Positions 1 to 64,000 of a stretch of DNA of 64,000 nucleotides are shown here, one piece after another. The stretch lies in assembly GCA_964626635.1 (NCBI GenBank), contig CAZVFY010000002.1:5300-69299 (forward strand). The letters run 5' to 3'. Within the stretch, counting starts at the first letter, position 1. Each line of letters starts with the position of its first letter. The notes beneath the pieces were generated by a model that worked only from the letters and a program-made list of their open reading frames with translations, searched no databases and was not told where the DNA came from. Both the position numbers and the translations under genes were made by a program. Source of the DNA: an uncultured Candidatus Saccharibacteria bacterium (GTDB taxonomy: Bacteria > Patescibacteriota > Minisyncoccia > Phycocordibacterales > UBA918).

Positions 1-2
1 CC

Positions 3-1523
3 GTGCCGCCATCAGTTCCGGTTATCACCAATGCTGTTGCTGTAACGAGTAATCAGATCAGTCTGACGTGGGCCACTTCTACTGATAATAATGTGGTGGG
101 TGGCTACATCGTGTACCGCGATGGGAGTGCGCTCGCGACCACAAGTTTAGTGACGTACCTGGATGCAGCGGTAGCGGCCTCGACAACATATCTGTATAGC
201 GTACAAGCGTTCGACACGTCATTTAATTACTCAGCGACTTCTAGCCCAGCTAGCGTGACTACCCCTGACGTGCCAATCGTCCAGCCAGACCAAGAGACTA
301 CGACCACAGCGTTTACTCGCGTGTCGCTCGAGACGACCGGACTGTCGGCAGTAGTCGGTACGTCTTCAAGCGTATTCTCGTTTACCACCAATCGTCCCGC
401 TCGCGTAGAGCTGCGGTACGGTCTGACACCGTCACACGAGAGTGGCGCTATCACCGGGCAGTTTTATCGTCAAGAGCATCAAGTACCACTGCGCGGGCTG
501 CTCCCTGGCACTCGGTATCACTATGAAATGATCGGTTACAACAACGCCGGTCGGCAATTTGTATTGGACTCTGGCACGTTTACGACGACCGAGTTAACGG
601 CTGCGATCATCGCGAACGTGTCAGCTTTCCAGGCAGCTCGTGTGTCACCAACCACTGTGCGGCTGCAGTACGAATTGCCGGCGCAGCTTGACCCAGACGC
701 AATAGTTAGGGTGGTCCGTAACCAATACCAGTTCCCAACTAGTCCCACAGACGGTGAGGTAATTTATGAGGGATTATCTACCACCATTCTTGATGAGACG
801 ATTGGTGCGCAGGTTGGTCATTATACTATCTTTGTCATGGTGGGGAATCTGCACTCATCAGGTGCGATCGCATACGTCACCGGTGACAGTCCACCCGTAT
901 TTGACGTCATTCCGTTTGTGCCGCCATTGCAAAACCCGACTGACAGCCCGGACCAAGGACGTGATACTGCCACGGCTGCGCCGACTTCGACACCGGTATA
1001 CACCTTGCCGACCACACCGTCGGACAGTCCGCTGCCGGCGCCGATCGTCAAGACTATTCCAAATCAATGGTTGCAGATACACCAATCGGGTGAACAGTAC
1101 ACGTTTGCCAGTAGTTCGATCCGCCTTAATGCCAGCCGACCTTTCACCGTACTTGCTGATCCGGATGTGTTTGAAAGTGATTATGAAACCATTATTGCTT
1201 CGCTTGAAAACCCCGACGCAGAGGGTGAATGGTTTACCTTTATGCTTCGGGAGGACTTAGATCTACATATGTTTGCCGCTAAAATTGCGCCACTGAATAC
1301 AACCGGTACGTCATCACTAGTGCTAACGGTTTACAACTCTTTGAATGCTACCAAACGAGTCTCGGCCACAATGGTAGATTTCTACCTGCCAATAGCTTCA
1401 GTCACTGCGCAATATGAGTGGCGCTGGTGGTACCTGTATCTACTCATGCCACCACTTCTCATACTATTGCTATGGATCGTGTTTACTCGTCGTATAACTG
1501 AGGATAAGGAAACTACAAAGTAG
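3..1523 (+). CDS. cell-surface protein with fibronectin type III-like repeats and C-terminal membrane anchor (5' partial)
   Basis: ORF runs off the window start; Ser/Thr-rich FN3-like segment ISLTWATSTDNNVVGGYIVYRDG; C-terminal hydrophobic helix WWYLYLLMPPLLILLLWIVF followed by RR. Confidence 0.5.
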   Translation: MPPSVPVITNAVAVTSNQISLTWATSTDNNVVGGYIVYRDGSALATTSLVTYLDAAVAASTTYLYSVQAFDTSFNYSATSSPASVTTPDVPIVQPDQETTTTAFTRVSLETTGLSAVVGTSSSVFSFTTNRPARVELRYGLTPSHESGAITGQFYRQEHQVPLRGLLPGTRYHYEMIGYNNAGRQFVLDSGTFTTTELTAAIIANVSAFQAARVSPTTVRLQYELPAQLDPDAIVRVVRNQYQFPTSPTDGEVIYEGLSTTILDETIGAQVGHYTIFVMVGNLHSSGAIAYVTGDSPPVFDVIPFVPPLQNPTDSPDQGRDTATAAPTSTPVYTLPTTPSDSPLPAPIVKTIPNQWLQIHQSGEQYTFASSSIRLNASRPFTVLADPDVFESDYETIIASLENPDAEGEWFTFMLREDLDLHMFAAKIAPLNTTGTSSLVLTVYNSLNATKRVSATMVDFYLPIASVTAQYEWRWWYLYLLMPPLLILLLWIVFTRRITEDKETTK

Positions 1524-1571
1524 TGCGAGTATCGGTATACTGTATCCAGTAATCGGTAATTAGTAGCTTTT

Positions 1572-2591
1572 ATGAAACGAGTGGCAATCAATGGGTTTGG
1601 AAGAATTGGGCGGACGTTCATGCGAACAGCGTTTGGCCACAAAGATTTCGAAGTGGTCGCAATTAACGACTTGGGCAGCTTGGATAATTTGGCGTACTTA
1701 CTGAAGTACGATTCAGTGTATGGTCGCGCCCCGTTTAACGTTGAGGTAGCAGACAAGGTCCTCAAAATTAATAATAAAGAAATCAAGTTCTTGAGTGAGC
1801 GCGACCCGGCCAGTCTCCCGTGGGGTGCCCATGACATTGATATAGTGGTCGAAGCAACTGGTTTCTTTACCAAGTATAAAGATGCTAAAAGACATCTTGA
1901 TGGGGGTGCGAAGCGCGTTGTGATCTCGGCTCCTGCTAAGGGTGATCCAGCGGCAGCTGGTGTAACCGGTGAGACTATCCTCATGGGTGTAAATGACGAC
2001 AAACTAGCCACCTGCCAAATCACCTCGAACGCGTCCTGCACCACAAATGCGACTAGTCCACTCGTAGCTATTTTGAAAGAAGCTATTGGCATCGAAAAAG
2101 CAATTCTCAACACTGTGCATGCGTACACTTCTTCGCAGTCACTTGTCGATGGTCCGGCCAGCAAAGACGTGCGCAAAGGACGAGCAGCCGGACTGAACAT
2201 TATTCCGACTACCACCGGAGCTGCCGTTGCAACCACTACCGCCCACACCGAACTAGCTGGTAAATTTGACGGCATGGCAATGCGTGTCCCAGTGCCAGTA
2301 GGGTCAATCGTCGATGTAACATTTATCGCTAGCCGCAACACGACAGTCGAAGAAGTAAACGCCGCGCTCACCACCGCCGCCGGAGAAGACCGTTGGAAGA
2401 ACATCTTCGCGGCTACTGACGAACCGATTGTGTCCAGTGACATCATTGGCTCAAGGGTCGGCTCGATCGCAGACTTATCATTTACTCACGTAGTCGACGG
2501 TAATCTAGTGAAGGTGCTTGGGTGGTATGACAATGAAACCAGCTATACCCAAACCCTCGTAGAACACGTGGCAGCGGCAGCACGCGCGTAA
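1572..2591 (+). CDS. gap: glyceraldehyde-3-phosphate dehydrogenase
   Basis: N-terminal NAD-binding motif INGFGRIGR; catalytic SNASCTTN motif; 339 aa. Confidence 0.95.
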   Translation: MKRVAINGFGRIGRTFMRTAFGHKDFEVVAINDLGSLDNLAYLLKYDSVYGRAPFNVEVADKVLKINNKEIKFLSERDPASLPWGAHDIDIVVEATGFFTKYKDAKRHLDGGAKRVVISAPAKGDPAAAGVTGETILMGVNDDKLATCQITSNASCTTNATSPLVAILKEAIGIEKAILNTVHAYTSSQSLVDGPASKDVRKGRAAGLNIIPTTTGAAVATTTAHTELAGKFDGMAMRVPVPVGSIVDVTFIASRNTTVEEVNAALTTAAGEDRWKNIFAATDEPIVSSDIIGSRVGSIADLSFTHVVDGNLVKVLGWYDNETSYTQTLVEHVAAAARA

Positions 2592-2594
2592 ACT

Positions 2595-3056
2595 ATGACC
2601 ATCCATCTCGCCACCGATCACGGTGGATTAGCGCACAAGGATGCTGTGGCTAAATGGCTACAAACCGAAAGATACATAGTAGAGGATCATGGCGCCTATG
2701 TCTATGATGCGGCGGACGACTACCCAGACTATATCGTGCGCGCTGCACTTGCGGTCTCCAGAGAGCCGACCAGTCGGGCAATTATTTTTGGCGGATCGGG
2801 GCAGGGTGAGGCAATGTTATCCAATCGGTTTCCACACGTACGTGCTACCGTGCTGTACAGCAATACGACTGATATTGTGACGCTTAGTCGTGAACACAAT
2901 GACGCCAATGTATTGTCGGTCGGTGCCAGGTTCATCTCGGTTGATGATACCAAGCAGTGTATCTGGCAATGGCTCCACACTGATCCGCACGATGACCCTA
3001 AATACGCCCGTCGTAATCAAAAGCTGGATACGCTTACTCGTAATTTACACCTATGA
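2595..3056 (+). CDS. rpiB: ribose-5-phosphate isomerase B
   Basis: RpiB/LacAB-like N-terminus IHLATDHGG; 153 aa; start 3 nt after gap stop. Confidence 0.85.
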   Translation: MTIHLATDHGGLAHKDAVAKWLQTERYIVEDHGAYVYDAADDYPDYIVRAALAVSREPTSRAIIFGGSGQGEAMLSNRFPHVRATVLYSNTTDIVTLSREHNDANVLSVGARFISVDDTKQCIWQWLHTDPHDDPKYARRNQKLDTLTRNLHL

Positions 3057-3724
3057 TTGCTCCGGCGTGTATCCCCAAAAATTATGATGAGCTGGTAGAT
3101 ACGCTGAATCTTTTATCGTTTGCGCCGGAGATACACCTTGACGTGGTTGATGGTGAATTTGCCGCGCCAGCCTCGTGGCCGTACGCCGACGAACAGCTAC
3201 TAAATAATGAGACACGTACACCATTGTCCCTGCGAGCATACCTAGGGCGCGCCACCGTCGAAGTCGATCTGATGACCAGCCTGCCTCTGCCGGCGGCCCA
3301 TCATTGGGCAGCTGCCGGGGCCGACGCGCTCGTTTTTCATATTGAAACTATCAGCCCGAGTCAGCTCGCCGCGTTTGACGAGGATCACGCTAGTGTCAGT
3401 ATTGGGGTTGCGCTGCACGGCGATACACCGCTGGAGTCTCTATTAGAATATGCCACGCACGCTGACTACGTGCAGCTGATGGGAATCAAGACCATCGGCG
3501 CGCACGGCGCGCCGTTTGATGAGGGAGTGTTTGATCGGATTCGCTACGTACAGACGCACTTACCGCAACTGCCAATTTCGGTCGATGGCAGTGTCAATCA
3601 GTCATCAATCAAGGCGCTGGCGGACGCCGGCGTCCATCGTTTGGTGGTTGGCTCGGCGATTACATTACAGCCCAATCCACTCGACGCATACCGCTCGTTG
3701 CAAGCACTTATAAACGCCGCGTAG
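3053..3724 (+). CDS. rpe: ribulose-phosphate 3-epimerase-like TIM-barrel protein (divergent)
   Basis: IAP.....HLDVVDG, AAGADALVFH and VVGSAI segments align with Rpe; one metal-binding His replaced by Asp (DLMT); ATGA overlap with rpiB. Confidence 0.65.
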   Translation: MIAPACIPKNYDELVDTLNLLSFAPEIHLDVVDGEFAAPASWPYADEQLLNNETRTPLSLRAYLGRATVEVDLMTSLPLPAAHHWAAAGADALVFHIETISPSQLAAFDEDHASVSIGVALHGDTPLESLLEYATHADYVQLMGIKTIGAHGAPFDEGVFDRIRYVQTHLPQLPISVDGSVNQSSIKALADAGVHRLVVGSAITLQPNPLDAYRSLQALINAA

Positions 3725-3762
3725 TTTTATTTTGTAAACGCTGGCGGTATACTGTGTGGTAT

Positions 3763-4659
3763 ATGCAGTACCTTACGTCCGACGCTATTGTCGACCTCGA
3801 ACGCCAAGCGAATCTCATCCGCCAGAGCATTGTTGAAATGCTCGCGGCTGCCGGTAGCGGGCACACCGCCGGGCCGCTCGGGATGACCGATGTGTTTACG
3901 CTGTTGTATTTCGCACTCCTCAAACACGATCCGAACAATCCGGACTGGCCAGAACGCGATCGTTTGTTGCTCTCTAACGGACACATTTGTCCCGTTTTAT
4001 ACGCCACGCTCGCGCACGCTGGTTACTTTCCGGTCGAAGAATTATTGACACTGCGCCAGTTCGGATCACGCCTCCAGGGTCACCCCCACCGCACTGCCTT
4101 GCCGGGGGTCGAGACTACCTCTGGACCACTTGGGTCCGGCCTGTCCCAAGCAGTTGGCATGGCATTGGCTGAACGAATCGACAATCCCTACTCTAGTAAA
4201 ATGTTCTACTGTCTGACAGGAGATGGCGAGCTCCAAGAGGGGCAAATTTGGGAGGCGGCGATGCTGGCTGGTAAAGAGCAGCTACATAACCTAATTGTAA
4301 TCGTTGATCGCAATGGCATCCAGATCGACGGGTACACCAAACATGTCATGCCGATGGAGCCACTGGTCGAGAAATGGGAGTCATTCAACTGGGATGTGCA
4401 GGAGGTCGATGGTCACAGTATGCGCGCCCTTAATGACGCTATCGGCAAGGCCCAAGCGGTCTACAGTCAACCATCAGTGATCGTTGTGCACACGATTGCT
4501 GGTAAGGGGGTCGATGTATTTGAGCGAGATTTTCGCTGGCATGGCAATCCGCCCGGCAAGGGACCAGAGGACGTCATACCTAAGGGCGAGCAAGCTGCTG
4601 TAGCTCTTGAGAAACTCCGCACACTGGCTGGAATGATTGATAAAGATAATCACGCGTAA
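3763..4659 (+). CDS. transketolase, N-terminal (thiamine-diphosphate-binding) subunit
   Basis: GSGHTAGPLGMTDV and SNGHICPVLYA motifs of split transketolase; ATG 3763 preferred over the upstream GTG because a TATACT box at 3748-3753 precedes it. Confidence 0.85.
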   Translation: MQYLTSDAIVDLERQANLIRQSIVEMLAAAGSGHTAGPLGMTDVFTLLYFALLKHDPNNPDWPERDRLLLSNGHICPVLYATLAHAGYFPVEELLTLRQFGSRLQGHPHRTALPGVETTSGPLGSGLSQAVGMALAERIDNPYSSKMFYCLTGDGELQEGQIWEAAMLAGKEQLHNLIVIVDRNGIQIDGYTKHVMPMEPLVEKWESFNWDVQEVDGHSMRALNDAIGKAQAVYSQPSVIVVHTIAGKGVDVFERDFRWHGNPPGKGPEDVIPKGEQAAVALEKLRTLAGMIDKDNHA

Positions 4660-4661
4660 GT

Positions 4662-5648
4662 ATGTTCAGCGAATTTGTAAACGACATAGTAAAAAATGGT
4701 GGGGGCGTTGAGCGGGTACCAACGCGTAATGGCTTCGGTGAAGGTTTGCGCGAAGCCGGTAAGCGCGACGAGCGCGTTGTGGCACTGTGTTGTGACCTCA
4801 CCACATCGACTAAGACCCACCATTTTGCCGAAGCGTTCCCTAATCGGTTCGTGCAGGTCGGTGTGGCCGAACAAAACCTGGCATCAGTCGGTAGCGGGAT
4901 GGCTGCCATGGGCAAGATCCCGTTTATTTCTAGCTACGCCATGTTCAGTCCGGGCCGCAACTGGGAACAGATCCGCACCACGATCGCGTACAACAACGCA
5001 AACGTCAAGATTGTTGGCGCGCACGCCGGCGTGTCGGTTGGGCCTGATGGCGCGACCCATCAAGCGATCGAAGACATTGCGATCATGCGCGTCGTACCAA
5101 ATATAACAGTGATCGCACCCGCTGACGTCCATGAGGCGAGGCGAGTGACACTGGCGGCCGCTCAGCATGAGGGTCCAGTGTATTTTCGTCTCGGTCGCAG
5201 CGCAACCCCGGTAGTCACATCGGTAGACACACCGTTTGAAATTGGTATTGCCCAGAAGATGTTCAATCGCGATCAGTCACTCGAGAAAAAAGTCGGTATC
5301 GTCTCGACCGGATCACTTTTATATAACGCATTGATGGCAGCCCATGAACTGCAGATGAATGGTATCGGCGCCTCGGTGCTGCACATGGCCACCATCAAAC
5401 CACTGGATACTGAGGCGCTCGAAGCGTTCGCCGCCGAGCACGACGGTCTGGTGACCGTCGAAGAGCACCAGGTCGTCGGAGGACTAGGCAGCGCCGTCTG
5501 TGAACACCTGTCAGCCGTGCGCCCGACCCGGATCGAGCGGATTGGTGTCAATGACCAGTTTGGTCAATCAGGCGAACCTGACGAACTGATCGAGCATTAT
5601 GGTATGGGGGTCGGCAGTGTTGTCGCCGCGGGTAAGAAAGTAGTATAA
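4662..5648 (+). CDS. transketolase, C-terminal (pyrimidine-binding) subunit
   Basis: Immediately follows the N-terminal subunit gene; transketolase C-terminal / pyruvate dehydrogenase E1-beta-like domain. Confidence 0.85.
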   Translation: MFSEFVNDIVKNGGGVERVPTRNGFGEGLREAGKRDERVVALCCDLTTSTKTHHFAEAFPNRFVQVGVAEQNLASVGSGMAAMGKIPFISSYAMFSPGRNWEQIRTTIAYNNANVKIVGAHAGVSVGPDGATHQAIEDIAIMRVVPNITVIAPADVHEARRVTLAAAQHEGPVYFRLGRSATPVVTSVDTPFEIGIAQKMFNRDQSLEKKVGIVSTGSLLYNALMAAHELQMNGIGASVLHMATIKPLDTEALEAFAAEHDGLVTVEEHQVVGGLGSAVCEHLSAVRPTRIERIGVNDQFGQSGEPDELIEHYGMGVGSVVAAGKKVV

Positions 5649-5868
5649 AAAAAGAGCACTCCAAGGAATGCTCTGACCTAGCAAGCGCTGTATCTCAACA
5701 GGCCTTATTATTGTCCCATTACATCGGGCTGTCGTGATACGTGAATCGACCGATACGGTTCCAAGGCATTGCTAGCGTGACTTGGAACTAATTACAGAAG
5801 ATTATTTATAAAAATAATAAAAAAACTAACTTTTACAAGCTAGCTTTCTTACTACAATTAGTTTTTCT

Positions 5869-6870
5869 TTATACCTTGCTTGGCAGGTAGTCCTCTGGAC
5901 GTTCGTCTAAGTGTTTTTGGAGTTGCTCCATCGGTAGCAACCCCTCCTGCGCGCCGATGTGTTGGACAACGTTCATACTGTTGATCGGCCCCCAAGACAA
6001 TGCCTCGGCCGGATCTTTGCCCAATATGATAGCGGCAGTAAAGGTGGAAGAGAACGCGTCACCAGCGCCGGTGCGGTCAACTGGTGGTGCTGGATCAGGG
6101 TACATTGGCATACGCCACGCCTGATCATCTGCATCTACCGTAAAGGCACCATTCGGGCCGTCAGTCACGACTGGGATGGTCGGACCGAGTTCGCGCACCA
6201 TGCGGACGAGAGTCGGAATGTCTTGCTCGGTCGTTTTGAGGATTTCTTGAGCCTCTTCTTTGTTACAGAAAAAGATTTCTGATTGTTCGTAAATATCCCG
6301 AATCGCATCGACACCGACACTAATTTGGAAAGTACCAGGCTGAAAGGCTAATTTGGTCTCGTTATTTTTAACGTATTCAGCAATTTCGTGGTGGTAGGGG
6401 ATACCGTGCTCGCCAACGCTCGAGAAGTAGAAGAACTTTGGTGCGACAGGGAAGTCAGGTAGCGAGTAAGGGTAGGTTTCGTGATTGATCAAGATGGTGC
6501 GCTCTGGACCGTACCGCAATACGTAATGGTAGTTCGTTTTTTTGTCTTCGTGAATTTTGACAAAGTCAGTGTGCACTCCGCGATCACGCAGCGCCTGTAA
6601 ACATTCCTTGCCAAATTTATCATTTCCGATGTGAGTCACCAATCCAGTTTCAAGCCCCAGCCTAGTCGCACTAGTTGCAGCATTAGGTGAGTTGCCGACA
6701 GCTGGCACTACTACTACGTCGTTGTACGGCAGCTTGCTGCCAAAGGGCATGGTGAGCGTCTTGCGACCCGTGTCTTGGTCGATCAGCACATCGGCCTGGT
6801 CTATATTAAGTTCAATAAAAGCATCTATCAGAATGTCGCCAATGGCGACGAAATCATATTGTTGTGACAT
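5869..6870 (-). CDS. PfkB-family carbohydrate kinase (ribokinase-like)
   Basis: DRTGAGDAF motif and N-terminal FVAIGD; true start ATG at 6870 (MSQQYDFVAIGD) inside the longer track ORF; TACACT box 7 nt upstream. Confidence 0.8.
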   Translation of the reverse strand: MSQQYDFVAIGDILIDAFIELNIDQADVLIDQDTGRKTLTMPFGSKLPYNDVVVVPAVGNSPNAATSATRLGLETGLVTHIGNDKFGKECLQALRDRGVHTDFVKIHEDKKTNYHYVLRYGPERTILINHETYPYSLPDFPVAPKFFYFSSVGEHGIPYHHEIAEYVKNNETKLAFQPGTFQISVGVDAIRDIYEQSEIFFCNKEEAQEILKTTEQDIPTLVRMVRELGPTIPVVTDGPNGAFTVDADDQAWRMPMYPDPAPPVDRTGAGDAFSSTFTAAIILGKDPAEALSWGPINSMNVVQHIGAQEGLLPMEQLQKHLDERPEDYLPSKV

Positions 6871-6925
6871 ACACCATAGTGTAGCACTACTAATTTTGTA
6901 GAAATGTGATAGTCTACACGCTACT

Positions 6926-7558
6926 ATGATTATGAATTTAACTGTCGCAGCTCGAGACGCTGCCACCAAACGGTCTGCGCTACCTGATGGACACATTCCA
7001 GCAGTAGTGTACGGTCCAAAGCAAGACCCAATTACCATTAGCGTCGACGAATTTACCGTTGATCGAGTTCGCCGTGAAGCGGGTGAGTCTACTATTATCA
7101 AACTAGAAGGAATTGCCGGCGAGGACGAACTAGAAGTGCTCGTTAAGCACATTGATTTTGACCCGACCAAGCAAGGCATCGTGCACATTGATTTCTATGC
7201 GATTGAACGCGGTAAAGACATGACAGTGAACGTACCGCTTGATTTTGTAGGCGAAGCGCCAGTTGAAGCAAACCGCCTTGGCACCGTCACGAAGGTAATC
7301 CAAGACATTGAGGTAACCTGTCGCCCGAGTAATCTGCCATCTGAAATCACCGTGGATATCTCTGGTATCACTGGTGTCGATGACAAAATTTCCGTGGCCG
7401 ACTTGCCACAGCTTGATGGTGTGGTATACCAGGTGAACGCCGAAGAGCCAGTTGTGGTGGTACAGGCTGCCCGCGAAGAAACCGACGAGTCTGACGATCC
7501 TGAACCAGTCGACATGAGCGCAGTCGAGTCAGGCGAGAAAGAAAAAGACGCCGAGTAG
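6926..7558 (+). CDS. rplY: 50S ribosomal protein L25 / general stress protein Ctc
   Basis: L25/Ctc beta-barrel with acidic C-terminal tail; 210 aa. Confidence 0.8.
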   Translation: MIMNLTVAARDAATKRSALPDGHIPAVVYGPKQDPITISVDEFTVDRVRREAGESTIIKLEGIAGEDELEVLVKHIDFDPTKQGIVHIDFYAIERGKDMTVNVPLDFVGEAPVEANRLGTVTKVIQDIEVTCRPSNLPSEITVDISGITGVDDKISVADLPQLDGVVYQVNAEEPVVVVQAAREETDESDDPEPVDMSAVESGEKEKDAE

Positions 7559-7577
7559 TACACGACTGTGTACGCAG

Positions 7578-7620
7578 AAACCAGCGCCGCTTCGGACCTT
7601 GTCCGAAGCGGCGCTGGTTT
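7578..7620 (+). terminator. perfect ~20 bp stem hairpin after rplY, abutting the -10 box of the next gene
   Basis: AAACCAGCGCCGCTTCGGAC / GTCCGAAGCGGCGCTGGTTT inverted repeat; weak T tract; followed directly by GGTATACT. Confidence 0.5.
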
Positions 7621-7636
7621 GGTATACTATTTGCAT

Positions 7637-8992
7637 ATGCACCGCATTGCACTTATCTTTATTCTTTCGTTTGTACTGACGCCGTTTGTAAGTTGGGCTG
7701 AGTCTGACGCGGACCGCCGGGCCCGCCTTGAGGCGCAGCTGGCGGACGTTGAACGTCAGATTCTTACGCAGCAGGTGCTCGTGGAGGACAAACGCCAAGA
7801 GCGCCAAACTCTCGAACGTGATGTCGCGCTGATCGAGTCCGAAGTGCGTCAGGCCCAATTGGGTATCCAGGCTCGCAACGCAGCCATCGCACAACTGTCT
7901 GACCAGATCGGCGAGAAAGAAGTCGTACTCGATATCCTCTCTGACCGCAAGAGCAAGCAGCATGATTCGCTGGCCGACCTCGTGCGTAAAACTGTTGTGG
8001 CCGAGGACTACACTATGGTTGAGTTGATGCTCAGCAAGCAAAACTTCTCAGAATTTTTTAGTGACGTGGCTACCTTTGACACACTCAAAGAATCCCTAAA
8101 CAAATCACTCGTCGCGCTACAAGAAATTGAAGACGACACCAACAACCAACGCGAAGAGCTCACGCAAAAACAAATGGACGAGGCTGAAATGCGCCGTATC
8201 CAAGAACTCGAAAAAGAACGCATCGAAGCCCGCGAACGCGAAAAAGAACAGATTCTCACGGTCACTAAAGGCGAAGAGCAAGAGTACCAGGCACTCCTAG
8301 AAACCCAACAAAAAACTGCCGCCCAGCTGCGTAACCAGCTCTTCCAACTCCTCGGTGGCGGTGGCGGCATCCCATTCCCTGAGGCGGTCCGCTTGGCCCA
8401 GTACGCCGAGCGAGTGACTGGCGTTCAGGCCGAAATGATCCTAGCGATCCTCGAACAAGAAACCAACCTCGGCTCGAACCTTGGTAGCTGTCGCTTCACT
8501 GACAGCACCAGCGATCGGCCGGTCATGCACCCAACCCGTGACGAGCCAGTATTTATCGCGATCGCAGAAATCCTTGGCTTTAATGCGTACACGCAGCAGG
8601 TGTCGTGCCCGTTAGTGCGCGGCGGACAGCGGATCGGGTGGGGTGGTGCGATGGGGCCATCACAGTTCATTCCGAGCACTTGGGCCTCCTACGGTGGGAT
8701 TGTCAGCGACGGCGCCGGCGGATTTGTGTACGATCGCAGTCGGGACGCCATCCGGGCTATTAATGGCGGTGACATTGCTAACCCATTCAATAACCAAGAT
8801 GCGTTCATCGCGACCGCGCTATTGATGCGCGATAACGGCGCCAACGGTACGTACAGTGGTGATCGGACGGCGGCGTTGCGATACTACGCTGGCTGGGGTG
8901 GCGCAAATAATCCTGCCAATGCGTTCTACGGTGATCAAGTCATGAACAGGAAAGCCCGCCTCGCAAACGAAATTCAGATTATCGCGCAGTAA
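7637..8992 (+). CDS. secreted coiled-coil protein with C-terminal MltB-like lytic transglycosylase domain
   Basis: Signal peptide MHRIALIFILSFVLTPFVSWA; long E/Q/R-rich coiled coil; C-terminal AILEQETNLGSNLG and GAMGPSQFIPSTW motifs typical of family-3 lytic transglycosylases. Confidence 0.6.
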   Translation: MHRIALIFILSFVLTPFVSWAESDADRRARLEAQLADVERQILTQQVLVEDKRQERQTLERDVALIESEVRQAQLGIQARNAAIAQLSDQIGEKEVVLDILSDRKSKQHDSLADLVRKTVVAEDYTMVELMLSKQNFSEFFSDVATFDTLKESLNKSLVALQEIEDDTNNQREELTQKQMDEAEMRRIQELEKERIEAREREKEQILTVTKGEEQEYQALLETQQKTAAQLRNQLFQLLGGGGGIPFPEAVRLAQYAERVTGVQAEMILAILEQETNLGSNLGSCRFTDSTSDRPVMHPTRDEPVFIAIAEILGFNAYTQQVSCPLVRGGQRIGWGGAMGPSQFIPSTWASYGGIVSDGAGGFVYDRSRDAIRAINGGDIANPFNNQDAFIATALLMRDNGANGTYSGDRTAALRYYAGWGGANNPANAFYGDQVMNRKARLANEIQIIAQ

Positions 8993-9107
8993 CATAGAAA
9001 TAATAGAGCCCGTTGCGAAACTGTATAACTCTGCTATAGTGCCTGCACACTGATTAGGTGACCGCGTTTATCCTATCCCATTTGCGGTTGCCGAAGTATG
9101 TATTGAT

Positions 9108-9368
9108 ATGAAAAAAGATATTCACCCAGACAACTACCGACCAGTCATTTTCCAAGATACTGGAAACAACGACCGGGTCTTGATCGGATCAACTGTCAGC
9201 ACAGACAAGACAGACAAGTGGACTGACGGTAATGAATACCCGCTTGTAACGGTGGACGTTTCTTCAACGTCGCATCCGTTCTACACTGGCCAAGAGAAAG
9301 TTATGGACACCGCCGGTCGCGTTGATCGCTTCAAGCAGCGTATGTCTAAAGTGGGCAAGAAGAAGTAA
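9108..9368 (+). CDS. rpmE: 50S ribosomal protein L31
   Basis: [16 protein letters not shown]-terminus; 86 aa. Confidence 0.9.
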
Positions 9369-9413
9369 GTCGAACAGAAACCTCGACAATGTGCTTTGTA
9401 CAGACCTTGCGGA

Positions 9414-9435
9414 AAAATGCATGCCTATGCATTTT
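9414..9435. terminator. palindromic hairpin AAAATGCAT-GCCT-ATGCATTTT after rpmE
   Basis: 9 bp stem flanked by an A-tract and a T-tract. Confidence 0.45.
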
Positions 9436-9497
9436 GAGCAGAGAACTCGATTCGTGTCTGGGCAAAGTACGTTGCGAGGTTTCTGTATAATACAATT

Positions 9498-10469
9498 ATG
9501 GAATATTCCCAAGAGCGACTCGAAGAATTCAAAACACACGATAAGACGGGTTGGTTGGCGTCGCAATTTGAGAGTGAGTACGTGAAATTAGATGAGGCGC
9601 AAGCATTGGCAGATACCGACCCCGAGATGGCGGAACTTGCGCGTGAAGAAATCGCCCAGCTGCATGAACAACTGCAAAACCAGTGGGGTGAGATGGAGCG
9701 TATCGTCGAGGCGAGCCGGGAGGAAGATGAAAAGCCGTACGGCGTGATGCTAGAGGTACGAGCGGGTGCCGGCGGAGACGAGGCGTCTTTGTTTGCGGGC
9801 GAATTGGCGCAAATGTACCAATCGTACGCCGCAAGCAATGGCTGGCAAGTCAGTATCAACAACACCAGTATGAGTGAAGCCGGCGGGTACAAGGAAGCTT
9901 CGTTCGAGATTTTACACAAGGACGCGTACGATCACCTGTGCTACGAAACCGGCGTGCACCGCGTGCAGCGTGTTCCAGCGACCGAAAAGCAAGGTCGGAT
10001 CCACACTTCAACCGCCTCGGTCGCCGTGCTGCCAATGCGCAAAAAGCCAAAGGTCGACATTAACCCGAGCGATATTGATATGGAATTCTCGCGCGCTGGT
10101 GGCGCTGGTGGACAGAACGTCAATAAGGTGGAAACGGCCGTGCGCCTGGTGCATCGCCCGACCGGTATTGATGTCCGTTGCGAGTCTGACCGTAGTCAGC
10201 TAAAGAACCGCGAAAAGGCCATGTCAATGTTGATCGCGAAACTCGAGTCGCTTCACGAAGAAGAAGAAGCGCGCAAACACGCTGAAACCCGCGCCAACCA
10301 AATTGGTACCGGTGACCGCAGCGAAAAAATCCGCACGTACAACTTTCCGCAAAACCGTATTACCGACCACCGCATCAAACAATCTTGGCACACAATTGAA
10401 GCGACGCTCGGTGGTCAGCTGGGACCGATTGTCGAAGCGCTCCAAGCGGCGCAAGCAGAACTTGGTTAG
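9498..10469 (+). CDS. prfA: peptide chain release factor 1
   Basis: GGQ motif ([10 protein letters not shown]) and RF1-type PAT tripeptide; TATAAT box 6 nt upstream of the ATG. Confidence 0.9.
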
Positions 10470-10673
10470 CGGCGATGTCTTGAAACACATGTGCAAACGT
10501 GGTACGTTACTGCCACCTGTGCCACGTTTGCATACAAATATGTAAACAGGCACACTCCCAGCCCGACTGCTGTCATGGCTCGTGCGTAGCGCATCTACAG
10601 TTGCGTTGCACCTCGATGTATCCATGTAGCATGATTATTTATTAAATCGGCAGCTTGGGAACAATTATATATT

Positions 10674-11471
10674 ATGACAATTCAACAACTATTTAATGCC
10701 GGGGCGCACTTTGGCTTCAAAAAAAGCCGTCGTCACCCTAGCGTCGCACCGTACGTGTTTACCACCAAAGACGGCAGTGACGTCATCGACCTCGAACAAA
10801 CTGCAGCCCAAATCGAGCGCGCCAAAGAAGTCCTCGATGCAGCCGGTAAAAATGGTCACGTCGTGCTATTTGTGGGCACCAAGGACGAATCGGCTCGCAT
10901 CGTACGTGACGCTGCCGAGCGTGCCGAAGCACCGTACGTTACCAATCGCTGGATTGGTGGAATGCTCACCAACTGGACCGAAATGAAAAAGCGAATTAAT
11001 CGCCTCGAAGTGCTGATCAACGAAAAAGATTCTGGTGAATTAGAGCGCAAATACACTAAAAAAGAACGAGTGGTTATCGGTCGCGAGACAGACAAGCTCA
11101 CCTTTAACTTTGGTGGCATCAAAGACATGCCTAAAACCCCTGACCTGATGGTGGTGGTCGACCCGCGCGCTGATCATATCGCGGTAGCTGAGGCAGCCGA
11201 AAAAAATATTCCCGTACTTGCGCTCATGGGGACTGATAACAATGCTGAACTTGTCAAGTACCCAGTAGTGGCCAATGATTCATTGACAGATTCGATCACT
11301 TTAATTTTGAGCGAATTACTAGACGCTTACAAAGCCGGTAAAGCGGCCTACGTCCCACCAAAGCCGGTTGAACAAACTGATCGTGGAGAGCGTATAGAAC
11401 GTCGCGAACGCCCAGCTCGCCCACGTGGTGAACGATCTGAACGCCCAGACCGGTCGACTCAAACTGACTAG
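10674..11471 (+). CDS. rpsB: 30S ribosomal protein S2
   Basis: GAHFGFKKSRRHP and RWIGGMLTN motifs; basic/acidic C-terminal tail. Confidence 0.9.
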   Translation: MTIQQLFNAGAHFGFKKSRRHPSVAPYVFTTKDGSDVIDLEQTAAQIERAKEVLDAAGKNGHVVLFVGTKDESARIVRDAAERAEAPYVTNRWIGGMLTNWTEMKKRINRLEVLINEKDSGELERKYTKKERVVIGRETDKLTFNFGGIKDMPKTPDLMVVVDPRADHIAVAEAAEKNIPVLALMGTDNNAELVKYPVVANDSLTDSITLILSELLDAYKAGKAAYVPPKPVEQTDRGERIERRERPARPRGERSERPDRSTQTD

Positions 11472-11510
11472 GGTATACTATAAATTACTTGATCTTTAAC
11501 GATATATCGT

Positions 11511-12095
11511 ATGGAAATTACTTCTGCGCAACTAAAAGAATTACGAGACAAAACTGGCATTTCAGTCATGCAATGCAAGCAAGCTCTGCAAGAGGCTGAG
11601 GGTGACATGGAGAAAGCGGTCATTATCCTCAAGAAAAAGCGCTCAGAAGCGGCCGATAAGAAATCAGACCGCGAACTCGGCGCCGGTGCGGTCGGTCACT
11701 ACGTTCACAATACTGGCGAAGTCGCGGCGATGGTCTTGCTCGCGTGCGAGACAGACTTTGTATCAAAGAACGAAGAGTTCGTTGCGCTCGCTCGTGACAT
11801 TGCGATGCATATAGCTGCGACCAGTCCACAATACATCAGCAAAGACCAGCTGCCGGCCGACGCGCTCGAGAAAGCGAAGGAAGTATTTGCCCCTGAACTA
11901 GAAGGCAAACCAGAAGAGATGAAAGAAAAGATCATGCAGGGCAAGCTCGACAGTTACTTCAAGGATCAAGTCTTGATGGAGCAGTCGTTTGTGAAGAACC
12001 CTGACACCACCATCGGAGAACTGGTAGCTGGCGGCATTCAGAAGTTTGGTGAGAATATGAGCATTGCTGATATGTCACGACTATCTGTAAAATAA
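11511..12095 (+). CDS. tsf: elongation factor Ts (short form)
   Basis: N-terminal UBA-like MEITSAQLKELRDKTGISVMQCKQAL; 194 aa; follows rpsB as in the conserved rpsB-tsf operon. Confidence 0.85.
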   Translation: MEITSAQLKELRDKTGISVMQCKQALQEAEGDMEKAVIILKKKRSEAADKKSDRELGAGAVGHYVHNTGEVAAMVLLACETDFVSKNEEFVALARDIAMHIAATSPQYISKDQLPADALEKAKEVFAPELEGKPEEMKEKIMQGKLDSYFKDQVLMEQSFVKNPDTTIGELVAGGIQKFGENMSIADMSRLSVK

Positions 12096-12099
12096 CCGT

Positions 12100-12477
12100 A
12101 TGAGTGAACTGCTAGTTCCAGCAGTTGCGAGCAGCGTACTGGTGGCGCTGTTTGTCGTTTTCGCCAGCTTGGTGCATCGCGAACGCACGCTCGGTCGTCG
12201 AGTGTTGCTGGGTGCTTTCCGTGCCCGCCTAGACGTGGCGGTACAGAGCGCCGGACGAATAAAGTTAGCGCTGCGCACCCATGTGCGGAAATGGGTGCAG
12301 AGTGTTGCGAAGACTCGCCGCGCGCCGGGCCATTCTATTACTCGCCGTCCGGGGCTCGGCTCGGTACCTACCAACACTTCTAGCCTGGCGGATGTCCGCG
12401 CCCATCGCCGGCAGACCGCCCTCACACCCGCCGAACGAGCTGAGCGCAAACGTCGTTCGGTCGAGGAGTGGAGCTAG
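12100..12477 (+). CDS. hypothetical small Arg-rich protein with N-terminal hydrophobic helix (uncertain gene)
   Basis: ATG 5 nt after tsf stop; locally GC-rich with ORFs open in several frames, so coding status is uncertain. Confidence 0.25.
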   Translation: MSELLVPAVASSVLVALFVVFASLVHRERTLGRRVLLGAFRARLDVAVQSAGRIKLALRTHVRKWVQSVAKTRRAPGHSITRRPGLGSVPTNTSSLADVRAHRRQTALTPAERAERKRRSVEEWS

Positions 12478-12536
12478 GATGCACTAATCGCACCCAATGA
12501 TGTCAGAAATGTGATCCTAATTCGTCACCATTACTG

Positions 12537-14300
12537 ATGACTCAAAAAATTTCTCAAACTACTGAATTACCAAGAACGCCGATAGCGTTCTTTTGGTATA
12601 TCAGTAAACCATACAAATGGATAATAGTGGCTGCTGTTGTACTAGTTACTATAGCTGCCGCTGGTAGTGTAGGAACTAGATTCCTCATCGAATTCTTAGT
12701 TACGGCGATTGAAGACCGAGATAATTATCGCGTAATGGTGCTAGCAATGCTATACCCGACTATTTTCTTTGGATTCGCTATGCTGTGGAGAATTTCTAGT
12801 GTTGTGGCCCAGAATTGGTTGCTGGGTGCACCAAAACAAACTGTTGATCGCTTGATGTCTTATACAAATAAGCATAGTCATAGCTATTTTGCGAATCGAT
12901 TCGCAGGTTCGCTTAGTAACAAGATCTCAAATGTCTCCAGCGCTATGGAAGAATTTGTTGGTTTATTTCTATGGGATTATTTAGAACAATTCATCCCTGT
13001 GCTCTTGACGGGTGTAATCTTTCTTTATACTGATGTCCTAGTCGGGGGTCTATATTTTGCGTTAATCGTCTCAAGCATAATTCTGAATTTATGGTTAATG
13101 AAGCGTAAACGGATCTACTCGCTCGCTCTAGCAAATGCCCAATCAAAAACTACTGGTTTAGTAGTGGATGTGATGAGTAATGTGCAAGCAGTTAGGCAGT
13201 ACGTGCGCAGTACTGATGAGTATCAAAGCGTTGCGAAACAAACCGAAGATGTTAGAACCAAGGGGCGAAGATCTTTTTTGTATTCAGAATATATGATGTT
13301 CGCAAACTCACTATTATTTACAGTGTTTGCAGTGGGTATGTTCAGTGTGATGGTGCAAAATTGGATTACAGAAGAAGTTACATCTGGTCGTTTGTTAAGC
13401 TTTATTTTACTATTAACGTACACATCAGGGACAGTACTTTCACTCGGGCGGGTAATCAGTCGCACCGCTAAAGTGTATGGACGAGCCGAAGAAGGTTTAC
13501 AAGAAGTTCTCGTCGATCACGAAGTTATCGACGCACCTGACGCAAAAGCATTGCGAGTCTCAAGCGGTGCACTTGATATATGCGCTCTCACATTTGCCTA
13601 CCAAGAAAAAGATATTTTCACTGACCTCACACTAGACATCCCACCTGGCCAGCGTGTCGGTCTGGTCGGACCATCCGGGGCGGGGAAGTCGACGTTTGTA
13701 TCGCTACTCTTGCGTCAGCATGATCTGAATGGGGGATCGATCGAGATTGATGGACAAAATATTGCCGAGGTGACGCAAGACAGTTTGCGTCAAAATATCG
13801 CGTTTGTGCCCCAAGAACCAATGCTCTTTCACCGCTCCATCCGCGAGAACATTTTGTACGGCAAGCTAGACGCCAGCGAGGCCGAAATGATTGAGGCAGC
13901 CATGCGCGCGAACGCGCATGACTTTATCATCGAGCTACCCGACGGCTACGACACCCTGGTGGGTGAGCGCGGCGTCAAATTGTCTGGCGGGCAAAAGCAG
14001 CGTGTCGCGATCGCCCGCGCGATGCTAAAACAAGCGCCAATTCTAATCCTCGACGAGGCGACCAGCGCACTTGATAGCGAATCGGAGTCGCTGATTCAAT
14101 CCGCGCTCGAGGAACTGATGGAAGGCAAAACGGTCTTAGCAATCGCGCATCGTCTATCGACCCTGCGAAAGATGGATCGTATTTTAGTGTTCGAAAACGG
14201 GCGAATCATTGAAGACGGCACGCACGCAGAACTGACCAAAGCCAGCGGCACCTACAGCCGTTTGTGGAAACATCAGTCGGGCGGGTTTTTAGTTGAATAA
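12537..14300 (+). CDS. ABC transporter, fused permease/ATP-binding exporter (MsbA/LmrA-like)
   Basis: Six predicted TM helices; Walker A GPSGAGKST; signature LSGGQKQRVAIARA; Walker B ILILDEATSALD. Confidence 0.9.
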   Translation: MTQKISQTTELPRTPIAFFWYISKPYKWIIVAAVVLVTIAAAGSVGTRFLIEFLVTAIEDRDNYRVMVLAMLYPTIFFGFAMLWRISSVVAQNWLLGAPKQTVDRLMSYTNKHSHSYFANRFAGSLSNKISNVSSAMEEFVGLFLWDYLEQFIPVLLTGVIFLYTDVLVGGLYFALIVSSIILNLWLMKRKRIYSLALANAQSKTTGLVVDVMSNVQAVRQYVRSTDEYQSVAKQTEDVRTKGRRSFLYSEYMMFANSLLFTVFAVGMFSVMVQNWITEEVTSGRLLSFILLLTYTSGTVLSLGRVISRTAKVYGRAEEGLQEVLVDHEVIDAPDAKALRVSSGALDICALTFAYQEKDIFTDLTLDIPPGQRVGLVGPSGAGKSTFVSLLLRQHDLNGGSIEIDGQNIAEVTQDSLRQNIAFVPQEPMLFHRSIRENILYGKLDASEAEMIEAAMRANAHDFIIELPDGYDTLVGERGVKLSGGQKQRVAIARAMLKQAPILILDEATSALDSESESLIQSALEELMEGKTVLAIAHRLSTLRKMDRILVFENGRIIEDGTHAELTKASGTYSRLWKHQSGGFLVE

Positions 14301-14361
14301 GACTGGTCAAACCTTTCAAACTTTGTTACCATCATGGCCACTTAGGAACACCTTCCTATTC

Positions 14362-14435
14362 GCCACCTTAGCTCAGTTGGCTAGAGCAACGGATTTGTAA
14401 CCCGTAGGTCGTCAGTTCGAATCTGACAGGTGGCT
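14362..14435 (+). tRNA. tRNA-Thr (anticodon TGT)
   Basis: Cloverleaf by eye: acceptor GCCACCT/AGGTGGC, D-arm GCTC-AGTTGGCTA-GAGC, anticodon loop TTTGTAA, T-arm GTCAG-TTCGAAT-CTGAC; CCA not encoded. Confidence 0.8.
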
Positions 14436-14514
14436 CAGTTGGATAGAGTTTGAAACACTGTTTCAAAAGATTTGTAACGCACGCTTCGCTCAGGTCGTCA
14501 GTTCGAATCTGACA
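14433..14514 (+). other. degenerate partial tandem copy of the tRNA-Thr gene (pseudo-tRNA or att-like scar)
   Basis: Repeats the D-arm (GCTCAGTTGGATAGAG) and the identical 3' 32 nt AGGTCGTCAGTTCGAATCTGACAGGTGGCTCA; has no 5' acceptor strand; carries an extra TTTGAAAC/GTTTCAAA hairpin. Confidence 0.4.
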
Positions 14515-14574
14515 GGTGGCTCACATTCCACCCTTTATTTTCCAGCAAAATAAAGCTATACTCGACCCTAACTC

Positions 14575-16164
14575 ATGCAGTCTATCCCCGAGGCAGAACT
14601 ATTACCCTACGCGCGACGCGAGGATTTTAAGGTTGGTAAAGCCTCTGAACTCACTGGCCGCGATCGGCGTTTTTATCGGTTTTTGGAAATTGTGCCCGGC
14701 CTCGCTTCATGGGGAGCGCTGATTGGGATTGTGTTGGCGTCAATTTACGCGTCGTTCTTTGCGGCGTATTTTATTATTGCATTCGCGATTTACTGGGTAC
14801 TGAAAACAATCTTTTTGTCGTATCACGTGCGCTACAACTGGAAACGCTTGCGTCACCATATGAAGCTTGATTGGCGACAGCTAGTTAGCAAATACGAGTA
14901 CGACCACTTGCAGCACCTCGTTGTATTTCCCTACTACAAAGAACCGCGCGCCGTGCTAGTCGAAGCCTTGGAGGGCTTGCGGGCGGCGCATTATAATCCA
15001 CAGAAACTGATCGTTGTCTTAGCGGCCGAGGAACGCGCCGGTGCCGAGCAGGTGACGTTAGGCGAGTCATTAGTACAAGAGTACGCTGGTACGTTCGGCA
15101 GCCTAACGCTCACGGTGCATCCGGATGATGTGCCAGGCGAGATTGCTGGCAAGGGCTCGAACGTACACCACGCACTACACCAGGTTCGCGAAGAGATTAT
15201 CGACCCGCGCCAAATCGGCTACCGCGATATCCTCGTATCTATATTTGATGTTGATACCGTGGTGTACCCCGACTACTTTAACTGTTTGGTCTGGCATTTT
15301 ATGAACGCCGAGCATCCGTTCAAAAGCGCGTTTCAGCCGGTGCCACTATTTACTAATAATTTGTGGGAGGCACCGGCGGTTTCGCGTGTGATGGCAATGT
15401 CGAGTACATTCTGGCAAATGATTATGCAGGAGCGACCCGACAAGGCCGCAACGTTCTCGTCTCATTCAGTTAGTTTTCAGTCGCTGTACGAAATTGGCTA
15501 TGGCCAGGCCAACGTGGTCAGTGAAGACTCGCGAATTTACTGGAACCTGTACATCGCAAATGATGGAGATTTTCATATCGTGCCGCTTTCGTACCCGATT
15601 GCCATGGACGCCACAACAGCGCCGACGTTGTGGGGAACGATCATTAATATTTACCGCCAGCACCGTCGCTGGACGTACGGCGTCGAAAACTGGTGTTACA
15701 TCGTCTACCACTTTACCAAGAACAAAGCGATTCCACTGCGCAAGCGCCTAGCGGTTGGGTTCATGTCCGGTGAGGGTTACTGGGCGTTGGTGACGAATCC
15801 AATCATGTTGTTTATCCTCGGGTGGGCACCGATTTTCCTCGGCACACAAGAATTTCACCAAACGGTACTATCGTACGAACTGCCAATTCTGGTGCGGAAT
15901 ATGTTGACATTTGCTATGATCGGGTTAGTGGTGTCTGCAATCATCTCGTTGTCTCTCACCCCGCCACGGCCGGCTGGACACAGTCGGTTCAAGTACATCG
16001 TCATGGCGTTGCAGTGGATCATGGTGCCTTTGACCATGATCGTGTTTAGTGCGATTCCAGGGCTTGATGCGCAGACGCGATTGATGCTCGGTCGGTACAT
16101 GGGGTTCTGGGTCACACCCAAACGCAGCAATGTAAAAGCGATCACGCGTCGCGCCATAGCCTAA
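14575..16164 (+). CDS. family 2 processive glycosyltransferase (cellulose/chitin-synthase-like), integral membrane
   Basis: DVD (DxD), SED and QHRRW (Q-x-x-R-W) motifs; multiple TM helices at both ends. Confidence 0.7.
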   Translation: MQSIPEAELLPYARREDFKVGKASELTGRDRRFYRFLEIVPGLASWGALIGIVLASIYASFFAAYFIIAFAIYWVLKTIFLSYHVRYNWKRLRHHMKLDWRQLVSKYEYDHLQHLVVFPYYKEPRAVLVEALEGLRAAHYNPQKLIVVLAAEERAGAEQVTLGESLVQEYAGTFGSLTLTVHPDDVPGEIAGKGSNVHHALHQVREEIIDPRQIGYRDILVSIFDVDTVVYPDYFNCLVWHFMNAEHPFKSAFQPVPLFTNNLWEAPAVSRVMAMSSTFWQMIMQERPDKAATFSSHSVSFQSLYEIGYGQANVVSEDSRIYWNLYIANDGDFHIVPLSYPIAMDATTAPTLWGTIINIYRQHRRWTYGVENWCYIVYHFTKNKAIPLRKRLAVGFMSGEGYWALVTNPIMLFILGWAPIFLGTQEFHQTVLSYELPILVRNMLTFAMIGLVVSAIISLSLTPPRPAGHSRFKYIVMALQWIMVPLTMIVFSAIPGLDAQTRLMLGRYMGFWVTPKRSNVKAITRRAIA

Positions 16165-16195
16165 TGGCGCAGGCCGTGCTAGGAGTTTAGTAATT

Positions 16196-17350
16196 ATGCC
16201 TCAGGAACCTCAAATTAAGGCTCTCTCAAATCGCGAACGCACCTGGTTATTCTGGTTGTTGTTCGCAGTGTTTTTGGTGTCATTGCCAGCGGTGATTTTC
16301 TATACAACGGGTTATCGCCTGCAGTTTACCGAAGACGCGACTGAGATTGTGACCACCGGGGGGTTGTACGTCGACACTGACCTCGATGAGGTTCAGGTGT
16401 ACTTGAATGAAGATGCGTTTCTGCGTCCACGGCTATTTCGCAATGCGTACTATTTGCAGAATGTGCCCGAAGGTGTACACCGGGTGGTTGTTCAAGCGCC
16501 AGGCTTGCACACCTGGGTTAAGGAGCTACCAGTTAGTCCCCGGATCGTGACCGAAGCGCGCGCATTCAATGTACCGGTCGAGCCACAACTACGACCAATT
16601 ACTCGCTTCGAAACCGCAGACAATATTCCAGTCTACCGCGCCGCGTCGTCTACCCTCTGGGGGGTCGCTACTGCCACCGAGCCGTTTCTTACTGCTACGA
16701 CCACTGCCACTACCAGTTTAGTACGGAATCCTGAGTTTATATTTGTCGACGCATTATTTGCGAGCACTTCCAGTACCAGTGTCTCAGTATTTGCGGATAA
16801 CGATGCTTTTCGATTCATGACTCCTCGAGAAAGAGCCCGAGCGACCACTACTTCGCGGCGTGTTGTTAGTAACGACATTGAGTTACTTGACACTCAGAAC
16901 GAAGTGTTTGCCGTCTGGCTCGGGCCCCGTCACGATATACCGCACTACTACTGTGTGTCAAATGGCACCGCGTCTAGCACAGCTGCCAAGTATGGGCAGC
17001 ACGTGGCAGACCAAATCGAGGCACTGAATGCGGCTAGCATCAGCACCACCAGCAACACCAGTGTCGGGCAAGTATTTAACAAGCGCGACCAAACCTGCCG
17101 ATCAGCGATCCAGTTGAATCGCTTACGCCAAGACGTGTATTGGTATGGGTTCATGCCCGGATCTAACGATGAAGTCTTGTTACATCTAGAGGACGGGTTG
17201 TACGTGACAGAAATTGACGATCGGGCGTGGCAGAATACGCAGCCACTTTTACCAATCAGTGACGTCCGGGTACTGGTAGAAAACGGCATCATTTATGTGT
17301 TACACCGAGGCTTTTTGTTTGAACTCGTGCCAACCCTAGCTGACTCATAA
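16196..17350 (+). CDS. hypothetical membrane-anchored extracytoplasmic protein, likely partner of the glycosyltransferase
   Basis: Single N-terminal TM helix WLFWLLFAVFLVSLPAVIFY; SD-like AGGAG upstream; adjacent to the GT2 gene. Confidence 0.45.
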   Translation: MPQEPQIKALSNRERTWLFWLLFAVFLVSLPAVIFYTTGYRLQFTEDATEIVTTGGLYVDTDLDEVQVYLNEDAFLRPRLFRNAYYLQNVPEGVHRVVVQAPGLHTWVKELPVSPRIVTEARAFNVPVEPQLRPITRFETADNIPVYRAASSTLWGVATATEPFLTATTTATTSLVRNPEFIFVDALFASTSSTSVSVFADNDAFRFMTPRERARATTTSRRVVSNDIELLDTQNEVFAVWLGPRHDIPHYYCVSNGTASSTAAKYGQHVADQIEALNAASISTTSNTSVGQVFNKRDQTCRSAIQLNRLRQDVYWYGFMPGSNDEVLLHLEDGLYVTEIDDRAWQNTQPLLPISDVRVLVENGIIYVLHRGFLFELVPTLADS

Positions 17351-17372
17351 TGTGTGGTACACTCGCTATCGT

Positions 17373-18092
17373 ATGCAACGACCCGGACACCAACACCCTA
17401 TTACTGCAATGATTAATGAGATCAACGCGATCTTTGCCGAGATCGGTTTTACGTTTGCCGATGGTCCAGAGGCTGAAACCGAGCGATATAACTTTGACTT
17501 ACTCAACGTCCCAAAGGACCACCCGAGCCGCGACATGCAGGATACATTCTGGTTTAAAGACAAAGATGTAAGTGAGCCAACAGTCTTACGCACGCACACT
17601 AGCCCCGTCCAGGCGCGTACGCTAGAGGCGGAGGGTGCGCCGTGTAAAGTGATCGTACCGGGCAAAGTCTTTCGTAACGAAGCTACTGACGCGACGCACG
17701 AAGCACAGTTTTATCAACTTGAAGGCTTACACGTTGACCGTGGTGTGCACCTCGGACACCTTAAAGGGACGCTTGAGTATTTCTTCTCGAAGTTTTTCGA
17801 CGGTGCGACCGAAGTCCGCTTTCGCCCAAGCTTTTTTCCGTTTGTTGAGCCGGGCGTCGAGGTCGACATGAAACTCCTCGAAGGCGATAGCAAACTAGCG
17901 GGCAAGTGGATCGAAGTCATGGGCGCTGGTATGGTACATCCGAATGTGCTGCGTGACACCGGTGTCGACCCGGACGAATTCAGCGGCTACGCGTTCGGGA
18001 TGGGGATCGACCGCCTTGGCGTGATGAAGTATGGCGTTGAGGATGTACGTGATTATTACACTGGGGACTTGCGGTTCGTGACGCAATTTTAG
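17373..18092 (+). CDS. pheS: phenylalanine--tRNA ligase alpha subunit (minimal, catalytic core only)
   Basis: FRPSFFPFVEPG, GAGMVHPNVL and GFAFGMGIDRL class II motifs; lacks the N-terminal helical arm; start could instead be GTG 17352. Confidence 0.85.
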   Translation: MQRPGHQHPITAMINEINAIFAEIGFTFADGPEAETERYNFDLLNVPKDHPSRDMQDTFWFKDKDVSEPTVLRTHTSPVQARTLEAEGAPCKVIVPGKVFRNEATDATHEAQFYQLEGLHVDRGVHLGHLKGTLEYFFSKFFDGATEVRFRPSFFPFVEPGVEVDMKLLEGDSKLAGKWIEVMGAGMVHPNVLRDTGVDPDEFSGYAFGMGIDRLGVMKYGVEDVRDYYTGDLRFVTQF

Positions 18093-18104
18093 TCTGAATT
18101 TGAT

Positions 18105-20054
18105 ATGAACGTAAATTACAACTGGCTAAAAGAATACGTAGGGGACGCCATACCGCCCGCGGAAGAGGTAGCTGAACTGCTGACTAAACACGCGTTCGAG
18201 ATCGAAGGCGTCGAGGAAGTAGCGGGCCAGACCGTCATTGACGTGGATGTGCTCCCTAACCGGGCGTCTGACTGTCTCTGTCATCGGGGAATCGCGCGCG
18301 AGCTGGCGTCTATTTTGAATGTGCCACTCGCGCATGATCCACTTGCCGCTGCACCTGCGCTTACCCTGCTATCCGACGATCAGCAGATCTCGGTCGACAT
18401 TGCCGAGCCTGACGCTTGCTCGCGCTTTAGCGCATCGCTCATCACTGGCGTGACAGTCGGTGAGTCACCCGACTGGCTGAAAATCCGCCTCGAGTCCCTT
18501 GGTCAGCGCTCGATCAACAACATCGTCGACGCGACGAACTATGTGATGTACGCCATTGGGCAACCACTGCATGCGTACGACGCCGATCTGTTCCCGCAGG
18601 TCGACGGCGCGTGGCGGATAGCTGTACGCTACGCCCGCCCGGGCGAAATTGTCGAGATCCTACCCGAAGGCGGCAGCGATGAACCGCGCCAGGTTGAGTG
18701 TCTTGGCACGGAACTTTTAATTGTTGACCAATCAAGCGACACTCCGATCGGCCTGGCTGGTGTCAAAGGCGGACAGTTCGCCGGCGTGCGCGCGGGGACG
18801 ACCCGTATCATCATCGAAGCCGCGAACTTTGACCCTATCGTGACCCGTAAAACCGCGCGACGTCTGGGGATCGTGATCGACGCCAGCAAGCGCTTCGAGA
18901 ACGATTTGCCAAACGAGCTTGCGCCGTATGCGCAACGCGACATCATCAGTCTGATCACAGACATCGCCGGTGGCACGTACATCGGTACGGTCGATCAGCT
19001 CGTAATAGAGCGCCTAAACCCTGCGGTTGATGTGCGAGTAAGTCGTGCAAATAAACTGTTGGGGTTAACACTGTCACAACAGCAAGTCGCCGATATTATT
19101 GAGCGTACTGGCAGTGAGGTATTTGATGAGACTGAGGCCAATATTGTTACATGTATTGGTCCCTGGGAACGCACTGATCTTAATATTGAAGAAGATTTTA
19201 TCGAAGAAGTTGGACGATTGTATGGGCTCGACCAAATCCAGTTAGTCGCCCCGACCACAGACACTCACGCTGCTGTCAATAAACACCAATACTACGCCGA
19301 AGGTGTGCGTCAAGCACTTTTGGCCGCTGGCGCGAGCGAAGTAATCACCAGCAGCTTCCAAAAGAAAGATCAGATCCAACTGCGCAATGCCCTCGCGAGC
19401 GACAAATCCTACGTCCGCAGTACGCTGCGCAAAAACATGTCGCGCGTCCTTGACCAGAACTTTGTGCATGGTGACTTGCTCGGTGTCCCGCGTATCGCCG
19501 CGTTCGAAATCGGAACGGTGTTCGACAAAGGAGAGGGAGCGGTGGGCGAGCACACATCGCTATGTATCGGTGTCCGCGGCAAGGGTAGTGGTCACACCCC
19601 AAAGGACGATAAAGAATTAACTAGGCTCACGACAGTCGTCGCAGATGCCCTCGGTGTGACGCCCGAGTGGCAGATCGAACAGGGTGTCGCCGAAGTGGAC
19701 TTTGGTGCACTCATTGCTACTCTTCCTACACCAAATCAATACAACGCATTTATAAAAAATGACGTCAAGACTTTCCGACCAATTTCGCAATTCCCGGCTG
19801 TCTCACGTGACATTGCCTTATGGGTGCCAGCCGATATCACATCGACACAAGTCGAGGCGCTGTTGCGAGCATCAGTCACTGATTTGTGTGTTCGTATCGA
19901 CCTATTCGATGAGTTTACCAAGGAGGGCAGGACGTCGTACGCCTTTCGCTTAGTGTTTCTCTCTCATCAAAAAACACTCACCGACGGTGAGGTACACACA
20001 ATTATGGACCGCGTGTACGCTGCTATCAGCGAGCAGGGGTGGGAGGTGCGGTAA
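18105..20054 (+). CDS. pheT: phenylalanine--tRNA ligase beta subunit (short form lacking the OB tRNA-binding domain)
   Basis: N-terminus MNVNYNWLKEY aligns with PheT; B3/4, B5 and C-terminal FDX-ACB-like regions; 649 aa. Confidence 0.85.
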   Translation: MNVNYNWLKEYVGDAIPPAEEVAELLTKHAFEIEGVEEVAGQTVIDVDVLPNRASDCLCHRGIARELASILNVPLAHDPLAAAPALTLLSDDQQISVDIAEPDACSRFSASLITGVTVGESPDWLKIRLESLGQRSINNIVDATNYVMYAIGQPLHAYDADLFPQVDGAWRIAVRYARPGEIVEILPEGGSDEPRQVECLGTELLIVDQSSDTPIGLAGVKGGQFAGVRAGTTRIIIEAANFDPIVTRKTARRLGIVIDASKRFENDLPNELAPYAQRDIISLITDIAGGTYIGTVDQLVIERLNPAVDVRVSRANKLLGLTLSQQQVADIIERTGSEVFDETEANIVTCIGPWERTDLNIEEDFIEEVGRLYGLDQIQLVAPTTDTHAAVNKHQYYAEGVRQALLAAGASEVITSSFQKKDQIQLRNALASDKSYVRSTLRKNMSRVLDQNFVHGDLLGVPRIAAFEIGTVFDKGEGAVGEHTSLCIGVRGKGSGHTPKDDKELTRLTTVVADALGVTPEWQIEQGVAEVDFGALIATLPTPNQYNAFIKNDVKTFRPISQFPAVSRDIALWVPADITSTQVEALLRASVTDLCVRIDLFDEFTKEGRTSYAFRLVFLSHQKTLTDGEVHTIMDRVYAAISEQGWEVR

Positions 20055-20087
20055 CGCAAATAATGGTATACTACCGAGGTTATTTAA

Positions 20088-22181
<2,094 letters not shown>

Positions 22182-22197
22182 CACAATGGCGACAACA

Positions 22198-22229
22198 CAA
22201 AAGCCCCGGCACGAGTACCGGGGCTTTTG
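22198..22229. terminator. bidirectional intrinsic terminator between gyrB and the convergent gene
   Basis: AAAAGCCCCGG-loop-CCGGGGCTTTT with flanking A and T tracts. Confidence 0.7.
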
Positions 22230-22241
22230 TGTTGTAGGCTA

Positions 22242-23285
22242 TTAGCGGACTACTTGAGTGAATGAGTCGTTGTTATCAAACAAGTCTTCGTCTGTAGCAG
22301 TGGTGACCGTTACCGTGAACGGTGTTGCAGTCCGGTCAAAACCGAGGCTAATCACTGCCCGCTCGTTCGGCTTGAGTGGATCTTGAGCAGGTGAGCGGTA
22401 AGTTGTACCGTCAGGTAGTGACGCGACGTATGTCCAGATATCTGAGGTTTTACTACCAAAGTTTTGAACAGCAAACTGCACAGCGTCAGGATTGTTGCGT
22501 TCGATAGTTGCGGGTACGAATGTGCGATTGATGATTGTTCCCACACTACCATAGCTGGCGGCCAGATCTACGAACCCTGCTGGGTTCGAGACTGGAATGC
22601 TAAATTCGAACTGCTGTGTAACGGACGGTGCGGTAAGGGCAATATTGTCAGTTGCAGGTACCTCTATCGCTCCATCATCTGCGGCTACCTCGTTAGTGTC
22701 GTCGTTTGTAGTCGCGTTAGAAGCTTCACCATTTGTACCAATATTGTCTGTGATATTTGTATTCATGACCGTGAATACACCACTCCCCTCGGCGCTCACG
22801 TCAGATGAATCAGTGCCAACAAATCCAATTTTGTATTGTACGTCGGTGTAACGACTTTCGGTTGATTCGGCTATGAGGCTGACCTGGTTGACGGCGCCTA
22901 TATTATAATCAGTGTTACAGTCGATTTCAAAAAGGCCGTCTTGGCTGTCATGGCTCAAGGTAATACCAGGATCACAAGCGTAGACGAACACATACTCGCC
23001 ATTAGGTTCAGCGTCCCAACTGATTACTACAGACTCCCCATTCTCTAGAATGGTGGTGTCAGTAGCGACGGCAATTGGCAATACTGGATCTGGTTCAAGG
23101 TCAGCGGTTGGTTCTTGTGAGTTATTTACGCCACTGGTGATTGATGCGAGCGAACCGAGGGCGTTTGGCATACCGCCGATAAAACGCATGGCAAACCATG
23201 CCACGGCTAAAATTATGAAAAGAACGCTAATAAGGATGGCTGCCTTAACGATAGGCGAGCGCTTTGATGTATTGGTATCACTCAT
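22242..23285 (-). CDS. hypothetical type II membrane-anchored extracellular protein
   Basis: N-terminal signal anchor PIVKAAILISVLFIILAVAWFAM; Thr/Asn/Asp-rich ectodomain; TATAAT box 5 nt before the ATG. Confidence 0.5.
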   Translation of the reverse strand: MSDTNTSKRSPIVKAAILISVLFIILAVAWFAMRFIGGMPNALGSLASITSGVNNSQEPTADLEPDPVLPIAVATDTTILENGESVVISWDAEPNGEYVFVYACDPGITLSHDSQDGLFEIDCNTDYNIGAVNQVSLIAESTESRYTDVQYKIGFVGTDSSDVSAEGSGVFTVMNTNITDNIGTNGEASNATTNDDTNEVAADDGAIEVPATDNIALTAPSVTQQFEFSIPVSNPAGFVDLAASYGSVGTIINRTFVPATIERNNPDAVQFAVQNFGSKTSDIWTYVASLPDGTTYRSPAQDPLKPNERAVISLGFDRTATPFTVTVTTATDEDLFDNNDSFTQVVR

Positions 23286-23404
23286 ATAAAATTATATTAG
23301 CATGGATTATAAATAAGTCAAGTTTGATGTAATCATAATTACAGTAGTTCAAGGTCTTCAACTCTATCTAAATGCACTGTAAATGATGCCTCAGACAAAA
23401 ACTA

Positions 23405-23432
23405 TTGACAAACTTATCATAAGTGCTATGAT
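23405..23432 (+). promoter_or_regulatory. sigma70-like promoter of the sortase gene
   Basis: TTGACA - 16 nt - TATGAT, 11 nt upstream of ATG 23444. Confidence 0.45.
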
Positions 23433-23443
23433 TGTTTGCACGT

Positions 23444-24166
23444 ATGGAGACGAGCAACTCATTCGAACGCCTCATTGAAACGCTGTGGGAGCGCAAAATT
23501 TTATTTTTTGCTGCTTTTGCAATAATTGGATTATTGACCTACGCGTTACTCGCGTGGGTTGATTTTTTACCTGAGCCTCGCACAGTAGATCTTGATCCTC
23601 AAGCAACGTCTGAAAACAGTGTTGCACTGGGTGATAGTACTACAGCATTTCCGGCTCAAGAGATTGAAGTTGTATCGGGATCAGAAGATCCAGCAGCAGA
23701 GCCGGTAGAAGTGTTCGTGGCACCGGTACTACCAAACTCAATTTTTATACCTGCTACCGGTAAAACCATCCCGGTCTTGAACCCTAACTCTCGGTCAGTC
23801 GCTGATCTGGATGCGGCGCTACTAAATGGTGTCGTGCGACACCCTGACTCTGCGACGCTAGAAAGTGAGGGTAACGTGTTTATTTTAGGCCATTCTAGCT
23901 ATCTGCCGAATGTGTTCAATGAGTATTTTCAGGCTTTTAATGGTATCCAAGACCTGGAGTGGGGAGACGAAATTTTGGTCACTGCCAATGGCGAGACATA
24001 TGTGTACGTAGTTGACCGCGTGTTTGAAGCGCGCGCCTCAGAAGTAACCATCCCGCTGGTTGACACGGGCCGTCGGCTGACACTCGCCACCTGCGACAGT
24101 TTTGGTAGTGTCGAAGATCGGTTCATTGTCGAGGCGTCATTTGATCGCATCGATATGCAAATATAA
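23444..24166 (+). CDS. sortase family transpeptidase
   Basis: N-terminal TM helix; conserved His (VFILGHSS); catalytic LTLATCDSF (TLxTC motif); ATG 23444 preferred over the track's TTG at 23432. Confidence 0.75.
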   Translation: METSNSFERLIETLWERKILFFAAFAIIGLLTYALLAWVDFLPEPRTVDLDPQATSENSVALGDSTTAFPAQEIEVVSGSEDPAAEPVEVFVAPVLPNSIFIPATGKTIPVLNPNSRSVADLDAALLNGVVRHPDSATLESEGNVFILGHSSYLPNVFNEYFQAFNGIQDLEWGDEILVTANGETYVYVVDRVFEARASEVTIPLVDTGRRLTLATCDSFGSVEDRFIVEASFDRIDMQI

Positions 24167-24352
24167 TTACTTGACAAAACCTCAAAAATAGATTACAGTT
24201 GCTTGTAATTTATCGCTCTTTACTGCACAACTCGTAGAGGCAGCTAGTACTCAACAAAATAATATAGCGCAGCACTGTCTTTCATGGGATTGCTTACTCT
24301 TGCGTATGTGGTGTAGGTAGGAGTATTAATTTTAGGAAATAATTATAAATGT

Positions 24353-27061
24353 ATGAATACAAAAACTGTATTACGCCTGAGCTATGTACTGCCGATGCTA
24401 TTTGCGTTGGTATTCACATTTGCCGCTCCGGCTGCAACTATTGCTGCATGGGATGGCAATCAGAGTTCAGGCTGGTCAAACAGCGGAGGATTCGATTGGG
24501 GTGATCGTCCAGATTGGACAAATTCATTTAACTGGTCGAATGACAATAACTATGGAGATAATGGATCTTCTAGCAGCGCCAGTTCAGAAACGAAGTGTAA
24601 AGTTGACTCTCGGGTTGAGACTATTTCGTATGGTGGCAGTGTGACTCTGACCTGGGACACTGTTGGCGCTACGTCGGTGACCGTAAACGGTGAGTCAGTT
24701 AACCTTAGTGAAGGTAGTAAAACCTTTACAAATATTACTGAAGACACTGAATACGTACTCGAAGTAAAAACCGACAACGGTTCATGTAAAACAACTATTA
24801 AGGTTATCTGTCTGCCACCAGTCGTCATTAAAGGATGTACCGACGAACACGCTTTCAACTACAACCCGGATGCAACCGAGGATGATGGCTCATGTGAATA
24901 CGAGGTTCCCGGGTGTACTGATGATAATGCCGTCAATTATAATCCAGACGCCACCAAAGACGATGGTTCTTGTACATATCAAAAGTTATGTGAACCCGGT
25001 GATCAGTTTTACAATCCAGAAGCCGACTTAGAAGGTACTATTTTCGACGGTACAAAAGGGCGGGTAGTAAACACTTCGCAATACTGCGATTACAAAATTG
25101 GTCTTGCATCATATGAAAAATTTGATGAAATTATTGACAATCAAATTATCTTTGACAGTAAAACCGGCGTCGTAAAAGCAAGCAGTCAGAAAGAGTTACA
25201 CGTTACTGTGCCTGAGTGCGCATACCAAATTAATCTCTTTTACGGTCATGTGCTACAATCGCTTGATGGACAGCGATACGGCGATCGATTACTGGACGCT
25301 GAACATCTCAATAGCGAAAAGGGCTACTGTGGTCAAGAACAAGTTGTCTTAAAATGTACGTTGGTTGCTGATCGTAATGAAATTAAGCGTGGCGAATCAG
25401 CGACTTTAACGTGGACTAGTGAGCACGCCGAGTTTGCGTTTATAGACCGGGGTATTAATGACGTCGAGCTAAATGACAGTCGATCAGTAAAACCCAAGAA
25501 GACTACTACCTACACCCTTACTGTCTTTGGAAAAGATGGTCAAGAAAAAAAATGTGATGAAACTATAAAAGTTGAGAAAGATCCGACTCCAACCCCGGTT
25601 CCAAAATGTCACTCTTTCAGTATTGCTGAAAGTAAGGTTGTGCCGAGCGGTGATATTACCCTGTCATGGGACACGTCTGACACAACTAATGTAACAATTA
25701 CAAATATTGGTAGCGTTGCTAGTGATGGTTCGAACCAGGTCTTTAGCGCACCAGACAGTGAGGGTGAATTCACTTACGTCTTAACTTATGCTGGTAAGAC
25801 AAACGACACCTGCCGCGATACGCTAACTGTTGAGCGTGAAAGTGCCAGTATACCAGTTTGTGATTTGTTTACTGCTAGCGACACGTCGATCAATAAGGGT
25901 GAGCAAACGACATTGCGGTGGCAAACGACTAATGTTACCAATGTCTCAATTAACAATGGGGTAGGGTCAAATCTAGAGGTTGACGGTAACGTTGAGGTGA
26001 CACCCCAATCAGATACCACCTACATCCTCACGTTTGATGGTAATACAAATGATGATTGTCGTGTGGACATCAGCGTGACTAAAGACAGTGGTGGAGGTGG
26101 TGGCGGCGGTGGCAGTTCTTCTCCACGGTGTGAACTAGATATTTCAGACACGCGTATTGCTGCCGGGGAAGAAATTACCCTGACCTGGGATTCGACCCGA
26201 GCGCGTGACCTCACTATTACTGATGACCGAGGCAATGTCATCGTTACCACCGAAGACAAATTGTCAGACGATAAAGATGAATTATTTGAAGGTTCGATTG
26301 ATCTGCGACCAACGCGTGATACTGAATACACGCTCGTGGTCGAACGTGGAAGTCGTGACCGTGAATGTAATGTGTCAGTAGATATTCGTGGCAGTGTCAG
26401 TGGCGCCAGTATCACTGTTTTAGAAGAGCGTGATCAACAGCCGCTCATTACTGGCATCTCGCTATCAGAAGTGCCACACACAGGGTTCGAAGCTGGACCA
26501 CTCATGACATTTGCGTTCTATGCACTACTGGTTACTTGGGCATTAGTGCTCGCGTATGTACTAGTAATCCCTAGAGGAGCAGTTGCAAATGTCCACACCA
26601 CCACCGCAACTCCAACTGGTAATATCACCGCTCCAGTACCAACCGTGGTCGACTCTAGTCGAGTGTTCCCAGACTATGCAGCTCACACCAATACACCACA
26701 GTATAGCGCTGCTGCCACCGTGGCCGCACCAACCAATCTGCCAACTGGTTCAGTCGAAGATATTCTGGCGGCGCCAGTTGCACCGGCACCAGCACCGACC
26801 GCTCTGACCACGCCGACTCAAGCAGCCGTCCTAGCCGAAGGCACGCCGGTAGAAGTCGCTGCCCTCGAAGCTGTAGCTCACAATAACCAAGCGCTCTTCT
26901 CGAGTGATGCTCTCAAGGTGTTCATGGACATTACTGCAACCCAAGAACAGCTCATGAAAGCCGAACAAGTCATTACACTTGGTAAGTCACTCTATCCACT
27001 AGAAGACGGCTGGCTCATGATCAACAAAGCTCGAATGTTTGAACTGTTGGCGCAAACCTAA
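24353..27061 (+). CDS. large repeat-rich cell-surface protein with internal sortase-like sorting signal
   Basis: Signal peptide; five ~100 aa beta-sandwich repeats with T(L/V)TWD cores; two Cys-bracketed NYNPDAT.DDGSC repeats; poly-Gly linker; VPHTG motif then TM helix then Arg, followed by a ~170 aa tail. Confidence 0.6.
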   Translation: MNTKTVLRLSYVLPMLFALVFTFAAPAATIAAWDGNQSSGWSNSGGFDWGDRPDWTNSFNWSNDNNYGDNGSSSSASSETKCKVDSRVETISYGGSVTLTWDTVGATSVTVNGESVNLSEGSKTFTNITEDTEYVLEVKTDNGSCKTTIKVICLPPVVIKGCTDEHAFNYNPDATEDDGSCEYEVPGCTDDNAVNYNPDATKDDGSCTYQKLCEPGDQFYNPEADLEGTIFDGTKGRVVNTSQYCDYKIGLASYEKFDEIIDNQIIFDSKTGVVKASSQKELHVTVPECAYQINLFYGHVLQSLDGQRYGDRLLDAEHLNSEKGYCGQEQVVLKCTLVADRNEIKRGESATLTWTSEHAEFAFIDRGINDVELNDSRSVKPKKTTTYTLTVFGKDGQEKKCDETIKVEKDPTPTPVPKCHSFSIAESKVVPSGDITLSWDTSDTTNVTITNIGSVASDGSNQVFSAPDSEGEFTYVLTYAGKTNDTCRDTLTVERESASIPVCDLFTASDTSINKGEQTTLRWQTTNVTNVSINNGVGSNLEVDGNVEVTPQSDTTYILTFDGNTNDDCRVDISVTKDSGGGGGGGGSSSPRCELDISDTRIAAGEEITLTWDSTRARDLTITDDRGNVIVTTEDKLSDDKDELFEGSIDLRPTRDTEYTLVVERGSRDRECNVSVDIRGSVSGASITVLEERDQQPLITGISLSEVPHTGFEAGPLMTFAFYALLVTWALVLAYVLVIPRGAVANVHTTTATPTGNITAPVPTVVDSSRVFPDYAAHTNTPQYSAAATVAAPTNLPTGSVEDILAAPVAPAPAPTALTTPTQAAVLAEGTPVEVAALEAVAHNNQALFSSDALKVFMDITATQEQLMKAEQVITLGKSLYPLEDGWLMINKARMFELLAQT

Positions 27062-27083
27062 GCGCTAAGAGTACAGCAAACAC

Positions 27084-27114
27084 AAAACCGCGCCTCAATA
27101 GAGGCGCGGTTTTG
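27084..27114. terminator. bidirectional intrinsic terminator between the surface-protein gene and thrS
   Basis: AAAACCGCGCC-TCAATAGA-GGCGCGGTTTT. Confidence 0.7.
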
Positions 27115-27129
27115 TGTACTTCTATCTCT

Positions 27130-28866
27130 TTATACGCTGGCTTCGGCAGATAATTTCTCGATTAGCTCGGGTAGGGTATGGGTGGTCGACTCACCGGTGT
27201 CACGGCTCTCGAGTGTCACCGTTTTGTCCGCTACTTCCTTGTCACCAATGACGATGAGGTAGGGGAGTTTGGCCTTTTTGGCGTTGCGGATTTTTTTACC
27301 CATGCTGTCTTTGTGGTCATCAAGTTCGACACGCCAGTCGGCTGCGCGTAGTTTGCTCATGACCTGACGCGCATAGTCGTGGTGCGCGTCAGCCACGGGA
27401 ATAATGCGCAGATGTTCGGGTGACAGCCACAGTGGGAACGCCCCAGCGTAGTGCTCGATCAAGACACCCATAAAGCGCTCGAGCGACCCGCTGATCGCGC
27501 GGTGAATGACGACCGGCCGCTCGCGCTCGCCGTCTTCGTTTATAAATGACAAATCAAAGCGCTCAGGTAAATTGAAGTCGCACTGGATCGTTGCCAATTG
27601 CCACTCGCGTCCAATGGCATCCTTGAACATAAAATCAAGCTTTGGTCCGTAGAATGCCGCTTCGCCTTCGACGCGTTTATAATTGAGGTTGTTCGACTGT
27701 GCGGACTCTTCGAGCGCGGCCTCGGACTGTTCCCAGACATCGTCACCACCGAGGTACATACCCTCATCGTCACGCACGGACAAACTCACCCAGTAATTAT
27801 CAAGCAGTCCCATTCGCGCATAAAACGCGCGCACGATTTCGACCATCGTCGATACTTCCTCGGTGATCTGCGAGACGCGACAGAATATATGCCCGTCATC
27901 CTGAGTGATCGCTCGGACGCGGGTCAGGCCAGATAGCTGTCCCGACTTTTCGTAGCGGTACACCGTCGCTGGTTCAAAATAACGTACTGGCATGTCGCGA
28001 TACGAAAACTGATTGTCGGCAAAGATCTGCATGTGGTGCGGACAATTCATCGGCTTGAGTGCAAAGTCCTCATCGCCACCTTTGACCCGGAACAGTTCCT
28101 CGCCAAACTTCTCGGCGTGGCCGCTGGTTTCGTACAATGAAATGTTCGTAATGTGCGGCGTCCAGACGCGGTCGTAGCCGTGACCCTTATGCAGGTCCCA
28201 CAAATACTCCTCGATCGCCTGGCGGATGATCATGCCTTTTGGCTGCATCAGCGGGAGTCCTGCGCCAACAAGCGGCGAGATGGTGTAGAGCCCCAGTTCA
28301 GGACCGAGTTTTTTGTGGTCGCGTTTTTTCGCTTCTTCTAATTGCTGTTCGTACGCCACTAGTTCCTCTTTAGTATCAAATGCGACGCCGTATATTCGGG
28401 TAAGCATCGGATTCTTCTCATCACCGCGCCAGTACGCCCCAGCGATCTTATCGAGCTTGAACGCATCGGCTGCAATTTCTTCTCGTGGATTGTCGACGTG
28501 TCCACCGCGACACAGGTCGGTAAATCCGCCGCACGTGTACAGGGTGATCGGCTCGCCGCGCTCTTCGATCTCGTCGATTAGTTCGAGCTTGAACTGATTG
28601 CCAGCAAATACCTCGCGCGCGCGTTCGAGGGTAACTTCCTCGTGTGACCATTCGGTCCATTTATTCAGCAGTTTCTTCATCGTCTTCTGCACGCGCTTCA
28701 GGTCGTCTTCGCCCGGAGCGTCGCCAGTAGAGAAATCGATGTCGTAGTAAAATCCGTTGTCGATCGCGGGACCGAGGGTCAGGCGAGCGTGCGGATACTG
28801 TTCGACTACCGCGGCGGCGAGTAGGTGAGCGAGGGTGTGGCGTTTGTGGGCGAGTTGTTCGTTCAT
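27130..28866 (-). CDS. thrS: threonine--tRNA ligase (lacks N-terminal TGS domain)
   Basis: Editing-domain start HKRHTLAHLLAAAVVEQYPHARLTLGPAIDNGFYYD; class II catalytic core and anticodon-binding domain; ATG 28866 chosen because the track's upstream start is a TTG lying inside the promoter/terminator region. Confidence 0.85.
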   Translation of the reverse strand: MNEQLAHKRHTLAHLLAAAVVEQYPHARLTLGPAIDNGFYYDIDFSTGDAPGEDDLKRVQKTMKKLLNKWTEWSHEEVTLERAREVFAGNQFKLELIDEIEERGEPITLYTCGGFTDLCRGGHVDNPREEIAADAFKLDKIAGAYWRGDEKNPMLTRIYGVAFDTKEELVAYEQQLEEAKKRDHKKLGPELGLYTISPLVGAGLPLMQPKGMIIRQAIEEYLWDLHKGHGYDRVWTPHITNISLYETSGHAEKFGEELFRVKGGDEDFALKPMNCPHHMQIFADNQFSYRDMPVRYFEPATVYRYEKSGQLSGLTRVRAITQDDGHIFCRVSQITEEVSTMVEIVRAFYARMGLLDNYWVSLSVRDDEGMYLGGDDVWEQSEAALEESAQSNNLNYKRVEGEAAFYGPKLDFMFKDAIGREWQLATIQCDFNLPERFDLSFINEDGERERPVVIHRAISGSLERFMGVLIEHYAGAFPLWLSPEHLRIIPVADAHHDYARQVMSKLRAADWRVELDDHKDSMGKKIRNAKKAKLPYLIVIGDKEVADKTVTLESRDTGESTTHTLPELIEKLSAEASV

Positions 28867-28927
28867 AATATGTGTGGTCACTAGTATCTGTGATGATACC
28901 TTGCCAGTGTAAAAAGGCAAAGAAATA

Positions 28928-28946
28928 CCCGCAGTGAGGCTGCGGG
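28928..28946 (-). terminator. intrinsic terminator of the upstream minus-strand gene
   Basis: On the minus strand CCCGCAGCCTCACTGCGGG followed by TATTTCTTT. Confidence 0.5.
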
Positions 28947-29002
28947 TATCGAGTCGGATTCAAAAGGTTTTGGTTGGTCCTCGAGTAGCTAGATCGCCAT
29001 GC

Positions 29003-29509
29003 TCACCCTAGTTCATTTGCCCAGGTGCGAAGAAATTTTCGTAGCAGCCGTCGTTCTTGCGCAGTTAGCTCACCTTGCGACTGCCTTTCGCATAGTTCAA
29101 TGATATGCACCAGCGCAGCATGTTCTCTGGCCGGCCGGTTGGTATGCCGTTTAGCAAACTCGGCAAAGTATGCCTTACCAGCGCTTTGCGCAAATATCCA
29201 GCACCAGTGTCGGTGTACGAGCGGGCTGTAAGGCGAGAGTTGCGTGCGGCGACTGTTCTCGGACAATGCGTCGTCAGCTTGGCTCGCCAGAGTCATAACG
29301 TGCCGTAAGCAGTCTGCACACTCTTCTAAGGCTTCGTACTTAGTCAAGCCGGTATTTTCGGCGGTGACAGGGTTCCTCGTTTCAGTATACTTAGGCTCGA
29401 TGGCTGTGACTGCTTGATGCAGTTTCCAGCGCCACAACTGTACGCCAGTAACTGAGGGCGGCAATACGCGGCAGCCAACTTCTTTGGCGAACGAAGTCAT
29501 TGTAGTCAT
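29003..29509 (-). CDS. hypothetical protein (possibly DinB/YfiT-like helical bundle)
   Basis: Strong SD AAGGAGAGCAAA-ATG; His-rich helical segments; no confident family assignment. Confidence 0.45.
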   Translation of the reverse strand: MTTMTSFAKEVGCRVLPPSVTGVQLWRWKLHQAVTAIEPKYTETRNPVTAENTGLTKYEALEECADCLRHVMTLASQADDALSENSRRTQLSPYSPLVHRHWCWIFAQSAGKAYFAEFAKRHTNRPAREHAALVHIIELCERQSQGELTAQERRLLRKFLRTWANELG

Positions 29510-29571
29510 TTTGCTCTCCTTGGGAACGTTCCGCGGTGCAGCGTATCGTGACGTTGCACGGTTGTCAAAAG

Positions 29572-29598
29572 AAAAGTCGCCATGGTCATGGCGGCTTT
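29572..29598 (-). terminator. intrinsic terminator downstream of the DUF378 gene
   Basis: AAAAGCCGCCATG-ACC-ATGGCGACTTTT on the minus strand. Confidence 0.55.
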
Positions 29599-29618
29599 TC
29601 TATTAGTCACAGTGTGAC

Positions 29619-29861
29619 TTAGGTTGTCACTGGGCGGTTGTTGTACCGACTGTCGCGGCGCATTTCCGTTTTACCGGCGCTCGCATCAGCGATGGCCATG
29701 GTCAAGGTGATGAGCCCGGCAACACCGACGACCGCGTAGGTCAGGGTGGTTAGTACGGTGTCAATACCAAATAGGAATGACACCAGATTAAAGTTAAAGA
29801 ATGCGATCAACCCCCAGTTGAGGGCTCCGATCGATGCGATAATGGCAGATAGCTTTCTCAT
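29619..29861 (-). CDS. DUF378-family small membrane protein
   Basis: IGALNWGLIAFF motif characteristic of DUF378; two TM helices; 80 aa. Confidence 0.6.
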   Translation of the reverse strand: MRKLSAIIASIGALNWGLIAFFNFNLVSFLFGIDTVLTTLTYAVVGVAGLITLTMAIADASAGKTEMRRDSRYNNRPVTT

Positions 29862-29985
29862 ATTTATGTTGAATTATCTTCCTCGCTTGTAAACAACTTC
29901 TGTATAGTACTACTTAGTACAATTTTATACAAGTGTACGTTACATTACACAACATGCCAGAATAAGTAGCAACACCCACGTAGGC

Positions 29986-32900
29986 TTATTGTGTTGCGAC
30001 CGCAGGTTCTCTGTTGGCGGTGGTTTCTACCGGCGCATTGCCCAGCACCTTTACTCGATCGACCAGCACGCTCGGCTCGTCATTACGAATATTGAGCTTG
30101 CCTTTGATGGCGACACAGGTGCCTGGCACGAGCAAGTCGCGATACGTTTGGAAGCACTCGGGGAAAGTTACTAGCTCCATGTCAGTGTCCTTACTCACGA
30201 GTTGTACGAACGCCATTTTGTCACCCTTTTTGGTAATGAGTTCGCGCACCGTGCCGATCATCCCGGCAGTGACGACCGGGATGCCTTGGCGGCCGTCGGC
30301 TTTGACTGACGACAAGGGGGTGCGTTTTTTGAGTTCCTCGGTGTACGCGTCAAGCGGGTGCCCGGACACGTAGACGCCGAGCAAGTCCTTTTCCCATTGT
30401 AGTTTCTGGATAGTCGACAATGGCTCGGTCGGGCCGAGGTGTAATTGGTGCATGTTACTCATGCCGCCGAATAGCGAGTCTTGGGCTGACGTCTGCGCGG
30501 CGACTTGTTCGCGGTTGTATGCCAAGAGGTAGTCGAGGTTGCCGTACAGCTCGTCGCGCGTTGCAAACGTGTCAAATGCGCCGGTACAGATGAGGGCTTC
30601 GAGCGACTTTTTGTTCAGGCCGCGATCATGAATCCGGCTAAGGAAGTCTTGCATGTCCTTAAACGCGCCAGCGCGTTTGCGTTCCTCGATGATGACTGCC
30701 GCAATACCAGCACCGAAATTCTTGATAGTCGTGAGGCCAAAGCGAATGGTGTTCGCGCCAGGCATCACGGTAAAATCAGCGAATGATTCATTGATGTCCG
30801 GCGGCAGCACTTCGATGCCCATGCGATTACACTCAGTAATGATGAGTGAGATCTGCTCGGTGTCGCCCGAGTCTGCGGTGAGAACCGCCGACATGTACTC
30901 GACGGGGAAGTTGGCTTTCATGTACGCCGTTTGGTAGGCGACGCGGCCGTACGACGCCGCGTGCGCCTTATTAAATCCGTACGCCGCGAACGGTTCGATC
31001 AGCTTCCACAACTGCTCGGCTTTAGCGGCCGTCATGCCATGCTCGATGAGGCCATTGAACAACTTGTCTTTCTCGGCCGCCATGACTTCGGGAATTTTCT
31101 TTCCCATCGCCTTGCGGAGTTTGTCGGCGTCGAGCCAGCTATACCCGGCCAGCTCGATGGCGGTCATCATCACGTCGTCCTGGTAGGTAATGACCCCGTA
31201 CGAGCGTTCGATAATTCCTTCAAGGCGCGGGTCGAGGTACGTTACTAGTGACGGATTGTGCTTGCGTTCGATGTACGTTGGGATCATTTCCATCGGCCCT
31301 GGACGATACAGTGCGACCATCGCATTGATGTCGTGAATGGTAGTGGGCTTGAGTTGTTTGAGGAAGGCAGTCATTCCCGAGCCGTTGAGCTGAAAGAGCC
31401 CCATTGTCTCACCACGCGCAAGCATCTCGAACGTTTTGGGGTCGTCGAGTGGGATGTTCTCAATGTCCACCTCAACATCGTGTACAGCTTTCACGCGCTT
31501 CACGGCATCCGCCAAGATCGCCAGGTTTTTGATCCCGAGGAAGTCGAACTTGAGGAGGCCGACGCCGTCCTCTCCGACAGAGTGCATTTCGTACTGAGTG
31601 ACTTGCTTGCCGGTTTTGGAATCAATCTGGACGGGGACGTACTGATTGAGCGGTACGGGACTGATCACTACACCGGCGGCGTGCACGCCGAGGTGACGGA
31701 CGCGACCCTCGATTTGTTTAGCGAGGTCGATGACCTCGCGCGATTCGGCGTCTTTTTTATACAGTTCGGCCAGCTCTTTCTCTTCTTGCATCGCTCGGTC
31801 GATGGTCATCGGGAAGCCTTGCGCGCCGAGCGGGATCAGTTTCGCAATCCGGTCCCCGGTCGAGTACGCGTGCCCGAGGGCGCGCGCCACGTCACGCACG
31901 GCGGCGCGCGCCATCATGGTGCCGAACGTACCGATCTGCGCGACTTTGTCGTGGCCGTATTTCTCGCGGGCGTAGGTAATGATTTCGTCGCGGCGATTAT
32001 CGGCAAAGTCCATGTCGATGTCCGGGGCACTGGGACGTTCTGGGTTCAGGAAGCGCTCGAAGGGAAGGCGGTACTCGAGCGGGTTTACGTTCGTAATCCC
32101 AAGCACGTACGTCGTCAGTGACCCCGCCACTGATCCACGAATGGTTGTCAAAATTCCGCGCTCGCGCGCCTCGCGCAGGAGGTCACCTACGACGAGGAAG
32201 TACTTGGCGTAGCCTTTGGTGCGGATAATGCCCAGTTCGTAGTCGAGCCGGTCTTTGACGACTTTATCGTCCAGCGACAGCCCACGCCAGCCGACGCCCG
32301 CGTAGGCAGTATCGCGCAGCTCGTCGTCGGGTTCTTTGCCGGACTCGATGATGTAGTCGGGAAATACCCACGCGTCCATGCCGAGCGTGATCGAGACGTT
32401 GCATGACTCGGCAATCCGGACGGTATTCGACAAAGCTTCTGGTGTATCAGCGAACCACTCACACATCTGCGCTTGGGTTTTAAATGAAAAATCTTCGGCG
32501 CCTAGGCCGTCCCCGTTGGTGTCAACCACGCCGCCCGTGCCGATCTTGACCATGGTTTCGCGTGCGAGGTGGTCGTCTGGTTTGAGGTAGTACACATCGT
32601 GCGCGGCAACGAGGGGAGTGTCAGTGTCTGCTGCGAGCTGCTTGATACGGGCTTGGTTTTCTTGGTGGCCAAATATTTCTGGATGGTGCGAGATTTCGAG
32701 GTAGCAATCCTCGCCGAACACGCGTTTGTAAAAATCAAGCCGTTCAGCGGCGCGCTCGGGGAGCGAGTCCTTGAGGGCTTGGGCGACGTCGCCCGCAAAC
32801 GACGGGATGATACACACGAGGTCTTCGTGTAATCGCTCGAGCAGTTCGTCGTCAATGCGCGGCTTGTGATAAAAGCCGTCGATGTTACTACGCGTCACTA

Positions 32901-33267
32901 GCTCAATCAGGTTTTGGTACCCTTTGAACGTCTTGGCGAGGAGGACGAGGCGCGAGCGCGGTTTGTCGATCGGGTGTTCTTTGTTGTGGCGGGTACGGGG
33001 CGCCATGAACGCATCAAGGCCGATGATTGGCTTGACCCCTTTGGCATGACACGCTTGATAGAAATCGATCGCACCATACAGTGCGCCTGCGTCAGTGATC
33101 GCCAGCATGGCTTGGCCGTCAGCGGCCGCGGCCTTGGCCAGTTCCTTGGGGGTCGGCACGGCACCGAGGAGCGAGTACATCGAGTGGACGTGGAGGTGGA
33201 CGAACGACGGCGCAACTGGCGTTTCGGCGCCGTCGCCACCATCTTTTACTTTAGGAGAATCACTCAT
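29986..33267 (-). CDS. dnaE: DNA polymerase III alpha subunit
   Basis: N-terminal PHP domain (HLHVHSMYSLL); polymerase core; 1093 aa; TATACT box 6 nt upstream of the ATG. Confidence 0.9.
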   Translation of the reverse strand: MSDSPKVKDGGDGAETPVAPSFVHLHVHSMYSLLGAVPTPKELAKAAAADGQAMLAITDAGALYGAIDFYQACHAKGVKPIIGLDAFMAPRTRHNKEHPIDKPRSRLVLLAKTFKGYQNLIELVTRSNIDGFYHKPRIDDELLERLHEDLVCIIPSFAGDVAQALKDSLPERAAERLDFYKRVFGEDCYLEISHHPEIFGHQENQARIKQLAADTDTPLVAAHDVYYLKPDDHLARETMVKIGTGGVVDTNGDGLGAEDFSFKTQAQMCEWFADTPEALSNTVRIAESCNVSITLGMDAWVFPDYIIESGKEPDDELRDTAYAGVGWRGLSLDDKVVKDRLDYELGIIRTKGYAKYFLVVGDLLREARERGILTTIRGSVAGSLTTYVLGITNVNPLEYRLPFERFLNPERPSAPDIDMDFADNRRDEIITYAREKYGHDKVAQIGTFGTMMARAAVRDVARALGHAYSTGDRIAKLIPLGAQGFPMTIDRAMQEEKELAELYKKDAESREVIDLAKQIEGRVRHLGVHAAGVVISPVPLNQYVPVQIDSKTGKQVTQYEMHSVGEDGVGLLKFDFLGIKNLAILADAVKRVKAVHDVEVDIENIPLDDPKTFEMLARGETMGLFQLNGSGMTAFLKQLKPTTIHDINAMVALYRPGPMEMIPTYIERKHNPSLVTYLDPRLEGIIERSYGVITYQDDVMMTAIELAGYSWLDADKLRKAMGKKIPEVMAAEKDKLFNGLIEHGMTAAKAEQLWKLIEPFAAYGFNKAHAASYGRVAYQTAYMKANFPVEYMSAVLTADSGDTEQISLIITECNRMGIEVLPPDINESFADFTVMPGANTIRFGLTTIKNFGAGIAAVIIEERKRAGAFKDMQDFLSRIHDRGLNKKSLEALICTGAFDTFATRDELYGNLDYLLAYNREQVAAQTSAQDSLFGGMSNMHQLHLGPTEPLSTIQKLQWEKDLLGVYVSGHPLDAYTEELKKRTPLSSVKADGRQGIPVVTAGMIGTVRELITKKGDKMAFVQLVSKDTDMELVTFPECFQTYRDLLVPGTCVAIKGKLNIRNDEPSVLVDRVKVLGNAPVETTANREPAVATQ

Positions 33268-33302
33268 GCGGACAGTATAGCAAAAACTGATACACTACCA
33301 GC
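33268..33302. promoter_or_regulatory. 35 bp divergent promoter region with back-to-back -10 boxes
   Basis: TATACT-GTCCGC-ATG on the minus strand (dnaE) and TACACT-ACCAGC-ATG on the plus strand (33303). Confidence 0.5.
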
Positions 33303-33620
33303 ATGAAGAAGATCAGACTACTAGTTGGAATCTTTATTAGTTTAGCTGTGGTGGTATTACTAACACGTACGCTCTTACTCGATTGGGCAGTGCTTATGAC
33401 TGGTACCGATCGACACGCTCCTGAAATTTATGATGGTGACATTAAGTTCTATTGTTTAGTGTGCGACTATGAAGTTGGTGATTACGTGGTCGTTTTTGAT
33501 AACGATCTACTGCTGGTAGAAAAAGTTTTGGATCGCAACGAAAGTAGCGTAATTATTACCAGTCCCGCAGCGGACAGGGTTGCCGTTCCAGTCAATGCGG
33601 TTATCGGTGTTGTGTTGTAG
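33303..33620 (+). CDS. small membrane protein, possibly a degenerate S26 signal-peptidase-like protein
   Basis: N-terminal TM helix; LMTGTDRHAPEIYDGD and EVGDYVVVF/LLLVEKVLD loosely resemble SPase I boxes with Thr in place of the catalytic Ser; 105 aa. Confidence 0.3.
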   Translation: MKKIRLLVGIFISLAVVVLLTRTLLLDWAVLMTGTDRHAPEIYDGDIKFYCLVCDYEVGDYVVVFDNDLLLVEKVLDRNESSVIITSPAADRVAVPVNAVIGVVL

Positions 33621-33624
33621 TCTC

Positions 33625-34221
33625 ATGAAATACATTATTGGCATAGACGAAGCCGGTCGTGGGCCACTGGCTGGACCAGTCGCCGTTGGCGCGGCCGTTG
33701 TGCCGGTTGATTTTGCGTGGCTGGAGGTGCTGCCTGGCGTTACCGACAGCAAAAAGATCTCGCCCAAGAAGCGCGCCGAGGTGCTGCGGACGGCGACGCT
33801 CCTGCGCCACCGAGGTCTGATCAACTTCACCGTGGCCATGGTTAGCGCGTCTGTAATCGACCGGGAGGGAATCGTACCCGCCATCAACATCGCGATGAAA
33901 CGAGCGCTCGCGCGGCTGGCGCCGCCGGTCTCGCGCTCGTTTATCCGCCTCGACGGATCACTGTACGCACCCGAGCAATTTGCACAGGCGACCATCATCA
34001 AGGGTGACGCGCTCTATCCCGAAATTGGCCTTGCGAGCATCGCCGCCAAAGAAACGCGCGATGCGTACATGCGCCGCGTGGACAAGCGCTGGCCTGGCTA
34101 TGGGTTTGCAGATCATTCTGGATACGGCACTGTCGCCCATCGTGCTGCGATCCAGGCCCGTGGTTTGAGCCCGATCCACCGAGCCATGTATTGCCAGAAT
34201 GCGCTACGTGGGGTACGGTGA
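33625..34221 (+). CDS. rnhB: ribonuclease HII
   Basis: GIDEAGRGPLAGPVAVG motif; start MKYIIG at 33625 inside the longer track ORF. Confidence 0.85.
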   Translation: MKYIIGIDEAGRGPLAGPVAVGAAVVPVDFAWLEVLPGVTDSKKISPKKRAEVLRTATLLRHRGLINFTVAMVSASVIDREGIVPAINIAMKRALARLAPPVSRSFIRLDGSLYAPEQFAQATIIKGDALYPEIGLASIAAKETRDAYMRRVDKRWPGYGFADHSGYGTVAHRAAIQARGLSPIHRAMYCQNALRGVR

Positions 34222-34518
34222 AGAGGCTCAGATCCTGATCCTGATATTATCGACAAAACTGAGCAACAGGAACAGGCATGAGTAAGAAAAGTCAAGATGG
34301 TTGCGCAAGGTGTATTCTTTGCTGCAGAGAGTTGTGTCACGTAGTGGCGGGCACGACACAGGAGCTGCCCGAACCGCGGCCGTCTAGCTGGCGAAGCTGT
34401 CAGCGAAGGATCAGACGAGAACAAGAGCTCAAGGAAGAAGCTCGTCTGGCGCGCAAAGCGCTTCAGCATCAATACGCCGCCGAATAAGCGGCACCAGACC
34501 ACGATTGCAAGGTGGTCT

Positions 34519-34552
34519 GCGATTCTGGTCGGCGAGCGAAAGCGAGCCGACC
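34519..34552 (+). terminator. intrinsic terminator ~300 nt downstream of rnhB
   Basis: GGTCGGC-GAGCGAAAGCGAG-CCGACC followed by TTTTTCTT. Confidence 0.5.
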
Positions 34553-34659
34553 TTTTTCTTGCACCACAGGCACTGCTATTTCATATTCCCGTTGGTCATT
34601 GAAATAGGTTGCCTTTTTCACACACTTTGCTATAGTTCGCCCACTAATTCAACAAATAT

Positions 34660-35016
34660 ATGGTTATTCGAATGCGACATACGCGGTCTCACACCAAGAA
34701 CCGCCGATCACACCACGCCCTGACTGGACCAGCGCTAGTCACGTGTCAAAACTGCGAGGCAATGCACCGCCCACACCACATGTGTCAGGCGTGTGGTCAT
34801 TACAAAGGTCGGTTGGTGATCGACATGAAGGCACAACACGAAAAGCGTGAAGCTCGCATCCAAGCCAAGCGAGACGCCATCAAAGCGCAGCGCCAAGACG
34901 CTGAGGCTGATCAACCGGCAGAAGTAACCGACGACCAAACGCCAGTTGAACCAACAGACACAGAAACGACTGCCGAAACCAAGCCCGAAGAAATCACCAG
35001 CGATCAGAAAAGCTAA
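34660..35016 (+). CDS. rpmF: 50S ribosomal protein L32 with long acidic C-terminal extension
   Basis: RRSHHALTGP....C.NC.......H..C..CGHYKGR zinc-ribbon L32 signature; 118 aa versus ~57 typical. Confidence 0.75.
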   Translation: MVIRMRHTRSHTKNRRSHHALTGPALVTCQNCEAMHRPHHMCQACGHYKGRLVIDMKAQHEKREARIQAKRDAIKAQRQDAEADQPAEVTDDQTPVEPTDTETTAETKPEEITSDQKS

Positions 35017-35092
35017 TCCACACTCCACCGCTCACCAAGAGCGGTGTTTGTGTACTGATAATGCTACACTGTAGTCAGTAACCTAGTACATT

Positions 35093-35992
35093 ATGGCCAA
35101 TCGACACCTCTCACGTAGCATTGTTCTCCAGACCCTATTCGAATGGGATCAGGGAAATTTAGATCACAAAGCCTCACACGAAGTGCTCGACCGTAATGTC
35201 GCAGAATTCGCCCCGAACAAAACCGACCAAGGTTTTATGGACCGACTGCTCGATGGCGTCATGGGTAAACGCTCGGAACTCGACCTCGTCATCGAAAAAG
35301 CCGCCCCCGATTGGCCAATCGACCGCATCGCGGCGGTCGATCGCAATATCTTGCGGATGGGTCTGTTCGAGCTGTTATTTTCTGATCGAGACGAAGTTCC
35401 GGCCAAGGTCGCGATCAATGAGGCGATCGAGTTGTCTAAGCAATTCGGTGGCGACAACAGCAGCCGGTTCGTCAACGGTGTGCTCGGCGCTGTGTACAAA
35501 GAGATCGGTGAACCCGGCAAAGACGATCAAGGCAAGCGCAAGAAAAAGCACGTCGCCTACGAGGATATGCCGATCCAGCGTCTGGCGGGCGCGGTCGTGT
35601 ACGCGCAACACGAGGGACAAATCTACCTTGCATTGGTACATGACATCTTTGGACACTGGACGCTTAGTAAGGGTAAAATTGACGAAGGCGAAGACCTCGA
35701 AGCGGGAGCACGCCGTGGCTTACTCGACGAGATCGGTTTGACCGTGACGCTCGAAGACACTATTGGCCAAAACGAATACGTCGCCAGCAATCCCGAGCTC
35801 GGCAAAGTCCGCAAACAAGTCAGCTACTTTTTAGCCAAGGCGCCTTACCAAGACCTGGTACTCGAGCAAAAGGGTGGACTGGATGACGCCCAGTGGTTCA
35901 AGATCGCTGATATTCTGGAGCTTAATTTTTATGAAGATATCTTGCCAATTGTGACCAAGGCAGTGACGCTGCTGGTTGGCAGGAACACGTAG
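35093..35992 (+). CDS. nusB: NusB antitermination factor fused to a C-terminal Nudix hydrolase domain
   Basis: Residues 1-145 carry NusB motifs (RSIVLQTLFEWD, VAINEAIELSKQFGGDNSSRFVNGVLGAVYKE); residues ~165-299 carry a Nudix-box-like GKIDEGEDLEAGARRGLLDEIGL. Confidence 0.7.
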   Translation: MANRHLSRSIVLQTLFEWDQGNLDHKASHEVLDRNVAEFAPNKTDQGFMDRLLDGVMGKRSELDLVIEKAAPDWPIDRIAAVDRNILRMGLFELLFSDRDEVPAKVAINEAIELSKQFGGDNSSRFVNGVLGAVYKEIGEPGKDDQGKRKKKHVAYEDMPIQRLAGAVVYAQHEGQIYLALVHDIFGHWTLSKGKIDEGEDLEAGARRGLLDEIGLTVTLEDTIGQNEYVASNPELGKVRKQVSYFLAKAPYQDLVLEQKGGLDDAQWFKIADILELNFYEDILPIVTKAVTLLVGRNT

Positions 35993-36010
35993 TCGTGCTA
36001 CTTTCTCACC

Positions 36011-36724
36011 ATGACTGAACTCGATCACGAGACAACTGATTTGGTCGCGCTCGAAGGCGTGCTGGGCGCCACTTTTACCGACCAGACGATCCTCAAAAGC
36101 GCGATCACGCACCGTTCGTACCTCAACGAACACCGCGAAGCTGATTGGGAACACAACGAACGTCTAGAATTTCTGGGGGACGCAGTACTAGAACTGGTCG
36201 TGACTGACTATCTGTATCAACAATACCCGGACAAACCAGAAGGTGAGCTGACCGCTGTGCGCGCCGCGCTTGTCAATACCGTATCACTGGCGGCGACGTC
36301 CGAAGCACTTGATATCGGCGCGTACATGCTGATGAGTAAGGGCGAGGCCAAAGACACCGGCCGCGCGCGGCAGTATATCCTCGCCAACGCTTTCGAGGCG
36401 TGTGTAGGGGCGTTGTACGTAGATCAGGGGTACGCGGCTGCGCAGGCATTCATTGCTACAAATCTTTTTCCTAAAACAGACGAGATTGTCCGGCAGCGGC
36501 TGTGGCAAGACCCCAAATCCAGATTCCAAGAGCTCGCCCAAGAACACGCCAATGTCACCCCGACGTACGAAACATTGGGGCAGGAGGGGCCAGATCATGA
36601 TCGCGAATTCACGGTCGGCGTATTTTTACGCAAAGAAAAGATCGCGGTCGGCAAGGGTCGTAGCAAACAAGAAGCCGAACAGCAAGCCGCCGAGTCCGGT
36701 ATTACCCACAAGGGTTGGAATTAG
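36011..36724 (+). CDS. rnc: ribonuclease III
   Basis: ERLEFLGDAVLELVV signature; C-terminal dsRBD. Confidence 0.9.
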   Translation: MTELDHETTDLVALEGVLGATFTDQTILKSAITHRSYLNEHREADWEHNERLEFLGDAVLELVVTDYLYQQYPDKPEGELTAVRAALVNTVSLAATSEALDIGAYMLMSKGEAKDTGRARQYILANAFEACVGALYVDQGYAAAQAFIATNLFPKTDEIVRQRLWQDPKSRFQELAQEHANVTPTYETLGQEGPDHDREFTVGVFLRKEKIAVGKGRSKQEAEQQAAESGITHKGWN

Positions 36725-36753
36725 TTAGTAACTGGATACTATACACTGTATGC

Positions 36754-37302
36754 ATGCGTTTAGGCGGTTTTACATTAATTGAAATAATTGTAGTGGTGAG
36801 TATTATATCTCTGCTCGCTGCAGTAGTGGGTACAAACTACAGCAATGTTAGAACCGAGTCTCGCATCAAAGCTGAACAGGCTACACTGGAGCAAATGAAG
36901 CTCGCCTTTACGTTATACGCTGAATTATACGGTCATTATCCTGCTGGTGTGACTCTTGGCGGTTACCCTATGCCTAATAATGACAATTGTTCGTCGTGTT
37001 TTCTTAGGCCGCCGGCCAACCTTCTGGAAGCCACCATTCAATGGGGGGCTGCTGCCAGTGCAATGATTGGTGCTGGGCTTATCAATGATTCAATATTCAC
37101 AGATAGCTGGGGTATGCCGTATGCATATGATAATAATTCTTATGGCGCACACAACGTCGATCTGTTCTCCTTTGTTTGCAGCACTGGTCCAGACCGGGTC
37201 TGGGGTGTTTCTGACAGTGCCGCAACTATCGCTGTATTTGACCGCACCACTGGTACACATGAGCCGCTGGGTGACGATATCTGCGTTTTTTTACCTAATT
37301 AA
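36754..37302 (+). CDS. type IV pilin-like protein (prepilin-type N-terminal cleavage/methylation domain)
   Basis: MRLGG|FTLIEIIVVVSIISLLAAV class III signal. Confidence 0.7.
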   Translation: MRLGGFTLIEIIVVVSIISLLAAVVGTNYSNVRTESRIKAEQATLEQMKLAFTLYAELYGHYPAGVTLGGYPMPNNDNCSSCFLRPPANLLEATIQWGAAASAMIGAGLINDSIFTDSWGMPYAYDNNSYGAHNVDLFSFVCSTGPDRVWGVSDSAATIAVFDRTTGTHEPLGDDICVFLPN

Positions 37303-37305
37303 TGT

Positions 37306-38028
37306 ATGCTTCAGTTTACTACCCAAAACCGTGGTTTTACACTCTTAGAAATATTAGTGGTAACCGCGATTATCAGCATTTTTCTCACAACTGTGTACGT
37401 GAACTTTACTGGTTCATACGCTCAGGCTCGTGACGCCGAGCGCAAAGCAAATGTACAGAACGTCGCAACGGCATTGGAGTTATACAAAAATAAATACGGG
37501 CGGTACCCTGAAGCGTGCAACGGCCCAATTCCACGACCCACACCAAACCCAATACAAGGTTCTGTCTTGTGGTCCGGTGAGCCAGGTACTGCTGATGAGT
37601 GTCCGTCAAGTGGTGACGATTACATAGTGGGATTGGCACCAGAATTCATTGAAGAATTACCCACCGACCCTCGTGCCCGTACTGATGCTGGGTATGTATA
37701 CGCCGTAAATTATAACGGTTCGGCGTACAAGTTTATGGCGATGAACACGGTCGAGAACGAAACCGTCACGTCTGACAGCGCATTTTTCCGCTGCGGGCAA
37801 GGATTTAATGTAATGGGTACCCCTGCGACAGAAACATACGATGACGAAGTGATGTGCTTACGTACACCCAGAGAGTTTGGTGGTGGTAATGTTTCAATAG
37901 ACGGCTGCCATGCAGCTTCAAACAGCGCGATAAACGCCCGAACGTATGCAGTCTCGGCAGGCATTGCCACAGAAGGTTCTGATTTGAGACAGGTTGAACA
38001 CTACACCGAAATTGTCCGCTGCGGGTAG
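37306..38028 (+). CDS. type IV pilin-like protein
   Basis: QNRG|FTLLEILVVTAIISIFLTTVYV N-terminal prepilin motif. Confidence 0.7.
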   Translation: MLQFTTQNRGFTLLEILVVTAIISIFLTTVYVNFTGSYAQARDAERKANVQNVATALELYKNKYGRYPEACNGPIPRPTPNPIQGSVLWSGEPGTADECPSSGDDYIVGLAPEFIEELPTDPRARTDAGYVYAVNYNGSAYKFMAMNTVENETVTSDSAFFRCGQGFNVMGTPATETYDDEVMCLRTPREFGGGNVSIDGCHAASNSAINARTYAVSAGIATEGSDLRQVEHYTEIVRCG

Positions 38029-38087
38029 CACTTGTAATGTGCACTACCCGCAATCCCGCGGCGCACATTTAGTATGATAAGGACAGT

Positions 38088-38636
38088 ATGAAATACTTTC
38101 GCACACCGCTCCCAACCGCTGGGTTTACCCTCCTAGAAATTCTGGTGGTGACGTCGATCATCGCTATTCTCTCGAGTATTCTGTATGTCAGTTTTAGCGA
38201 CTCGCGCAACTTGGCACGGGACCGGGCGATGATGTCCGAGTTCAAGCAAGTGCAGCTGGCGTTGCAGACGTATTATGCACAGAATGATGCGTATCCAGCG
38301 CCTAATCCGTCGTGTGGGCTAAGCACTAGGGCAACTGAATCGGCTACCTGTGGTGATTACATAATTATTTCGAACGAATTTATTACTGAATTGCCGCGTA
38401 GCGCAGATTCGGGAAACAGTAATTGCCAAATATCATATCAGGTTGATAGTGTCAGCGACCCTCAAAATTATAAACTAACAGGGATCAATTGCATTGCCAG
38501 CGATCTCGTCATTACTCTAGAGAATGATATGGCTAGATGTCCGAGTACTTCTGATGGCTTAGGAGAATGCAGTTCCAGCCATGCAGACTTCGCCAAGTCA
38601 TTCGCTGTGTACAGCCCCGGGGGCCAGTCATATTAG
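38088..38636 (+). CDS. type IV pilin-like protein
   Basis: TAG|FTLLEILVVTSIIAILSSILYV N-terminal prepilin motif. Confidence 0.7.
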   Translation: MKYFRTPLPTAGFTLLEILVVTSIIAILSSILYVSFSDSRNLARDRAMMSEFKQVQLALQTYYAQNDAYPAPNPSCGLSTRATESATCGDYIIISNEFITELPRSADSGNSNCQISYQVDSVSDPQNYKLTGINCIASDLVITLENDMARCPSTSDGLGECSSSHADFAKSFAVYSPGGQSY

Positions 38637-38638
38637 TC

Positions 38639-40861
38639 ATGCAGTTACAGTCGCTCAAGGTCAATGGCTTTAAATCGTTCGCCCACCAGAGCGAACTGGC
38701 GTTTACCACCCCGATCACGGCGATCGTCGGGCCCAATGGCTCGGGCAAGAGCAACGTAGCCGAGGCCTTTCGGTTCGTGCTCGGCGAACAGTCCGTCAAA
38801 TCCATGCGCGGTAAACGCGGCTCGGACCTGCTGTGGGGCGGGTCGGACGCGGTTGCGCGCAAGGGGCGGGCTAGTGTGTGCGTGTCGCTCGATAACCGGT
38901 CACGGCTCCTTGATCTGGATTTTGATGAGGTGCGGATCGAGCGCGTGGTACACCGTGATGGACAGAACGACTATCTCCTCAATGGCTCTGCGGTCCGGTT
39001 GCGGGATATTCACGAACTACTGGCCGGGGCGCACATCGGCCCCAGCGGGCATCACATTATTTCGCAAGGCGAGGCTGATCGCGTCCTGACCGCCAACGCT
39101 CGCGAGCGACGCGAAATGGTCGAGGACGCGCTGGGTCTCAAAGTATTCCAAACCAAAAAACACGAAGCCACCAAAAAACTAGAAAAAACCCTTCAGAATA
39201 TCAGCGAGACTGAGTCGCTGCGGCGCGAGGCGGCGCCCCATCTGCGCTACCTTGAGCGCCAAGTGGCGGACGCCGAACGCGCTACCACAACACAACAGGA
39301 ATTATTGGCTGGCTACCACGAATACCTCTACCGCGAAGACACGTACGTCGCACTGCGTACCAACACCCTCCAGGCTGAGCAGCATACACTACAGCAATCT
39401 GTCCGAGACAGTCACGATCAGGTAGCTGCGCTGCGCGCCCAAAAGGCCACCTACGAAGAGGGTGTCGATCGCACGCCACTAGAGGAAGCCGGACGAACCC
39501 AGGCTGCGGTCGAGCAGGTCTGGCAAGAGGCCGTAGCAAAGGCCAATCAACTAGAAGGCCAGGTCACGTACCTACGCCGCAGCATAGAAGAGCGCGAGCA
39601 CGCGGCCAGCCAAACGGTCGAGGCGCCGACGGTCGTGTCCCGGCACCTAGTCGACCAGGTGTACAACACGGCCCGCGCACAAGAACCGTCAGCCGCCGCC
39701 CACCAGCAGTTAGTGTCCGACCTAGAGGCAGTGCTGCAGGCTGATCTGCCGACCACTGAACTGTATGACAGTACCTCGGACAAACAACAGCTCGAGACCC
39801 TCAAGGCTGCATTAGCCTCAGCCATCGAACAAGTCACGCAGGCGTTTCAGGCAGTCGAGACAGCCAGGCATAAAGTCCAGCAAGCCCAGGCCGACATCGA
39901 CGCCCAACAGTCCGCGTGGCACGACACGGAACAAGCATTGTTCATAGCGCTCGGTCGCGAGCGCGAACAAACAGTAGCATTGCGTACAGTAGAAGCAGAA
40001 CTAGCAACGCTCGAGCGCGACCGGGCGGATTTTAAACAAGAATTATACGAAGCCACGACGCTAGTCGGCCGCAACGTCATGCAGTACAGCCAGTACGGAG
40101 CGCAATCGGACGTCAGCATCACCGAAGACGAAGTGCTGCAGGAGCCAAGAGACTCGCAACGCGACCGGCGCACTCAGCTGGAGAAACTAAAGATCCGCCT
40201 CGAGGAACTAGGGGTAGGTGACACCGAGGCACTCATGCTGGAATTCCGCCAGTCCAAGGAGCGCGACGAGTTTCTATCAGGCGAACTGGACGATCTACAT
40301 TCATCGGTGGACAATCTGCGGACGCTAATAGGTGAATTAGACACCCAGATCCACACCGCATTACAGTCTGGTCTGGCGCAGATAGATCGCGAATTCAATC
40401 GCTTTTTTACGCTGATGTTTGGTGGCGGCAAGGCAGCGCTTGATCTAGTGACACCAAAACCGAGCGACGCTGACGCTGTCGACGGAGATCAATCTGCACT
40501 CCAGCAGTCCGGCATCGAGCTGCACGTGTCGCTCCCCAACAAACGCGTCAAAGGGCTAGAGATGCTCTCTGGCGGCGAGCGAGCGCTGACGTCGATCGCG
40601 CTGGTATTCGCGATGAGTCAGGTCAACCCGCCGCCATTTATTATATTGGACGAGACCGACGCGGCCCTCGACGAGGCCAACAGCCGTCGGTACGGGGATA
40701 TGATTGAAGCGCTGGCACAGAAATCGCAACTGATTTTGATCACCCACAACCGCGAGACAATGTCGCGCGCGGGCGTCCTGTACGGCGTGACGATGGCGGG
40801 GGATGGGGTGTCGCAACTGTTGTCCATTCAGTTTGCTGATGCGACAATCCACGCCAAATAG
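38639..40861 (+). CDS. smc: SMC-like chromosome segregation ATPase, short (740 aa) with no recognisable hinge
   Basis: N-terminal head GFKSF....ITAIVGPNGSGKSN; C-terminal LSGGERALTSIALVFAM....FIILDETDAALD; coiled-coil middle with no Gly-rich hinge; sits in the conserved rnc-smc position. Confidence 0.75.
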   Translation: MQLQSLKVNGFKSFAHQSELAFTTPITAIVGPNGSGKSNVAEAFRFVLGEQSVKSMRGKRGSDLLWGGSDAVARKGRASVCVSLDNRSRLLDLDFDEVRIERVVHRDGQNDYLLNGSAVRLRDIHELLAGAHIGPSGHHIISQGEADRVLTANARERREMVEDALGLKVFQTKKHEATKKLEKTLQNISETESLRREAAPHLRYLERQVADAERATTTQQELLAGYHEYLYREDTYVALRTNTLQAEQHTLQQSVRDSHDQVAALRAQKATYEEGVDRTPLEEAGRTQAAVEQVWQEAVAKANQLEGQVTYLRRSIEEREHAASQTVEAPTVVSRHLVDQVYNTARAQEPSAAAHQQLVSDLEAVLQADLPTTELYDSTSDKQQLETLKAALASAIEQVTQAFQAVETARHKVQQAQADIDAQQSAWHDTEQALFIALGREREQTVALRTVEAELATLERDRADFKQELYEATTLVGRNVMQYSQYGAQSDVSITEDEVLQEPRDSQRDRRTQLEKLKIRLEELGVGDTEALMLEFRQSKERDEFLSGELDDLHSSVDNLRTLIGELDTQIHTALQSGLAQIDREFNRFFTLMFGGGKAALDLVTPKPSDADAVDGDQSALQQSGIELHVSLPNKRVKGLEMLSGGERALTSIALVFAMSQVNPPPFIILDETDAALDEANSRRYGDMIEALAQKSQLILITHNRETMSRAGVLYGVTMAGDGVSQLLSIQFADATIHAK

Positions 40862-40949
40862 CTTGAAAAATATTTCAGTTGTGGTATAAACGTAGCTGGA
40901 TCCTACCGTCACGATGACGGGGGACATTTCTCACAGGGAGTACAGTTCC

Positions 40950-41594
40950 ATGACAACCATGATCAGGTCGCTTCTGGCCCTCGTGCTAACCGTTTTGCTG
41001 CCGTTCGCCGCGTTCGCGTCGACGGTGGCACCGACGTCCGTCGAAATCTTCGGCGAACAGTTCGTCCGCAAGGACACCCGCTACATCGCCACGGTGGACA
41101 TCCCAAGCTCGGGCGTGCCTGAGCGGATCACGGTGACGACCCGGCCACTGCCGGTGCGCTCGACGTTCGATATGCTAGCACGTGAGGTCGGATTCGATTC
41201 ACCTTACGGCTTCCTCGACACCACCGCGCTGCTTTTGCCGGGGGAGACCGGCATCATCAGCGGCGGATCCTTCACCGATGTGAACGGTGTCACCTCGCCG
41301 ACGGAGTTCCAGGTCGAGATCTTCCTCTTAGCCTCGGACGTCGACGCGCTCGGGACACTGGATCGCCAAATGCTACTGGACAGGCCGATCGGCGTCGAGC
41401 TTGGCTGGCTCGATGCGGCCGGCATGCCGATCGCCCTCACGCCGGACTATGTCAGCCAACTGCCAACTGTCGGTAATATGGACGACGGTAACGGACCGTC
41501 GCCAGTCCCGCTGCCGCCGGCTGCCTGGTTCCTCCTCTCGGGGCTTGCCGGTCTGGGCTATGTCGCCAGGCATCGCTCGCGCGCAGCCGCCTGA
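40950..41594 (+). CDS. secreted protein with VPLPA/PEP-CTERM-like C-terminal sorting domain; compositionally GC-rich
   Basis: SD AGGGAG 9 nt upstream; signal peptide MTTMIRSLLALVLTVLLPFAAFA; C-terminal VPLPPAAWFLLSGLAGLGYVARHRSRAA; GC3 visibly above neighbours. Confidence 0.5.
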   Translation: MTTMIRSLLALVLTVLLPFAAFASTVAPTSVEIFGEQFVRKDTRYIATVDIPSSGVPERITVTTRPLPVRSTFDMLAREVGFDSPYGFLDTTALLLPGETGIISGGSFTDVNGVTSPTEFQVEIFLLASDVDALGTLDRQMLLDRPIGVELGWLDAAGMPIALTPDYVSQLPTVGNMDDGNGPSPVPLPPAAWFLLSGLAGLGYVARHRSRAAA

Positions 41595-41637
41595 TCTTTG
41601 CTCATCCCTCCAATCGGCGGGGTGAGCCACAACGCGC

Positions 41638-41675
41638 AAGGGCGCGGTCTACTTAGACCGCGCTCTTTTCTTTTC
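41638..41675. terminator. intrinsic terminator between the VPLPA-like gene and convergent rnr
   Basis: GCGCGGTCT-ACTT-AGACCGCGC followed by TCTTTTCTTTT. Confidence 0.65.
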
Positions 41676-41697
41676 ATACCGTCTTAATATACTTCCT

Positions 41698-43668
41698 CTA
41701 CTGTACTAGCTCGAAATCTATCTGTCGTTCTTCCATATCAGCACGCACTAGTGTAACGCGCACCTCATCACCCAGGCGGTAGGTCTTGCCAGTTTTGCGA
41801 CCGCGAATGCGGTATTTTTTGGGTTCGTGTTCAAAGTAATCCCCGTTGATGGTCGCCAGGCGCACCATGCCTTCGGACAGGGTGTTTTGCTCTTGGACAT
41901 AAATACCCCAGTCAGTCACACCGGTGATGACCGCGGTAAATTCTTTGCCCACGTGACGCACCATGTATTCGACTTGCTTAAATTTAATCGAATCACGCTC
42001 GGCGCGGACGGCCTCGTTTTCTTTCTCGCTGGCGTGCGTACAGGTCTGTTCGAGCGTCGCAGTTTCGCGTGGCCCGACGCGGACGCCGTCGAGGTGCTTG
42101 CGCAGCAGTCGGTGGGCGAGTAAGTCAGGATAGCGGCGGATCGGCGAGGTAAAGTGCGAGTAATAATTGAACGCCAGTCCAAAGTGTCCGATATTTTTGG
42201 TGCTGTAGATTGCCTTGGCCATGCTGCGGATGGCGGCGGTCTTGATCAGGTTTTCCTCGGGGGTACCCTCGACCTCTTTCATCAAGCGATTAATAGCCTT
42301 GGCGGACACGTTCCCATTGTGAGTCTCGAACTCGTGCCCCAGGGCGTGCACAAAGGTCGCTAGTTCTTCGATTTTGTCCGGGTTCGGGTTGTCGTGGATA
42401 CGGTAGACGTAGGGATGATCGACTGATTCTTGCTTGGCTTTCTCGTTCACGTACGTGGCCACCTCGCGGTTACACAAAAGCATAAAGTCCTCGATCATCA
42501 TCATCGTTTCGGTGCGGTGCTTTTGGTAGGCTTCGATCGGCGCGCCGTTCTCGTCTAGCTTGAACTTGATCTCTGGTTGCTCGAACGCGATCGCACCGGC
42601 CTTGAAACGCGCAGCCCGCAGTAAACGCGACAGTCGCCGCATGATCTGTAGTTCGGTCAGGTAGTCGCCCGACTCATTGTCCAGCACAGCTTGCGCGTCT
42701 TCGTACGAGAATCGCTTGTCCGAGTGGATGACGGTCTGGCCGTACCAAGCATTTTGCACCTCGGCCTCGGAGTTTAGTTCGAATACGGCCGAGAACGCCA
42801 GACGGTCTGTGTCCGGGCGCAGGGAACACAGATCGTTACTGAGCACCTCGGGCAGCATCGGAATCACGCGATCGACTAGGTACACACTGGTGGCGCGCTC
42901 ACGCGCCTCGACGTCCAGTGGCTCGCCCTCGATCACATAGTGCGATACGTCGGCGATGTGGATCCCCACCGAGACATTGCCGTTGGGAAGTTGTTCGATC
43001 GACAAGGCATCATCAAAGTCCTTGGCGTCCGCCGGGTCAATGGTCATCGTTGTGACGCCCCGCATATCGCGGCGTTTTTCGTCGGCCAGGGCCGCTGCAA
43101 AAATAGCAGCTTGCGTCTCGTGGAGTTCCTCGGCTGCCGCCTGGACACCAGCGGGGAAGTCCTTGGCAAACCCGCCACCGCGAATGATGGCGCGCATTTC
43201 GGTCTCGTGGTCGCCGGCGCGCCCGAGTACCTCAGTAATACGGGCGTGTGGTGCGAGGTGGGGCTGCGGCCATTCCGTTAACTCAGCTACAACTTTCATG
43301 TCGACATCATTGCCGCTAGCGTCTGGGAGGAGGGGGCGCACATGAATGCGTCGGTTGTCTGGTACCAACTGTCGCATCGGCGCGCCATTTTCTTGCACTT
43401 CTTTGACGGTGCCAATGATGTATAGGTGCGCCCGCTCGAGCACTTTGGTGACGCGACCTTGGCGGCGTTCGCCGGGCTTTTCTGGCAGTAGCTCGACCGC
43501 TACCGTGTCTCCGTCCAGGGCGCGATCGAGGTTTTGCCGCTCGACGACGATGTCATCATTGCGGTCGCGCGTTTTTGGATCGTCGGTACCGGGGCCGGGT
43601 GGCGTGACAAAACCAGTGCCTTTGCCACGAACCATAATAGTGCCAGAAAATGTCTTGTTCATATACAT
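41698..43668 (-). CDS. rnr: ribonuclease R (RNB-family 3'-5' exoribonuclease)
   Basis: N-terminal cold-shock/OB domains, central RNB catalytic domain and C-terminal S1 domain; 656 aa. Confidence 0.85.
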   Translation of the reverse strand: MYMNKTFSGTIMVRGKGTGFVTPPGPGTDDPKTRDRNDDIVVERQNLDRALDGDTVAVELLPEKPGERRQGRVTKVLERAHLYIIGTVKEVQENGAPMRQLVPDNRRIHVRPLLPDASGNDVDMKVVAELTEWPQPHLAPHARITEVLGRAGDHETEMRAIIRGGGFAKDFPAGVQAAAEELHETQAAIFAAALADEKRRDMRGVTTMTIDPADAKDFDDALSIEQLPNGNVSVGIHIADVSHYVIEGEPLDVEARERATSVYLVDRVIPMLPEVLSNDLCSLRPDTDRLAFSAVFELNSEAEVQNAWYGQTVIHSDKRFSYEDAQAVLDNESGDYLTELQIMRRLSRLLRAARFKAGAIAFEQPEIKFKLDENGAPIEAYQKHRTETMMMIEDFMLLCNREVATYVNEKAKQESVDHPYVYRIHDNPNPDKIEELATFVHALGHEFETHNGNVSAKAINRLMKEVEGTPEENLIKTAAIRSMAKAIYSTKNIGHFGLAFNYYSHFTSPIRRYPDLLAHRLLRKHLDGVRVGPRETATLEQTCTHASEKENEAVRAERDSIKFKQVEYMVRHVGKEFTAVITGVTDWGIYVQEQNTLSEGMVRLATINGDYFEHEPKKYRIRGRKTGKTYRLGDEVRVTLVRADMEERQIDFELVQ

Positions 43669-43958
43669 GCTAGATAGAATAAAGTGTGCGTGCAGTATAG
43701 CATTTACGGGCTGCGCCGATAGGTAAGGTGAGAAGCGGCGTATATATCATTAGGATTTGTCCAAACACAGCGTGGTGTTTCTCAATCAACACCCGTGTCT
43801 AGTGAGCATTGCACGGCATCTTGAGGCGTCCGCGGGGTCGAACGCTTGTGATGGTTGCACACACATCGGAGCGTGTCGAAAAATGCCGCGCAGTGCTCAC
43901 GTTCAAAAATCGATAACCGCTTGACGAAACCCGATAGTCTGATACGCTAGCGACACTT

Positions 43959-44480
43959 ATGTTAATGATGCGACTACAACGCGTCGGCCGCCGTAACGAT
44001 CCATCTTACCGAATCGTGGTCACCGACAAGCGAACCGGCCCTAAGAGCGACAAACACGTCGATCGTCTGGGTTCTTACAATCCTAAAATGGACCACATCC
44101 AAATTGACGCTGACCGCGCCAAAGACTGGCTCAGCAAGGGCGTACAGCCGTCTGACACGGTGTACAACATCCTGGTGGGACAGAAAATTGTCGAAGGCCG
44201 TAAGCGCAACGTGCTCCCAAAGAAATCTCCAATAATTGATGAAGAAGCTCTCGCCAAAGCCAAAGAAGAGGAAGAAGCGAAAAAAGCTGCCGAAGAAGCC
44301 GCTGCCGCCGAAGCCAAGGCTAAGGAAGAAGCAGAAGCAGCTACTGTAGACGAAGCAGCAGCTGACACACCAGCCGAAGACGCTTCAGCCGAAACTGACA
44401 GCGAAACAGAAGAAAAGCCGGTAGAACCAGCCGCTGACGAACCAGCCGCCGACGACGCACCAGAGGAAGACAAAAAATAG
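43959..44480 (+). CDS. rpsP: 30S ribosomal protein S16 with long Lys/Ala/Glu-rich C-terminal extension
   Basis: MLMMRLQRVGRRNDPSYRIVVTDKR....GSYNP aligns with the S16 N-terminus; 173 aa versus ~82 typical. Confidence 0.85.
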   Translation: MLMMRLQRVGRRNDPSYRIVVTDKRTGPKSDKHVDRLGSYNPKMDHIQIDADRAKDWLSKGVQPSDTVYNILVGQKIVEGRKRNVLPKKSPIIDEEALAKAKEEEEAKKAAEEAAAAEAKAKEEAEAATVDEAAADTPAEDASAETDSETEEKPVEPAADEPAADDAPEEDKK

Positions 44481-44505
44481 TCAACTTGCATTGGCCAGTT
44501 GTCCC

Positions 44506-44536
44506 GACACCCGACCGTTGTATCCGGTCGGGTGTC
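44506..44536 (+). other. perfect 12 bp stem hairpin between rpsP and the KH-domain gene
   Basis: GACACCCGACCG-TTGTATC-CGGTCGGGTGTC; no T tract, so more likely a processing or regulatory structure than a terminator. Confidence 0.4.
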
Positions 44537-44590
44537 ACGTTATACTTGAATGAGAGCGAATGCTCATCGCTACCAGATAAGACTAGAAAC

Positions 44591-44944
44591 ATGGAACAGT
44601 ACGAAGATAAGCAATTCTTGGAAACTACCGTCAAAGCCCTCGTTGATAACCCGGACGCCGTACAGATCAACCGCACCGTCGATGAAATGGGCGTGTTACT
44701 TACGCTCGATGTGCATGCTGATGATATGGGCAAGATCATCGGCCGCAGCGGCAACACTGCCAAGGCGATCCGCACTTTGTTGCGAGTGGTCGGCATGAAG
44801 CACGACGCCCGCGTCAACCTCAAAATCAACGAACCTGAAGGTGGCCGCGGCATGGATCCACAGATGCACGAAGCGATGCAAGAAGACAACCCTGTCAGCG
44901 ATACCAAGTCACTTGATGACGCGATTGATGATCTGAAGATTTAG
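44591..44944 (+). CDS. KH-domain RNA-binding protein (UPF0109/YlqC-like)
   Basis: GKIIGRSGNTAKAIRTLL KH type II GxxG motif; conserved position after rpsP; start MEQYEDK at 44591. Confidence 0.7.
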   Translation: MEQYEDKQFLETTVKALVDNPDAVQINRTVDEMGVLLTLDVHADDMGKIIGRSGNTAKAIRTLLRVVGMKHDARVNLKINEPEGGRGMDPQMHEAMQEDNPVSDTKSLDDAIDDLKI

Positions 44945-44956
44945 TATAATCACCAC

Positions 44957-44987
44957 AAAAGACCCGCTTCGGCGGGTTTTTTGTTGC
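44957..44987 (+). terminator. intrinsic terminator ending the rpsP-KH operon
   Basis: AAAAGACCCGC-TTCG-GCGGGTTTTTTGTT. Confidence 0.8.
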
Positions 44988-45029
44988 GCAACACACTGGT
45001 TTGTACTATGGTGCCTGTATACTACAGCT

Positions 45030-45815
45030 ATGAAACGCGCTCACTTTTACATACTCACCGCCGCCATTGGTCTCTTACTTATTCTTGCAATTGTTGTGTT
45101 TACTAACGAACCCGACGTAGCCCCAGGAGATACGGCTGGCAATACCACACAACCGCAACCAGCCCCGACCGAACCAGCAGAGCGAACTGCACCCCTCAGC
45201 ACCACCACCGCCGCTGGTACCTTCATCATCGACCCCGCCATCCCAATCAACGAGCGCTGTACCCCCGTGACCCTGGCGTGTCTGGAGGCGCAGCCGGAGT
45301 GGAACCCAACCATGGCGACAACCGGGATCGAGCGGATTGACCCGAGCGAGCTCACGCTGTTCGATGGTACCTACCAACTAGACTACCAATCCGTCCCGCG
45401 CAGTACCGATCCATTTACTTTCGTGACCGCTAAAGACGAGCACGACCCTGCATATTGCGCACAGTATGACCTCACCGGCTTGGATTTATTTATCCGTGAT
45501 GAGGGACCCTTAGAACCATCATGTTCAATTTACCCACCAGAAGCGTACCAAGAGTTCGTCATTCTTGATGAGAACGAGGCGGTGGTGCATGCGTATCGCT
45601 TATCGGATAAATATTCGTTATTAGAACTAAGGGCCGGCGTGCAACTAATGGGGAGGGTTAATTCGGTCGGTGCAGGATGTTGCAACAGTCAATACAGTAC
45701 ATCTCTCTCTCTCTCATTTATAAACTGGTCTGATTATAATCAGTTTTATAACCCTATCGTTACAGGGGTTTATATAAACCCTTACACCGGCGCCTTCAAC
45801 GACCGCACCAATTAG
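45030..45815 (+). CDS. signal-anchored extracytoplasmic protein, paralog family member A1
   Basis: MKRAHFYILTAAIGLLLILAIVVF anchor; conserved core TTTAAGTFIIDPAIPI.ERCTPVTLACLEAQPEW; contains an in-frame (TC)7 tract; TATACT box 6 nt upstream of the ATG. Confidence 0.6.
   Translation: MKRAHFYILTAAIGLLLILAIVVFTNEPDVAPGDTAGNTTQPQPAPTEPAERTAPLSTTTAAGTFIIDPAIPINERCTPVTLACLEAQPEWNPTMATTGIERIDPSELTLFDGTYQLDYQSVPRSTDPFTFVTAKDEHDPAYCAQYDLTGLDLFIRDEGPLEPSCSIYPPEAYQEFVILDENEAVVHAYRLSDKYSLLELRAGVQLMGRVNSVGAGCCNSQYSTSLSLSFINWSDYNQFYNPIVTGVYINPYTGAFNDRTN
45702..45715 (+). repeat. (TC)7 dinucleotide repeat inside paralog A1 coding sequence (currently in frame)
   Basis: tctctctctctctc encoding SLSLS. Confidence 0.8.
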
Positions 45816-45913
45816 TCGACACCCTTTTGGCCCCGTGCTACACTCGCCTTAGAACAGCCGCCCTTTCGGGCGGTTTCTGTTCTTTGATAACCTCAAACAA
45901 AAAGGAGGCAGTC

Positions 45914-48850
45914 ATGGCTGCAACTACAACAAGTGTCGATCGAAGTGTAACTGTAGAGGAGGGTGATCGTGCTCGCATCTACATCGAGCGCGAAGGAGAT
46001 CTAGCTACCTACTCAACTGTTTGGGTTACAGTCGTCTTTAGTGATCGGGACGAGAGCTGGGGCGACTTATCATTTCGCCGCGTCGGCGGTGATGGGGTGA
46101 GTTGGTTCAATCAAAATCAAAACCAAGGCGCAATCAATTTTGCCCCTGGTGATGATCGAGCGTACGTAGAATTCGACATCACTGAAGACGGTCAGGCTGA
46201 GGATTACGAATCCTTTGGAATCGAAATCTACAACCCAACCAATACTAATATCGGTGATTCGCGCGACTTTATCAAAGTTCCCGAACACGATACCGCGCCC
46301 AACACCAACCTGCCGCTCGTCCGCGTCGATGACGCGGTCGCAGCGCTCGAGGGTACGGGCCAAGAACTGGAGTGGAAGATCACGTACACCAACCCGTACA
46401 ACCGGGACTGGGATGGCAGCGAAGACGGCCGCACGGTCGTGCACTACCAGATCATCAATGACCGGACGGGGCAGGTGGTGGACAGCGGCTCGACCACCAA
46501 CAGCAACGTAGATGCTTACGAGGTAGAAACGCGCACCATCGACTACCGTCCGCCAGACGACAATGTCTACACCGGCGGCACGACGTACACCTTCCGGGTC
46601 ACCCGGCTCGAGTACCTCAGTGGCCAGACCGGCAATGTCGCGTCTGGCCTAGTGGTCGATGACGAGCTACCATATGTACCGCCGATCCCACCAGAAATCT
46701 CGATCCGCGGCGACACGGTCGACGAAGGCGAGGTTGCCAACGTCGAGCTGCGTCTCAACAAAGCGAGCGCGTCCGATGTCTCGGTCGTGGTTAGCACGTA
46801 CTACGGTACGTTTAATGAAGCCAACACTGGCGGCAGCGGCCTCGACTACGCTGGGCTTGTGGACCGTTCGTTCACTATCCCCGCCGGGGACACGAGCGTC
46901 ACGGTGCCGATCACGACGTTCACTGACAACATCTACAACGAAGGAGACGAACGCTTTGAAGTCCGGATCGAATCCGCCAGTGGCGCAACCATAGATGATG
47001 AAAGCGCCACGGTACGGATCCGGGATACCACGGTAGAACCGGAGCCAGTCCCTGACCCGGTCTTGTCCGGGTCGCAAGTATTCGAGTACAACCTCGCCTT
47101 GACCAGCGCGGAATCGATCATGGGTACCAATCGTTTGGTATCGGTGATCGAGTCCGAACCACTCTTGCTGCGTCTCGCAAAGACTTTGCAAGACGCTGGC
47201 AGCAATGTGATCGATGGTCTGGTGCAGGCTGGATTGTCGCTGATCGGGACTACTGCATACGCGGCCGAAGCCGATGTGCCACCTGTCCAGTCGTTCAACT
47301 CTATGGCCGACGAGTGGTATGAGTTCTTGTTCCCAAGTTCGTCGTACGGGCGTCTGCTCGCTAGTCTGCCAGATTACTACACCTCGTGGGATCTGGCGGT
47401 GCGTGATGTCGAGCTGCGAGTTGGTGACTACGTGGATGATCGGTTGGTGATCGGTCAGCCACTGTTCAGTGAAGATGGACTCGAAGTCGATGCAGGGGGT
47501 CGGACGATCTATAGCAGTCTGCAAGGTAGGTATGACGCTGTAGACAGAATGACCTCTCACTTCAGCAATGATGGCCATGCCTTTGATTGGGGTGGCCGGA
47601 TAACTGGTAATAACGATGCCTTCGTATTGGCTCCAATCGGAGCCTGGGTCGTTCACGCAGTTGATCATTATGTCAATGATCCAACCAACAATGGCTGGGG
47701 TAGTGATAGTAACAAAAATGATAACGGAGGGTTCGGAAATGTTGTTACGATTCGTGTTGCACACCCCAATGGCGCAGACGTTGATATAACGTTTGCTCAC
47801 CTTAAGAAAGGAAGTGTGCCCGATGCATTTCTGAAAGCAACGGAAGCCAATCCAGTCGAGGTTGATCAATACCAAATCCTTGGTTTGATGGGGAATACGG
47901 GTGCTGGCGATAAACACTTGCACATGCAGGTGGGAAACGGTATTGAAAACGGCATTGCTGTTATACCAAGTGAAGATATCGAGTCTAAACTTAACTTGAA
48001 TCCACCTGTCTACATGCTTGGCTTCGGCAATGCCGATATCGCCTCTCGCGCAGAATTGAAAGGAGATACCTCTCTGGCGCAAGATGCTGGCTTCCCAGCT
48101 GGCGATAGCCGTGGCAGCGAACCGAATGTGGTCAGTGGCATCCAATCCACCGTCGACTACGATGACTTCCGGGCCATCAACGACGCGTACTTCAACCCAC
48201 CACCCCAAGGCCCTCGCCAAATCATCACCACCGAATACGACGCCACTACCATTGGGTCGATTGCGGAGCGAGGTGGATGGACAGACATCTTGGACGGCAA
48301 CGCTTCACGAGTGAAGGTGCACGATCAAGACAACGAGTTGCGCTATAAACGCACGGACATTGAGGCCAGTGCGCGCACGGATGAACGGCACGAATCCAGA
48401 GTGCTAGTCACCGAGTTCGTCGTCGATCTTGCTGATGGTGTCGACCTCATCGGCGGCGAACTCGAACTTACGCTCGGGAAGCGCATCAAGCTTGACGCGT
48501 CTGGCCTCGACCAAGTCTCGCTGGCGGTGATCGCGGCCGAGATCGGCGACGATCTCGATCGCGCTGATCGCGATACGTTCGACTTCATCAACCCACTTTC
48601 TAACCAGGTGGGAGTGGATGAGAACTGGCGTCGCGGGGACACCGTTTCGTTTACGTTAAACGAGGCGGGCCTGACACATTTGGCCGCGGGCGGGGAACTG
48701 GCCGTGGCAACGTCGTACCATTTCGACAGTACGACCCCTCCCAATGACCGTAATGGCCGTTGGGACGAACTCCGCATCCAGATCGACGATGCGGATCTCG
48801 AACTGGAACTGCAGCTGCCAATCAACGGAGCTGACGAGTTCCTGTTCTAG
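45914..48850 (+). CDS. large Calx-beta and M23-peptidase-like domain protein without a signal peptide
   Basis: SD AAAGGAGG 5 nt upstream; Calx-beta-like segment (GDTVDEGEVANVELRLNKAS....ERFEVRIESASGATIDDESATVRIRD); M23-like GLMGNTGAGDKHLHMQV and AHPNGADVD; the last ~16 codons recur in downstream repeats. Confidence 0.65.
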   Translation: MAATTTSVDRSVTVEEGDRARIYIEREGDLATYSTVWVTVVFSDRDESWGDLSFRRVGGDGVSWFNQNQNQGAINFAPGDDRAYVEFDITEDGQAEDYESFGIEIYNPTNTNIGDSRDFIKVPEHDTAPNTNLPLVRVDDAVAALEGTGQELEWKITYTNPYNRDWDGSEDGRTVVHYQIINDRTGQVVDSGSTTNSNVDAYEVETRTIDYRPPDDNVYTGGTTYTFRVTRLEYLSGQTGNVASGLVVDDELPYVPPIPPEISIRGDTVDEGEVANVELRLNKASASDVSVVVSTYYGTFNEANTGGSGLDYAGLVDRSFTIPAGDTSVTVPITTFTDNIYNEGDERFEVRIESASGATIDDESATVRIRDTTVEPEPVPDPVLSGSQVFEYNLALTSAESIMGTNRLVSVIESEPLLLRLAKTLQDAGSNVIDGLVQAGLSLIGTTAYAAEADVPPVQSFNSMADEWYEFLFPSSSYGRLLASLPDYYTSWDLAVRDVELRVGDYVDDRLVIGQPLFSEDGLEVDAGGRTIYSSLQGRYDAVDRMTSHFSNDGHAFDWGGRITGNNDAFVLAPIGAWVVHAVDHYVNDPTNNGWGSDSNKNDNGGFGNVVTIRVAHPNGADVDITFAHLKKGSVPDAFLKATEANPVEVDQYQILGLMGNTGAGDKHLHMQVGNGIENGIAVIPSEDIESKLNLNPPVYMLGFGNADIASRAELKGDTSLAQDAGFPAGDSRGSEPNVVSGIQSTVDYDDFRAINDAYFNPPPQGPRQIITTEYDATTIGSIAERGGWTDILDGNASRVKVHDQDNELRYKRTDIEASARTDERHESRVLVTEFVVDLADGVDLIGGELELTLGKRIKLDASGLDQVSLAVIAAEIGDDLDRADRDTFDFINPLSNQVGVDENWRRGDTVSFTLNEAGLTHLAAGGELAVATSYHFDSTTPPNDRNGRWDELRIQIDDADLELELQLPINGADEFLF

Positions 48851-48900
48851 AACGAACAACTGATAGCACCCGTGGCGTCCGCGCCACGGGTGGTTTTTTA
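48795..48900 (+). repeat. R1: ~100 nt two-hairpin repeat (3' codons of the large gene plus terminator), followed by a conserved promoter
   Basis: GAACTGGAACTGCAGCTGCCAATC..GGAGCTGACGAGTTCCTGTTCTAG imperfect hairpin, then CACCCGTGGCGTCCGCGCCACGGGTGGTTTTTT; four copies in the island. Confidence 0.8.
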
Positions 48901-48936
48901 TCTTATTCTAAGCTACAGTGCTGCTATACTCACATT

Positions 48937-49647
48937 ATGAAACGATCTCATTTTTACATCCTCGTGGCCGCCATTGGCTTACTCGTTCTCTTGGCTATAT
49001 TTGCGTTGTACGCAAACGATACTGAAACTAGTCCAGTTACTACAATCACCAATACCACAGAACCGCAATCAGTCCCGTCTGAACCAACAGAATCTACCAC
49101 ACCGATCTCCACCACCACTGCAGCCGGCACCTTCATCATCGATCCAGCCATTCCGATCGAAGAGCGTTGCACCCCCGTGACGCTGGCGTGTTTGGCGGCG
49201 CAGCCGGAGTGGAGTCCTGCTACGGAATTCAACGGTATGAAACGGGTGGATCCCTTAGAATTATCAATGTTTACTGGTGACATTGAATTGCAAGAAACAG
49301 TTTTGGGAAAAACGCGGGATGTTTTTACCTTGGTACAGCCGTCAGGAGAACTCACAGAAAAATATTGCGCTGACAGAAACATTGCTGTCCCAAATGCAAT
49401 TTGTCCTAAATATGCACTACCTACTTATAATGAATTTGCTATTAAGATTACAGACACTGATGAGATCGTTCATGCGTATGAGCTTGTTAATAATAACTCA
49501 ACAACGTACGTGCCATACTGCGTACCGAGTCTGGAATACTGTGATGGATTGGGTGGAGATAGCGCTGTCGGAAGAGATGCGATTCCACATAAAATTGGAA
49601 TTATGATTTGGCAATGGGACGACATCAACAAAAAAACCCGAGCCTAG
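48937..49647 (+). CDS. signal-anchored extracytoplasmic protein, paralog A2
   Basis: MKRSHFYILVAAIGLLVLLAIFAL plus conserved core; A7 tract at 49630-49636 near the 3' end. Confidence 0.6.
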   Translation: MKRSHFYILVAAIGLLVLLAIFALYANDTETSPVTTITNTTEPQSVPSEPTESTTPISTTTAAGTFIIDPAIPIEERCTPVTLACLAAQPEWSPATEFNGMKRVDPLELSMFTGDIELQETVLGKTRDVFTLVQPSGELTEKYCADRNIAVPNAICPKYALPTYNEFAIKITDTDEIVHAYELVNNNSTTYVPYCVPSLEYCDGLGGDSAVGRDAIPHKIGIMIWQWDDINKKTRA

Positions 49648-49755
49648 ATGAGACCGATGAGAGAGAACTCAATATTACTAATCTATACACCGGAGAAATT
49701 AATCGGTTTATTCCAGTTAATGAACGCTAGCTCTACCTCATTACAATTAAAAAAG

Positions 49756-49826
49756 GGCCACGAGTTCTTGTTTTCAAACGAACAACTAATAACACCCGTG
49801 GCGTGCGCGCCACGGGTGGTTTTTTA
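49756..49826 (+). repeat. R2: partial copy of the repeat (terminator hairpin and flanks) with conserved promoter downstream
   Basis: GAGTTCTTGTTTTCAAACGAACAACTAATAACACCCGTGGCGTGCGCGCCACGGGTGGTTTTTT; following promoter ATCTTATTCTAAGCTACAGTGCTGCTATACT is identical to R1. Confidence 0.75.
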
Positions 49827-49862
49827 TCTTATTCTAAGCTACAGTGCTGCTATACTCTACGT

Positions 49863-50580
49863 ATGAAACGAACTCACTTCTACCTCCTTGCCACCGCCAT
49901 TGGCTTACTCATCCTCCTGAGTGTGTTTGCGCTGTACAAAAACGATACTACCAACGGGCCCGTAGCTTCGACCATTATTCCAGCCGCAGAACCACTTTCC
50001 ACCACCACTGCCAACGGCGACACTTTCATCACCGACCAATCCATCCCAATCGTGGAGCGCTGCACCCCCGTGACCCGCGCTTGTTTGGAGGTGCAGCCGG
50101 AGTGGGGGCCGACGATGGCGACGACCGGAATCGAGCGGGTTGAGCCGGGGGAGTTAATATATATATAATCCAGACTATATTACCTCAGTTAGTAATGCAA
50201 ATAATTTTGCAATTGTTCACACTGGCCTGGTACACAGTAATATGAACTGTAACGATCGTGGTATTAATCCTAATTCTGTAAACGGCTGGGGTGCACCGGT
50301 GAGTTGTGCGCAGCGCGACAAATCAGTTTTTACTGAATTACTCGTTATTGATGCAATTACTCAAGAACCACTACATGCATATAAAATTACTGGCAATTAC
50401 TCTTGGCTCGGTAGCTATCTAGAAGGGTGGAAGGTGGGAGGCTATCCGTTCGGCGGACAGCCAAATTATTTATATGTCACAATTTTCAATTGGTCTGATG
50501 ATAGTTATGCAGAGTTCTCTAGGCCGACATTGAATTACCGCCTCAACCCCTACACTGGCGAACTGACTGTAAATGACTAG
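49863..50580 (+). pseudogene. paralog A3, split into two ORFs by a frameshift at a (TA)5 tract
   Basis: 49863-50168 encodes the conserved N-terminal 101 aa and ends GELIYI*; 50242-50580 encodes a family-like C-terminus; adding one TA unit fuses them in frame. Confidence 0.6.
50158..50167 (+). repeat. (TA)5 dinucleotide repeat at the A3 frameshift point
   Basis: tatatatata; other paralogs have GAGTTGACGTTGTTTAAT at the equivalent position. Confidence 0.8.
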
Positions 50581-50616
50581 CTTTACGAGAACTTGCCGGA
50601 ATACAAAGGTGCCATC

Positions 50617-51237
50617 ATGAAACGCTCCCACTTCTACCTCCTCGCTACCGCTATCGGCCTCCTTATCCTCCTCGCGCTATTTGCGTTGTATACAAACACC
50701 ACTGACAACAGTCCTGCTACCATTAATGCACCTGCCGGCGCAACCACCTCGCCTGCAGCCACACCCCTCTCTACCACTACCGCAGCCGGCACCTTCCTCA
50801 TCGACCCCGCCATTCCGATCGCGGAGCGTTGCACCCCCGTGACCCTCGCTTGTTTGGAGGCGCAGCCGGAGTGGGGGCCGACGATGGCGACGACCGGAAT
50901 CAAGCGGGTTAAGCCGGGGGAGTTGACGTTGTTTAATAACCGCTATGAATTGGAACGCTTTCCAGTGCCTAAGGGTAGACAACCAGAACTAAGTCCATTT
51001 GAAATGGTCGTGCGCGCAGCAGATTTTAAAGAAGAGTACTGTGCACAGTATGACGATCCAGACCTGCGTCCAGGCCAACGTTGTAACATACTGCCGTACA
51101 CCGCATATACCGAAATGGCCATTGTTTTAAAAGGTACGGAAAAAGTGGTGCACGCGTATCGCACTACAGATGAATACTCGTTGCTGTATCCGTACTGGTT
51201 AGTGATGGGGGGGCGTGGAATATTACTAGCGGCTTAG
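50617..51237 (+). CDS. signal-anchored paralog A4, C-terminally truncated by a frameshift at a G7 tract
   Basis: MKRSHFYLLATAIGLLILLALFAL plus core nearly identical to A3 at DNA level; the +1 frame downstream to 51355 encodes a family-like C-terminus (KQQYGFTIRDWSG...). Confidence 0.6.
   Translation: MKRSHFYLLATAIGLLILLALFALYTNTTDNSPATINAPAGATTSPAATPLSTTTAAGTFLIDPAIPIAERCTPVTLACLEAQPEWGPTMATTGIKRVKPGELTLFNNRYELERFPVPKGRQPELSPFEMVVRAADFKEEYCAQYDDPDLRPGQRCNILPYTAYTEMAIVLKGTEKVVHAYRTTDEYSLLYPYWLVMGGRGILLAA
51207..51213 (+). repeat. G7 homopolymer at the A4 truncation point
   Basis: atgggggggcg; G8 would extend the ORF by ~40 codons with family homology. Confidence 0.8.
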
Positions 51238-51388
51238 GTACTAAACAGCAGTACGGTTTTACAATAAGAGATTGGTCCGGCGTCCTTAACGGCTACGCCG
51301 GTTACCGAGCGACTCCTGACGATGTTTTTGTACTTACTCAATCCGTACACTGGGCAGTTTGAGTTGTATTAGTTATTACCTTTATATC

Positions 51389-51490
51389 ACTCGAACTAGA
51401 ACTGCAGCTGCCAATCGGAGCTGACGAGTTCTTGTTCTAAGCAGTACAACTGATAGCACTCGTGGCGTCCGCGCCACGGGTGGTTTTTTT
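51389..51490 (+). repeat. R3: copy of the two-hairpin repeat with no large gene upstream
   Basis: CTCGAACTAGAACTGCAGCTGCCAATCGGAGCTGACGAGTTCTTGTTCTAA...CACTCGTGGCGTCCGCGCCACGGGTGGTTTTTTT; in-frame stop 9 codons upstream of the conserved part. Confidence 0.8.
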
Positions 51491-51512
51491 GTAAAAGTGT
51501 GCTATTTTTTTT

Positions 51513-52208
51513 ATGAAACGATTCATACTCTTACTGTTAACACTAATCATATTAATGTTCGCGTTGCACTACGTTCATTACAGTAAGAAAGCCAATTTAA
51601 TGATGAGTTGGTCTGAAACTCATAATCCCGGTATCAATACCACCCTTAATGAAGAAGAGTACTGCAATTATCTATCAGCTAGTTGCTTGCAAAATCAACC
51701 TGGCTGGGATCCAACACTTGAAACCGAGACCTTTTCACGAATTAGTCCGCAGGATGTAGAAATTTTTGCCTCCGAAGTGGGGGTGTCTTCACGATCATCT
51801 TTGGTAAACGAAATACCAAACTTCGAAATAATATTGCCAAATTACGTTGAAGGCCCAGAATATTGCACACAATGGTCTTCAAGCAAGTTTTTTATCACAG
51901 AACTCAAAGGGTATGACGTGCAGTGCTCAAAGTATCGCCCGGAGCTTTATCGTGAATTTGTTGTGCGATCTACAGACACTAATGAAATTATTCATGCTTA
52001 CAGACTAAAAGATAGTTATACCTTGCTGCCTCTTATTGCTACTGTAATGGAAGGTGGTCCGGGCATAAACTATGGTAGACCAGACAAAGGAGATTTTGGG
52101 TTTAGTGTTTATAGTAGCTTGCTACTCGATGATGGGAGGAGTTTTGATTTAGTGGCTAGTTATTACATTGATGTTCTTACCGGTAAGATTATTTCAATTC
52201 CAGATTAA
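51513..52208 (+). CDS. divergent member (A5) of the signal-anchored paralog family
   Basis: MKRFILLLLTLIILMFAL anchor; shared C-terminal motifs EYCTQW, YREFVV, EIIHAYRLKDSYTLL; T8 tract at 51505-51512 just upstream of the ATG. Confidence 0.55.
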   Translation: MKRFILLLLTLIILMFALHYVHYSKKANLMMSWSETHNPGINTTLNEEEYCNYLSASCLQNQPGWDPTLETETFSRISPQDVEIFASEVGVSSRSSLVNEIPNFEIILPNYVEGPEYCTQWSSSKFFITELKGYDVQCSKYRPELYREFVVRSTDTNEIIHAYRLKDSYTLLPLIATVMEGGPGINYGRPDKGDFGFSVYSSLLLDDGRSFDLVASYYIDVLTGKIISIPD

Positions 52209-52280
52209 TTTTTGTAATATATAAATCATACATCCGCCAATCTGCTTCAAGAAAGTCAGAAAACACATTTATAAATGTGG

Positions 52281-52380
52281 ATCTAGAACTAGAACTGCAG
52301 CTGCCAATCGGAGCTGACGAGTTCTTGTTCTAAGCAGTACAACTGATAGCACTCGTGGCGTCCGCGCCACGGGTGGTTTT
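52281..52380 (+). repeat. R4: copy of the two-hairpin repeat directly upstream of trmD
   Basis: Nearly identical to R3 over ~95 nt. Confidence 0.8.
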
Positions 52381-52427
52381 CTGGTAGTTGCATTTTTCGT
52401 ATGCTACATTCTAATATATCTGCAAGT

Positions 52428-53102
52428 ATGTTGCACTTCCACCTCATCACCATTTTTCCTGATGTCTGCCGGGCGTACACCGACGCCAGTGTATTAGGGC
52501 GCGCCCAGAAAACCGATAAAGGCAAAGGTGCCAAAGTGCGCGGGCGGAAAATTACTGTGAGTTACTATAACCCCCGCGAGTATACGAATGGCAAACATAA
52601 AAAAGTCGACGACAAGCCCTACGGTGGCGGACCAGGTATGGTGATGAAAGCCGAGCCGATCATAAAGGCGTGGCAAGCGGCGGTGGGGCGCAAGCGAACA
52701 GCACAAATAAAAACGCTGATTACCTCACCGCGCGGGCGGGTGTTTGATCAGGCGATGGCCAAAGAACTGGCCGAGCAGTACGAGCACATCGTACTCATCG
52801 CTGGGCGTTACGAGGGGATCGATAGTCGTGTCGCGGCAGCATTGGATGCCGAGTACGTGTCGGTCGGGGACTACGTGCTGACCGGTGGGGAATTGCCGGC
52901 ACTAGCGATCGTTGATGCAACCGCCAGGCACGTGCAGGGTGTGTTAGGGGAGAGCGAGTCGCTTGAAGAGTCGCGTGCGACCACCGGCGAAGCGTACACC
53001 CGTCCGGAAGTCATTGAATGGAAGAAGAAAAAAATTGCTGTACCAAAGGTATTTGTGGCAGGGAATCATAAGGAGATTGAGAAGCGTCGGGCTAAACAAT
53101 AG
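52428..53102 (+). CDS. trmD: tRNA (guanine37-N1)-methyltransferase
   Basis: MLHFHLITIFPDV N-terminus; DDKPYGGGPGMVM SAM-binding motif; Lys-rich insertion near residue 30. Confidence 0.85.
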   Translation: MLHFHLITIFPDVCRAYTDASVLGRAQKTDKGKGAKVRGRKITVSYYNPREYTNGKHKKVDDKPYGGGPGMVMKAEPIIKAWQAAVGRKRTAQIKTLITSPRGRVFDQAMAKELAEQYEHIVLIAGRYEGIDSRVAAALDAEYVSVGDYVLTGGELPALAIVDATARHVQGVLGESESLEESRATTGEAYTRPEVIEWKKKKIAVPKVFVAGNHKEIEKRRAKQ

Positions 53103-53104
53103 CA

Positions 53105-53136
53105 AAGGGCGCGCCGCGAGTTTGCGGCGCGCCCAG
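53105..53136. terminator. bidirectional GC-rich hairpin between trmD and a convergent membrane-protein gene
   Basis: GGGCGCGCCGC-GAGTTTG-CGGCGCGCCC. Confidence 0.6.
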
Positions 53137-53142
53137 ACTAAT

Positions 53143-53565
53143 TCAATCTCGGTATCTACCACCTAGCAGATCTCCGATAAATATCATGAAGGCGAGTCCT
53201 AGCCAAGCGAGTCCGTCGAAGGTTAGGTAGTAGTTGTGACCAGTGACTACGGTTGGGCCTTGCCAGAAGTCCCACTGGTGTACAACATTGAACTCTAACC
53301 ATAGTAGCATTGCTGAGGCTGTGTAAGTAAACGCAAAGAAGCATAATGTCCAAAAGATACGCCACGGCCACTGCTGTTGTGTAAGTAGCACATGTAGTGG
53401 TAGCAATGCTAACGAGTGCCTTGCTACTAAAAACCAAAACTGCTGAGCGTTGTAGCTCCCCAAGTATGCTTCTACAATAAAGTGTATTGCAGTTGGCACA
53501 AGCAGAAGAGCGCCCCAAAAAATGAATGCTGGGCGCGGATCGTACTTAGAAGAGCGAGTATTCAT
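53143..53565 (-). CDS. hypothetical integral membrane protein (4 TM helices)
   Basis: Strong SD AGGAGGTGGTC-ATG; hydrophobic, Trp-rich; ATG 53565 preferred over the track's GTG 53571. Confidence 0.5.
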   Translation of the reverse strand: MNTRSSKYDPRPAFIFWGALLLVPTAIHFIVEAYLGSYNAQQFWFLVARHSLALLPLHVLLTQQQWPWRIFWTLCFFAFTYTASAMLLWLEFNVVHQWDFWQGPTVVTGHNYYLTFDGLAWLGLAFMIFIGDLLGGRYRD

Positions 53566-53917
53566 GACCACCTCCTAGTTAAGGGTCAATATAACCCTAC
53601 TAATTTCTTCATGACTGTCAACACCCTTCACTTGCATTCAATCCCATACCTGCTATAATACCCCTCACACGCTTAACGCGATCTCTCACGAGTGGGTTCT
53701 GATCTGGGGTCAACGGTTTGCGGAGGTAAAATACTGTATTTAGTCTTGTGCTGAGGCTAAATACACCAATCACACCTGTGATGTTTTTTATAATCCGGTA
53801 ACAACCGCATAACAGAGCGCGCGCAGTCCATCTGCGTGCATTTGTGTGTGTCAGTTGTGCCTAACTGTCATTCATATGTCGCAACACACTACTCCACAGG
53901 AGGTATCAGTCGGACAC

Positions 53918-56900
53918 ATGCCGCAAAAACGCTTTGAGAAAGCGCCCGCGCCTCGTATCCCACTGCCAGACCTGATCGAGCCACAACGCGAATCTTACAC
54001 ATGGTTCGTTGAAACGGCCCTGAAGGAAATCTTTACCGAGTTTTCTCCAATTGCGGACTACTCGGATAAAAAGTTCGAAATGCAATTCAAAAAGTATGAG
54101 CTCGGCGAGCCAAAGTACACGCCCGAGTTTGCCAAAGGCAACAAGCGCACGTACGAAGCGCCCCTGCGAGCCACAGTCGTCCTTAAAAACAAGACTTTTG
54201 ACTCTGAAAAAGAGCAAGAAATCTTTATGGCCGATGTGCCAGTAATGACAGCCAATGGAACGTTCATCATCAATGGGGTCGAGCGAGTGATCGTACCACA
54301 GTTGGCGCGTAGTTACGGTATTTTCTTTACTGCGGCCGAGAGCAAGGGTCGCACGTATTTTGGCGCCAAGATAATCCCCGCCCGTGGTGCCTGGGTTGAG
54401 ATCGAGTCAGAAGCAGACGGCCTGCTGTACGTTAAAATTGACCGCAAGAAAAAGTTCCCAGCCACTTCGCTATTGCGAGTCTTGGGTGTCGAGAAAGACG
54501 AAGACATGATCAAGCTGTTTGCTGATGTCGAGCGCGGCGAAGAGTACATCAAGGCAACGTTAGCAAAGGACCCAGCCAAAACTACTGACGACGCCCACGT
54601 GGAAATTTATAAACGCTTGCGTGACGGTGACCTGGCGACAGTCGATAACGCGCGCGAGTTCGTTAAAAGCATTTTTGCGCCAGAACGCTATGACCTCTCA
54701 GAAATTGGACGTCACCACTTTAATGGACGCTACGGACGCCCAACTGATAAAAAAGCGACCGACGTACGCACTGTGTCGATCGAAGATTTGAAGCTTATCC
54801 TGTCTGAGATCATCAAGAGTAACCACGACCCGATGGCGCAGCCAGACGACATCGACCACCTCGGATTCCGTCGTGTGCGGTACTTTGGTGAGATGTTGCA
54901 GCAGCGTGTACGCGTCGGTATGACTCGCATGAAGCGCAACATTCAAGACCGAATGTCGACGATCGAAGCCGAAACCAGCCTACCAATCCAGATCATCAAC
55001 CCCCGCCCACTCCAGGCGGCTATCAAAGAATTTTTCACCACCAACCAGCTGTCGCAGTTCTCGCAGCAGCAGAACATCTTGATGGAAACCGAACACCTGC
55101 GCACGCTCTCAGCCCTTGGTCCCGGTGGACTGACCCGCGAACGGGCTGGGTTCGAGGTGCGCGACGTGCACCCGTCGCACTATGGACGATTGTGTCCAAT
55201 CCAGACGCCGGAAGGGCCGAACATTGGACTAATCTTGCGTCTGACGATGTACGCTCGGGTCAACCGGTTCGGTATTATCGAGACACCTTACATGAAGGTA
55301 GAAAAAGGTAAGTTGACCGACGAAATCATCTACATGAACGCCCACGAAGAAGAGGGTCATACAATTGCGCACGCCGCTGTCGAAATCGATGATAAGGGCA
55401 AGATCAAGCCAGATTTTGTGATGGCTCGCGCCAAGGGTGAACCACGTCTGGTTGACCGCAACGAGGTAAACTACATGGACATCGCGACCAACCAACCATT
55501 CTCGGTTGCGACATCGATGATCCCATTCCTTAACCACGACGACGCCAACCGTACCTTGATGGGTTCAAACATGCAGAAGCAGTCGACCCCGTGTATTGTG
55601 CAAGAAGCACCGATCGTCGCCACTGGCGTCGAGGGAGTCGCTGCGCGAGATATCGGTCGTGTGCTGTACGCGCATGAGGCCGGCGAGGTAGTCGACGCTG
55701 ACGCACAGCAGATCATCATTAAAGAAAAGAATGGCAAGACCCGCGAATACCCTCTGACACAGCTGCAACGTACCAACGACTTCTCGGCGTTTGCGCACCG
55801 CCCCGCGGTGTCAGTCGGGCAGACCGTCAAGCGCGGTGACCTACTGGCCGACACGACCAGTACTGACAACGGACAGATTGCGGTCGGACAGAACGCGCTC
55901 GTAGCGTTTATGTCATGGTACGGTGCCAACTACGAAGACGCAATTATTATTTCAGAGCGCCTTGTCAAAAAGTCTAAGTTCTCGACCGTACACATCGAAG
56001 AGTTCGAATGTGCCGTTCGTGACACCAAATTAGGTCCAGAAGTCACCACGCCAGACATCCCGAACGTATCAGAAGCCAAGTTACGCAACCTCGACGAAAC
56101 CGGTGTGATCCGTATCGGCGCCGAAGTTCGATCAGGTGACATCATGGTTGGTAAGGTAACGCCCAAGGGTGAAACTCAATTGACTCCAGAAGAACGACTA
56201 TTGCGCAGCATCTTTGGTGAAAAGGCCAAGGATGTTAAAGATTCATCACTGCGTCTCGAGATCGGCAAGAAAGGTCGTGTCATCGGCGTCAAGATTTTCT
56301 CTCGTGAGAATGGCGACAACCTTGAATCAGGCGTGATCAAGCGTATCCACATTACCGTCGCGCAAGTGCGTAACGTTTCTGTCGGTGACAAGCTCGCTGG
56401 TCGTCACGGAAACAAGGGGGTAATCTCTCGTATCCTGCCAGAAGAAGACATGCCCTACACTGCCGACGGAACGCCGGTGGACGTGCTACTGACGCCGCTT
56501 GGTGTCCCGTCACGTATGAACCTGGGGCAGATCCTCGAGCTACACCTTGGAATGGCCGCGCATACACTGGGGTACCAGGCGATCGTGCCACCCTTTGCTG
56601 GTGCCGACGAGAATGACGTTAAAAATGAACTACAAGCAGCCGGTCTCCCCACCGACGGGAAAGTCCAGTTACGCGACGGTCTCACGGGCCAAGAATTCGC
56701 CGAAAGAACCGCGATTGGGTACATGTACATCCTCAAGCTGCACCACATGGTGGAAGACAAGATTCACATGCGATCAATCGGGCCGTACTCTCTCATCACC
56801 CAGCAGCCGCTTGGCGGTAAAGCGCAGATCGGTGGACAGCGCTTTGGGGAAATGGAAGTCTGGGCGCTCCTCGGGTATGGAGCTGCCTACACCCTACGTG

Positions 56901-57139
56901 AAATGCTCACCATCAAATCCGACGATATCGTTGGACGATCAGCGGCCTTTGACGCGATCGTGCGCGGCGAACAGATCTCGCACCCGCACACACCAGCCGC
57001 GTTCAATGTCCTCCTCAACCAGTTGCGTGGACTGGCGCTCGATGTTGATCTTGAGAAAGAAGATCGTCCTCGCCTCACGCGTCGTCGAGACGAACAATCG
57101 ACCGAAGCTTATCAGCCCACTAAACAGTCAGCTAACTAA
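53918..57139 (+). CDS. rpoB: DNA-directed RNA polymerase subunit beta
   Basis: Full RpoB architecture; N-terminus MPQKRFEKAPAPRIPLPDLIEPQRESYTWF aligns with B. subtilis RpoB; in-frame alternative start at 53876 or 53846. Confidence 0.9.
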   Translation: MPQKRFEKAPAPRIPLPDLIEPQRESYTWFVETALKEIFTEFSPIADYSDKKFEMQFKKYELGEPKYTPEFAKGNKRTYEAPLRATVVLKNKTFDSEKEQEIFMADVPVMTANGTFIINGVERVIVPQLARSYGIFFTAAESKGRTYFGAKIIPARGAWVEIESEADGLLYVKIDRKKKFPATSLLRVLGVEKDEDMIKLFADVERGEEYIKATLAKDPAKTTDDAHVEIYKRLRDGDLATVDNAREFVKSIFAPERYDLSEIGRHHFNGRYGRPTDKKATDVRTVSIEDLKLILSEIIKSNHDPMAQPDDIDHLGFRRVRYFGEMLQQRVRVGMTRMKRNIQDRMSTIEAETSLPIQIINPRPLQAAIKEFFTTNQLSQFSQQQNILMETEHLRTLSALGPGGLTRERAGFEVRDVHPSHYGRLCPIQTPEGPNIGLILRLTMYARVNRFGIIETPYMKVEKGKLTDEIIYMNAHEEEGHTIAHAAVEIDDKGKIKPDFVMARAKGEPRLVDRNEVNYMDIATNQPFSVATSMIPFLNHDDANRTLMGSNMQKQSTPCIVQEAPIVATGVEGVAARDIGRVLYAHEAGEVVDADAQQIIIKEKNGKTREYPLTQLQRTNDFSAFAHRPAVSVGQTVKRGDLLADTTSTDNGQIAVGQNALVAFMSWYGANYEDAIIISERLVKKSKFSTVHIEEFECAVRDTKLGPEVTTPDIPNVSEAKLRNLDETGVIRIGAEVRSGDIMVGKVTPKGETQLTPEERLLRSIFGEKAKDVKDSSLRLEIGKKGRVIGVKIFSRENGDNLESGVIKRIHITVAQVRNVSVGDKLAGRHGNKGVISRILPEEDMPYTADGTPVDVLLTPLGVPSRMNLGQILELHLGMAAHTLGYQAIVPPFAGADENDVKNELQAAGLPTDGKVQLRDGLTGQEFAERTAIGYMYILKLHHMVEDKIHMRSIGPYSLITQQPLGGKAQIGGQRFGEMEVWALLGYGAAYTLREMLTIKSDDIVGRSAAFDAIVRGEQISHPHTPAAFNVLLNQLRGLALDVDLEKEDRPRLTRRRDEQSTEAYQPTKQSAN

Positions 57140-57145
57140 TTTAGT

Positions 57146-60100
57146 ATGAGTGAAGCAACAACAACCAACACGGCTCCGGAAAAGAAAGAGTTCCGCAAGC
57201 CGCCAATGCAGCCGACCAACTACACTGGTGTCAGTCTCAAGCTGGCTGATCCGGCGCAGATCCTGGACTGGTCATGGGGTGAGATCACCAAACCAGAAAC
57301 CATCAACTACCGAACCCAGCGTCCTGAAAAGCACGGGTTATTCGACGAACGGATCTTTGGTCCGGTCGAAGACTACGAATGTAGCTGTAAAAAATATCGC
57401 GGTATTCGCTACAAAGGCATCATCTGTGAAAAGTGTGGCGTCGAGATCACTCGTTCGATTGTCCGGCGTGACCGCATGGGCCACATTGACCTATGTGTAC
57501 CGGTATCACACATCTGGTTCCTGCGCGGTGTCCCGTCTCGCATTGCGATGATCCTGGGGATCACTGCCAGTTCAGTCGAGAAGGTCATCTACTTTGCCGG
57601 GTACATCGTCACAAACGTATCTGAATCTGACCGCGCCCGCATTCTGGGCGAGTTAGATACAGAATTCAAGACCAAGCTGAAGTCTCTCCAGAACGAAGAT
57701 GCTCGCGAAGCGTTGCAGACCCGGGCAGACGAAACCAAAAAAGAAATTAACGCAATCCAGCAGGGTGTCGTCCTCGACGAGACCACTTTCCACAAGTACT
57801 CGATCAAATACTCGACCTTATTCGAGGCGCGCATTGGGGCCGAAGCAATCTATGACTTGTTCAAGCAAATTGATCTGCCTGAACTTGTCCAAAAACTAGA
57901 AGAGCAATACACTAAGGCCGGCGCGATGGAACGAGCCAAGCTCGACAAGCGTTTGACGCTGATTCGCGGCATGGTCACGAGCGGCGTACGTCCTGAGTGG
58001 ATGTTCCTTACCCGAATTCCAGTGGTACCACCAGCAATTCGACCGATGGTCGCGCTCGAGGGTGGGCGACATGCCTCATCAGACCTTAATGACCTGTACC
58101 GTCGCGTCATCAACCGTAACAATCGCCTCAAGAAACTGATCGACATCATGGCCCCTGACGTGATCTTGCGTAACGAAAAGCGCATCATGCAAGAGGCGGT
58201 CGACGCCCTGATCGACAACTCGATCCGACACGGTGGTGGTGCCTCTGCCATGAACACGGCGCAGCGCCGACCGTTAAAGAGTCTATCGGACTATTTAAAG
58301 AGCAAGCAAGGCTACTTCCGTCAGAATCTCCTTGGTAAGCGAGTCGACTACTCGGGACGATCAGTGATCGTCATTGGACCAGAACTTGCACTGGATGAGT
58401 GTGGTCTGCCCAAGCATATGGCGCTGGAGTTGTTCCGACCGTTTGTGATCGCCAAATTGCTTGAGCGAGAACTAGCGTACAACATCCGCGGCGCTGGGCG
58501 TCTCATTGAAGACGGCGTCCCAGAAGTGTGGGCCATTCTCGAAGAGGTAATCGGCAACCGCCACGTGCTACTCAACCGCGCGCCAACCCTTCACCGCCAA
58601 GGTATTCAGGCATTTCGACCAGTCTTGATTGAAGGTAACGCGATCCAAGTGCATCCGCTGGTATGTAAAGCCTTCAACGCTGACTTTGACGGTGACCAGA
58701 TGGCGGTACATGTGCCATTGTCAGAAGAAGCGCAGACTGAAGCTCGTGAAATCATCTCGGCAAACAACAACATCCTCAAACCTGGTTCAGGTGAACCAGT
58801 CGTATCAGAGGGGTTCATGGATATTGCACTTGGAGCGTTTTGGATGACGCACGCAATCGAAGGCGGGCACGGTGCTGGCAAGTACTTCTCATCACCAAAC
58901 GACGCTATTAACGCGTACGATTACGGTCTGATCGACTTCCGCGCCAAAATCAAGGTCCTGTCGACAGACACGCCAAAATACGCGCAATACGAAGGAGCGG
59001 TGTTCGAAACAACTGTTGGGCGACTGCTATTTAATTCTGTGTTACCGAGCGATCACGCGTTTGTGAACGCGCAGCTCGGACAGCGCGAACTGTTCGCTAT
59101 CATCATTGACCTAATTGACGAACAAGGAACTGCAATCGTGCCGAAAATGGTCGACAAGATTAAGCGTAACGGCTTCCGCTACGCGACGAAATCAGGTACA
59201 ACGTGGGGAATTGACGAAGTAGTCGTGCCAGAGGAAAAGGCGGCGATCGTCGCAGCCGCTCGTGCCGAAGAGCAAGAAATTCTCGAACACTACAACGAGG
59301 GTCTTCTAACGCGCGAAGAACGTCGTCGTTTGATCACCGCCATCTGGCACAAGACCAAAGACGCCATTGAAAAGAAAATTGAAGAGAATATGGATCCTGA
59401 AGGTTCGGCCTACACCATGTGGAAGTCTGGTGCTCGTGGTTCAATCCGCCAGATCTCACAGATGACCGGGATGAAAGGGTTGATAGTCAACACCCGCGGT
59501 GAAACGATCGAAGCACCAGTTATCTCATCATTCAAGGAAGGACTTTCACCAATCGAGTACTTCAACACCACGCACGGATCGCGTAAGGGGCTCGCCGACA
59601 CCGCCCTCCAGACGGCAAAGGCCGGATACCTCACCCGCCGACTCTTTGTTGTAGCGCAAGACGCGATCGTTACCGAGGCAGATTGTGGTACCAAAGATGG
59701 TATTACTATCAACCGCATCAGTGCATCAGGCATCGAAATCGCCTTTAGTAAAGCCATCAAAGGACGCATCCTCGCGGCTGACGCAGTCGACGCAAAGGGT
59801 AACGTGATCTTTAAGAAAGGACACCTCCTCAGTCGCGTCGACGCGATTGCGGTCGAGGGTACGACCTGTGAATCAGTCGTTGTCCGCTCGCCGATGACGT
59901 GTCGCACCATGCGCGGCGTCTGTCAGCAGTGTTATGGTGTTGATCTAACGAAAAATGCGCTGATTGATATTGGTGAAGCAGTCGGTACCATCGCGGCACA
60001 GGCCATCGGTGAACCAGGTACGCAGCTGACCATGAATACTAAGCATAAGGCTGGTACGGCGACCGCCGAAGGTGACGTTGCGCAGGGTCTGCCGCGGGTG

Positions 60101-60838
60101 GAGGAAGTGTTCGAGAAGCGACAACCGAAGATCCCAGCCGTGATTACTAAATACGATGGGGTCGTGACCGACATCCGCACCGAAGGGTCAGAAAAGATCC
60201 TGGTGGTCGCACCAGACATGGGCGCCGAAGGTGCACCAAAGAAAAAGGATACGACCGAATATTCTGTGCACCCACGACGTGTGATGACGGTCAGCAAGGG
60301 CGACACGGTAAAGCGTGGTCAGCTATTGACGGACGGTTCGGCGTTGTTGCCAGAGTTATTCAAGTACGCGGGCAAGTCTGTAACGCAGGATTACATTATT
60401 TCTGAAGTGAACAAAATCTATGAACTACAGGGTGTGACGATCGCGCGCAAGCACATCGAACTGATCGTCAAACAAATGACCTCACGCTTCCGCATTACTG
60501 AACGCGGTGACTCACGGTTCACGACTGGCGAAGTGGTCGAGGAGTGGATCATGGAAGAGGAAAATAATAAGCTGAAAGAGTTGGGCAAGCCGATCGCCAA
60601 GGGTGAGCGATTGATCCTCGGTATTACCGAGACATCGCTGTCGCGCAAATCATTTCTCTCGGCAGCATCATTCCAGAACACGACGCGCGTACTGATCAAT
60701 GCCGCGGTCAAGGGCAGTCATGACGACCTATCTGGACTAATGGAAAACGTTATCATCGGCAAGCTTATCCCGGCCGGAACTGGCTTTAAGGGGTCAGAAA
60801 AGCACGATATGATTGAGCGATTGCAAGCTGAGCAGTAA
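57146..60838 (+). CDS. rpoC: DNA-directed RNA polymerase subunit beta'
   Basis: Zinc finger CSCKKYRGIRYKGIICEKCG; active site NADFDGDQM; 1230 aa. Confidence 0.95.
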   Translation: MSEATTTNTAPEKKEFRKPPMQPTNYTGVSLKLADPAQILDWSWGEITKPETINYRTQRPEKHGLFDERIFGPVEDYECSCKKYRGIRYKGIICEKCGVEITRSIVRRDRMGHIDLCVPVSHIWFLRGVPSRIAMILGITASSVEKVIYFAGYIVTNVSESDRARILGELDTEFKTKLKSLQNEDAREALQTRADETKKEINAIQQGVVLDETTFHKYSIKYSTLFEARIGAEAIYDLFKQIDLPELVQKLEEQYTKAGAMERAKLDKRLTLIRGMVTSGVRPEWMFLTRIPVVPPAIRPMVALEGGRHASSDLNDLYRRVINRNNRLKKLIDIMAPDVILRNEKRIMQEAVDALIDNSIRHGGGASAMNTAQRRPLKSLSDYLKSKQGYFRQNLLGKRVDYSGRSVIVIGPELALDECGLPKHMALELFRPFVIAKLLERELAYNIRGAGRLIEDGVPEVWAILEEVIGNRHVLLNRAPTLHRQGIQAFRPVLIEGNAIQVHPLVCKAFNADFDGDQMAVHVPLSEEAQTEAREIISANNNILKPGSGEPVVSEGFMDIALGAFWMTHAIEGGHGAGKYFSSPNDAINAYDYGLIDFRAKIKVLSTDTPKYAQYEGAVFETTVGRLLFNSVLPSDHAFVNAQLGQRELFAIIIDLIDEQGTAIVPKMVDKIKRNGFRYATKSGTTWGIDEVVVPEEKAAIVAAARAEEQEILEHYNEGLLTREERRRLITAIWHKTKDAIEKKIEENMDPEGSAYTMWKSGARGSIRQISQMTGMKGLIVNTRGETIEAPVISSFKEGLSPIEYFNTTHGSRKGLADTALQTAKAGYLTRRLFVVAQDAIVTEADCGTKDGITINRISASGIEIAFSKAIKGRILAADAVDAKGNVIFKKGHLLSRVDAIAVEGTTCESVVVRSPMTCRTMRGVCQQCYGVDLTKNALIDIGEAVGTIAAQAIGEPGTQLTMNTKHKAGTATAEGDVAQGLPRVEEVFEKRQPKIPAVITKYDGVVTDIRTEGSEKILVVAPDMGAEGAPKKKDTTEYSVHPRRVMTVSKGDTVKRGQLLTDGSALLPELFKYAGKSVTQDYIISEVNKIYELQGVTIARKHIELIVKQMTSRFRITERGDSRFTTGEVVEEWIMEEENNKLKELGKPIAKGERLILGITETSLSRKSFLSAASFQNTTRVLINAAVKGSHDDLSGLMENVIIGKLIPAGTGFKGSEKHDMIERLQAEQ

Positions 60839-60861
60839 TCACGTACAGGATAAAAAGTACA

Positions 60862-60896
60862 AAACCAGCGCCGTCGTAGACGGCGCTGGTTTTGTT
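60862..60896 (+). terminator. intrinsic terminator after rpoC
   Basis: AAAACCAGCGCCGTC-GTAG-ACGGCGCTGGTTTTGTT. Confidence 0.8.
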
Positions 60897-61029
60897 ACGT
60901 AAACAAAATAGTAGCGGGAAACGAAGCATCTGCCGCCGGCTACTGTAGGCGAAGCCGCTGAGATTGCTGCTACTACTTTGTGCTCAAGTACAATGAGAAA
61001 GCCCCGGCGGATTCCGGGGCTTTGGACGT

Positions 61030-61182
61030 TCAGCGGCAGATTCCGGTGAATGCATCGATTGCCGAAAAGAACATTGATCCGGCTGCCATTGCCAGAACTG
61101 ATCCCAGCGCAACCAGAATTGCAATTGCAAACATTACAATGCAAGCGGTTGCAAAGAAACTTATTGCCATATCTAAGTCCAT
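61030..61182 (-). CDS. small hydrophobic protein (50 aa), not in the ORF track
   Basis: Minus-strand AAAGGAGGTTGGG-ATG SD plus start; MDLDMAISFFATACIVMFAIAILVALGSVLAMAAGSMFFSAIDAFTGICR; followed by hairpin AAAGCCCCGG-AATCCG-CCGGGGCTTT at 60998-61023. Confidence 0.4.
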   Translation of the reverse strand: MDLDMAISFFATACIVMFAIAILVALGSVLAMAAGSMFFSAIDAFTGICR

Positions 61183-61277
61183 CCCAACCTCCTTTAACTA
61201 GACTATTGTAAAATAGTATAAATGTGTATTATGTCAACACTTCGCCACGCCCTCAACTTTCCCGTATACTGTGGGCA

Positions 61278-63056
61278 ATGAGCGATGCAGTCCAACAAAT
61301 TAAAGACCAATTGTCGATCATCGACGTCATCGCGCCATACGTTGAACTAAAAAAAGCCGGCAAAAACTACAAAGGCAAATCACCCTTTTCGTCCGAACGC
61401 ACCCCGTCATTTTATGTCTCGCCCGAGCGGGGGATGTACTACTGTTTTTCAACTAACCAGGGCGGGGATATGTTCAATTTTGTGCAGGCCATGGAAGGCG
61501 TGGATTTTAAGGGGGCGCTGACGCAACTGGCCGAAAAGGCGGGTGTCGAACTGGTCCGCGAAGACCCCAAGACCCGCAATGAGCGCGAGCAAATCTACGC
61601 CGCCCTCGCGGATGCAGCGGCGTACTACGCGACACAATTACAAGCGACCTGTGACGCGACTGGATACCTCGAGCGGCGTGGCGTCCACGCGCGGACCATC
61701 GAAGCGTGGCAGATCGGCTATGCGCCTGGTCCGCCAGCGCGAGGCTGGCGCGAGCTACGCAGCGTCCTCAATAAATCTGGGTATGCCGACACGGACTTGG
61801 TGCGCGCCGGTTTGATCAAGTACCCGCAGACAGAGGGCGCGCAGAAAAAAGAACCGTTCGATGTCTTTCGCGATCGAATTGTCTTTCCGATGAGTGACCC
61901 CAGTGGGCGAGTCGTGGCGTTTTCAGGGCGGATCCTCAGTGCAGATTCGGATGCTCCTAAATATGTGAACTCTCCCGAAACATCCTTGTATAAAAAGTCC
62001 GAGCTACTGTTTGGCTATGACAAAGCCAAAAATCACATCCGCACCCTCGGATTTACGTTGGTGGTGGAGGGGCAGTTCGATGTCGTTATGTGTCATCAGG
62101 CCGGGTACACCAACACCGTCGCCGTGTCCGGCACCGCCATGACCTCGCACCACGTGACGCTCCTCGAGCGACTCAGTAACCGGGCTGTGCTCGCGCTTGA
62201 TCGGGATCGCGCGGGGATCGCCGCCATGCGTAAGGCGGCCGAGCTGATGCTGGCGCGCGGTATGGATGTCAAGGTTGCGCGGTTTCCGGATGGGCAAGAC
62301 CCAGCAGATGTCATCGCTGCTGATCTGTCGTTGTTTAAGAAGACTATCAAAAACGCCGTCACGGTCATCGAATTTTTCCTCGCAGAAACACTTGCTTCCC
62401 ACGCTGATCCACGAGCGCGCAAGCGTGCCGTCCGCGCGGAACTGCTGCCGCTCGTGGCGCTCATTCCTGATCACATCGAACAAGAGCATTTCGTCGGCGT
62501 GATTGCCGAGGGGATCGATGCCAGTCGCGACGCCATCAGGCATGAACTAGAGCGAGTCCGCGTACCTGACACCGCTGACTCGGCGCATATCTCGCGCTCA
62601 CTCGTACCCCAGTCCGAGTCAGCAGTAGTAAGCCCAGACGCACCAGCCAGTGACGCGCCACGTCGTACCAAGGCAGATCTGCGCGCGCGCCTGTATCTCG
62701 AGGCGATCGTCGAGCTGAACCCGCAAGGGGTGGGGGAGAGGCTACGGTTACAATTAGCGGACTTGACCCAAAAAAATATCGAATCGACCGAGAGCGAACG
62801 AGCCCAAGTGTTGTTCGAGCTAGAAACACAGCTCGATTCATTCAAGCGTAGCGAGGTGCTCGAAACGGTTGTAAGTCGACTGAATTATGTGCGTAGTAAC
62901 GAGTTGAAGACCCAGTTAGCCACTCTGCGTCGCGAGTTAACCGCAGTTGAATCTGGTCAGGTGACTGGCCGAACTGCAGCGGATATTTTAAAGGATATGC
63001 AAGCCGTTGCCGGGGCGCTGCGCGCCCCGGCCTACACCGCAGCCGATTTCGCATAA
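61278..63056 (+). CDS. dnaG: DNA primase with degenerate zinc-binding domain
   Basis: N-terminus aligns with the DnaG zinc-ribbon region ([14 protein letters not shown]....[10 protein letters not shown]), but three of four Zn ligands are Ser/Thr; TOPRIM domain ([18 protein letters not shown]); TATACT box 7 nt upstream. Confidence 0.85.
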
Positions 63057-63100
63057 GCAGGGTGGACAAACTGGTAATTTTCTGTAATAGTACCAGCCAC

Positions 63101-64000
63101 ATGCCTACGTCCAATAAGGCCACAATCAAAGAAAACAACAAAGCCGCTACCGCAGCGGCCGCACAAAAAAAATCTGTAAAAAAGACACCGGCAGTTAGCA
63201 AAGCTACGCCAAAACAGTCTAAAGCAGCTCGTGTCCTCGCCGCCAAATCTGCCGAACTCATGCAGCTCGGTAAAGAGCGAGGGTATGTGACGTACGACGA
63301 ATTATTGCGTTCATTTCCAGAGGTGGAAACAAATGTTGAATTTCTCGATGACATGTACGAAAAATTTAGTATTGCCGGCATTGACGTGCTGCAGTCTGGG
63401 GGACTCCTCGGTGAAGACCCAAGTGTCAGCGTCATTGCCCAAAAGAATTCGTTCAAGCGCAGCGAAGGTGGCTACGATTCGATCCAGATGTACTTACGCG
63501 AGATTGGACAGTACCCACTACTGAATGCCCAGCAAGAAAAAGACCTGGCCAAGCGCATCGAGGAGGGTGACGAAGAGGCACGTAATTTGCTGGCGCGATC
63601 AAACCTGCGCCTCGTAGTGTCGATTGCCAAGAAATACGTCGGCCGATCTCCGGACCTCACGTTACTTGATCTTATCCAAGAGGGAAACTTGGGACTGTTC
63701 AAGGCCGTTGATAAATTTGATTTTACTAAGGGCTTCAAGTTCTCGACCTACGCCACGTGGTGGATCCGCCAAGCGATCACTCGCGCGCTGGCTGACCAAT
63801 CACGCACCATCCGCATCCCGGTCCACATGGTCGAGACGATGGCGAAATACAAACAAGTCTCGCGGCGATTAGCCCAAGACCTCGGTCGTGATCCGATGCC
63901 AGAAGAGATCGCCACTGAAATGAACGTCGAAGTCGAAAAGATCTATCAGATCGAGAAAATTTCCCAAGATACGATCTCGCTCGAGCTGCCAGTGGGGGAC
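63101..64000 (+). CDS. rpoD: RNA polymerase primary sigma factor (3' partial, runs off the window end)
   Basis: Hand translation from ATG 63101 gives regions 1.2-2.4 ([55 protein letters not shown]); absent from the ORF track because it has no stop; classic dnaG-rpoD order. Confidence 0.85.

What the first reader, a model, noticed from the sequence alone, without database searches (positions are those of the whole stretch)
23444..27061. Sortase next to a 902 aa surface protein whose sorting-signal-like motif is internal
The sortase (TLxTC catalytic motif LTLATCDSF) is followed by a large secreted repeat protein. That protein has a xPxTG-type motif (LSEVPHTG), then a hydrophobic helix (LMTFAFYALLVTWALVLAYVLVI) and an Arg. 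This is the tripartite cell-wall sorting signal, but it lies ~170 aa before the C-terminus, which continues as a Pro/Thr/Ala-rich linker and a small helical domain. If processed, the ectodomain would be wall-linked and a TM-anchored fragment with a cytoplasmic tail left behind, which is not the canonical arrangement. The protein also carries two copies of a Cys-bracketed CTD..A.NYNPDAT.DDGSC repeat.
Basis: partly seen in the sequence, partly recalled or inferred. Interest (0 to 1): 0.55.

Follow-up and report, generated by a model that had tools for sequence, protein, structure and literature searches.

The report
Sortase substrate with conserved cytoplasmic tail
A tiny-celled (Patescibacteria) bacterium encodes a sortase next to a large surface protein whose wall-anchoring signal lies mid-protein, before a conserved intracellular domain; about 135 related species share this layout, and no paper found in five literature searches describes it.

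Summary
The sortase is at 23444..24166 and the 902-aa protein at 24353..27061. That protein has a signal peptide, VPHTG (aa 707-711), one TM helix (717-739), Arg741, then 163 more residues.

It is not chance. A profile of the C-terminal module finds 1048 representative proteins. In 207 unique sequences the P, T and G of the motif never vary. The consensus is AGISL[TS]xVPYTGF[ED]AGP, a TM helix with fixed F, Y, W and Y, then [RK][RK].

In 66 of 69 related Patescibacteria loci with room upstream, a sortase with intact His/Cys/Arg motifs lies directly upstream. The order pheT-gyrB-n347-sortase-protein-thrS-dnaE recurs.

The same signal, in register, ends tail-less paralogs. In five related sequences an A9 run places a stop two codons after KKK, and the intact tail lies in the -1 frame.

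The tail is a disordered linker with a PxNLP motif and an AAA+-lid-like domain. Two-thirds of relatives add a clamp-loader-collar-like domain.

Best reading: a real sortase signal fused to a conserved cytoplasmic module. Cleavage itself is untested. I class it as a new variant of a known kind.

The parts
22242..23285 (-). n347: conserved divergently transcribed partner gene. It has an N-terminal TM anchor (23187..23252), then PxAFsSLASL, a Cys pair and a CARDB/DUF11-like C-terminal part.
   Evidence: ORF. Homologue present in 61 of 80 related loci in the same position and orientation. Conservation profile. No Pfam or NCBIfam family above cut-off.
23405..23432 (+). Promoter-like site TTGACA-16-TATGAT (11/12, TG extended), ending 11 nt before the sortase ATG. 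It suggests a near-leaderless sortase mRNA.
   Evidence: Consensus scan only; sequence.
23444..24166 (+). Sortase, 240 aa from the ATG (an alternative TTG start is at 23432). TM anchor at 23498..23560, LGHSSYLP (His) at 23885..23908, LTLATCDSF (Cys) at 24077..24103, DRFIVEA (Arg) at 24116..24136.
   Evidence: PF04203 E=1.5e-20, 73.6 bits. All three catalytic motifs are at least 90% conserved in 69 orthologues. Nearest solved structure is 4d70, a class D sortase, E=7e-5. Below every NCBIfam class cut-off. It is the only sortase in the 64-kb window.
24171..24199 (+). Promoter-like site TTGACA-17-TACAGT between the sortase stop and the large gene.
   Evidence: Consensus scan only; sequence.
24353..27061 (+). 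902-aa surface protein precursor. Sources annotate it as 'hypothetical protein'.
24353..24451 (+). N-terminal signal peptide-like segment (aa 1-33, hydrophobic core aa 5-33, ...AAPAATIAAW).
   Evidence: Hydropathy scan. No dedicated signal-peptide predictor was available.
24833..24973 (+). Two Cys-bracketed repeats GCTDxxAxNYNPDATxDDGSC (24833..24895 and 24911..24973). They lie in the lineage-variable part of the ectodomain (aa ~150-335).
   Evidence: Read from the sequence. This region is covered by only 11-31% of orthologues. No Pfam match.
25355..26422 (+). Conserved ectodomain core: four Ig-like repeats, each bracketed by conserved Cys, with a Gly8 linker at 26090..26113.
   Evidence: Covered by BLASTP HSPs to 95-99% of 80 orthologues. 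Conservation profile.
26462..26500 (+). Sortase-type motif with flanks, LSEVPHTGFEAGP. The pentapeptide VPHTG is at 26471..26485. Family consensus: AGISL[TS]xVPYTGF[ED]AGP.
   Evidence: P, T, G, F, A and G are 100% and Y 97% in 207 unique sequences. The selecting pattern required P.TGF.A, but all 150 top profile hits carry P[YHQ]TGF. The stretch is unstructured in the model, pLDDT about 55.
26501..26569 (+). Single TM helix LMTFAFYALLVTWALVLAYVLVI, carrying the family's fixed F14, Y15, W21 and Y27 (counted from the motif's P).
   Evidence: Hydropathy. Model helix with pLDDT above 90. Logo. The same register appears in tail-less paralogs.
26570..26578 (+). Basic stop-transfer position, P-R-G (Arg741). 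The family has [RK][RK] here.
   Evidence: R/K 91% and 82% at the two positions. In L083, L085, L088 and L105 this is where the A9 run and the frame-0 stop lie.
26579..26854 (+). Disordered Pro/Thr/Ala-rich cytoplasmic linker containing the conserved short motif PxNLP (APTNLPTG at 26726..26749).
   Evidence: pLDDT 52-63. PxNLP is present in 169 of 212 tails, and the next two residues are TG in only 60 of 174.
26855..27058 (+). Compact 68-aa alpha/beta cytoplasmic domain (LE.xAH..ALxSSDA...YPxEDGWxxINxxR) with an AAA+-lid-like fold.
   Evidence: pLDDT about 97. Foldseek best matches are lid-type domains: 2v6z with TM 0.65 normalised to the target, and RuvBL lids, all with E>=0.08. Invariant columns. 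No Pfam or PDB sequence match.
27080..27117 (.). 17-bp GC-rich hairpin between the convergent large gene and thrS, a likely bidirectional terminator. The window protein therefore truly lacks the second, collar-like domain.
   Evidence: Terminator scan. thrS ORF at 27130..28920 on the minus strand.

Best explanation
This is a lineage-conserved sortase/substrate locus of Patescibacteria (Paceibacteria/Parcubacteria-type MAGs). The steps below are marked as shown or inferred.

1. The 902-aa protein is exported through its N-terminal signal peptide and held in the membrane by its single TM helix (inferred from sequence).
2. VPHTG then sits about 5 residues outside the membrane, where the neighbouring membrane-anchored sortase can reach it. 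The placement is shown by topology reasoning.
3. The segment VPHTG-FEAGP-TM(F,Y,W,Y)-R is a genuine lineage-specific sorting domain of the [VIL]PxTG type. This is shown by comparison: the same domain, in register, is the C-terminus of tail-less paralogs and of the frame-0 products of recoded orthologues.
4. The sortase cleaves between T and G and transfers the Ig-repeat ectodomain to the cell wall or another envelope amine (inferred, not shown).
5. Cleavage would leave a membrane stub, GFEAGP-TM, carrying a conserved cytoplasmic module. The module is a disordered linker with a PxNLP motif plus an AAA+-lid-like domain, and in about two-thirds of relatives also a clamp-loader-collar-like helical domain.
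6. The tail is under strong constraint and so has its own function. The most likely roles are recruiting or clustering the precursor through cytoplasmic protein-protein contacts before cleavage, or acting as a membrane-tethered product after cleavage (inferred).
7. In one subclade an A9 run at the signal/tail boundary would let the cell make both a canonical tail-less substrate and the tailed form. This implies that only a fraction of molecules needs the tail there.
For: Sortase identity and intact catalytic motifs.

Sortase directly upstream on the same strand in 66 of 69 informative loci, and a recurring order pheT-gyrB-n347-sortase-X-thrS-dnaE across 80 species-level loci.

Family size and unvarying P/T/G with [RK][RK] after the TM helix.

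Topology.

Tail-less paralogs with the identical signal in register, ending 7-14 aa after the basic residues.

Orthologues in the same syntenic locus whose frame 0 ends ...VPYTGF[ED]AGP-TM-KKKVS*, with the complete conserved tail in the -1 frame behind A9 (five distinct sequences, at least 8 samples).

Tail constraint and fold.

[quoted passage not shown] Sortases are common in CPR: PMC6744442.
Against: - No experimental or proteomic evidence of cleavage exists.
- None of the five literature searches found a described sortase substrate with a long conserved domain after the sorting signal.
- The window protein matches no NCBIfam family at E<=0.1.
- The sortase fits no defined class.
- A cleaved C-terminal peptide is normally discarded, so a conserved tail could instead mean the protein stays intact.
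- The fixed residues on one face of the TM helix could reflect a stable membrane complex rather than transient recognition.
- Only 2-3 canonical VPxTG substrates were seen, all in the sampled flanks. No whole genome was scanned for substrates.
Confidence: 0.6

Rival explanations
1. The protein is an uncleaved single-pass transmembrane adhesin or receptor. VPYTGFEAGP is a structural juxtamembrane element, perhaps a docking site in a stable sortase/n347/substrate membrane complex. The neighbouring sortase works on other proteins or acts as a non-catalytic partner.
For: The TM helix has fixed F, Y, W and Y, and FEAGP is far more conserved than a sortase needs. The TM anchors of the sortase and of n347 also have conserved residues. 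The cytoplasmic tail is strongly conserved and well folded, which fits a protein that functions intact.
Against: The same TM signature occurs in tail-less paralogs and in frame-0 products that end right after the basic residues. It therefore belongs to the signal, not to a tail-dependent function. The sortase catalytic His, Cys and Arg motifs are at least 90% conserved in 69 species. P-x-T-G is kept without exception.
Confidence: 0.2
2. The sortase does cleave at VPxTG, but it joins the ectodomain to another protein rather than to peptidoglycan. The acceptor could be the conserved neighbour n347, or another copy of the protein in a pilus- or S-layer-like polymer.
For: [VIY]PxTG motifs are typical of pilin substrates of class C sortases (own knowledge, for example the pneumococcal Rrg pilins). 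n347 is co-conserved, divergently transcribed, membrane-anchored and has a conserved Lys in GtKTS.
Against: No YPKN-type pilin motif and no unvarying Lys is seen in the conserved ectodomain core. There is only one sortase per locus. The sortase scores slightly better against class D/E than class C models, and all scores are far below cut-off.
Confidence: 0.12
3. Artefact: the long ORF is a fusion of two genes by a sequencing or assembly frameshift, or the motif is a chance match.
For: Some relatives do show frame breaks: an in-frame TAA in L002, the A9 frame change in L083, L085, L088 and L105, and a strain-variant mis-join in L083.
Against: The in-frame fused architecture is found in 64 long-tail and 15 short-tail loci from independent assemblies, and in more than 140 representative proteins. 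The window has no homopolymer at the junction. The exact 902-aa protein occurs on 4 contigs in three sources. The A9 variants recur identically in independent samples and keep an intact tail ORF.
Confidence: 0.02

Closest known systems
Canonical LPXTG cell-wall sorting signal and sortase A-type anchoring (Gram-positive surface proteins)
   Same: It has an N-terminal signal peptide, a [LIV]PxTG pentapeptide with an acidic residue soon after the G, an adjacent hydrophobic helix, then basic residues. A membrane-anchored Cys transpeptidase with a TLxTC motif is encoded next door. The definition is taken from PMC4617865.
   Different: In the window protein 163 residues follow the TM helix, including a folded domain, instead of the C-terminus. 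The TM helix and the FEAGP spacer are conserved in sequence. No NCBIfam sorting-signal model matches, and the sortase is below every class cut-off.
Dedicated sorting enzyme/target pairs and signature C-terminal sorting domains (PEP-CTERM/exosortase, GlyGly-CTERM/rhombosortase, MYXO-CTERM/myxosortase, class GN sortase with its target)
   Same: It has a lineage-specific, sequence-conserved tripartite domain (signature motif, TM helix, basic cluster) genomically paired with its processing enzyme. The concept is taken from PMC3237569, PMC11980579 and 10.1101/2023.06.07.544157.
   Different: Those domains are by definition at the extreme C-terminus. Here the domain is internal in most members. The enzyme is a sortase but not the class GN one (TIGR03784 scores 17.9 bits against a cut-off of 158).
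Pilin-type sortase substrates with [I/V/Y]PxTG motifs (class C sortases)
   Same: The first residue of the motif is V/I/L rather than strictly L. The substrate is built of Ig-like domains with paired Cys.
   Different: There is no pilin-motif Lys, no multi-sortase pilus island and a single sortase per locus. The resemblance to specific pilins is from my own knowledge and was not tested here.
Clamp-loader subunits (DnaX gamma/tau, delta', RFC): lid (domain II) plus collar (domain III)
   Same: The long-tail relatives' cytoplasmic module (model of P0001, pLDDT 87) has the top 23 Foldseek PDB hits all to clamp-loader subunits over about 200 columns, best E=3e-3. The window's own terminal domain is lid-like.
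   Different: There is no AAA+ ATPase core and no sequence similarity. TM-scores are low (about 0.4), which may reflect a different domain orientation. The window protein has only the lid-like domain, and all its hits have E>=0.08. This is a fold resemblance, not membership.
dnaX-type recoding (A_AAA_AAG -1 frameshift in E. coli; slippage on A runs)
   Same: In relatives L083 and L085 the heptamer A_AAA_AAG lies within an A9 run (A_AAA_AAA in L088 and L105). It precedes a frame-0 stop two codons later and an intact conserved -1 ORF. PMC1851650 describes the slippery heptamer and PMC1088944 describes A-run slippage.
   Different: No consistent downstream stimulatory hairpin was found. Here the unshifted product is the short one. 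The site is not present in the window gene. Production of two proteins is not shown.

Membership tests
Sortase (Pfam PF04203, Cys transpeptidase) | Sortase domain above the Pfam gathering score | tested here: met
   73.6 bits against a cut-off of 26.6, E=1.5e-20, residues 104-236.
Sortase (Pfam PF04203, Cys transpeptidase) | Catalytic His, TLxTC Cys and Arg | tested here: met
   LGHSSYLP, LTLATCDSF and DRFIVEA are present, and each is at least 90% conserved in 69 orthologues.
Sortase (Pfam PF04203, Cys transpeptidase) | N-terminal membrane anchor with the catalytic domain outside | tested here: met
   One hydrophobic segment, ILFFAAFAIIGLLTYALLAWV, preceded by ERK. Topology is inferred from the positive-inside rule.
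Sortase (Pfam PF04203, Cys transpeptidase) | Assignment to a defined class (A-F, GN) by NCBIfam | tested here: not met
   Best is class E at 35.1 bits against a cut-off of 160. SrtD scores 32.3/140, class C 23.2/160 and class GN 17.9/158.
Sortase (Pfam PF04203, Cys transpeptidase) | Transpeptidase activity on the neighbouring protein | not testable with these tools
   Needs biochemistry or proteomics.
LPXTG-type cell-wall sorting signal | N-terminal secretion signal on the same protein | tested here: met
   Hydrophobic aa 5-33 followed by an AxA-like site. No SignalP was available.
LPXTG-type cell-wall sorting signal | [LIV]PxTG pentapeptide | tested here: met
   VPHTG at aa 707-711. In 207 unique family sequences V is 86%, I and L 6% each, P 100%, Y 97%, T 100% and G 100%. 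All 150 top profile hits carry P[YHQ]TGF.
LPXTG-type cell-wall sorting signal | Hydrophobic membrane-spanning segment within about 10 residues of the motif | tested here: met
   TM helix at aa 717-739 after a 5-residue spacer.
LPXTG-type cell-wall sorting signal | Positively charged residues right after the hydrophobic segment | tested here: met
   Arg741 in the window. The family has R/K at 91% and 82% of the two positions.
LPXTG-type cell-wall sorting signal | Signal lies at the extreme C-terminus | tested here: not met
   163 residues follow the TM helix in the window protein. The feature is met only in tail-less paralogs (L001, L079) and in the frame-0 products of L083, L085, L088 and L105.
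LPXTG-type cell-wall sorting signal | Match to a curated sorting-signal model (NCBIfam) | tested here: not met
   No NCBIfam family matches at E<=0.1 for the 902-aa protein.
LPXTG-type cell-wall sorting signal | Cleavage between T and G and amide linkage to the wall | not testable with these tools
   Needs mass spectrometry of wall fractions or an in vitro assay.
Dedicated sortase/target gene pair | Enzyme and target genes adjacent across species | tested here: met
   66 of 69 loci with at least 900 nt upstream have the sortase upstream on the same strand, with a median gap of 230 nt. The 3 misses have under 1.5 kb upstream.
Dedicated sortase/target gene pair | One-to-one relation (no other substrates in the genome) | tested here: not met
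   At least two further proteins with the same signal are encoded in the same locus in L001 and L079. Whole genomes could not be scanned.
Clamp-loader lid + collar module | Fold similarity to domains II-III | tested here: inconclusive
   For the long-tail relative the best E is 3e-3 and TM-score about 0.41 normalised to the query, with the top 23 hits all clamp loaders. For the window's domain only lid-type hits were found, all at E>=0.08.
Clamp-loader lid + collar module | AAA+ ATPase core and sequence similarity | tested here: not met
   No ATPase domain precedes the module. No Pfam or PDB sequence match was found; Hda_lid matched 2 of 26 members at E=0.014 only.
Programmed -1 frameshift / transcriptional slippage site (relatives only) | Slippery A run with an intact conserved ORF in the -1 frame and an early frame-0 stop | tested here: met
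   Found in L083, L085, L088 and L105. It is not present in the window, where the sequence is GTA CTA GTA ATC CCT AGA GGA.
Programmed -1 frameshift / transcriptional slippage site (relatives only) | Downstream stimulatory RNA structure | tested here: not met
   No consistent stable hairpin was found. Z-scores ranged from +1.2 to -3.6, with different folds in the three sequences.

The most novel reading that the evidence does not exclude
Sortase cleavage turns one precursor into two working products. One is a wall-linked Ig-repeat surface protein. The other is a membrane-tethered cytoplasmic module (PxNLP motif, AAA+-lid-like domain and, in most relatives, a clamp-loader-collar-like oligomerisation domain). 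This module would couple surface-protein anchoring to a cytoplasmic process such as envelope growth, division or chromosome-associated machinery. In some lineages the cell would tune the ratio of tailed to tail-less precursor by recoding at an A9 run placed exactly at the signal/tail boundary. That would be a bacterial analogue of ectodomain shedding that leaves a signalling or scaffolding stub.
Probability: 0.15. Interest if true: 0.85.

Novelty: new variant of a known kind. Interest (0 to 1): 0.68.

Why it matters
Sorting signals processed by sortases and their analogues are defined as short C-terminal domains that are thrown away after cleavage. Here a large, uncultivated bacterial group keeps such a signal fused to a conserved cytoplasmic module. 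The gene sits in a core, vertically inherited locus next to its sortase. One subclade appears to make both the canonical and the tailed form from one gene.

If cleavage occurs, the 'discarded' part of a sortase substrate has a function of its own. That would be a new principle for sortase biology. It would also give a concrete, testable handle on how ultra-small Patescibacteria build and position their major surface protein.

Three practical products follow:
- a lineage-specific sorting-domain signature, [VIL]PYTG-x10-FY-x5-W-x5-Y-x4-[RK][RK], usable for annotating substrates;
- an uncharacterised cytoplasmic domain family with no Pfam or NCBIfam model;
- a candidate recoding site.

Tried and rejected
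- **Second sortase site.** The 'NLPTG' in the linker is not one. Only PxNLP is conserved, TG follows in 60 of 174 cases, and the motif is on the cytoplasmic side.
- **Pilus-type polymerisation.** No conserved pilin-motif Lys was found in the ectodomain core.
- **Sequence-level identity of the tail.** Pfam, NCBIfam and PDB sequence searches gave nothing.
- **dnaX for a profile comparison.** I looked in the fetched loci and found none.
- **Word-indexed search with one tail-less paralog.** It found nothing. The alignment-based repeat worked.
- **RNA elements.** Rfam on 22100..27300 returned only sub-threshold matches on the terminator hairpin.
- **Frameshift-stimulating hairpin.** None was consistent downstream of the A9 run.
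- **Metagenome scan for the A9+GTTTCTTAGG site.** It gave 51 matches, but only one (L105) lies in the family context.
- **Structure prediction with locus-derived sequences.** I redid it with sub-sequences of proteins returned by the searches.
- **Literature.** Searches for PYTG, internal LPXTG, and sortase with CPR, Parcubacteria or Patescibacteria found no description of this system.
- **Artefact or gene-fusion explanation.** Rejected on the comparative data.

Full report
**1.

The window encodes a 240-aa sortase at 23444..24166, with an alternative TTG start at 23432. After a 186-nt gap comes a 902-aa protein at 24353..27061.

The sortase matches Pfam PF04203 at 73.6 bits against a cut-off of 26.6. 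It carries LGHSSYLP, LTLATCDSF and DRFIVEA behind one N-terminal TM segment.

The 902-aa protein has exactly two hydrophobic segments: an N-terminal signal (aa 5-33) and LMTFAFYALLVTWALVLAYVLVI (aa 717-739). VPHTG is at aa 707-711, Arg741 follows the helix, and 163 residues come after it. Both Cys-bracketed repeats are present at aa 161-181 and 187-207.

**2. It is a large conserved family, not chance**

- A search with the last 213 residues found four relatives sharing the whole module.
- A profile of that alignment against 1.84 billion representative proteins gave 1048 hits at E<=1e-3 and 230 at E<=1e-30. The top 150 are mostly large proteins, 184-1930 aa including some fragments, that cover the full module.
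- Over 207 unique sequences the consensus is AGISL[TS]xVPYTGF[ED]AGPxLTxxFYxLLxxW[AGS]LxxAYxLV[IV][RK][RK]. P, T, G, F14, Y15, W21 and Y27 are at or near 100%. The selecting pattern required P.TGF.A, but every one of the 150 top hits carries P[YHQ]TGF.
- 150-350 residues always follow the motif.
- Sources call the window protein 'hypothetical protein'. No Pfam or NCBIfam model covers the tail.

**3. Genomic context**

A scan of one genome per species found 135 relatives. The 80 loci fetched are mostly MAGs labelled Patescibacteria, Paceibacteria, Parcubacteria, Nomurabacteria or Kaiserbacteria, with many auto-named 'uncultured Candidatus Saccharibacteria'.

The gene order pheT, gyrB, n347 (minus strand), sortase, large protein, thrS (minus), dnaE (minus) recurs wherever the contig allows. 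Of 69 loci with at least 900 nt upstream of the family ORF, 66 have the sortase upstream on the same strand. The three misses have under 1.5 kb of upstream DNA.

There is one sortase per locus and one in the 64-kb window. In 69 orthologous sortases the His, Cys and Arg motifs are at least 90% conserved.

The sortase is distant from all defined classes. The best NCBIfam score is 35 bits against a cut-off of 160, and the nearest structure is 4d70, a class D sortase, at E=7e-5.

The neighbour n347 has an N-terminal anchor, a Cys pair and a CARDB-like end. It is co-conserved in 61 loci.

**4. Is the internal segment a real sorting signal?**

Four lines of evidence say yes.

(a) It has all the parts of the canonical signal as defined in PMC4617865: a pentapeptide, a hydrophobic stretch and positive residues. 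It also has an acidic residue two positions after the G.

(b) Topology puts the motif outside the membrane, 5 residues from it, in an unstructured stretch.

(c) Two other proteins encoded in the same locus of related genomes (L001 4524..6785 and L079 12093..13160) carry the same stalk, VPYTG and the same TM signature in register (FY/FF-x5-W-x5-Y-x4-[RK][RK]). They end 7-14 residues after the basic pair, which is the canonical position.

(d) A profile of the stalk plus signal found proteins P0155-P0158 that all end ...VPYTGF[ED]AGP-TM-KKKVS. The two whose long contigs could be read, P0158 (L083) and P0155 (L085), lie in the same syntenic locus. Their DNA reads GTA/ATA AAA AAA AAG GTT TCT TAG (L083, L085) or CTT AAA AAA AAA GTT TCT TAG (L088, L105). 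This is an A9 run followed by a frame-0 stop two codons later.

From the run onward the -1 frame is open. It encodes the complete conserved tail: KKK[GS]FLG..., PANLPT, LENQAH..LLSSDA..FPSEDGW, and the second domain.

Five distinct sequences from at least eight samples share this arrangement, so it is not a sample-specific error. An intact tail ORF with no plausible start or TM helix of its own (L085, L105) implies expression by recoding.

A_AAA_AAG is the slippery heptamer known from E. coli dnaX (PMC1851650), and A runs of this length are prone to transcriptional slippage (PMC1088944). I found no consistent downstream hairpin, so I cannot say which mechanism applies.

For the question in hand the point is simple. 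Evolution marks the end of the sorting signal exactly after the basic residues, and treats the tail as an add-on module. The window gene has no A run there and is fused in frame.

**5. The tail**

AlphaFold2 on the window's last 213 residues with a 39-sequence alignment gives three parts:
- a confident TM helix;
- a disordered linker (pLDDT 52-63);
- a compact 68-aa alpha/beta domain (pLDDT about 97).

Foldseek against the PDB finds only lid-type domains for it: the DNA polymerase epsilon B N-terminal domain (2v6z, TM-score 0.65 normalised to the target) and RuvB/RuvBL lids. All have E>=0.08, so the resemblance is weak.

The linker holds a conserved PxNLP motif in 169 of 212 tails. The following 'TG' is present in only a third, so this is a cytoplasmic short linear motif and not a second LPXTG.

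About two-thirds of relatives carry a second, roughly 100-aa helical domain (64 of 79 loci; 97 of 140 representatives). The two-domain model has pLDDT 87. Its top 23 PDB matches are all clamp-loader subunits aligned over lid plus collar, with best E=3e-3 and TM-score about 0.4.

There is no ATPase core and no sequence similarity. I treat this as a fold resemblance that hints at protein-protein contact or oligomerisation, not as membership.

The window protein ends at the first domain. A terminator hairpin at 27080..27117 and then thrS follow at once.

**6. The ectodomain**

Residues ~335-690 are four Ig-like repeats with paired Cys and a Gly8 linker, shared by 95-99% of orthologues. Residues ~150-335, including the Cys-bracketed repeats, are specific to the lineage. 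No pilin-type Lys motif is conserved.

**7. Mechanism**

Shown:
- the architecture and its conservation;
- the pairing with the sortase;
- the modular boundary between signal and tail;
- the folds.

Inferred:
- Sec export and stop-transfer by the TM helix;
- sortase attack between T and G, with transfer of the ectodomain to the wall;
- a remaining stub, GFEAGP-TM-tail, whose conserved cytoplasmic module either positions or clusters the precursor before cleavage, or works afterwards as a membrane-tethered product.

Confidence is about 0.6.

Main rival (0.2): the protein stays intact as a transmembrane link, and the motif is a docking element.

Second rival (0.12): cleavage occurs, but with transfer to another protein such as n347.

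Artefact: 0.02.

**8. Comparison and novelty**

The locus works like a sortase/LPXTG system, and the enzyme is a member of the sortase superfamily. The signal fails one defining feature, the extreme C-terminal position, and matches no curated model. The sortase fits no class.

Literature searches found CPR sortases mentioned only in general terms (PMC6744442, PMC5220378). Nothing was found on this motif, on internal sorting signals or on this locus.

I class it as a new variant of a known kind, with interest 0.68.

**Caveats**

- No experiment supports cleavage.
- No whole genome was scanned for other substrates.
- Signal-peptide and topology calls rest on hydropathy and the positive-inside rule.
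- The clamp-loader likeness is weak.
- The recoding site is in relatives, not in this window.

Noticed in passing
L083 10177..10197; L085 5361..5381; L088 650..669; L105 (minus strand, about 1440..1460): An A9 run sits exactly at the sorting-signal/tail boundary. Frame 0 ends KKKVS* two codons later, and the -1 frame encodes the entire conserved tail. Five distinct sequences from at least 8 samples show this. It is a candidate programmed -1 frameshift (A_AAA_AAG, as in dnaX) or transcriptional slippage site that would give tail-less and tailed isoforms.
   Followed up: yes
L001 4524..6785; L079 12093..13160: Tail-less paralogs are encoded between the family gene and thrS. They carry the same stalk, VPYTG and TM signature in register, and end 7-14 residues after the basic pair (canonical C-terminal sorting signals). 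L044 10996..12783 has VPETG followed by two hydrophobic segments.
   Followed up: yes
L002 478..480: An in-frame TAA lies 19 codons before VPYTG in an otherwise collinear orthologue (...VNVDEQ* VSLILDRDQQPLTSISLSQVPYTG...). The gene caller then started a 184-aa 'protein' at the motif. It could be a nonsense mutation, an error or readthrough; this was not resolved.
   Followed up: partly
window 40914..41594 (+): A 226-aa protein ends PVPLPPAAWFLLSGLAGLGYVARHRSRAAA. It matches the VPLPA-CTERM sorting domain (TIGR03370, 29.6 bits against a cut-off of 25.35). This is an exosortase-type signal, which is unexpected in a Patescibacteria-like genome that also uses a sortase. I did not look for an exosortase.
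   Followed up: partly
window 45030..51237 (+): A cluster of paralogous small proteins starts MKR[AST]HFY[IL]L plus a TM helix (45030..45815, 48937..49647, 49803..50168, 50593..51237). Two ORFs end with an NPYTG-containing stretch and no TM helix (45030..45815, 50242..50580). The two that were searched (45030..45815 and the 1007-aa ORF 45827..48850) have no NCBIfam match.
   Followed up: no
window 36715..38636 (+): Three consecutive ORFs have prepilin-type N-termini (G/FTL[IL]E[IL]...), consistent with type IV pilin genes. They lie upstream of a short SMC-like gene (38567..40861, 764 aa) that scores 535.8 bits against the SMC_prok_B cut-off of 567.
   Followed up: no
window 3..1523 (+): A partial surface protein (FN3-like repeats by eye) ends in a TM helix plus a basic tail (...LLILLLWIVFTRRITEDKETTK) without any PxTG motif. 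Not every anchored surface protein here uses the sortase signal.
   Followed up: no
window 24833..24973 (+): The two GCTDxxAxNYNPDATxDDGSC repeats sit in the lineage-variable part of the ectodomain and match no Pfam model. Their origin and function were not pursued.
   Followed up: no
L083 9950..10010: A second frame break lies in the same gene, where two variant copies of the same segment (…DECKVSVDVE / DKTCKVEVEVE…) follow each other. It looks like an assembly join of strain variants rather than biology.
   Followed up: no
L019 about 7240: An in-frame A9 run (GCC AAA AAA AAA CTA) lies at the same junction in a normally fused orthologue. It is a possible intermediate, or a slippage-prone site acting in the opposite direction.
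   Followed up: no
L049, L058, L077 (record titles): Records titled Patiriisocius sp., Acidimicrobiales bacterium and Azotimanducaceae bacterium carry the full Patescibacteria-type synteny (gyrB-n347-sortase-X-thrS-dnaE). The bins are probably contaminated or mislabelled.
   Followed up: no
window 23405..23444: A strong promoter-like site (TTGACA-16-TATGAT with TG) ends 11 nt before the sortase ATG. This suggests a leaderless or near-leaderless sortase transcript and favours ATG 23444 over TTG 23432 as the start.
   Followed up: no

Follow-up and report, generated by a model that had tools for sequence, protein, structure and literature searches.

A mosaic island of membrane-anchored A-family genes and a Calx-beta/M23-like protein gene between the KH gene and trmD in a relative of Saccharibacteria

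In classical polymorphic toxins, the toxin is the variable C-terminal domain, and T7SS toxins are found with arrays of membrane-anchored immunity paralogues (TelC-TipC, EsaD-EsaG, TspA-TsaI). Polymorphic toxin/immunity loci containing orphan modules are known from CDI (cdiA-CT/cdiI) and from the Rhs orphan arrays (see also the review PMC3482391). The locus described here lies in a window of 64 kb (the whole stretch of DNA that was analysed) from an organism that groups with Saccharibacteria, where approximately 7.5 kb between a KhpA-like KH gene (stop at 44944) and trmD (start at 52428) hold five genes of a family called A, one gene encoding a 978 aa Calx-beta/M23-like protein called Large, and four copies of a repeat of about 100 nt. 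This island could be a cell-envelope module that is specific to the lineage, has been shuffled horizontally and combines two linked gene families, and the A-Large pair may represent a previously undescribed system of attack and self-protection or of host contact.

On the left flank, rpsP (43959-44480) is followed by the KH gene, a conserved housekeeping gene on the + strand (44591-44944; PF13083, E 3.4e-21) that is 70-85% identical to its counterparts in L017-L019 and L107. The rpsP-KH unit ends in an intrinsic terminator (44955-44990, + strand; hairpin of -19.9 kcal/mol, z -4.8, then a T-run), and an analogous hairpin lies between KH and trmD in the relative L017. On the right flank, the open reading frame of trmD (52428-53102, + strand; PF01746, E 6e-40) opens at 52401, the start at 52428 being set by homology (relatives align from about residue 10) and by the JGI gene call (224 aa). 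A putative promoter, TTGCAT-18-TAATAT, can be read between the last repeat and this start. The gene order in about 15 related Patescibacteria is SMC, RNase R, rpsP, KH, trmD and rpoB; KH abuts trmD in the closest relatives of the genome collection (L017, L018), no A or Large homologue was found in any of these ~15 syntenic loci, and the island is missing from the three closest relatives in the collection (trmD 66-71% identical). The KH|trmD junction of other relatives holds unrelated cargo, namely a NUDIX-like gene, methyltransferases and a NYN-domain gene. These data support the accessory insertion between two housekeeping genes that an earlier note on this DNA had proposed, and the comparison of rpsP-trmD synteny across the ~15 loci showed no conserved block with the same genes in the same place. 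The note had also pointed to the absence of rimM, but neither rimM nor rplS was found beside trmD in any related genome examined (~15 Patescibacteria with rpsP-KH-trmD), so that the absence of rimM is a trait of the lineage and has nothing to do with the island.

Large (45914-48850, + strand) is acidic and cysteine-free and has no N-terminal signal peptide. Calx-beta-like repeats come first in the protein and a helical linker second; a divergent M23/LytM-like domain follows at about residues 500-710, and after it comes a C-terminal region of ~230 aa that is lineage-specific. Its initial description as a Calx-beta/M23 protein is borne out for Calx-beta, which reached 28.1 bits against a Pfam cut-off of 27, whereas M23 (PF01551) scored 22.6 bits in the window protein, below the cut-off of 28.7 (E 1.3e-4), and yet was matched by all five of the Large homologues tested, with a best E of 6e-7. 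The PDB matches of the Large profile are zoocin A, TagE, lysostaphin, ShyA and DipM. Four motifs, GN.VT, [FY]AH, G.TG and H[LI]H, do not vary between lineages; the first zinc motif is SH-x(8-20)-[FL]D and not the canonical HxxxD, with HxxD in only three lineages. All homologues have a pI of 4.1-4.2 and lack both cysteine and a hydrophobic N-terminus. No secretion machinery is linked to the island locus. Large is consistent with an exoprotein in which Calx-beta-like stalk repeats would carry a peptidoglycan endopeptidase domain of a divergent M23/LytM type, and since the Sec signal is absent, its exit from the cell would require a C-terminus-dependent or other non-Sec route.

The A proteins have an N-terminal TM segment, an S/T/P-rich stalk and 4-6 Cys. 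The five signal-anchored paralogs first reported are present as five genes, and the motifs MKRxHFY..AIGLL and ERCTPVTLACLEAQPEW are common to A1-A4, but A3 carries a deletion, A4 is frameshifted and A5 is divergent. A1 (45030-45815, + strand) is intact and encodes 261 aa with an N-terminal TM anchor (hydropathy peak 2.84, residues 6-24), a Thr/Pro-rich stalk and a Cys-containing extracytoplasmic domain; its AF2 model has a pLDDT of 72, and an exact copy is present in the database (P0001). A2 (48937-49647, + strand, 236 aa; P0004) is also intact. A3 (49863-50580, + strand) is disrupted into an N-fragment (49863-50168) and a C-fragment (50242-50580), the middle ~70 codons being gone. In A4 (50617-51372, + strand), the open reading frame covers 50617-51237 and the leftover homology runs on to about 51372 in two other frames (..FTIRDWSG.. 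and ..NPYTGQFELY*), with a G7 run (51207-51213) 22 nt upstream of the premature stop (51235-51237). Both are decaying copies. A5 (51513-52208, + strand, 231 aa, GC 0.38-0.41) is intact, shares 27-28% identity with A1 and groups with P0031, apart from A1-A4; the paralogues are not monophyletic. The near-identity of A3 and A4, interpreted before as recent gene conversion, is confined to a tract of ~100 nt (92-97% identity, including an exact match of 40 nt) and falls to 50-77% or lower elsewhere. Among A1, A2 and A4, identity is 62-78% in the anchor and N-domain and just 23-40% in the C-domains. The comparison of A1 with P0002 gave a dN/dS of about 0.23, which indicates purifying selection on the intact copies. 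The family is rare, with 35 clusters among 1.84 billion representatives, and no significant match was obtained in Pfam, NCBIfam, PADLOC or PHROGs (for A2, only two far sub-threshold matches, E >0.05); this supports the view, already expressed in the note, that the island genes are not housekeeping genes. Profile and structure comparison, also proposed there, gave the M23 matches of the Large homologues, but no fold match for A, in which no adhesin or lectin domain was detected either, and a Large model with a pLDDT of only 31.

The ~100 nt structured repeat does occur in four copies, one of them partial, but it is not an independent element, as it consists of the final ~17 codons of the Large gene and an intrinsic terminator behind them. 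R1 (48800-48903, + strand) is the genuine 3' end of Large, with the LELELQLPINGADEFLF codons, the stop and the intrinsic terminator; R2 (approximately 49760-49830, + strand) is a partial relic of this end (..HEFLFS..) with a terminator, and the promoter region of the A2 type is copied after it; R3 (51390-51493, + strand) and R4 (52283-52386, + strand), 97% identical, are relics of the same composition, R4 marking the right end of the island. Relics of the Large 3' end thus stand before A3, before A5 and before trmD. The terminator core occurs four times in the window, inside the island only, versus 0.00 expected by chance. The repeat is the scar of a segmental duplication, and the array may have grown as units delimited by the Large 3' end and terminator recombined unequally, leaving the four repeats behind. 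Another terminator-like hairpin (45856-45875, + strand) lies between A1 and Large. An extended -10-like box, TGTATACT (45016-45023, + strand), is readable 6 nt before the A1 ATG, and this TGnTATACT-N6-ATG arrangement is repeated ahead of A2 (about 48924-48931) and of A3 (about 49850-49857); these boxes are putative promoters for leaderless or near-leaderless mRNA. With such boxes before A1, A2 and A3 and a terminator at the end of most units, the insert would consist of independent transcription units placed between the KH terminator and the trmD promoter.

Seven lineages have an A gene beside a Large homologue, and the genomic sites are unrelated. They are the window, L006, L015/L016, L098 (Large 34% identical over 773 aa, E 5e-95), L100/L101, L107/L108 and L109/L110 (E 8e-44, with an adjoining serine recombinase and primase-helicase). 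In half of the loci A lies upstream of Large; in L098 the two genes converge. In L015, an unrelated genome, Large is followed by an A gene, by a piece of 80 aa from the C-terminus of Large and by a second A gene; this layout, shared with the window, resembles effector/immunity loci with orphan modules. In L005, an identical A gene is present without Large after it. Two contigs from the window's own sample carry the island at the same site. In the sister population L107, an A gene and a Large gene come after KH, which is 85% identical to that of the window, and the Large N-terminus is only 34% identical; on the short contig L108, the Large C-terminus is 91% identical, and the A2 slot holds a non-orthologous A C-domain (28% identity). 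These results support variation of the locus between related populations. The structural variants suspected within the population were not seen: no structural or copy-number variation was detected among five samples (at least 99.9% identical), and the A3 and A4 defects are fixed in all of them. The proposal of a variable surface-protein or effector/immunity locus is therefore sustained for its variability and for the orphan-like L015 layout, while an effector/immunity function is what we infer.

Taken together, these data lead us to predict, tentatively, that Large is a non-Sec-exported wall endopeptidase and that the membrane-anchored A proteins are its protective partners, accompanied by orphan copies. 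The A proteins would sit in the producer's membrane, the Thr/Pro-rich stalk placing a disulfide-containing domain in the wall zone, where their most probable role would be to bind Large, or the product of Large, and to shield the producer's own wall as cognate and orphan "immunity" partners. Counted against such a protective role are the sub-threshold M23 score and non-canonical first zinc motif of the window Large, the low pLDDT of its model, the lack of linked secretion machinery, a catalytic domain that is central and conserved unlike that of classical polymorphic toxins, the loci with A before Large or convergent with it, and the invariance across the five samples; PADLOC and NCBIfam gave no significant support for an effector/immunity-type reading. 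It is also conceivable, if somewhat less likely, that the locus encodes a host-contact apparatus of an epibiont. Large would then be displayed on the surface as an adhesin and a wall-remodelling enzyme directed against the host bacterium, and the A proteins, rather than being immunity proteins, would be variable membrane-anchored proteins for host recognition, or docking proteins tethering Large to the cell; variation in the A C-domains would tune host range. The organism groups with Saccharibacteria, the cultivated members of which are obligate epibionts (background in PMC10633639). Adhesins typically carry Calx-beta and RTX-like modules, Large has no anchor of its own, and A1, A2 and A3, each with its own promoter-like box, belong to a family with a constant anchor and stalk and a hypervariable distal domain; however, searches of A detected neither an adhesin nor a lectin domain, decay affects two of the five A genes with the same defects fixed in all samples, and relics of Large followed by A genes fit the orphan-module pattern better.

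That A and Large are functionally unrelated neighbours, fast-evolving envelope proteins of Patescibacteria piling up in permissive intergenic sites with the repeats as mere duplication scars devoid of system-level meaning, appears improbable. The unrelated cargo at the junction in other relatives, the L005 gene without Large, and the variable order and orientation of A and Large would be in agreement with it, but the family comprises just 35 clusters among the representatives searched and yet adjoins Large in seven lineages at different sites, so that chance adjacency is very unlikely. Still harder to sustain is an integron-like or other site-specific cassette array in which the double-hairpin repeats would be recombination sites capturing A-gene cassettes. 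A structured repeat does delimit each A unit. Its first hairpin ends in GAAC...GTTC, one compensatory change (G-C to A-U) separates R1 from R3 and R4, and a serine recombinase lies near the L109 locus. In R1, however, this first hairpin belongs to the coding part of Large, the second hairpin is an ordinary intrinsic terminator, the L108 copy has one uncompensated mismatch, the attC R''/R' consensus is not matched, and the repeat was not found in the 101 fetched loci except in same-species copies; no integrase or recombinase was recognised among the 59 open reading frames of at least 150 aa in the window (about 20 Pfam-scanned), nor were excised circular cassettes or alternative junctions seen in the five samples.

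Compared with known systems, the flanks retain rpsP, the KH gene and trmD in the order and strand of the canonical rpsP-(KH)-rimM-trmD-rplS operon, whereas rimM and rplS are absent across the related Patescibacteria loci examined and, in the window, KH and trmD are 7.5 kb apart with at least five terminators between them. T1SS is defined for bacteria with an outer membrane, which Saccharibacteria lack. Like the RTX/type I-secreted giant adhesins (LapA-type), Large is very acidic, cysteine-free and without an N-terminal signal peptide, has Calx-beta/LapA-like beta-sandwich repeats (PF20579, E 0.011), and belongs to a family whose C-termini end in an acidic residue then hydrophobic residues (DEFLF, DSLIFI, ETLTLL); GGxGxD-like repeat modules are found at the end of the L015, L098 and L100 homologues, HemolysinCabind reaching only E 1.4 in L015. 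Unlike these adhesins, the window Large has no RTX repeats (HemolysinCabind unmatched in its C-terminal third at E<=10), and no ABC/MFP exporter is linked to the locus. The M23 bacteriolysins, or class III bacteriocins (lysostaphin, zoocin A, enterolysin A), are small, exported by a Sec signal peptide, devoid of a Calx-beta stalk and equipped with a canonical HxxxD...HxH, and immunity to them comes from cytoplasmic enzymes of the FemABX-like type (Lif/Epr, Zif), whereas A is predicted to be membrane-anchored and extracytoplasmic; the likeness lies in an M23-type domain joined to a separate C-terminal domain that differs between homologues, in the presence of zoocin A and lysostaphin among the best PDB sequence matches of Large, and in a self-protection gene, here putatively A, beside the enzyme gene. 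The island differs from polymorphic toxin loci in having no recognised trafficking domain (LXG, WXG, Rhs/YD, PT-VENN, filamentous haemagglutinin), a putative catalytic domain (M23-like) that is central and conserved where those toxins have a swappable C-terminal tip, relics only ~17 codons long in the window, an A family that matches no known immunity family or fold, and A upstream of Large in half of the loci. It resembles them in the tight linkage of a large, putatively exported protein to small partner genes, in tandem partner paralogues amid 3' fragments of the large gene (R2-R4; the fragment in L015), in mosaic, non-orthologous replacement between related strains, and in a patchy accessory distribution, with one locus (L109) beside a mobile element.

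In the window, the KhpA-type KH gene (44591-44944, + strand), which follows rpsP (43959-44480, +), is separated by about 7.5 kb from trmD (+ strand, ORF from 52401, real start at 52428). This island carries, all on the + strand, five genes of a membrane-anchored family (A1 to A5) and the gene of a 978 aa protein, hereafter called Large. An intrinsic terminator (~44955-44990) lies after KH, followed in order by A1 (45030-45815), a second hairpin (45856-45875), Large (45914-48850), A2 (48937-49647), A3 in two pieces (49863-50168 and 50242-50580), A4 (50617-51237, with remaining homology in two other frames to ~51372) and A5 (51513-52208). An extended -10-like box, TGnTATACT, stands exactly 6 nt before the ATG of A1, A2 and A3 (45016-45029, 48924-48936 and 49850-49862) and none of the three is preceded by a Shine-Dalgarno sequence, which suggests that their transcripts are leaderless or near-leaderless. 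A4 differs from these genes in having an AAGGTG box 7 nt before it. The stretch between the A5 stop and R4, the last of four copies (R1 to R4) of a ~100 nt repeat, contains a 16 nt perfect palindrome, CACATTTATAAATGTG (52264-52279). Elsewhere in the window, ribosomal protein S16 has a long acidic tail, a low-complexity Ala/Glu/Lys-rich C-terminal extension of ~80 residues encoded with internal 54 nt repeats (44238-44480), and two large ORFs of 529 and 902 aa (14575-16164 and 24353-27061) have no Pfam match at E<=1e-5 in otherwise housekeeping surroundings. A 98 nt tRNA-Gly(GCC) called by ARAGORN at 23946-24043, within the ORF 23432-24166, did not match the Rfam tRNA model and is probably spurious or unusual.

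The best protein relatives of trmD belong to uncultured Saccharibacteria (66-71% identity), then to other Patescibacteria, and the gene order SMC, RNase R (- strand), rpsP, KH, trmD, rpoB was recovered in about 15 of the relative loci. No A or Large homologue was found between KH and trmD in these ~15 syntenic loci; in the closest relatives of the genome collection where KH abuts trmD, the gap is only ~65 nt, terminator included (L017), or ~290 nt (L018). This comparison bears out the claim of the earlier note that accessory genes are inserted in the rpsP-KH-trmD operon. The same note had also pointed to the absence of rimM. Both rimM and rplS are absent from this position in all of the ~15 syntenic Patescibacteria loci, island-free relatives included; the lack of rimM thus characterises the lineage, and its loss through the insertion is ruled out. 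Unrelated cargo occupies the junction in several Patescibacteria: a NUDIX-like gene (L019:9516-9995), a gene for a 319 aa hypothetical protein (L025:8098-9057), ~5 kb with methyltransferase, SprT-like and MBL genes (L029:5000-10000), and a NYN-domain gene with a 458 aa gene (L034:7825-10001). The site therefore appears permissive, and accessory genes of Patescibacteria seem to have landed repeatedly at the KH-trmD junction, a point that helps the annotation of their reduced genomes. The classical marks of a genomic island were not found, there being no tRNA within 20 kb, no integrase and no flanking direct repeat.

Large homologues measure 940-1133 aa and can be aligned from the first residue to about residue 760, with Calx-beta-like repeats, a helical linker (LLRLAKTL..QAGLSL) and an M23-like domain (motifs SH..[FL]D, GN.VT, [FY]AH, G.TG, H[LI]H and PPVYM.GF) in this order. 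The description of Large as a Calx-beta/M23 protein holds as regards Calx-beta, the model PF03160 exceeding its gathering score at residues 274-372 (28.1 bits vs 27) with only a weak match for the N-terminal repeats (E 0.095); the M23 (LytM) model PF01551 stays below the cut-off in the window protein (22.6 bits vs 28.7, E 1.3e-4) but matches five of five homologues (best E 6.2e-7). The window protein has both the HxH zinc/catalytic motif (HLHMQ) and the catalytic His that comes before it (TFAHLK); across five lineages [FY]AH and H[LI]H do not vary, and they align to the HLH of zoocin A and TagE. The canonical N-terminal HxxxD zinc motif of M23 is absent from Large, where an invariant SH-x(8-20)-[FL]D is found instead; an HxxD (H[AS]FDW) is restricted to the window, L098 and L109. 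The best PDB matches of the M23-region profile were zoocin A, TagE, lysostaphin, ShyA and DipM (E 0.008 to 1), and an AF2 model of Large from a 3-sequence alignment was unusable for the M23 beta-sheet fold (pLDDT 30.9). The last ~220 residues of the window Large are unique, other lineages having two to four RTX-like modules there, and its C-terminal sequence, past about residue 760, shows no relationship to the RTX-like ends of L015, L098 and L100.

The A proteins consist of an N-terminal TM segment (hydropathy 2.4-2.9, residues 4-25), a S/T/P-rich stalk and a core domain with L..L.aQPeWNPT, two nearly invariant Cys, E175, H187, YSL and N..TGE. The anchor MKRxHFY..AIGLL and the motif ERCTPVTLACLEAQPEW are common to A1-A4, and A5 is a distant member (27-28% identity). 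The set of five paralogs with shared motifs proposed earlier is therefore correct for A1-A4 only as regards the motifs, and three genes are intact while two are decaying: A3 is without about 70 central codons and A4 requires two frameshifts. The family is very small. A word-indexed search of 5.8 billion proteins returned five members, and a profile search over all of 1.84 billion cluster representatives gave 35 clusters, 28 of them with E values from 1e-109 to 1e-13; a scan of viral contigs found no A relative, and the A profile found in metagenomes only the already known contig of the database protein P0005. Pfam, NCBIfam, PADLOC and PHROGs gave no significant match, in agreement with the earlier view that A is not a housekeeping family, and the AF2 model (pLDDT 72, pTM 0.65) had no convincing structural neighbour.

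The A paralogues of the window are not mutual closest relatives, since A1 groups with P0002, A2 weakly with P0019 and A5 with P0031. Identity among A1, A2 and A4 amounts to 62-78% in the anchor and N-domain vs 23-40% in the C-domains, a pattern that fits local homogenisation of the 5' part with old or exchanged 3' parts. The near-identity of A3 and A4, previously ascribed to recent gene conversion, was retrieved as a 40 nt exact match and 92-97% DNA identity, but over a tract limited to ~100 nt. In another locus (L100:10728-11390), the gene after the A homologue has only its first ~45 residues in common with A (the anchor and ..EDWALSD) and continues with a C-terminal domain unrelated to A, as would result from reuse of the anchor module.

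The ~100 nt structured repeat reported earlier is indeed present in four copies, but it is made up of the 3' end of the Large gene (~17 codons, for LELELQLPINGADEFLF, with the stop), followed after a 20 nt spacer by a strong intrinsic terminator (CACCCGTGGCG-TCCG-CGCCACGGGTG-T6). R1 (48800-48903) is the true end of the Large gene, R2 (~49760-49830) keeps only ..HEFLF.. and the terminator, and R3 (51390-51493) and R4 (52283-52386), which share 97% identity, are non-coding relics. Four occurrences of the terminator core were counted in the window, all of them inside the island, vs 0.00 expected. Folding gave two hairpins per full copy (z -4.3 to -5.5), the first of ~20 bp lying within the coding sequence, and Rfam has no family for the repeat. 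Between R1 (48800-48850) and both R3 (51390-51440) and R4 (52283-52333), one compensatory change from G-C to A-U was observed in the first hairpin, and the allele of a sister population (contig L108, same sample) has one uncompensated mismatch there. Given this mismatch and its coding location, we consider the first hairpin a curiosity and not a demonstrated RNA element. The spacer of R3 and R4 (GCAGTAC) is that of the L108 allele and differs from that of R1 (AACGAAC), suggesting that the two relics derive from another Large allele. Such tandem duplication scars, made of a gene 3' end and its terminator, can be mistaken for a structured RNA repeat, and the locus offers a clean example of this even if the pair proves to be only fast-evolving envelope proteins.

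The window is identical to the JGI contig Ga0450804_0837637 (155.6 kb), and four other samples gave contigs with at least 99.9% identity and the same structure, including the defects of A3 and A4; breaks of short-read contigs at the repeats are an assembly effect. Differences within the island are confined to three SNPs, located in the Large C-terminus, and an additional T before the A5 start. Structural variation within the population, which the earlier note had suggested looking for, was absent among the contigs of the five samples. The extra T, the sole indel, falls in a T8 run (51497-51505; contig L105) between a putative -10 box and the A5 ATG. A G7 run (51207-51213), situated 22 nt before the A4 premature stop (51235-51237) and near the first frameshift, has a constant length in all samples, which gives no sign of A4 phase variation; with one extra T in one sample, phase variation at either run was not retained.

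The locus does vary between related populations, as had been proposed. Two short contigs from the same sample represent a related population. L107 carries KH (85% aa identity), a terminator, the A1-type gene P0002 (62%), another terminator and a Large homologue with just 34% identity to the window protein over its first 158 residues; L108 carries the last 170 residues of Large (91% identity), the tail-terminator-promoter repeat and, in the A2 slot, P0003, with an N-domain 69% and a C-domain 28% identical to A2. Nei-Gojobori estimates against this population were dN 0.11 and dS 1.49 for KH, dN 0.33 and dS 1.42 (ratio ~0.23) for A1 vs P0002, and dN 0.06 and dS 0.65 for the Large C-terminus, with saturation for the A2 and P0003 C-domains. 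The island is accordingly older than the split of these populations, and its evolution is mosaic, with parts being replaced.

An A gene adjoins a Large homologue in seven lineages and differing genomic contexts: the window, L006, L015/L016 (beside BipA, in the order Large, A, an 80 aa Large C-terminal fragment, A), L098 (in convergent orientation), L100/L101 (beside NusA), L107/L108 and L109/L110 (beside a serine recombinase and a primase-helicase). The unrelated locus L109 is the only one with a serine recombinase beside the module; the recombinase and the Toprim/AAA_25 primase-helicase (L109:4634-7860) lie ~2-5 kb upstream of the pair, which may ride on a mobile element in this genome. In most contigs a Large homologue comes after the P0005 A gene; in L005, a contig of 2 kb, the identical A gene has beside it a different, minus-strand membrane-protein gene in place of Large. 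Homology between L005 and L006 stops ~70 nt past the A stop, and L005 may represent either a structural variant or a chimera. A covariation of A type with the type of Large C-terminus was also sought and gave no clean pattern, P0020 having the Cys pair and its Large RTX-like modules.

Taken together, these data lead us to consider with good confidence that the island is an accessory mosaic envelope module, which combines a predicted exported protein of Calx-beta/M23-like type with anchored partners of one family, lies at a permissive junction and was expanded by unequal recombination. The rarity of A combined with its repeated adjacency to Large argues strongly that the two form a functional pair, and a chance neighbourhood, with which the L005 contig would be compatible, is accordingly improbable. 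An integron-like cassette array, in which the hairpin-bearing repeats would be the attC sites, is very unlikely: no IntI integrase was found in ~20 Pfam-scanned window ORFs, nor did the whole set of 59 ORFs (150 aa or more) offer a further candidate, the repeats show no attC organisation with an R''/R' core, and hairpin 1 is coding and hairpin 2 a plain terminator.

As to the role of the pair, the mechanism that we prefer, tentatively, is that of effector/immunity loci with orphan modules. Large would be a putative wall-cleaving exoprotein, the A proteins its extracytoplasmic protective partners, and the extra A genes orphan copies. The main rival would give the A proteins the role of variable receptors or docking proteins in a host-contact complex, a somewhat doubtful reading with which the anchored architecture and the divergent C-domains of A are compatible. 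Cultivated Saccharibacteria live attached to other bacteria and, to our knowledge, their ways of breaching or remodelling the host wall and of competing with one another are largely unknown. The broadest proposal, which we hold to be possible at best, is that A and Large constitute, in Saccharibacteria and other Patescibacteria, a system for conflict or host interaction that has not been described before. Large would then be an M23-type effector that breaches the wall, carried on a Calx-beta stalk and exported independently of Sec, and A a new hypervariable membrane-anchored partner family, conferring immunity or specificity and diversified by cassette-like replacement of C-domains and decay into orphan arrays. 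If true, these ultrasmall epibionts would have here their first defined polymorphic locus of the effector/immunity type. The locus provides in any case a testable two-gene candidate, a wall-hydrolase-like exoprotein and a very rare anchored partner family, linked in seven lineages and sharply different between related populations of one sample.

Neither family is named in the libraries searched: PADLOC and PHROGs gave no match and NCBIfam no significant one for Large as well, and no description of the module was found in the literature searched on Saccharibacteria and Patescibacteria with M23, Calx-beta, peptidoglycan hydrolase or toxin/immunity. All Large homologues are without an N-terminal hydrophobic segment, have a pI of 4.05-4.24 and no cysteine, and end with an acidic residue followed by hydrophobic residues, a likeness to type I secretion (RTX) substrates that is suggestive only. 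RTX GGxGxD repeats gave no HemolysinCabind match in the window Large and only E 1.4 in L015, and the island has no ABC/MFP exporter, the sole ABC exporter seen in the window being 31 kb off (12537-14300). In polymorphic toxin systems a conserved N-terminal or trafficking region carries a C-terminal domain that varies. The Large C-terminus differs between lineages, though it would at most be a hypothetical toxin, and in L107 it is the N-terminus that diverges. Their secretion or trafficking domains (LXG, WXG100, Rhs/YD, TPS, PAAR...) were not found in the island proteins by Pfam or NCBIfam. Their adjacent immunity gene and downstream orphan cassettes may have a counterpart in the A gene, of putative immunity function, that adjoins Large in seven lineages and in the 3' relics between A genes. 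The earlier reading of an effector/immunity-like rather than housekeeping locus is thus retained in part: several features that define known polymorphic effector/immunity loci are missing, but no housekeeping family was matched and the architecture of the island is like theirs.

Follow-up and report, generated by a model that had tools for sequence, protein, structure and literature searches.

The DNA analysed here, a window of 64 kb, comes from an uncultured, ultra-small, Paceibacteria-like member of the Patescibacteria within the Candidate Phyla Radiation (CPR), which has a small genome and probably depends on a host. The interval between a KH-domain gene and trmD holds a lineage-specific island of 7.4 kb, comprising A1 to A5 and a large gene, Big, arranged as one pair of A and Big followed by four more A paralogs; in the closest relatives whose fetched stretch contains both the KH gene and trmD, these two lie side by side, and the island was therefore taken to be an insertion. 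A reading made from the sequence alone had treated the A genes as paralogs of one family, which was borne out: A1 to A5 are tandem paralogs, each encoding an N-terminal membrane helix, then a linker rich in Thr and Pro, and a beta-rich domain that contains four conserved cysteines. Given the membrane helix, the A proteins are probably surface-anchored. Their C-terminal halves are hypervariable and very fast-evolving, and the family has a conserved C-terminal motif, N-x-(Y/L)-T-G. Three of the five copies (A2, A3 and A4) are frameshifted, A1 and A5 are intact, and A2, A3 and A5 each have their own ATG start and promoter-like upstream sequence.

Five simple-sequence tracts had been pointed out in these genes, and all were read at the positions given below. 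A1 (45030..45815; this and all following features lie on the forward strand) is intact and encodes a family member of 261 aa whose transmembrane helix is N-terminal; its (TC)7 tract at 45702-45715 is in frame, as claimed, and codes SLSLS, and one TC unit more or less would truncate the protein to 231 or 233 aa. A2 (48937..49730) had been said to carry an A7 tract (49630-49636). The tract is present, but it is more than carried: the ORF is frameshifted there, 28 codons from the end, so that the called ORF stops at 49647 (236 aa), whereas A8 restores a protein of 264 aa (stop 49728-49730, ending ...NLYTGEINRFIPVNER) that regains the conserved N-x-(Y/L)-T-G C-terminus. This is the single lesion of A2, and the restored frame contains no in-frame stops. 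When repairs were scored with an HMM built without sequences from the window, A2 rose from 129.7 to 139.1 bits (+9.4). A3 (49863..50580) is divided, as had been proposed, at a (TA)5 tract (50158-50167) into an N-terminal part (49863-50168, 101 aa) and an open C-terminal part (50158-50580). One more TA unit fuses the frames into a 239-aa protein, (TA)3 would give 237 aa, and the HMM score rises from 79.8 to 153.6 bits (+74) upon repair; the lesion is again single, and the 138 codons 3' of the shift are still open.

A4 (50617..51372) presents a different picture. The ORF as called is 206 aa long, with its end at 51237, and frameshifts were located at a G7 tract (51207-51213) and at T5 (51325-51329). 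The sequence-only reading had proposed that G8 would extend the ORF to 51355. The extension itself was confirmed, from 206 to 248 aa, although the stop lies at 51360-51362 and the second shift had been missed; only G8 combined with the opposite change, T5 to T4, yields a 251-aa family-like protein ending ...LLNPYTGQFELY, with its stop at 51370-51372. The HMM score rose accordingly from 157.7 to 162.1 bits with the first repair and to 172.4 bits with both. Because two repairs are needed, A4 is a dead pseudogene; a one-unit change toggles an otherwise intact ORF in A1 (ON to OFF) and in A2 and A3 (OFF to ON), but not in A4. A5 (51513..52208) is an intact, divergent family member of 231 aa (GC 0.39). 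The T8 tract placed just upstream of it (51505..51512) does abut the ATG at 51513, and lies between that codon and a TGcTAT element resembling a -10 box; spacing was compared with the regions upstream of A2 and A3, and the tract may have a role in setting it.

Big (45914..48850) encodes a 978-aa Calx-beta protein (Pfam Calx-beta, E = 2.2e-6) and is a conserved partner gene, with Big-like genes in the vicinity of family members in both L095 and L100; relative to the sister species, it is 91% identical at the C-terminus but only 34% at the N-terminus. Its true 3' end, with a terminator hairpin at 48867-48892 (48800..48903, ending LELELQLPINGADEFLF), is the founder copy of a repeated module. A short remnant of this 3' end with its hairpin (49793-49818) follows A2 (49760..49826; D3, 85%) and runs on into the duplicated promoter region of A3. 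Longer remnants follow A4 (51390..51493, ending ..ELELQLPIGADEFLF, hairpin 51457-51482; D2) and A5 (52283..52386, hairpin 52350-52375; D2), and these two are 97% identical. A unit of promoter, A, Big and terminator was duplicated in tandem, giving rise to the extra A paralogs, after which the extra copies of Big would have been deleted, leaving their 3' remnants. Sliding identity and alignment further delimited a segment of A3 (50056..50155), ending at the TA repeat, that is 92-97% identical to A4 over 100 nt, against 60-80% elsewhere in the 5' module; it is a gene-conversion tract shared with A4. The upstream regions of A2 and A3 are 96-100% identical.

Homologs from the sister species, P0004 and P0005, are intact and without pure tracts (an interrupted TC tract and G6, respectively), whereas in two other lineages the homolog is broken at the corresponding tract, G7 in P0012 and (CT)4 in P0011. 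At the G-run site, the states are thus G6 in P0005 (ON), G7 in A4 (OFF) and G7 in P0012 (OFF, in the other frame); at the TC site they are (TC)7 in A1 (ON), an interrupted tract in P0004 (ON) and (CT)4 in P0011 (OFF), the site being missing in P0006. P0011, from a distant lineage, is OFF by one CT unit, and no variation in the length of (CT)4 was found across six assemblies of it. For the A7 and TA tracts, no counterpart was seen in the homologs. All six frameshifts seen in the family (four in A2 to A4, and those of P0011 and P0012) fall at repeats, and none of these lesions is a nonsense mutation; among the members inspected as DNA, about half are OFF. An N-terminal A fragment (L106) follows P0012, and P0033 is a remnant with a 5' truncation.

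Tract lengths were compared with chance using a Markov-1 model of the 64-kb window. Homopolymers of at least 7 numbered 16 against 10.0 expected (p = 0.06), and G/C runs of at least 7 numbered 1 against 2.6; dinucleotide repeats of at least 5 units numbered 4 against 0.93 (p = 0.03), and those of at least 7 units 1 against 0.005. By these counts, A7, T8 and G7 are ordinary as tracts and (TC)7 is unusual. No other dinucleotide repeat in the window is as long as (TC)7, G7 is the sole G/C run of at least 7 in it, and no long tracts were found elsewhere in it. Synonymous-codon resampling, in which the peptide is held constant, gave p ~ 0.001 for (TC)7, p ~ 0.001-0.008 for the ON-state (TA)6, a marginal p ~ 0.03-0.07 for G8 and p ~ 0.3-0.8 for A8, which is fully accounted for by the NKKN peptide it encodes; at least three of the four tracts were reproduced together in none of 3000 resamplings. 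The excess length of (TC)7 and (TA)6 points to active repeat dynamics or to selection for mutability. Of the 91 Gly-Gly dipeptides of the housekeeping genes, a single one is written as GGGGGG. The cut-offs used by PhasomeIt for Campylobacter are at least 7 for G/C, at least 10 for A/T and at least 6 units for dinucleotides (PMC6321876). G7 and (TC)7 reach these values and A7, T8 and (TA)5 fall below them, such cut-offs being organism-dependent.

The sequence-only reading had allowed that (TA)5 and G7 might be assembly errors. On an assembly or sequencing artefact, the homopolymers and the TA repeat would be mis-called and A2 to A4 would be ordinary intact genes. Three of the repairs do add one unit, the usual direction of homopolymer under-calling, and the locus is repetitive, with other assemblies breaking at it. 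Nevertheless, three more assemblies from JGI, along with two Logan contigs, show 99.9-100% identity to the window and agree with it at every covered tract except T8. Every OFF fragment is recorded from six contigs, an NCBI record among them; the same states thus recur in every separately assembled sample. An error of a dinucleotide unit would be atypical, the second lesion of A4 requires one base fewer, in the opposite direction, and P0011 and P0012 bear similar lesions in data from other projects and assemblers. A7/A8 runs at 25545, 53028, 61349 and 62770 are in frame within intact long ORFs of housekeeping genes. We consider error extremely improbable; the repeated records and the intact housekeeping runs essentially exclude it as the source of the broken copies. 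Only slightly less improbable is recoding, by which transcriptional slippage or ribosomal frameshifting at A7, G7 or TA would yield some full-length protein. In its favour, the frames beyond the tracts are intact, the -1 shift needed by A2 falls on C-AAA-AAA-C, where Lys-tRNA and RNA polymerase can slip, and recoding at poly-A tracts has been reported in insect endosymbionts; but runs of this length are short for transcriptional slippage to be efficient, a canonical X-XXY-YYZ heptamer is lacking, A4 would require two events, and TA repeats are not known as recoding sites for a +2/-1 shift.

Slipped-strand phase variation, of which the tracts had been called the hallmark, would mean that they are maintained contingency tracts by which slipped-strand mispairing stochastically toggles A1 to A5, A5 through the T tract at its promoter and start; we find this plausible but lean against it. 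Equally short of an even chance is the role it would imply, a variable surface repertoire for host attachment or phage evasion, of which A1 and A5 ON with A2, A3 and A4 OFF would be the sampled majority. Part of the proposal held: every disrupting lesion falls exactly on a simple-sequence tract and can be undone by a change of one unit, the dinucleotide tracts are over-long for their peptides, one site has G6, G7 and G7 in P0005, A4 and P0012 despite the rarity of GGGGGG for Gly-Gly, and the (CT)n site is broken in a lineage as distant as that of P0011. The hypervariable C-terminal domains of a membrane-anchored protein fit as well, and Mycoplasma that lack mismatch repair switch at poly-A tracts of 7-9. 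Heterogeneity of tract length, which would be the hallmark of such switching, did not appear: A7, (TA)5, G7 and (TC)7 showed no length variation at the consensus level in any covering assembly. T8 is T9 in one assembly (L008), but the difference is confounded, as L008 also holds sister-species alleles 3 kb from T9. Among 15 billion proteins, the one-step variants tested, ON for A2, A3 and A4 (G8) and OFF for A1, were all absent, and a homology search did not find a full-length A3; assemblies give the majority allele only, so minority ON cells are possible, and the samples carry consecutive JGI numbers and may not represent independent populations. Also against phase variation are the sub-cut-off length of most tracts, the NKKN explanation of A8, the double lesion of A4, the mid-gene or 3' rather than 5' position of the tracts, and the intact sister homologs without pure tracts. 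An unlikely alternative, compatible with the other readings, is that the broken copies are a reservoir from which gene conversion moves variable C-terminal modules into A1 and A5, the frame of the donor being irrelevant. The mosaic identity of A3 with A4 and of the A2 and A3 upstream regions, the conserved 5' and repeated 3' terminator modules flanking the variable parts, and the gene at the A2 position, whose 3' halves are wholly different between the sister species within flanks that are 80-96% identical, are all consistent with it. Against this, A2, A3 and A5 retain start codons and promoter-like sequences, the conversion tracts that were seen fall in the conserved 5' and upstream parts and none in a variable 3' half, and the island yielded neither a recombinase nor a specific recombination signal.

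The slippage lesions are real, and they fall in a birth-and-death array of probable surface proteins. As the best explanation, to which we give about an even chance, redundant paralogs decay through the most slippage-prone sites of the genome, as opposed to a demonstrated high-frequency switch. Slipped-strand indels would have taken A2 from A8 to A7, A3 from (TA)6 to (TA)5 and A4 from G8 to G7 along with its T5 lesion; we infer that the slips most likely ran in these directions and most likely do not revert at useful rates, and the OFF alleles of A2, A3 and A4 are the consensus in every assembly examined. The double lesion of A4, the three Big remnants, the L106 fragment and the truncation of P0033 are signatures of decay, whereas the lack of nonsense mutations, of second lesions in A2 and A3, and the over-long (TC)7 and (TA)6 argue against plain decay. 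Since A2 and A3 are one slip from reactivation, low-rate contingency-like behaviour is possible; the broken copies may amount to a primitive on/off switch, yet resemble ordinary gene decay at least as much. More doubtfully, the island may be the first SSR contingency system in the CPR, built on a CPR-specific membrane-anchored family with no recognisable fold and with slippery sites at fixed positions across lineages. If so, an SLSL strand encoded as (TC)n and an MGG turn encoded as Gn, together with gene conversion between paralogs, would vary the surface shown to hosts or phages, and the T tract of A5 would tune the spacing from -10 to ATG of a leaderless promoter.

The island shares with the SSR loci of Campylobacter, Neisseria and Haemophilus tracts within the ORFs of a paralogous, probably surface-exposed family, in which one unit toggles the frame and states are mixed, in an organism with a small genome and probable dependence on a host; the proportion of OFF members, about half, is also that of known phasomes. 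Those loci, however, rely on poly-G/C or tetranucleotide tracts near the 5' end, whereas the tracts here are shorter, mid-gene or 3' and without length polymorphism between assemblies, and one copy is doubly broken. In H. pylori oipA/hopH, a (CT)n of ~6-9 units in the signal-peptide region is polymorphic between strains; the CT/TC repeat of the A family similarly lies in the coding region of paralogous envelope proteins, with P0011 OFF by one CT, but what it encodes, close to the C-terminus, is a conserved SLSL strand, and no polymorphism was observed. M. hominis Vaa and M. fermentans P78 are short poly-A frameshift switches for which switching was shown experimentally; A2 matches them in its short coding A tract (~7-9), the reduced genome in which it lies and the arithmetic of A7/A8, and differs in that NKKN explains its tract, which lies close to the end of the gene. 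Like the slippage pseudogenes of decaying genomes, the A genes have shifts at their longest runs that are fixed and accompanied by second lesions, remnants and deleted neighbours; unlike them, they have no nonsense mutations, have over-long dinucleotide repeats and are hit at the same sites across lineages. Neisseria pilE/pilS differs in having a dedicated recombination element, none being found here, where the copies retain promoters and starts and exchange of variable modules was not seen, but the conserved 5' and variable 3' modules, the repeated flanks and the gene-conversion tracts among tandem copies are common to both.

A1 to A5, five tandem paralogs of one probably membrane-anchored family, and Big, a partner gene encoding a 978-aa Calx-beta protein, are located in the order RNase R (minus strand), rpsP, KH-domain gene, A1 (45030-45815), Big (45914-48850), A2 (start 48937), A3 (start 49863), A4 (start 50617), A5 (51513-52208), trmD, rpoB and rpoC; no rimM was found between the KH gene and trmD in the window. 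In the closest relatives whose fetched stretch has both genes (L015, L017 and L026) the KH gene adjoins trmD, and the 7.4-kb block from A1 to A5 (44945-52427) is therefore a lineage-specific insertion. The window belongs to an uncultured Patescibacteria (CPR) genome whose RpoB is 80-84% identical to that of MAGs labelled Patescibacteria or Paceibacteria, e.g. UBA918 and JTS-AC391. Outside the block, ribosomal protein S16 (43959-44480) has 173 aa against ~85 aa for the usual domain, with a long C-terminal extension that is Ala/Glu/Lys-rich and then acidic, and a 529-aa ORF (14575-16164) is without a Pfam match. The lowest GC of the window (0.435-0.463 versus ~0.52) is at 22000-26000, a stretch which takes in the start of a 902-aa ORF (24353-27061), also without a Pfam match, and which may be another lineage-specific region.

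Direct reading of the sequence found five tracts exactly where the sequence-only reading had placed them: (TC)7 in A1 (45702-45715), A7 in A2 (49630-49636), (TA)5 in A3 (50158-50167), G7 in A4 (51207-51213) and T8 before A5 (51505-51512). As that reading had held, one additional TA unit joins the two ORFs of A3, with a product of 239 aa. Its extension of A4 by G8 was also reproduced (206 to 248 aa), with the stop at 51360-51362 rather than 51355; the frame of A4 is lost again after G8, and a second repair, T5 to T4 (51325-51329), is needed to reach an end in LLNPYTGQFELY. For A2 only the presence of the A7 tract had been reported, but A2 is itself frameshifted there; with A8 the frame continues to a terminal NLYTGEINRFIPVNER and brings back the N-x-(Y/L)-T-G motif, the C-terminal end of nearly every family member. 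When scored with a profile HMM from which all window sequences had been left out, repair raised A2 from 129.7 to 139.1 bits, A3 from 79.8 to 153.6 bits and A4, in two successive steps, from 157.7 to 162.1 to 172.4 bits. In all, four frameshifts, every one at a run or repeat, disrupt three of the five paralogs, and these lesions are genuine slipped-strand events at each gene's most slippage-prone sites. That recoding at the tracts yields some full-length protein from the broken genes is very unlikely.

Assembly error, which the same reading had offered as a way to dispose of the lesions, was not borne out. Separate assemblies of the same strain, from JGI samples 3300040787, 3300040798, 3300040799 and 3300040801 and Logan runs SRR7428122 and SRR7428130, gave contigs with 99.9-100% identity to the window, and their tract states match it at every tract covered, T8 excepted. 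By exact-sequence look-up each broken fragment is present on six contigs, one of them an NCBI record, and housekeeping genes with A7 or A8 runs (for instance trmD, dnaG and the 902-aa ORF at 24353) are intact. That the apparent lesions were made in assembly is accordingly extremely improbable.

The A family is small, comprising some 35 of 1.84 billion cluster representatives; Pfam assigned no family to A1-A5 and found a domain only in Big (Calx-beta). A family-motif scan of GTDB species representatives gave no relatives, and the same scan of metagenomes gave only the contig of homolog P0006. An AlphaFold model from 6 sequences was poor (pLDDT 55), whereas a 31-sequence alignment gave pLDDT 82.6, with an N-terminal helix (residues 4-23) as the probable membrane anchor, a linker of low confidence and a beta-rich domain containing four conserved cysteines; no convincing match to this model was found among solved structures.

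At the DNA level, where the homolog P0016 was left out because its DNA was not retrievable, the same island was found in a sister species in sample 3300040801. There, the copy after the KH gene (P0004) is intact with an interrupted TC tract (TCTCTCaCTCTCTCTC), and the copy after Big (P0005) is intact with G6 at the Met-Gly-Gly site where A4 has G7; the last copy before trmD (P0012) has a stop just past G7 at this site, and G6 or G9 would restore its frame to NPYTGEITVR and a stop. In a distant lineage, P0011 stops after SLSLG, and adding one CT unit to its (CT)4 recovers SLSLWDDFGD...LNLYTG; its OFF state (frame broken at the tract) is the same in six assemblies. The breaks in P0012 and P0011 mark the G-run and TC sites as recurrent frameshift points. 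A further candidate, P0033, was rejected as a repeat frameshift and is a 5'-truncated remnant, and the 215-216-aa genes flanking P0011 (L100) were rejected as family members. Directly 3' of the restored P0012 stop (L106, ~1175-1240, before trmD) lies an isolated N-terminal fragment from a further family member (MKLLPLLVTILLAAGAVFIV, then a stop), which is a deleted paralog; this fragment and the P0033 remnant show that plain decay also occurs in the family.

Against a Markov-1 model of the window, runs of at least 7 numbered 16 versus 10.0 expected, and G/C runs of at least 7 numbered 1 versus 2.6; the homopolymers are not unusual as raw tracts. Dinucleotide repeats of at least 5 units numbered 4 versus 0.93, and of at least 7 units 1 versus 0.005. 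Only G7 and (TC)7 reach the cut-offs used for Campylobacter (G/C at least 7, A/T at least 10, dinucleotide at least 6 units; PMC6321876). When synonymous codons were resampled with proteins held fixed, (TC)7 gave p ~ 0.001, the ON-state (full-length) (TA)6 p ~ 0.001-0.008, G8 p ~ 0.03-0.07 and A8 p ~ 0.3-0.8, so that a Lys-Lys peptide accounts for A8; three of the four tracts were reproduced together in 0 of 3000 resamplings. GGGGGG encodes 1 of 91 Gly-Gly dipeptides in housekeeping genes of the window.

Differences in repeat-unit number between related assemblies, which the sequence-only reading had raised as a sign of switching, were almost invisible. The sole indel among all assemblies was T8 to T9 in L008 (sample 3300040798), where three SNPs clustered within Big (48520, 48523 and 48532) are alleles of the co-occurring sister species (L093), reflecting either recombination between the species or consensus mixing in assembly. 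T9 may thus be strain mixing rather than slippage, and T8/T9 was downgraded as direct evidence of slippage. Exact look-up among ~15 billion proteins found none of the predicted ON proteins (A2 with A8, A3 with (TA)6 or (TA)3, A4 with G8) and neither A1 OFF protein ((TC)6 or (TC)8), and a homology search with repaired A3 found no full-length A3. Since the word-indexed homology search missed the short fragments P0007-P0009, the exact look-ups and an exhaustive search of representatives were relied upon.

The island bears marks of duplication and loss. The last ~50 nt of Big, encoding LELELQLPI(N)GADEFLF and the stop, with a terminator hairpin of 11-bp stem (48800-48903), are repeated after A4 (51390-51493) and A5 (52283-52386), with a shorter copy after A2 (49760-49826), indicating that promoter-A-Big-terminator units were duplicated and extra Big copies then lost. 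Evidence of gene conversion comes from 96-100% identity between the regions upstream of A2 and A3, and from 92-97% identity between A4 and a 100-nt part of A3 (50056-50155) that stops at the TA repeat. GC content is 51-61% in the 5' modules and 39-47% in the 3' halves. In the sister-species comparison the flanks are 80-96% identical, and the 3' halves of genes at the A2 position ~45-50%, effectively unalignable. Big matches the sister-species protein (L092, L093) at 91% over its last 170 residues versus only 34% over the first ~160, and is the island's second hypervariable surface protein; family members in L095 and L100 likewise have Big-like Calx-beta genes nearby.

A TG(n)TATACT element, 6 nt before ATG, is common to A1 (45010-45032), A2 (48915-48939), A3 (49841-49865) and P0005 (L093), and no Shine-Dalgarno sequence was found upstream of these four, suggesting leaderless transcripts; A4 has instead a Shine-Dalgarno-like AAAGGTG and is probably carried on the A3 transcript. 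The A5 T tract overlaps a TGcTAT -10-like element lying 7 nt from the ATG (8 nt with T9), versus 9 nt in A2 and A3, and its length could tune A5 expression if the genes are leaderless. (TA)5 creates the region's best sigma-70-like match (TTGAGC-18-TATAAT, 10/12, 50140-50169), inside A3 and upstream of the ATG of its C-terminal part (50242); as a promoter of that part it was set aside, the region having 11 promoter-like sites versus 8.7 by shuffle.

The sequence-only reading had taken these for phase-variable contingency genes; its tract lesions held and were extended, and switching gained partial support. The fixed OFF states favour redundant paralogs decaying in a birth-and-death array, as do the short tracts, their mid-gene or 3' location, the double lesion of A4, the surrounding remnants of Big and A copies, and intact sister-species homologs without pure tracts; we consider decay about evenly poised between true and false. 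True contingency behaviour is appreciably possible, at clearly less than even probability: the dinucleotide tracts exceed their statistically expected length, homologous sites were struck repeatedly in different lineages, nonsense lesions are absent, A2 and A3 are clean apart from the tract lesion, about half of the examined family members are OFF, and this hypervariable family is probably exposed on the cell surface. That the broken copies serve as a cassette reservoir, which is compatible with the other readings, is unlikely.

CPR/Patescibacteria are considered to be host-attached in their way of life, and to our knowledge almost nothing is known of how they vary their surfaces. If the tracts switch, they would supply a mechanism and, in the A proteins with Big, a candidate family for interaction with hosts or phages, both traceable in existing metagenomic reads. 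If they do not, the island is a clean case of birth-and-death evolution of lineage-specific surface proteins within a conserved housekeeping cluster, and a caution that short-repeat frameshifts in MAGs, taken alone, are no evidence for phase variation. The literature searched gave nothing usable on mismatch repair in Patescibacteria and no report of repeat-mediated ON/OFF switching in CPR/Patescibacteria; the nearest case is a Gracilibacterium gene with a hypervariable 9-mer repeat (PMC6851277).

Follow-up and report, generated by a model that had tools for sequence, protein, structure and literature searches.

We analysed a 64 kb stretch of DNA (64,000 nucleotides; "the window") from the genome of an uncultured member of the Patescibacteria. 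An island is wedged into the conserved rpsP-khpA-trmD cluster of this genome. It comprises one large gene (B), five small paralogous genes (A1 to A5) and four copies of a short element (R1 to R4), in the left-to-right order A1, B, R1, A2, R2, A3, A4, R3, A5, R4. The genes and the one promoter-like stretch that was delimited are as follows.

44591 to 44944, + strand: khpA, encoding a KH-domain protein; conserved, left edge of the island
45030 to 45815, + strand: A1, intact and directly upstream of B (from ORF and alignment)
45914 to 48850, + strand: B, 978 amino acids, with Calx-beta, a divergent M23 peptidase and a C-terminal jelly-roll domain
48900 to 48936, + strand: promoter-like stretch read from the sequence, putatively serving A2
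48937 to 49731, + strand: A2, with a frameshift at an A7 run (49630-49636); the present ORF ends at 49647
49863 to 50580, + strand: A3, with an internal disruption at about 50160-50240
50617 to 51371, + strand: A4, a pseudogene with two frameshifts, the first at a G7 run (51207-51213)
51513 to 52208, + strand: A5, intact, flanked by R3 and R4
52428 to 53102, + strand: trmD, conserved, right edge of the island; R4 is the last element before it

The A/B island

Contigs recovered from one SRA run and at least four JGI samples carry the array with 99.9-100% identity; the source data are JGI 3300040787, 3300040798, 3300040799 and 3300040801 and SRR7428122. Because it is near-identical in contigs from several samples, it is no assembly artefact. 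The arrangement is the same in all six contigs on record (at least four samples); none of them lacks A5, and no population variants were found at the R sites. The island is lineage-specific, and we did not find it at 80 khpA-trmD loci of relatives (Paceibacteria-type genomes). The gene order of B, hairpins, promoter and A also occurs in a distant lineage (L102), and by this comparison it appears to be ancestral. Precomputed Pfam hits for the called genes between 35.9 kb and 62.2 kb of the window, that is, from 13 kb upstream to 10 kb downstream, included no integrase, transposase or other recombinase.

The A proteins have an N-terminal membrane anchor, a Thr/Pro-rich linker and a Cys-containing domain. 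The family has no match in Pfam or NCBIfam, an AF2 model of A had no fold match in the PDB, and a literature search on the A/B protein pair found nothing relevant. A5 is the most divergent paralogue, with 26-34% identity to the others and a GC content of 38.8%. Every A gene has its own promoter-like box, recognised as a sequence motif only. Those of A1, A2 and A3 have the form TGnTATACT and lie 6 nt before the ATG (in A2 this is the extended -10 box TGCTATACT at 48923-48931); that upstream of A5 is TGCTATTTT. Since three of the five A genes (A2, A3 and A4) are disrupted pseudogenes, the array is decaying.

The M23 peptidase domain of B is divergent, with HxxxD and HxH motifs, and B looks like a cell-wall hydrolase. 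Its last 170 amino acids form a domain that is present in other proteins. A fold search with this C-terminal domain returned a jelly-roll resembling a TGF-beta propeptide or a CBM. In the AF2 model, residues E144-Q159 lie in the final strands (pLDDT about 85), and the tail is disordered. The LxLE strand is kept in every homologous domain examined, and the tail ADEFLF has its counterpart in the C-terminal ADAFVF of P0017, a homologue with 35% identity. With its orphan Calx-beta/M23 protein and its membrane-anchored paralogues, which form a hypervariable and partly decayed array, the island may interest students of surface or cell-wall-active protein variation in episymbiotic Patescibacteria.

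The R copies and their hairpins

A sequence-only reading of the window had described R as a two-hairpin element present in four copies. A degenerate 37-nt pattern confirmed all four at the places described, with exactly 4 matches in the window (0.00 expected from shuffles), all within one 3.6 kb stretch (48.8-52.4 kb). The two-hairpin description holds for R1, R3 and R4. In R2 the coding part is reduced to its final 17 nt, ahead of the spacer and terminator.

48796 to 48851, + strand: R1 hairpin 1, encoding LELELQLPINGADEFLF and the stop codon of B; -23.8 kcal/mol
48867 to 48899, + strand: R1 intrinsic terminator (predicted), with an 11-bp stem, a 4-nt loop and a T6 run
49760 to 49825, + strand: R2, the last 17 nt of the B coding sequence, spacer and terminator (stem 49793-49818)
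51390 to 51489, + strand: R3, non-coding; hairpin 1 at 51393-51437, terminator stem at 51457-51482, T7 run
52274 to 52380, + strand: R4, non-coding; hairpin 1 at 52284-52332, terminator stem at 52350-52375, followed by TTTTCT

Both hairpins fold as the earlier description had it, with z-scores of -4 to -5.6 against shuffles. Folding energies are -19 to -24 kcal/mol for R1, R3 and R4, versus -7 kcal/mol for R2, which is without hairpin 1. R3 and R4 had been given as about 95% identical, which understates their likeness: they share a perfect run of 95 nt (51393-51487 and 52286-52380) and are 99% identical overall. The homology to B starts at about 52274 in R4 and at 51390 in R3, which gives R4 roughly 10 nt more on the 5′ side. 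The in-frame stop reported just before the conserved part is present but lies 9 codons upstream of R3 and 31 codons upstream of R4, and neither copy has a credible start codon. The coding parts of the relics are 6-20 codons long and have no start codon. Downstream of R1 and R2 the sequences are indeed identical, as reported; the shared run is 52 nt (48880-48931 and 49806-49857) rather than a 36-nt promoter, and it runs from the 3′ terminator arm through the T-run into a 32-nt stretch that resembles a promoter and includes TGCTATACT.

All four copies have an 11-bp terminator stem with 8-9 GC pairs and a 4-nt loop, followed by a T-run (T6-T7 in R1-R3, TTTTCT in R4). The terminator of R1 begins 16 nt after the stop codon of B. 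The four lie downstream of B, A2, A4 and A5, all on the + strand and co-oriented. Changes across the copies are limited to one stem pair (C-G to U-G) and loop substitutions, and between strains no segment is better conserved than the terminator (97%). Relatives also have a terminator just upstream of trmD.

R is confined to this locus. Searches with nhmmer and a covariance model found no further copy in the window; extended to about 1-1.4 Mb of related loci, they returned only the known copies and generic terminators (in L095 and L102). Looking for further copies in relatives, as had been proposed, yielded none at the 80 khpA-trmD loci. A scan of a genome-contig collection with the terminator pattern gave 0 hits, and a scan of a metagenome-contig collection with a pattern of coding end plus spacer gave 4, all chance matches. 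We rejected a dispersed repeat or mobile element because neither these scans nor the two model searches gave dispersed copies. Rfam had nothing at gathering score; chance-level CRISPR-DR29 hits fell on the terminator stem (E = 0.4-0.8).

Origin of the R copies

The coding part of R is the last 17-20 codons of B. In the protein it is predicted to form the last beta-strand and the tail of the jelly-roll; it is an old protein feature. Capture of the C-terminus of B from a pre-existing palindromic element was considered and rejected, as distant homologues of the protein retain both strand and tail. The DNA encoding the ...ELEL...EFLF peptide is self-complementary (GAAC...GTTC), which is why the end of B folds as a hairpin. 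In the core, R1 differs from R3/R4 by 3-4 substitutions, all synonymous or stop-to-stop, and by one whole-codon deletion (p about 0.006-0.07). These synonymous changes and the in-frame deletion indicate that R1 and R3/R4 diverged under coding constraint and that coding was lost recently, and speak against long maintenance as non-coding DNA. These comparisons give no support to the claim that selection acts on the element instead of the peptide: the peptide end is old, the changes are synonymous, and between strains hairpin 1 is 89% identical versus 86% for the rest of the 3′ end of B. That hairpin 1 is no better conserved than the 3′ body of B speaks against an ancient element.

Positions 48834-49023 recur, at 85% identity and 926 nt further on, as 49760-49949. 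R2 marks the junction of a 926-nt tandem duplication whose left breakpoint lay 17 nt before the stop codon of B. We consider it fairly probable (roughly 60%) that the R copies are duplication/deletion relics of a 3′ module of B that act as terminators, and not a new kind of element. Among the options offered by the sequence-only reading (recombination site, footprint of lost copies of the large gene, RNA signal), the footprint appears best supported. R would be the 3′-terminal module of B, made of the codons for the last strand and tail and, 16 nt on, a Rho-independent terminator, and the extra copies would have arisen as relics during expansion of the A/B island. R3 and R4 may derive from a different, formerly translated allele or paralogue of B, the body of which is now gone; a spacer of the R3/R4 type, TAAGCAGTAC, lies behind an intact B′ in the related strain L007. 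They would then have been copied or homogenised very recently. We infer, rather than see, the loss of a full B at R2, R3 and R4, because no trace of the 5′ end or body of B rises above the shuffle background beside them. At present the R copies probably end transcription of each A unit, with R4 insulating trmD, and hairpin 1 would be carried along, adding at most some 3′-end stability. As repeats, the R copies are obvious substrates for rearrangement of the array, and through the R3/R4 repeat the A5 unit could be gained or lost by RecA-type recombination.

Two features of R3 and R4 sit less easily with relics. Their repeat starts at the base of hairpin 1 and stops where the T-run does; that both ends fall on structural boundaries is somewhat unexpected under random breakpoints and counts against this reading. 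Moreover, the A genes beside R3 and R4 share under 30% identity despite the 99% identity of the two copies, so a separate recent event is needed, whether copying, gene conversion or cassette insertion. By analogy with integron attC sites, or with the conserved blocks delimiting orphan cassettes in polymorphic-toxin loci, R could be a dedicated boundary, either a recombination site or a selected portable homology for gain, loss and shuffling of A cassettes. An R copy lies 18-65 nt past each of A2, A4 and A5; the outlier A5 sits between the 95-nt perfect direct repeats, and the layout R3-A5-R4 is the expected product of a circle carrying A5 and R that integrates at a resident R. Between strains, identity also falls sharply on entering A2, where it is 41-71% against 84-97% in the terminator and promoter, and the variable R sites are mosaic, with all four combinations of C or T at column 58 and spacer type. 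This mosaic signal, however, is a single transition that is possibly recurrent, and the low GC content of A5 is partly compositional, as A5 is without the GC-rich linker of the other A genes. The stretch examined has no recombinase gene, a direct reading shows no attC core motifs, every A gene has its own promoter-like box, R2 is without hairpin 1, and A5 is present in the same arrangement in each of the six contigs. We regard such a boundary as distinctly unlikely, and the support for the recombination-site idea, namely perfect repeats flanking a divergent A5, as circumstantial. Slightly less probable again is a version in which R is an integrase-free cassette boundary, with about 100 nt of terminator and homology taken from the 3′ end of B, A5 a recent gain, and hairpin 1 kept for 3′-end stability. 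If true, R would let a lineage with a reduced genome acquire, drop and reshuffle fast-evolving membrane-anchored A proteins via homologous recombination.

It is unlikely, though less so than a cassette boundary, that hairpin 1 and the terminator form a selected RNA module, be it a 3′-end stabiliser, a processing signal or a small RNA of about 95 nt made from R3/R4. The hairpin is strong and is kept in both non-coding copies, and TATA-rich -10-like hexamers lie just 5′ of R3 (TTTATAT) and R4 (TTTATAAAT). The stability of R1 hairpin 1 exceeds that of 99.3% of synonymous recodings (p about 0.007); the signal is weaker in L007 (p = 0.034) and L102 (p = 0.16), and the peptide alone yields -12.6 kcal/mol on average. 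The orthologue in L102 has a weak hairpin over the last codons and stop, and an extra strong hairpin before the terminator. Covariation between the copies, which the sequence-only reading had pointed to as a check, did not emerge: there is one compensatory pair (G-C to A-U), a single event common to R3 and R4 in which both changes are synonymous Leu, and the score, reached by 45 of 500 shuffles, is not significant. In L007 one pair of hairpin 1 is broken, R2 has lost the hairpin altogether, R3 and R4 are too young for their conservation to inform on selection, and Rfam has no match. Evidence for selection on hairpin 1 in its own right is weak; given some structure signal, a secondary RNA role is conceivable. 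At the other extreme, the extra copies might be purely neutral debris of duplication and deletion, functionless even as terminators. The decay of the array, the youth of R3/R4 and the confinement of R to one locus fit with this. We find it very improbable, as the terminator stems are perfect in all four copies bar the C-G to U-G change, the terminator is the segment best conserved between strains, and relatives carry one before trmD too. The relic reading, in which the terminators are retained, carries a caution: what looks like a repeated, well-folding and conserved non-coding element may have been left behind very recently by the 3′ end of a gene, with a hairpin dictated largely by the peptide formerly encoded.

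Comparison with known systems

CDI (cdiA-CT/cdiI) and Rhs polymorphic toxin loci contain orphan cassettes of effector fragments and immunity genes. The island resembles them in that a large gene, whose protein appears to be exported, stands beside an array of small paralogues that have diverged and of which some are degraded; truncated pieces of the large gene lie among these small genes and share a short homology block. In contrast to these loci, the relic here is limited to the last 16-20 codons and has no toxin domain. An orphan cassette holds a toxin-domain fragment with its cognate immunity gene, whereas no B-derived sequence other than the relics was found here. Recombination at the conserved block cannot change B, since the block occupies its extreme 3′ end; B also has no VENN or PxxxxDPxGL demarcation motif. 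The gene order is different too, with the small gene ahead of the large one, and a promoter-like box stands before every small gene.

Integron attC sites have an inverse core RYYYAAC and a core GTTRRRY at the ends of an imperfect palindrome, and their cassettes are mostly promoterless; CALIN arrays lack an integrase. R is like these systems in that the units of a co-oriented array carry at their 3′ ends an imperfect hairpin-forming element some 60-100 nt long. Its ends read CTCGAAC ... GTTCTAG/A, in which the YYY and RRR positions misfit the attC cores. Unlike attC, R holds a terminator and is coding-derived, its units have their own promoter-like boxes, and no integrase gene is nearby, although this absence alone is not decisive against a CALIN because CALINs lack one. 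REP/BIME palindromes are likewise stable stem-loops at the 3′ ends of transcription units, where they could block 3′-5′ exonucleases. R differs from them in not being dispersed: its four copies lie within 3.6 kb, with none elsewhere in the window or in the loci of relatives.

A further likeness is to intrinsic (Rho-independent) terminators. Unlike these, the terminator of R is preceded by a larger, coding-derived hairpin, and the whole is repeated as a module of about 100 nt. In its GC-rich stem and T-run, its position 16 nt past a stop codon or the relic of one, and its shared orientation with the genes, the second hairpin of R appears to be an intrinsic terminator in both structure and position.

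The khpA–trmD island and its genes

The window is part of the 155-kb metagenomic contig Ga0450804_0837637 (JGI 3300040801) from an uncultured Patescibacteria/Paceibacteria-type bacterium, whose TrmD shares at most 74% identity with MAGs labelled Nomurabacteria, Kaiserbacteria or Paceibacterota. The conserved genes khpA and trmD enclose an island of ~7.5 kb with the order A1, B, R1, A2, R2, A3, A4, R3, A5, R4. B encodes a large 978-aa protein and A1–A5 are small membrane-anchored paralogues. R1–R4 are repeats with the end of B's coding sequence, where the first hairpin ("hairpin 1") covers the last codons and stop, a spacer and a second hairpin.

khpA, 44591-44944, left neighbour of the island
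A1, 45030-45815, first gene of the island
B, 45914-48850, between A1 and R1
R2, 49760-49825, last 17 nt of the coding part only, no hairpin 1
trmD, 52428-53102, right neighbour of the island

The whole array is 99.9-100% identical across contigs from at least four samples, and is therefore real. The khpA–trmD gap measures 54-2205 nt in 71 related genomes, and none of 80 khpA–trmD loci retrieved from relatives encodes A or B; thus, the island is specific to this lineage. Given its variable size and content among related Patescibacteria, the gap is a recurrent site of gene-content variation. A NUDIX-like gene (~143 aa) and other small accessory genes often occupy it in relatives (loci L022-L101).

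A-family proteins are anchored in the membrane by their N-terminus and also contain a Thr/Pro-rich linker and a domain in which four cysteines are conserved. Family and fold searches both returned no match for A, and the family accounts for just six clusters among 5.8 billion. In other lineages (L006, L009) an A gene again precedes a B-like gene, and in L007 and L102 hairpins, a TGnTATACT box and a further A gene come after a B-type gene, indicating that the A-B-A order is ancestral. Of the five A genes in this genome, A1 and A5 alone remain intact. A frameshift interrupts A2 at an A7 run (49630-49636), A3 is disrupted internally, and A4 carries two frameshifts, of which the first falls at a G7 run (51207-51213). 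Both run lengths are unchanged in all assemblies; the homopolymer frameshifts could mark simple decay or a phase-variation-like mechanism that switches these membrane-anchored proteins. A5 (51513-52208), the most divergent paralogue, has a GC content of 38.8% (window, 52%) and may be a foreign acquisition, although its missing GC-rich linker accounts for part of the difference. A 138-nt tract of A3 and A4 (50018-50155 and 50787-50924) is 89% identical, well above the rest of both genes, which suggests gene conversion in the conserved ERCTPVT...QPEW region.

An extended -10 box, TGnTATACT, ends 6 nt before the ATG of A1, A2 and A3 (45015-45023, 48923-48931 and 49849-49857). With this spacing and no Shine-Dalgarno sequence, their mRNAs may be leaderless, whereas AAGGAGG precedes the ATG of B. 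Between A1 and B lies a terminator-like hairpin (45856-45875; AGCCGCCC-TTTC-GGGCGGTT, then TCTGTTCTTT) with a promoter-like TCGACA-17-TACACT upstream. Attenuation is one possible role; another is to uncouple B from A1 through an internal promoter.

B is essentially an orphan protein with three recognisable parts, one of them a Calx-beta domain. A divergent M23 peptidase scores 21 bits, under threshold, with HxxxD and HxH motifs present; the aligned region of the homologue P0015 scores 36 bits. The C-terminal domain (170 aa) is modelled as a jelly-roll similar to TGF-beta propeptide and CBM folds, and an exhaustive profile search also detected it in P0017 and in two internal repeats of P0018. 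Three further homologues (P0011, P0012, P0019) share the Calx-beta and M23 core with RTX calcium-binding repeats replacing the jelly-roll, so the family swaps C-terminal modules.

Elsewhere in the window, the 3′ half of tRNA-Thr(TGT) (14362-14436) recurs 86 nt later as an exact 32-nt copy (14406-14437 = 14492-14523) that resembles an attachment-site relic left by an integrated or excised element. At 23946-24043 ARAGORN calls a 98-nt tRNA-Gly(GCC), but the Rfam tRNA model falls under its gathering score there, so this is probably either a false positive or an unusual tRNA with an interruption.

Anatomy and origin of the R copies

The sequence-only reading proposed four copies of a two-hairpin element. 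A degenerate pattern recovers exactly four (expected 0.00), profile and covariance-model searches found no more, and the alignment agrees with the proposed consensus. Both hairpins fold as described, except that R2 lacks hairpin 1. In-frame stops, placed by that reading just before R3 and R4, exist but lie 9 and 31 codons upstream, respectively. R3 and R4 have a perfect 95-nt run in common, with homology to B extending ~10 nt further 5′ in R4, and R1 and R2 are identical over 52 nt, from the terminator 3′ arm through the promoter-like TGCTATACT box. R thus combines an intrinsic terminator with the relic of a gene end.

The coding sequence preceded the palindrome. The B strand D-L-E-L-E aligns with T-L-T-L-E, S-L-E-F-S and T-L-E-L-S in homologous domains, and the end of P0017, ADAFVF, lines up with the tail ADEFLF. 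In the structural model, E144-Q159 lie in the final strands (pLDDT ~85) and the last seven residues are disordered. Hairpin 1 thus encodes the last strand of an old domain in its 5′ arm and the tail in its 3′ arm. Capture of a pre-existing palindromic element by B was rejected because strand and tail are shared with distant homologue domains. GAA (Glu) and TTC (Phe) are reverse complements, so an ELEL...EFLF-type peptide is self-complementary by construction; random synonymous recodings fold at a mean of -12.6 kcal/mol.

The copies have separate histories. A 190-nt repeat (48834-49023 and 49760-49949; 85% identity, 926 nt start to start) begins in the last 17 nt of B, crosses the terminator and promoter and enters an A gene, which identifies R2 as a tandem-duplication junction. 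Over the 17-codon core, R3 and R4 differ from R1 by CTG>CTA, CTG>TTG and TAG>TAA (R4 also by CTC>CTA) and by loss of one whole codon (AAC). All substitutions are synonymous (p ~0.006-0.07 by model), the pattern expected for divergence while still translated. On this pattern, R3 and R4 would descend from a different B allele or paralogue whose gene body was lost recently; no other B remnants survive beside R2, R3 or R4. Consistent with this origin, their spacer type (TAAGCAGTAC) occurs behind the intact B-type gene of the related strain L007. R3 and R4 are nearly identical, yet the neighbouring A4 and A5 share <30% identity; this calls for recent copying, gene conversion, or recombination at R that brought in the A5 unit.

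Selection on hairpin 1

Is the structure itself maintained? One pair changes from G-C in R1 to A-U in R3/R4, but this is a single event of two synonymous Leu changes, and the covariation score was reached in 45 of 500 shuffles. The codon choice of R1 makes its hairpin more stable than 99.3% of recodings, a signal that weakens in L007 (p = 0.034), where one pair is broken, and in L102 (p = 0.16). In the latter, a distant orthologue, the final codons and stop form a weaker hairpin, and an additional, strong hairpin of non-coding sequence precedes the terminator. Between strains, identity is 89% for hairpin 1, 86% for the rest of the B 3′ end and 97% for the terminator, and R2 lacks hairpin 1. 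A stable 3′ structure in the B mRNA may be under mild selection. We found no evidence that it explains persistence of the non-coding copies, which are too young to inform on this. The earlier preference for the element, rather than the peptide, as the selected unit is unsupported, although its sequence description was accurate and its list of explanations contained the correct one.

Transcription ending, recombination and known systems

By sequence, the second hairpin of every copy qualifies as an intrinsic terminator, and a terminator also lies just upstream of trmD in relatives. On this sequence evidence, the best-supported present role of R is transcription ending: the copies would end each A transcription unit and shield trmD from read-through. 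R3 and R4 also flank a 0.8-kb unit as direct repeats that match perfectly over 95 nt. RecA-dependent recombination between such repeats can delete or duplicate the enclosed unit; none of the six recorded contigs carries a variant of this sort. A dedicated site-specific system acting at R is unlikely, given that the genes called between -13 and +10 kb include no recombinase, that R lacks attC-type core motifs and that every unit carries a promoter-like box of its own. The array is similar to the orphan-cassette arrays of polymorphic toxin loci and superficially to integron cassette arrays, but the defining features of both are lacking. The R array adds one more example of kinds already known and holds little surprise.
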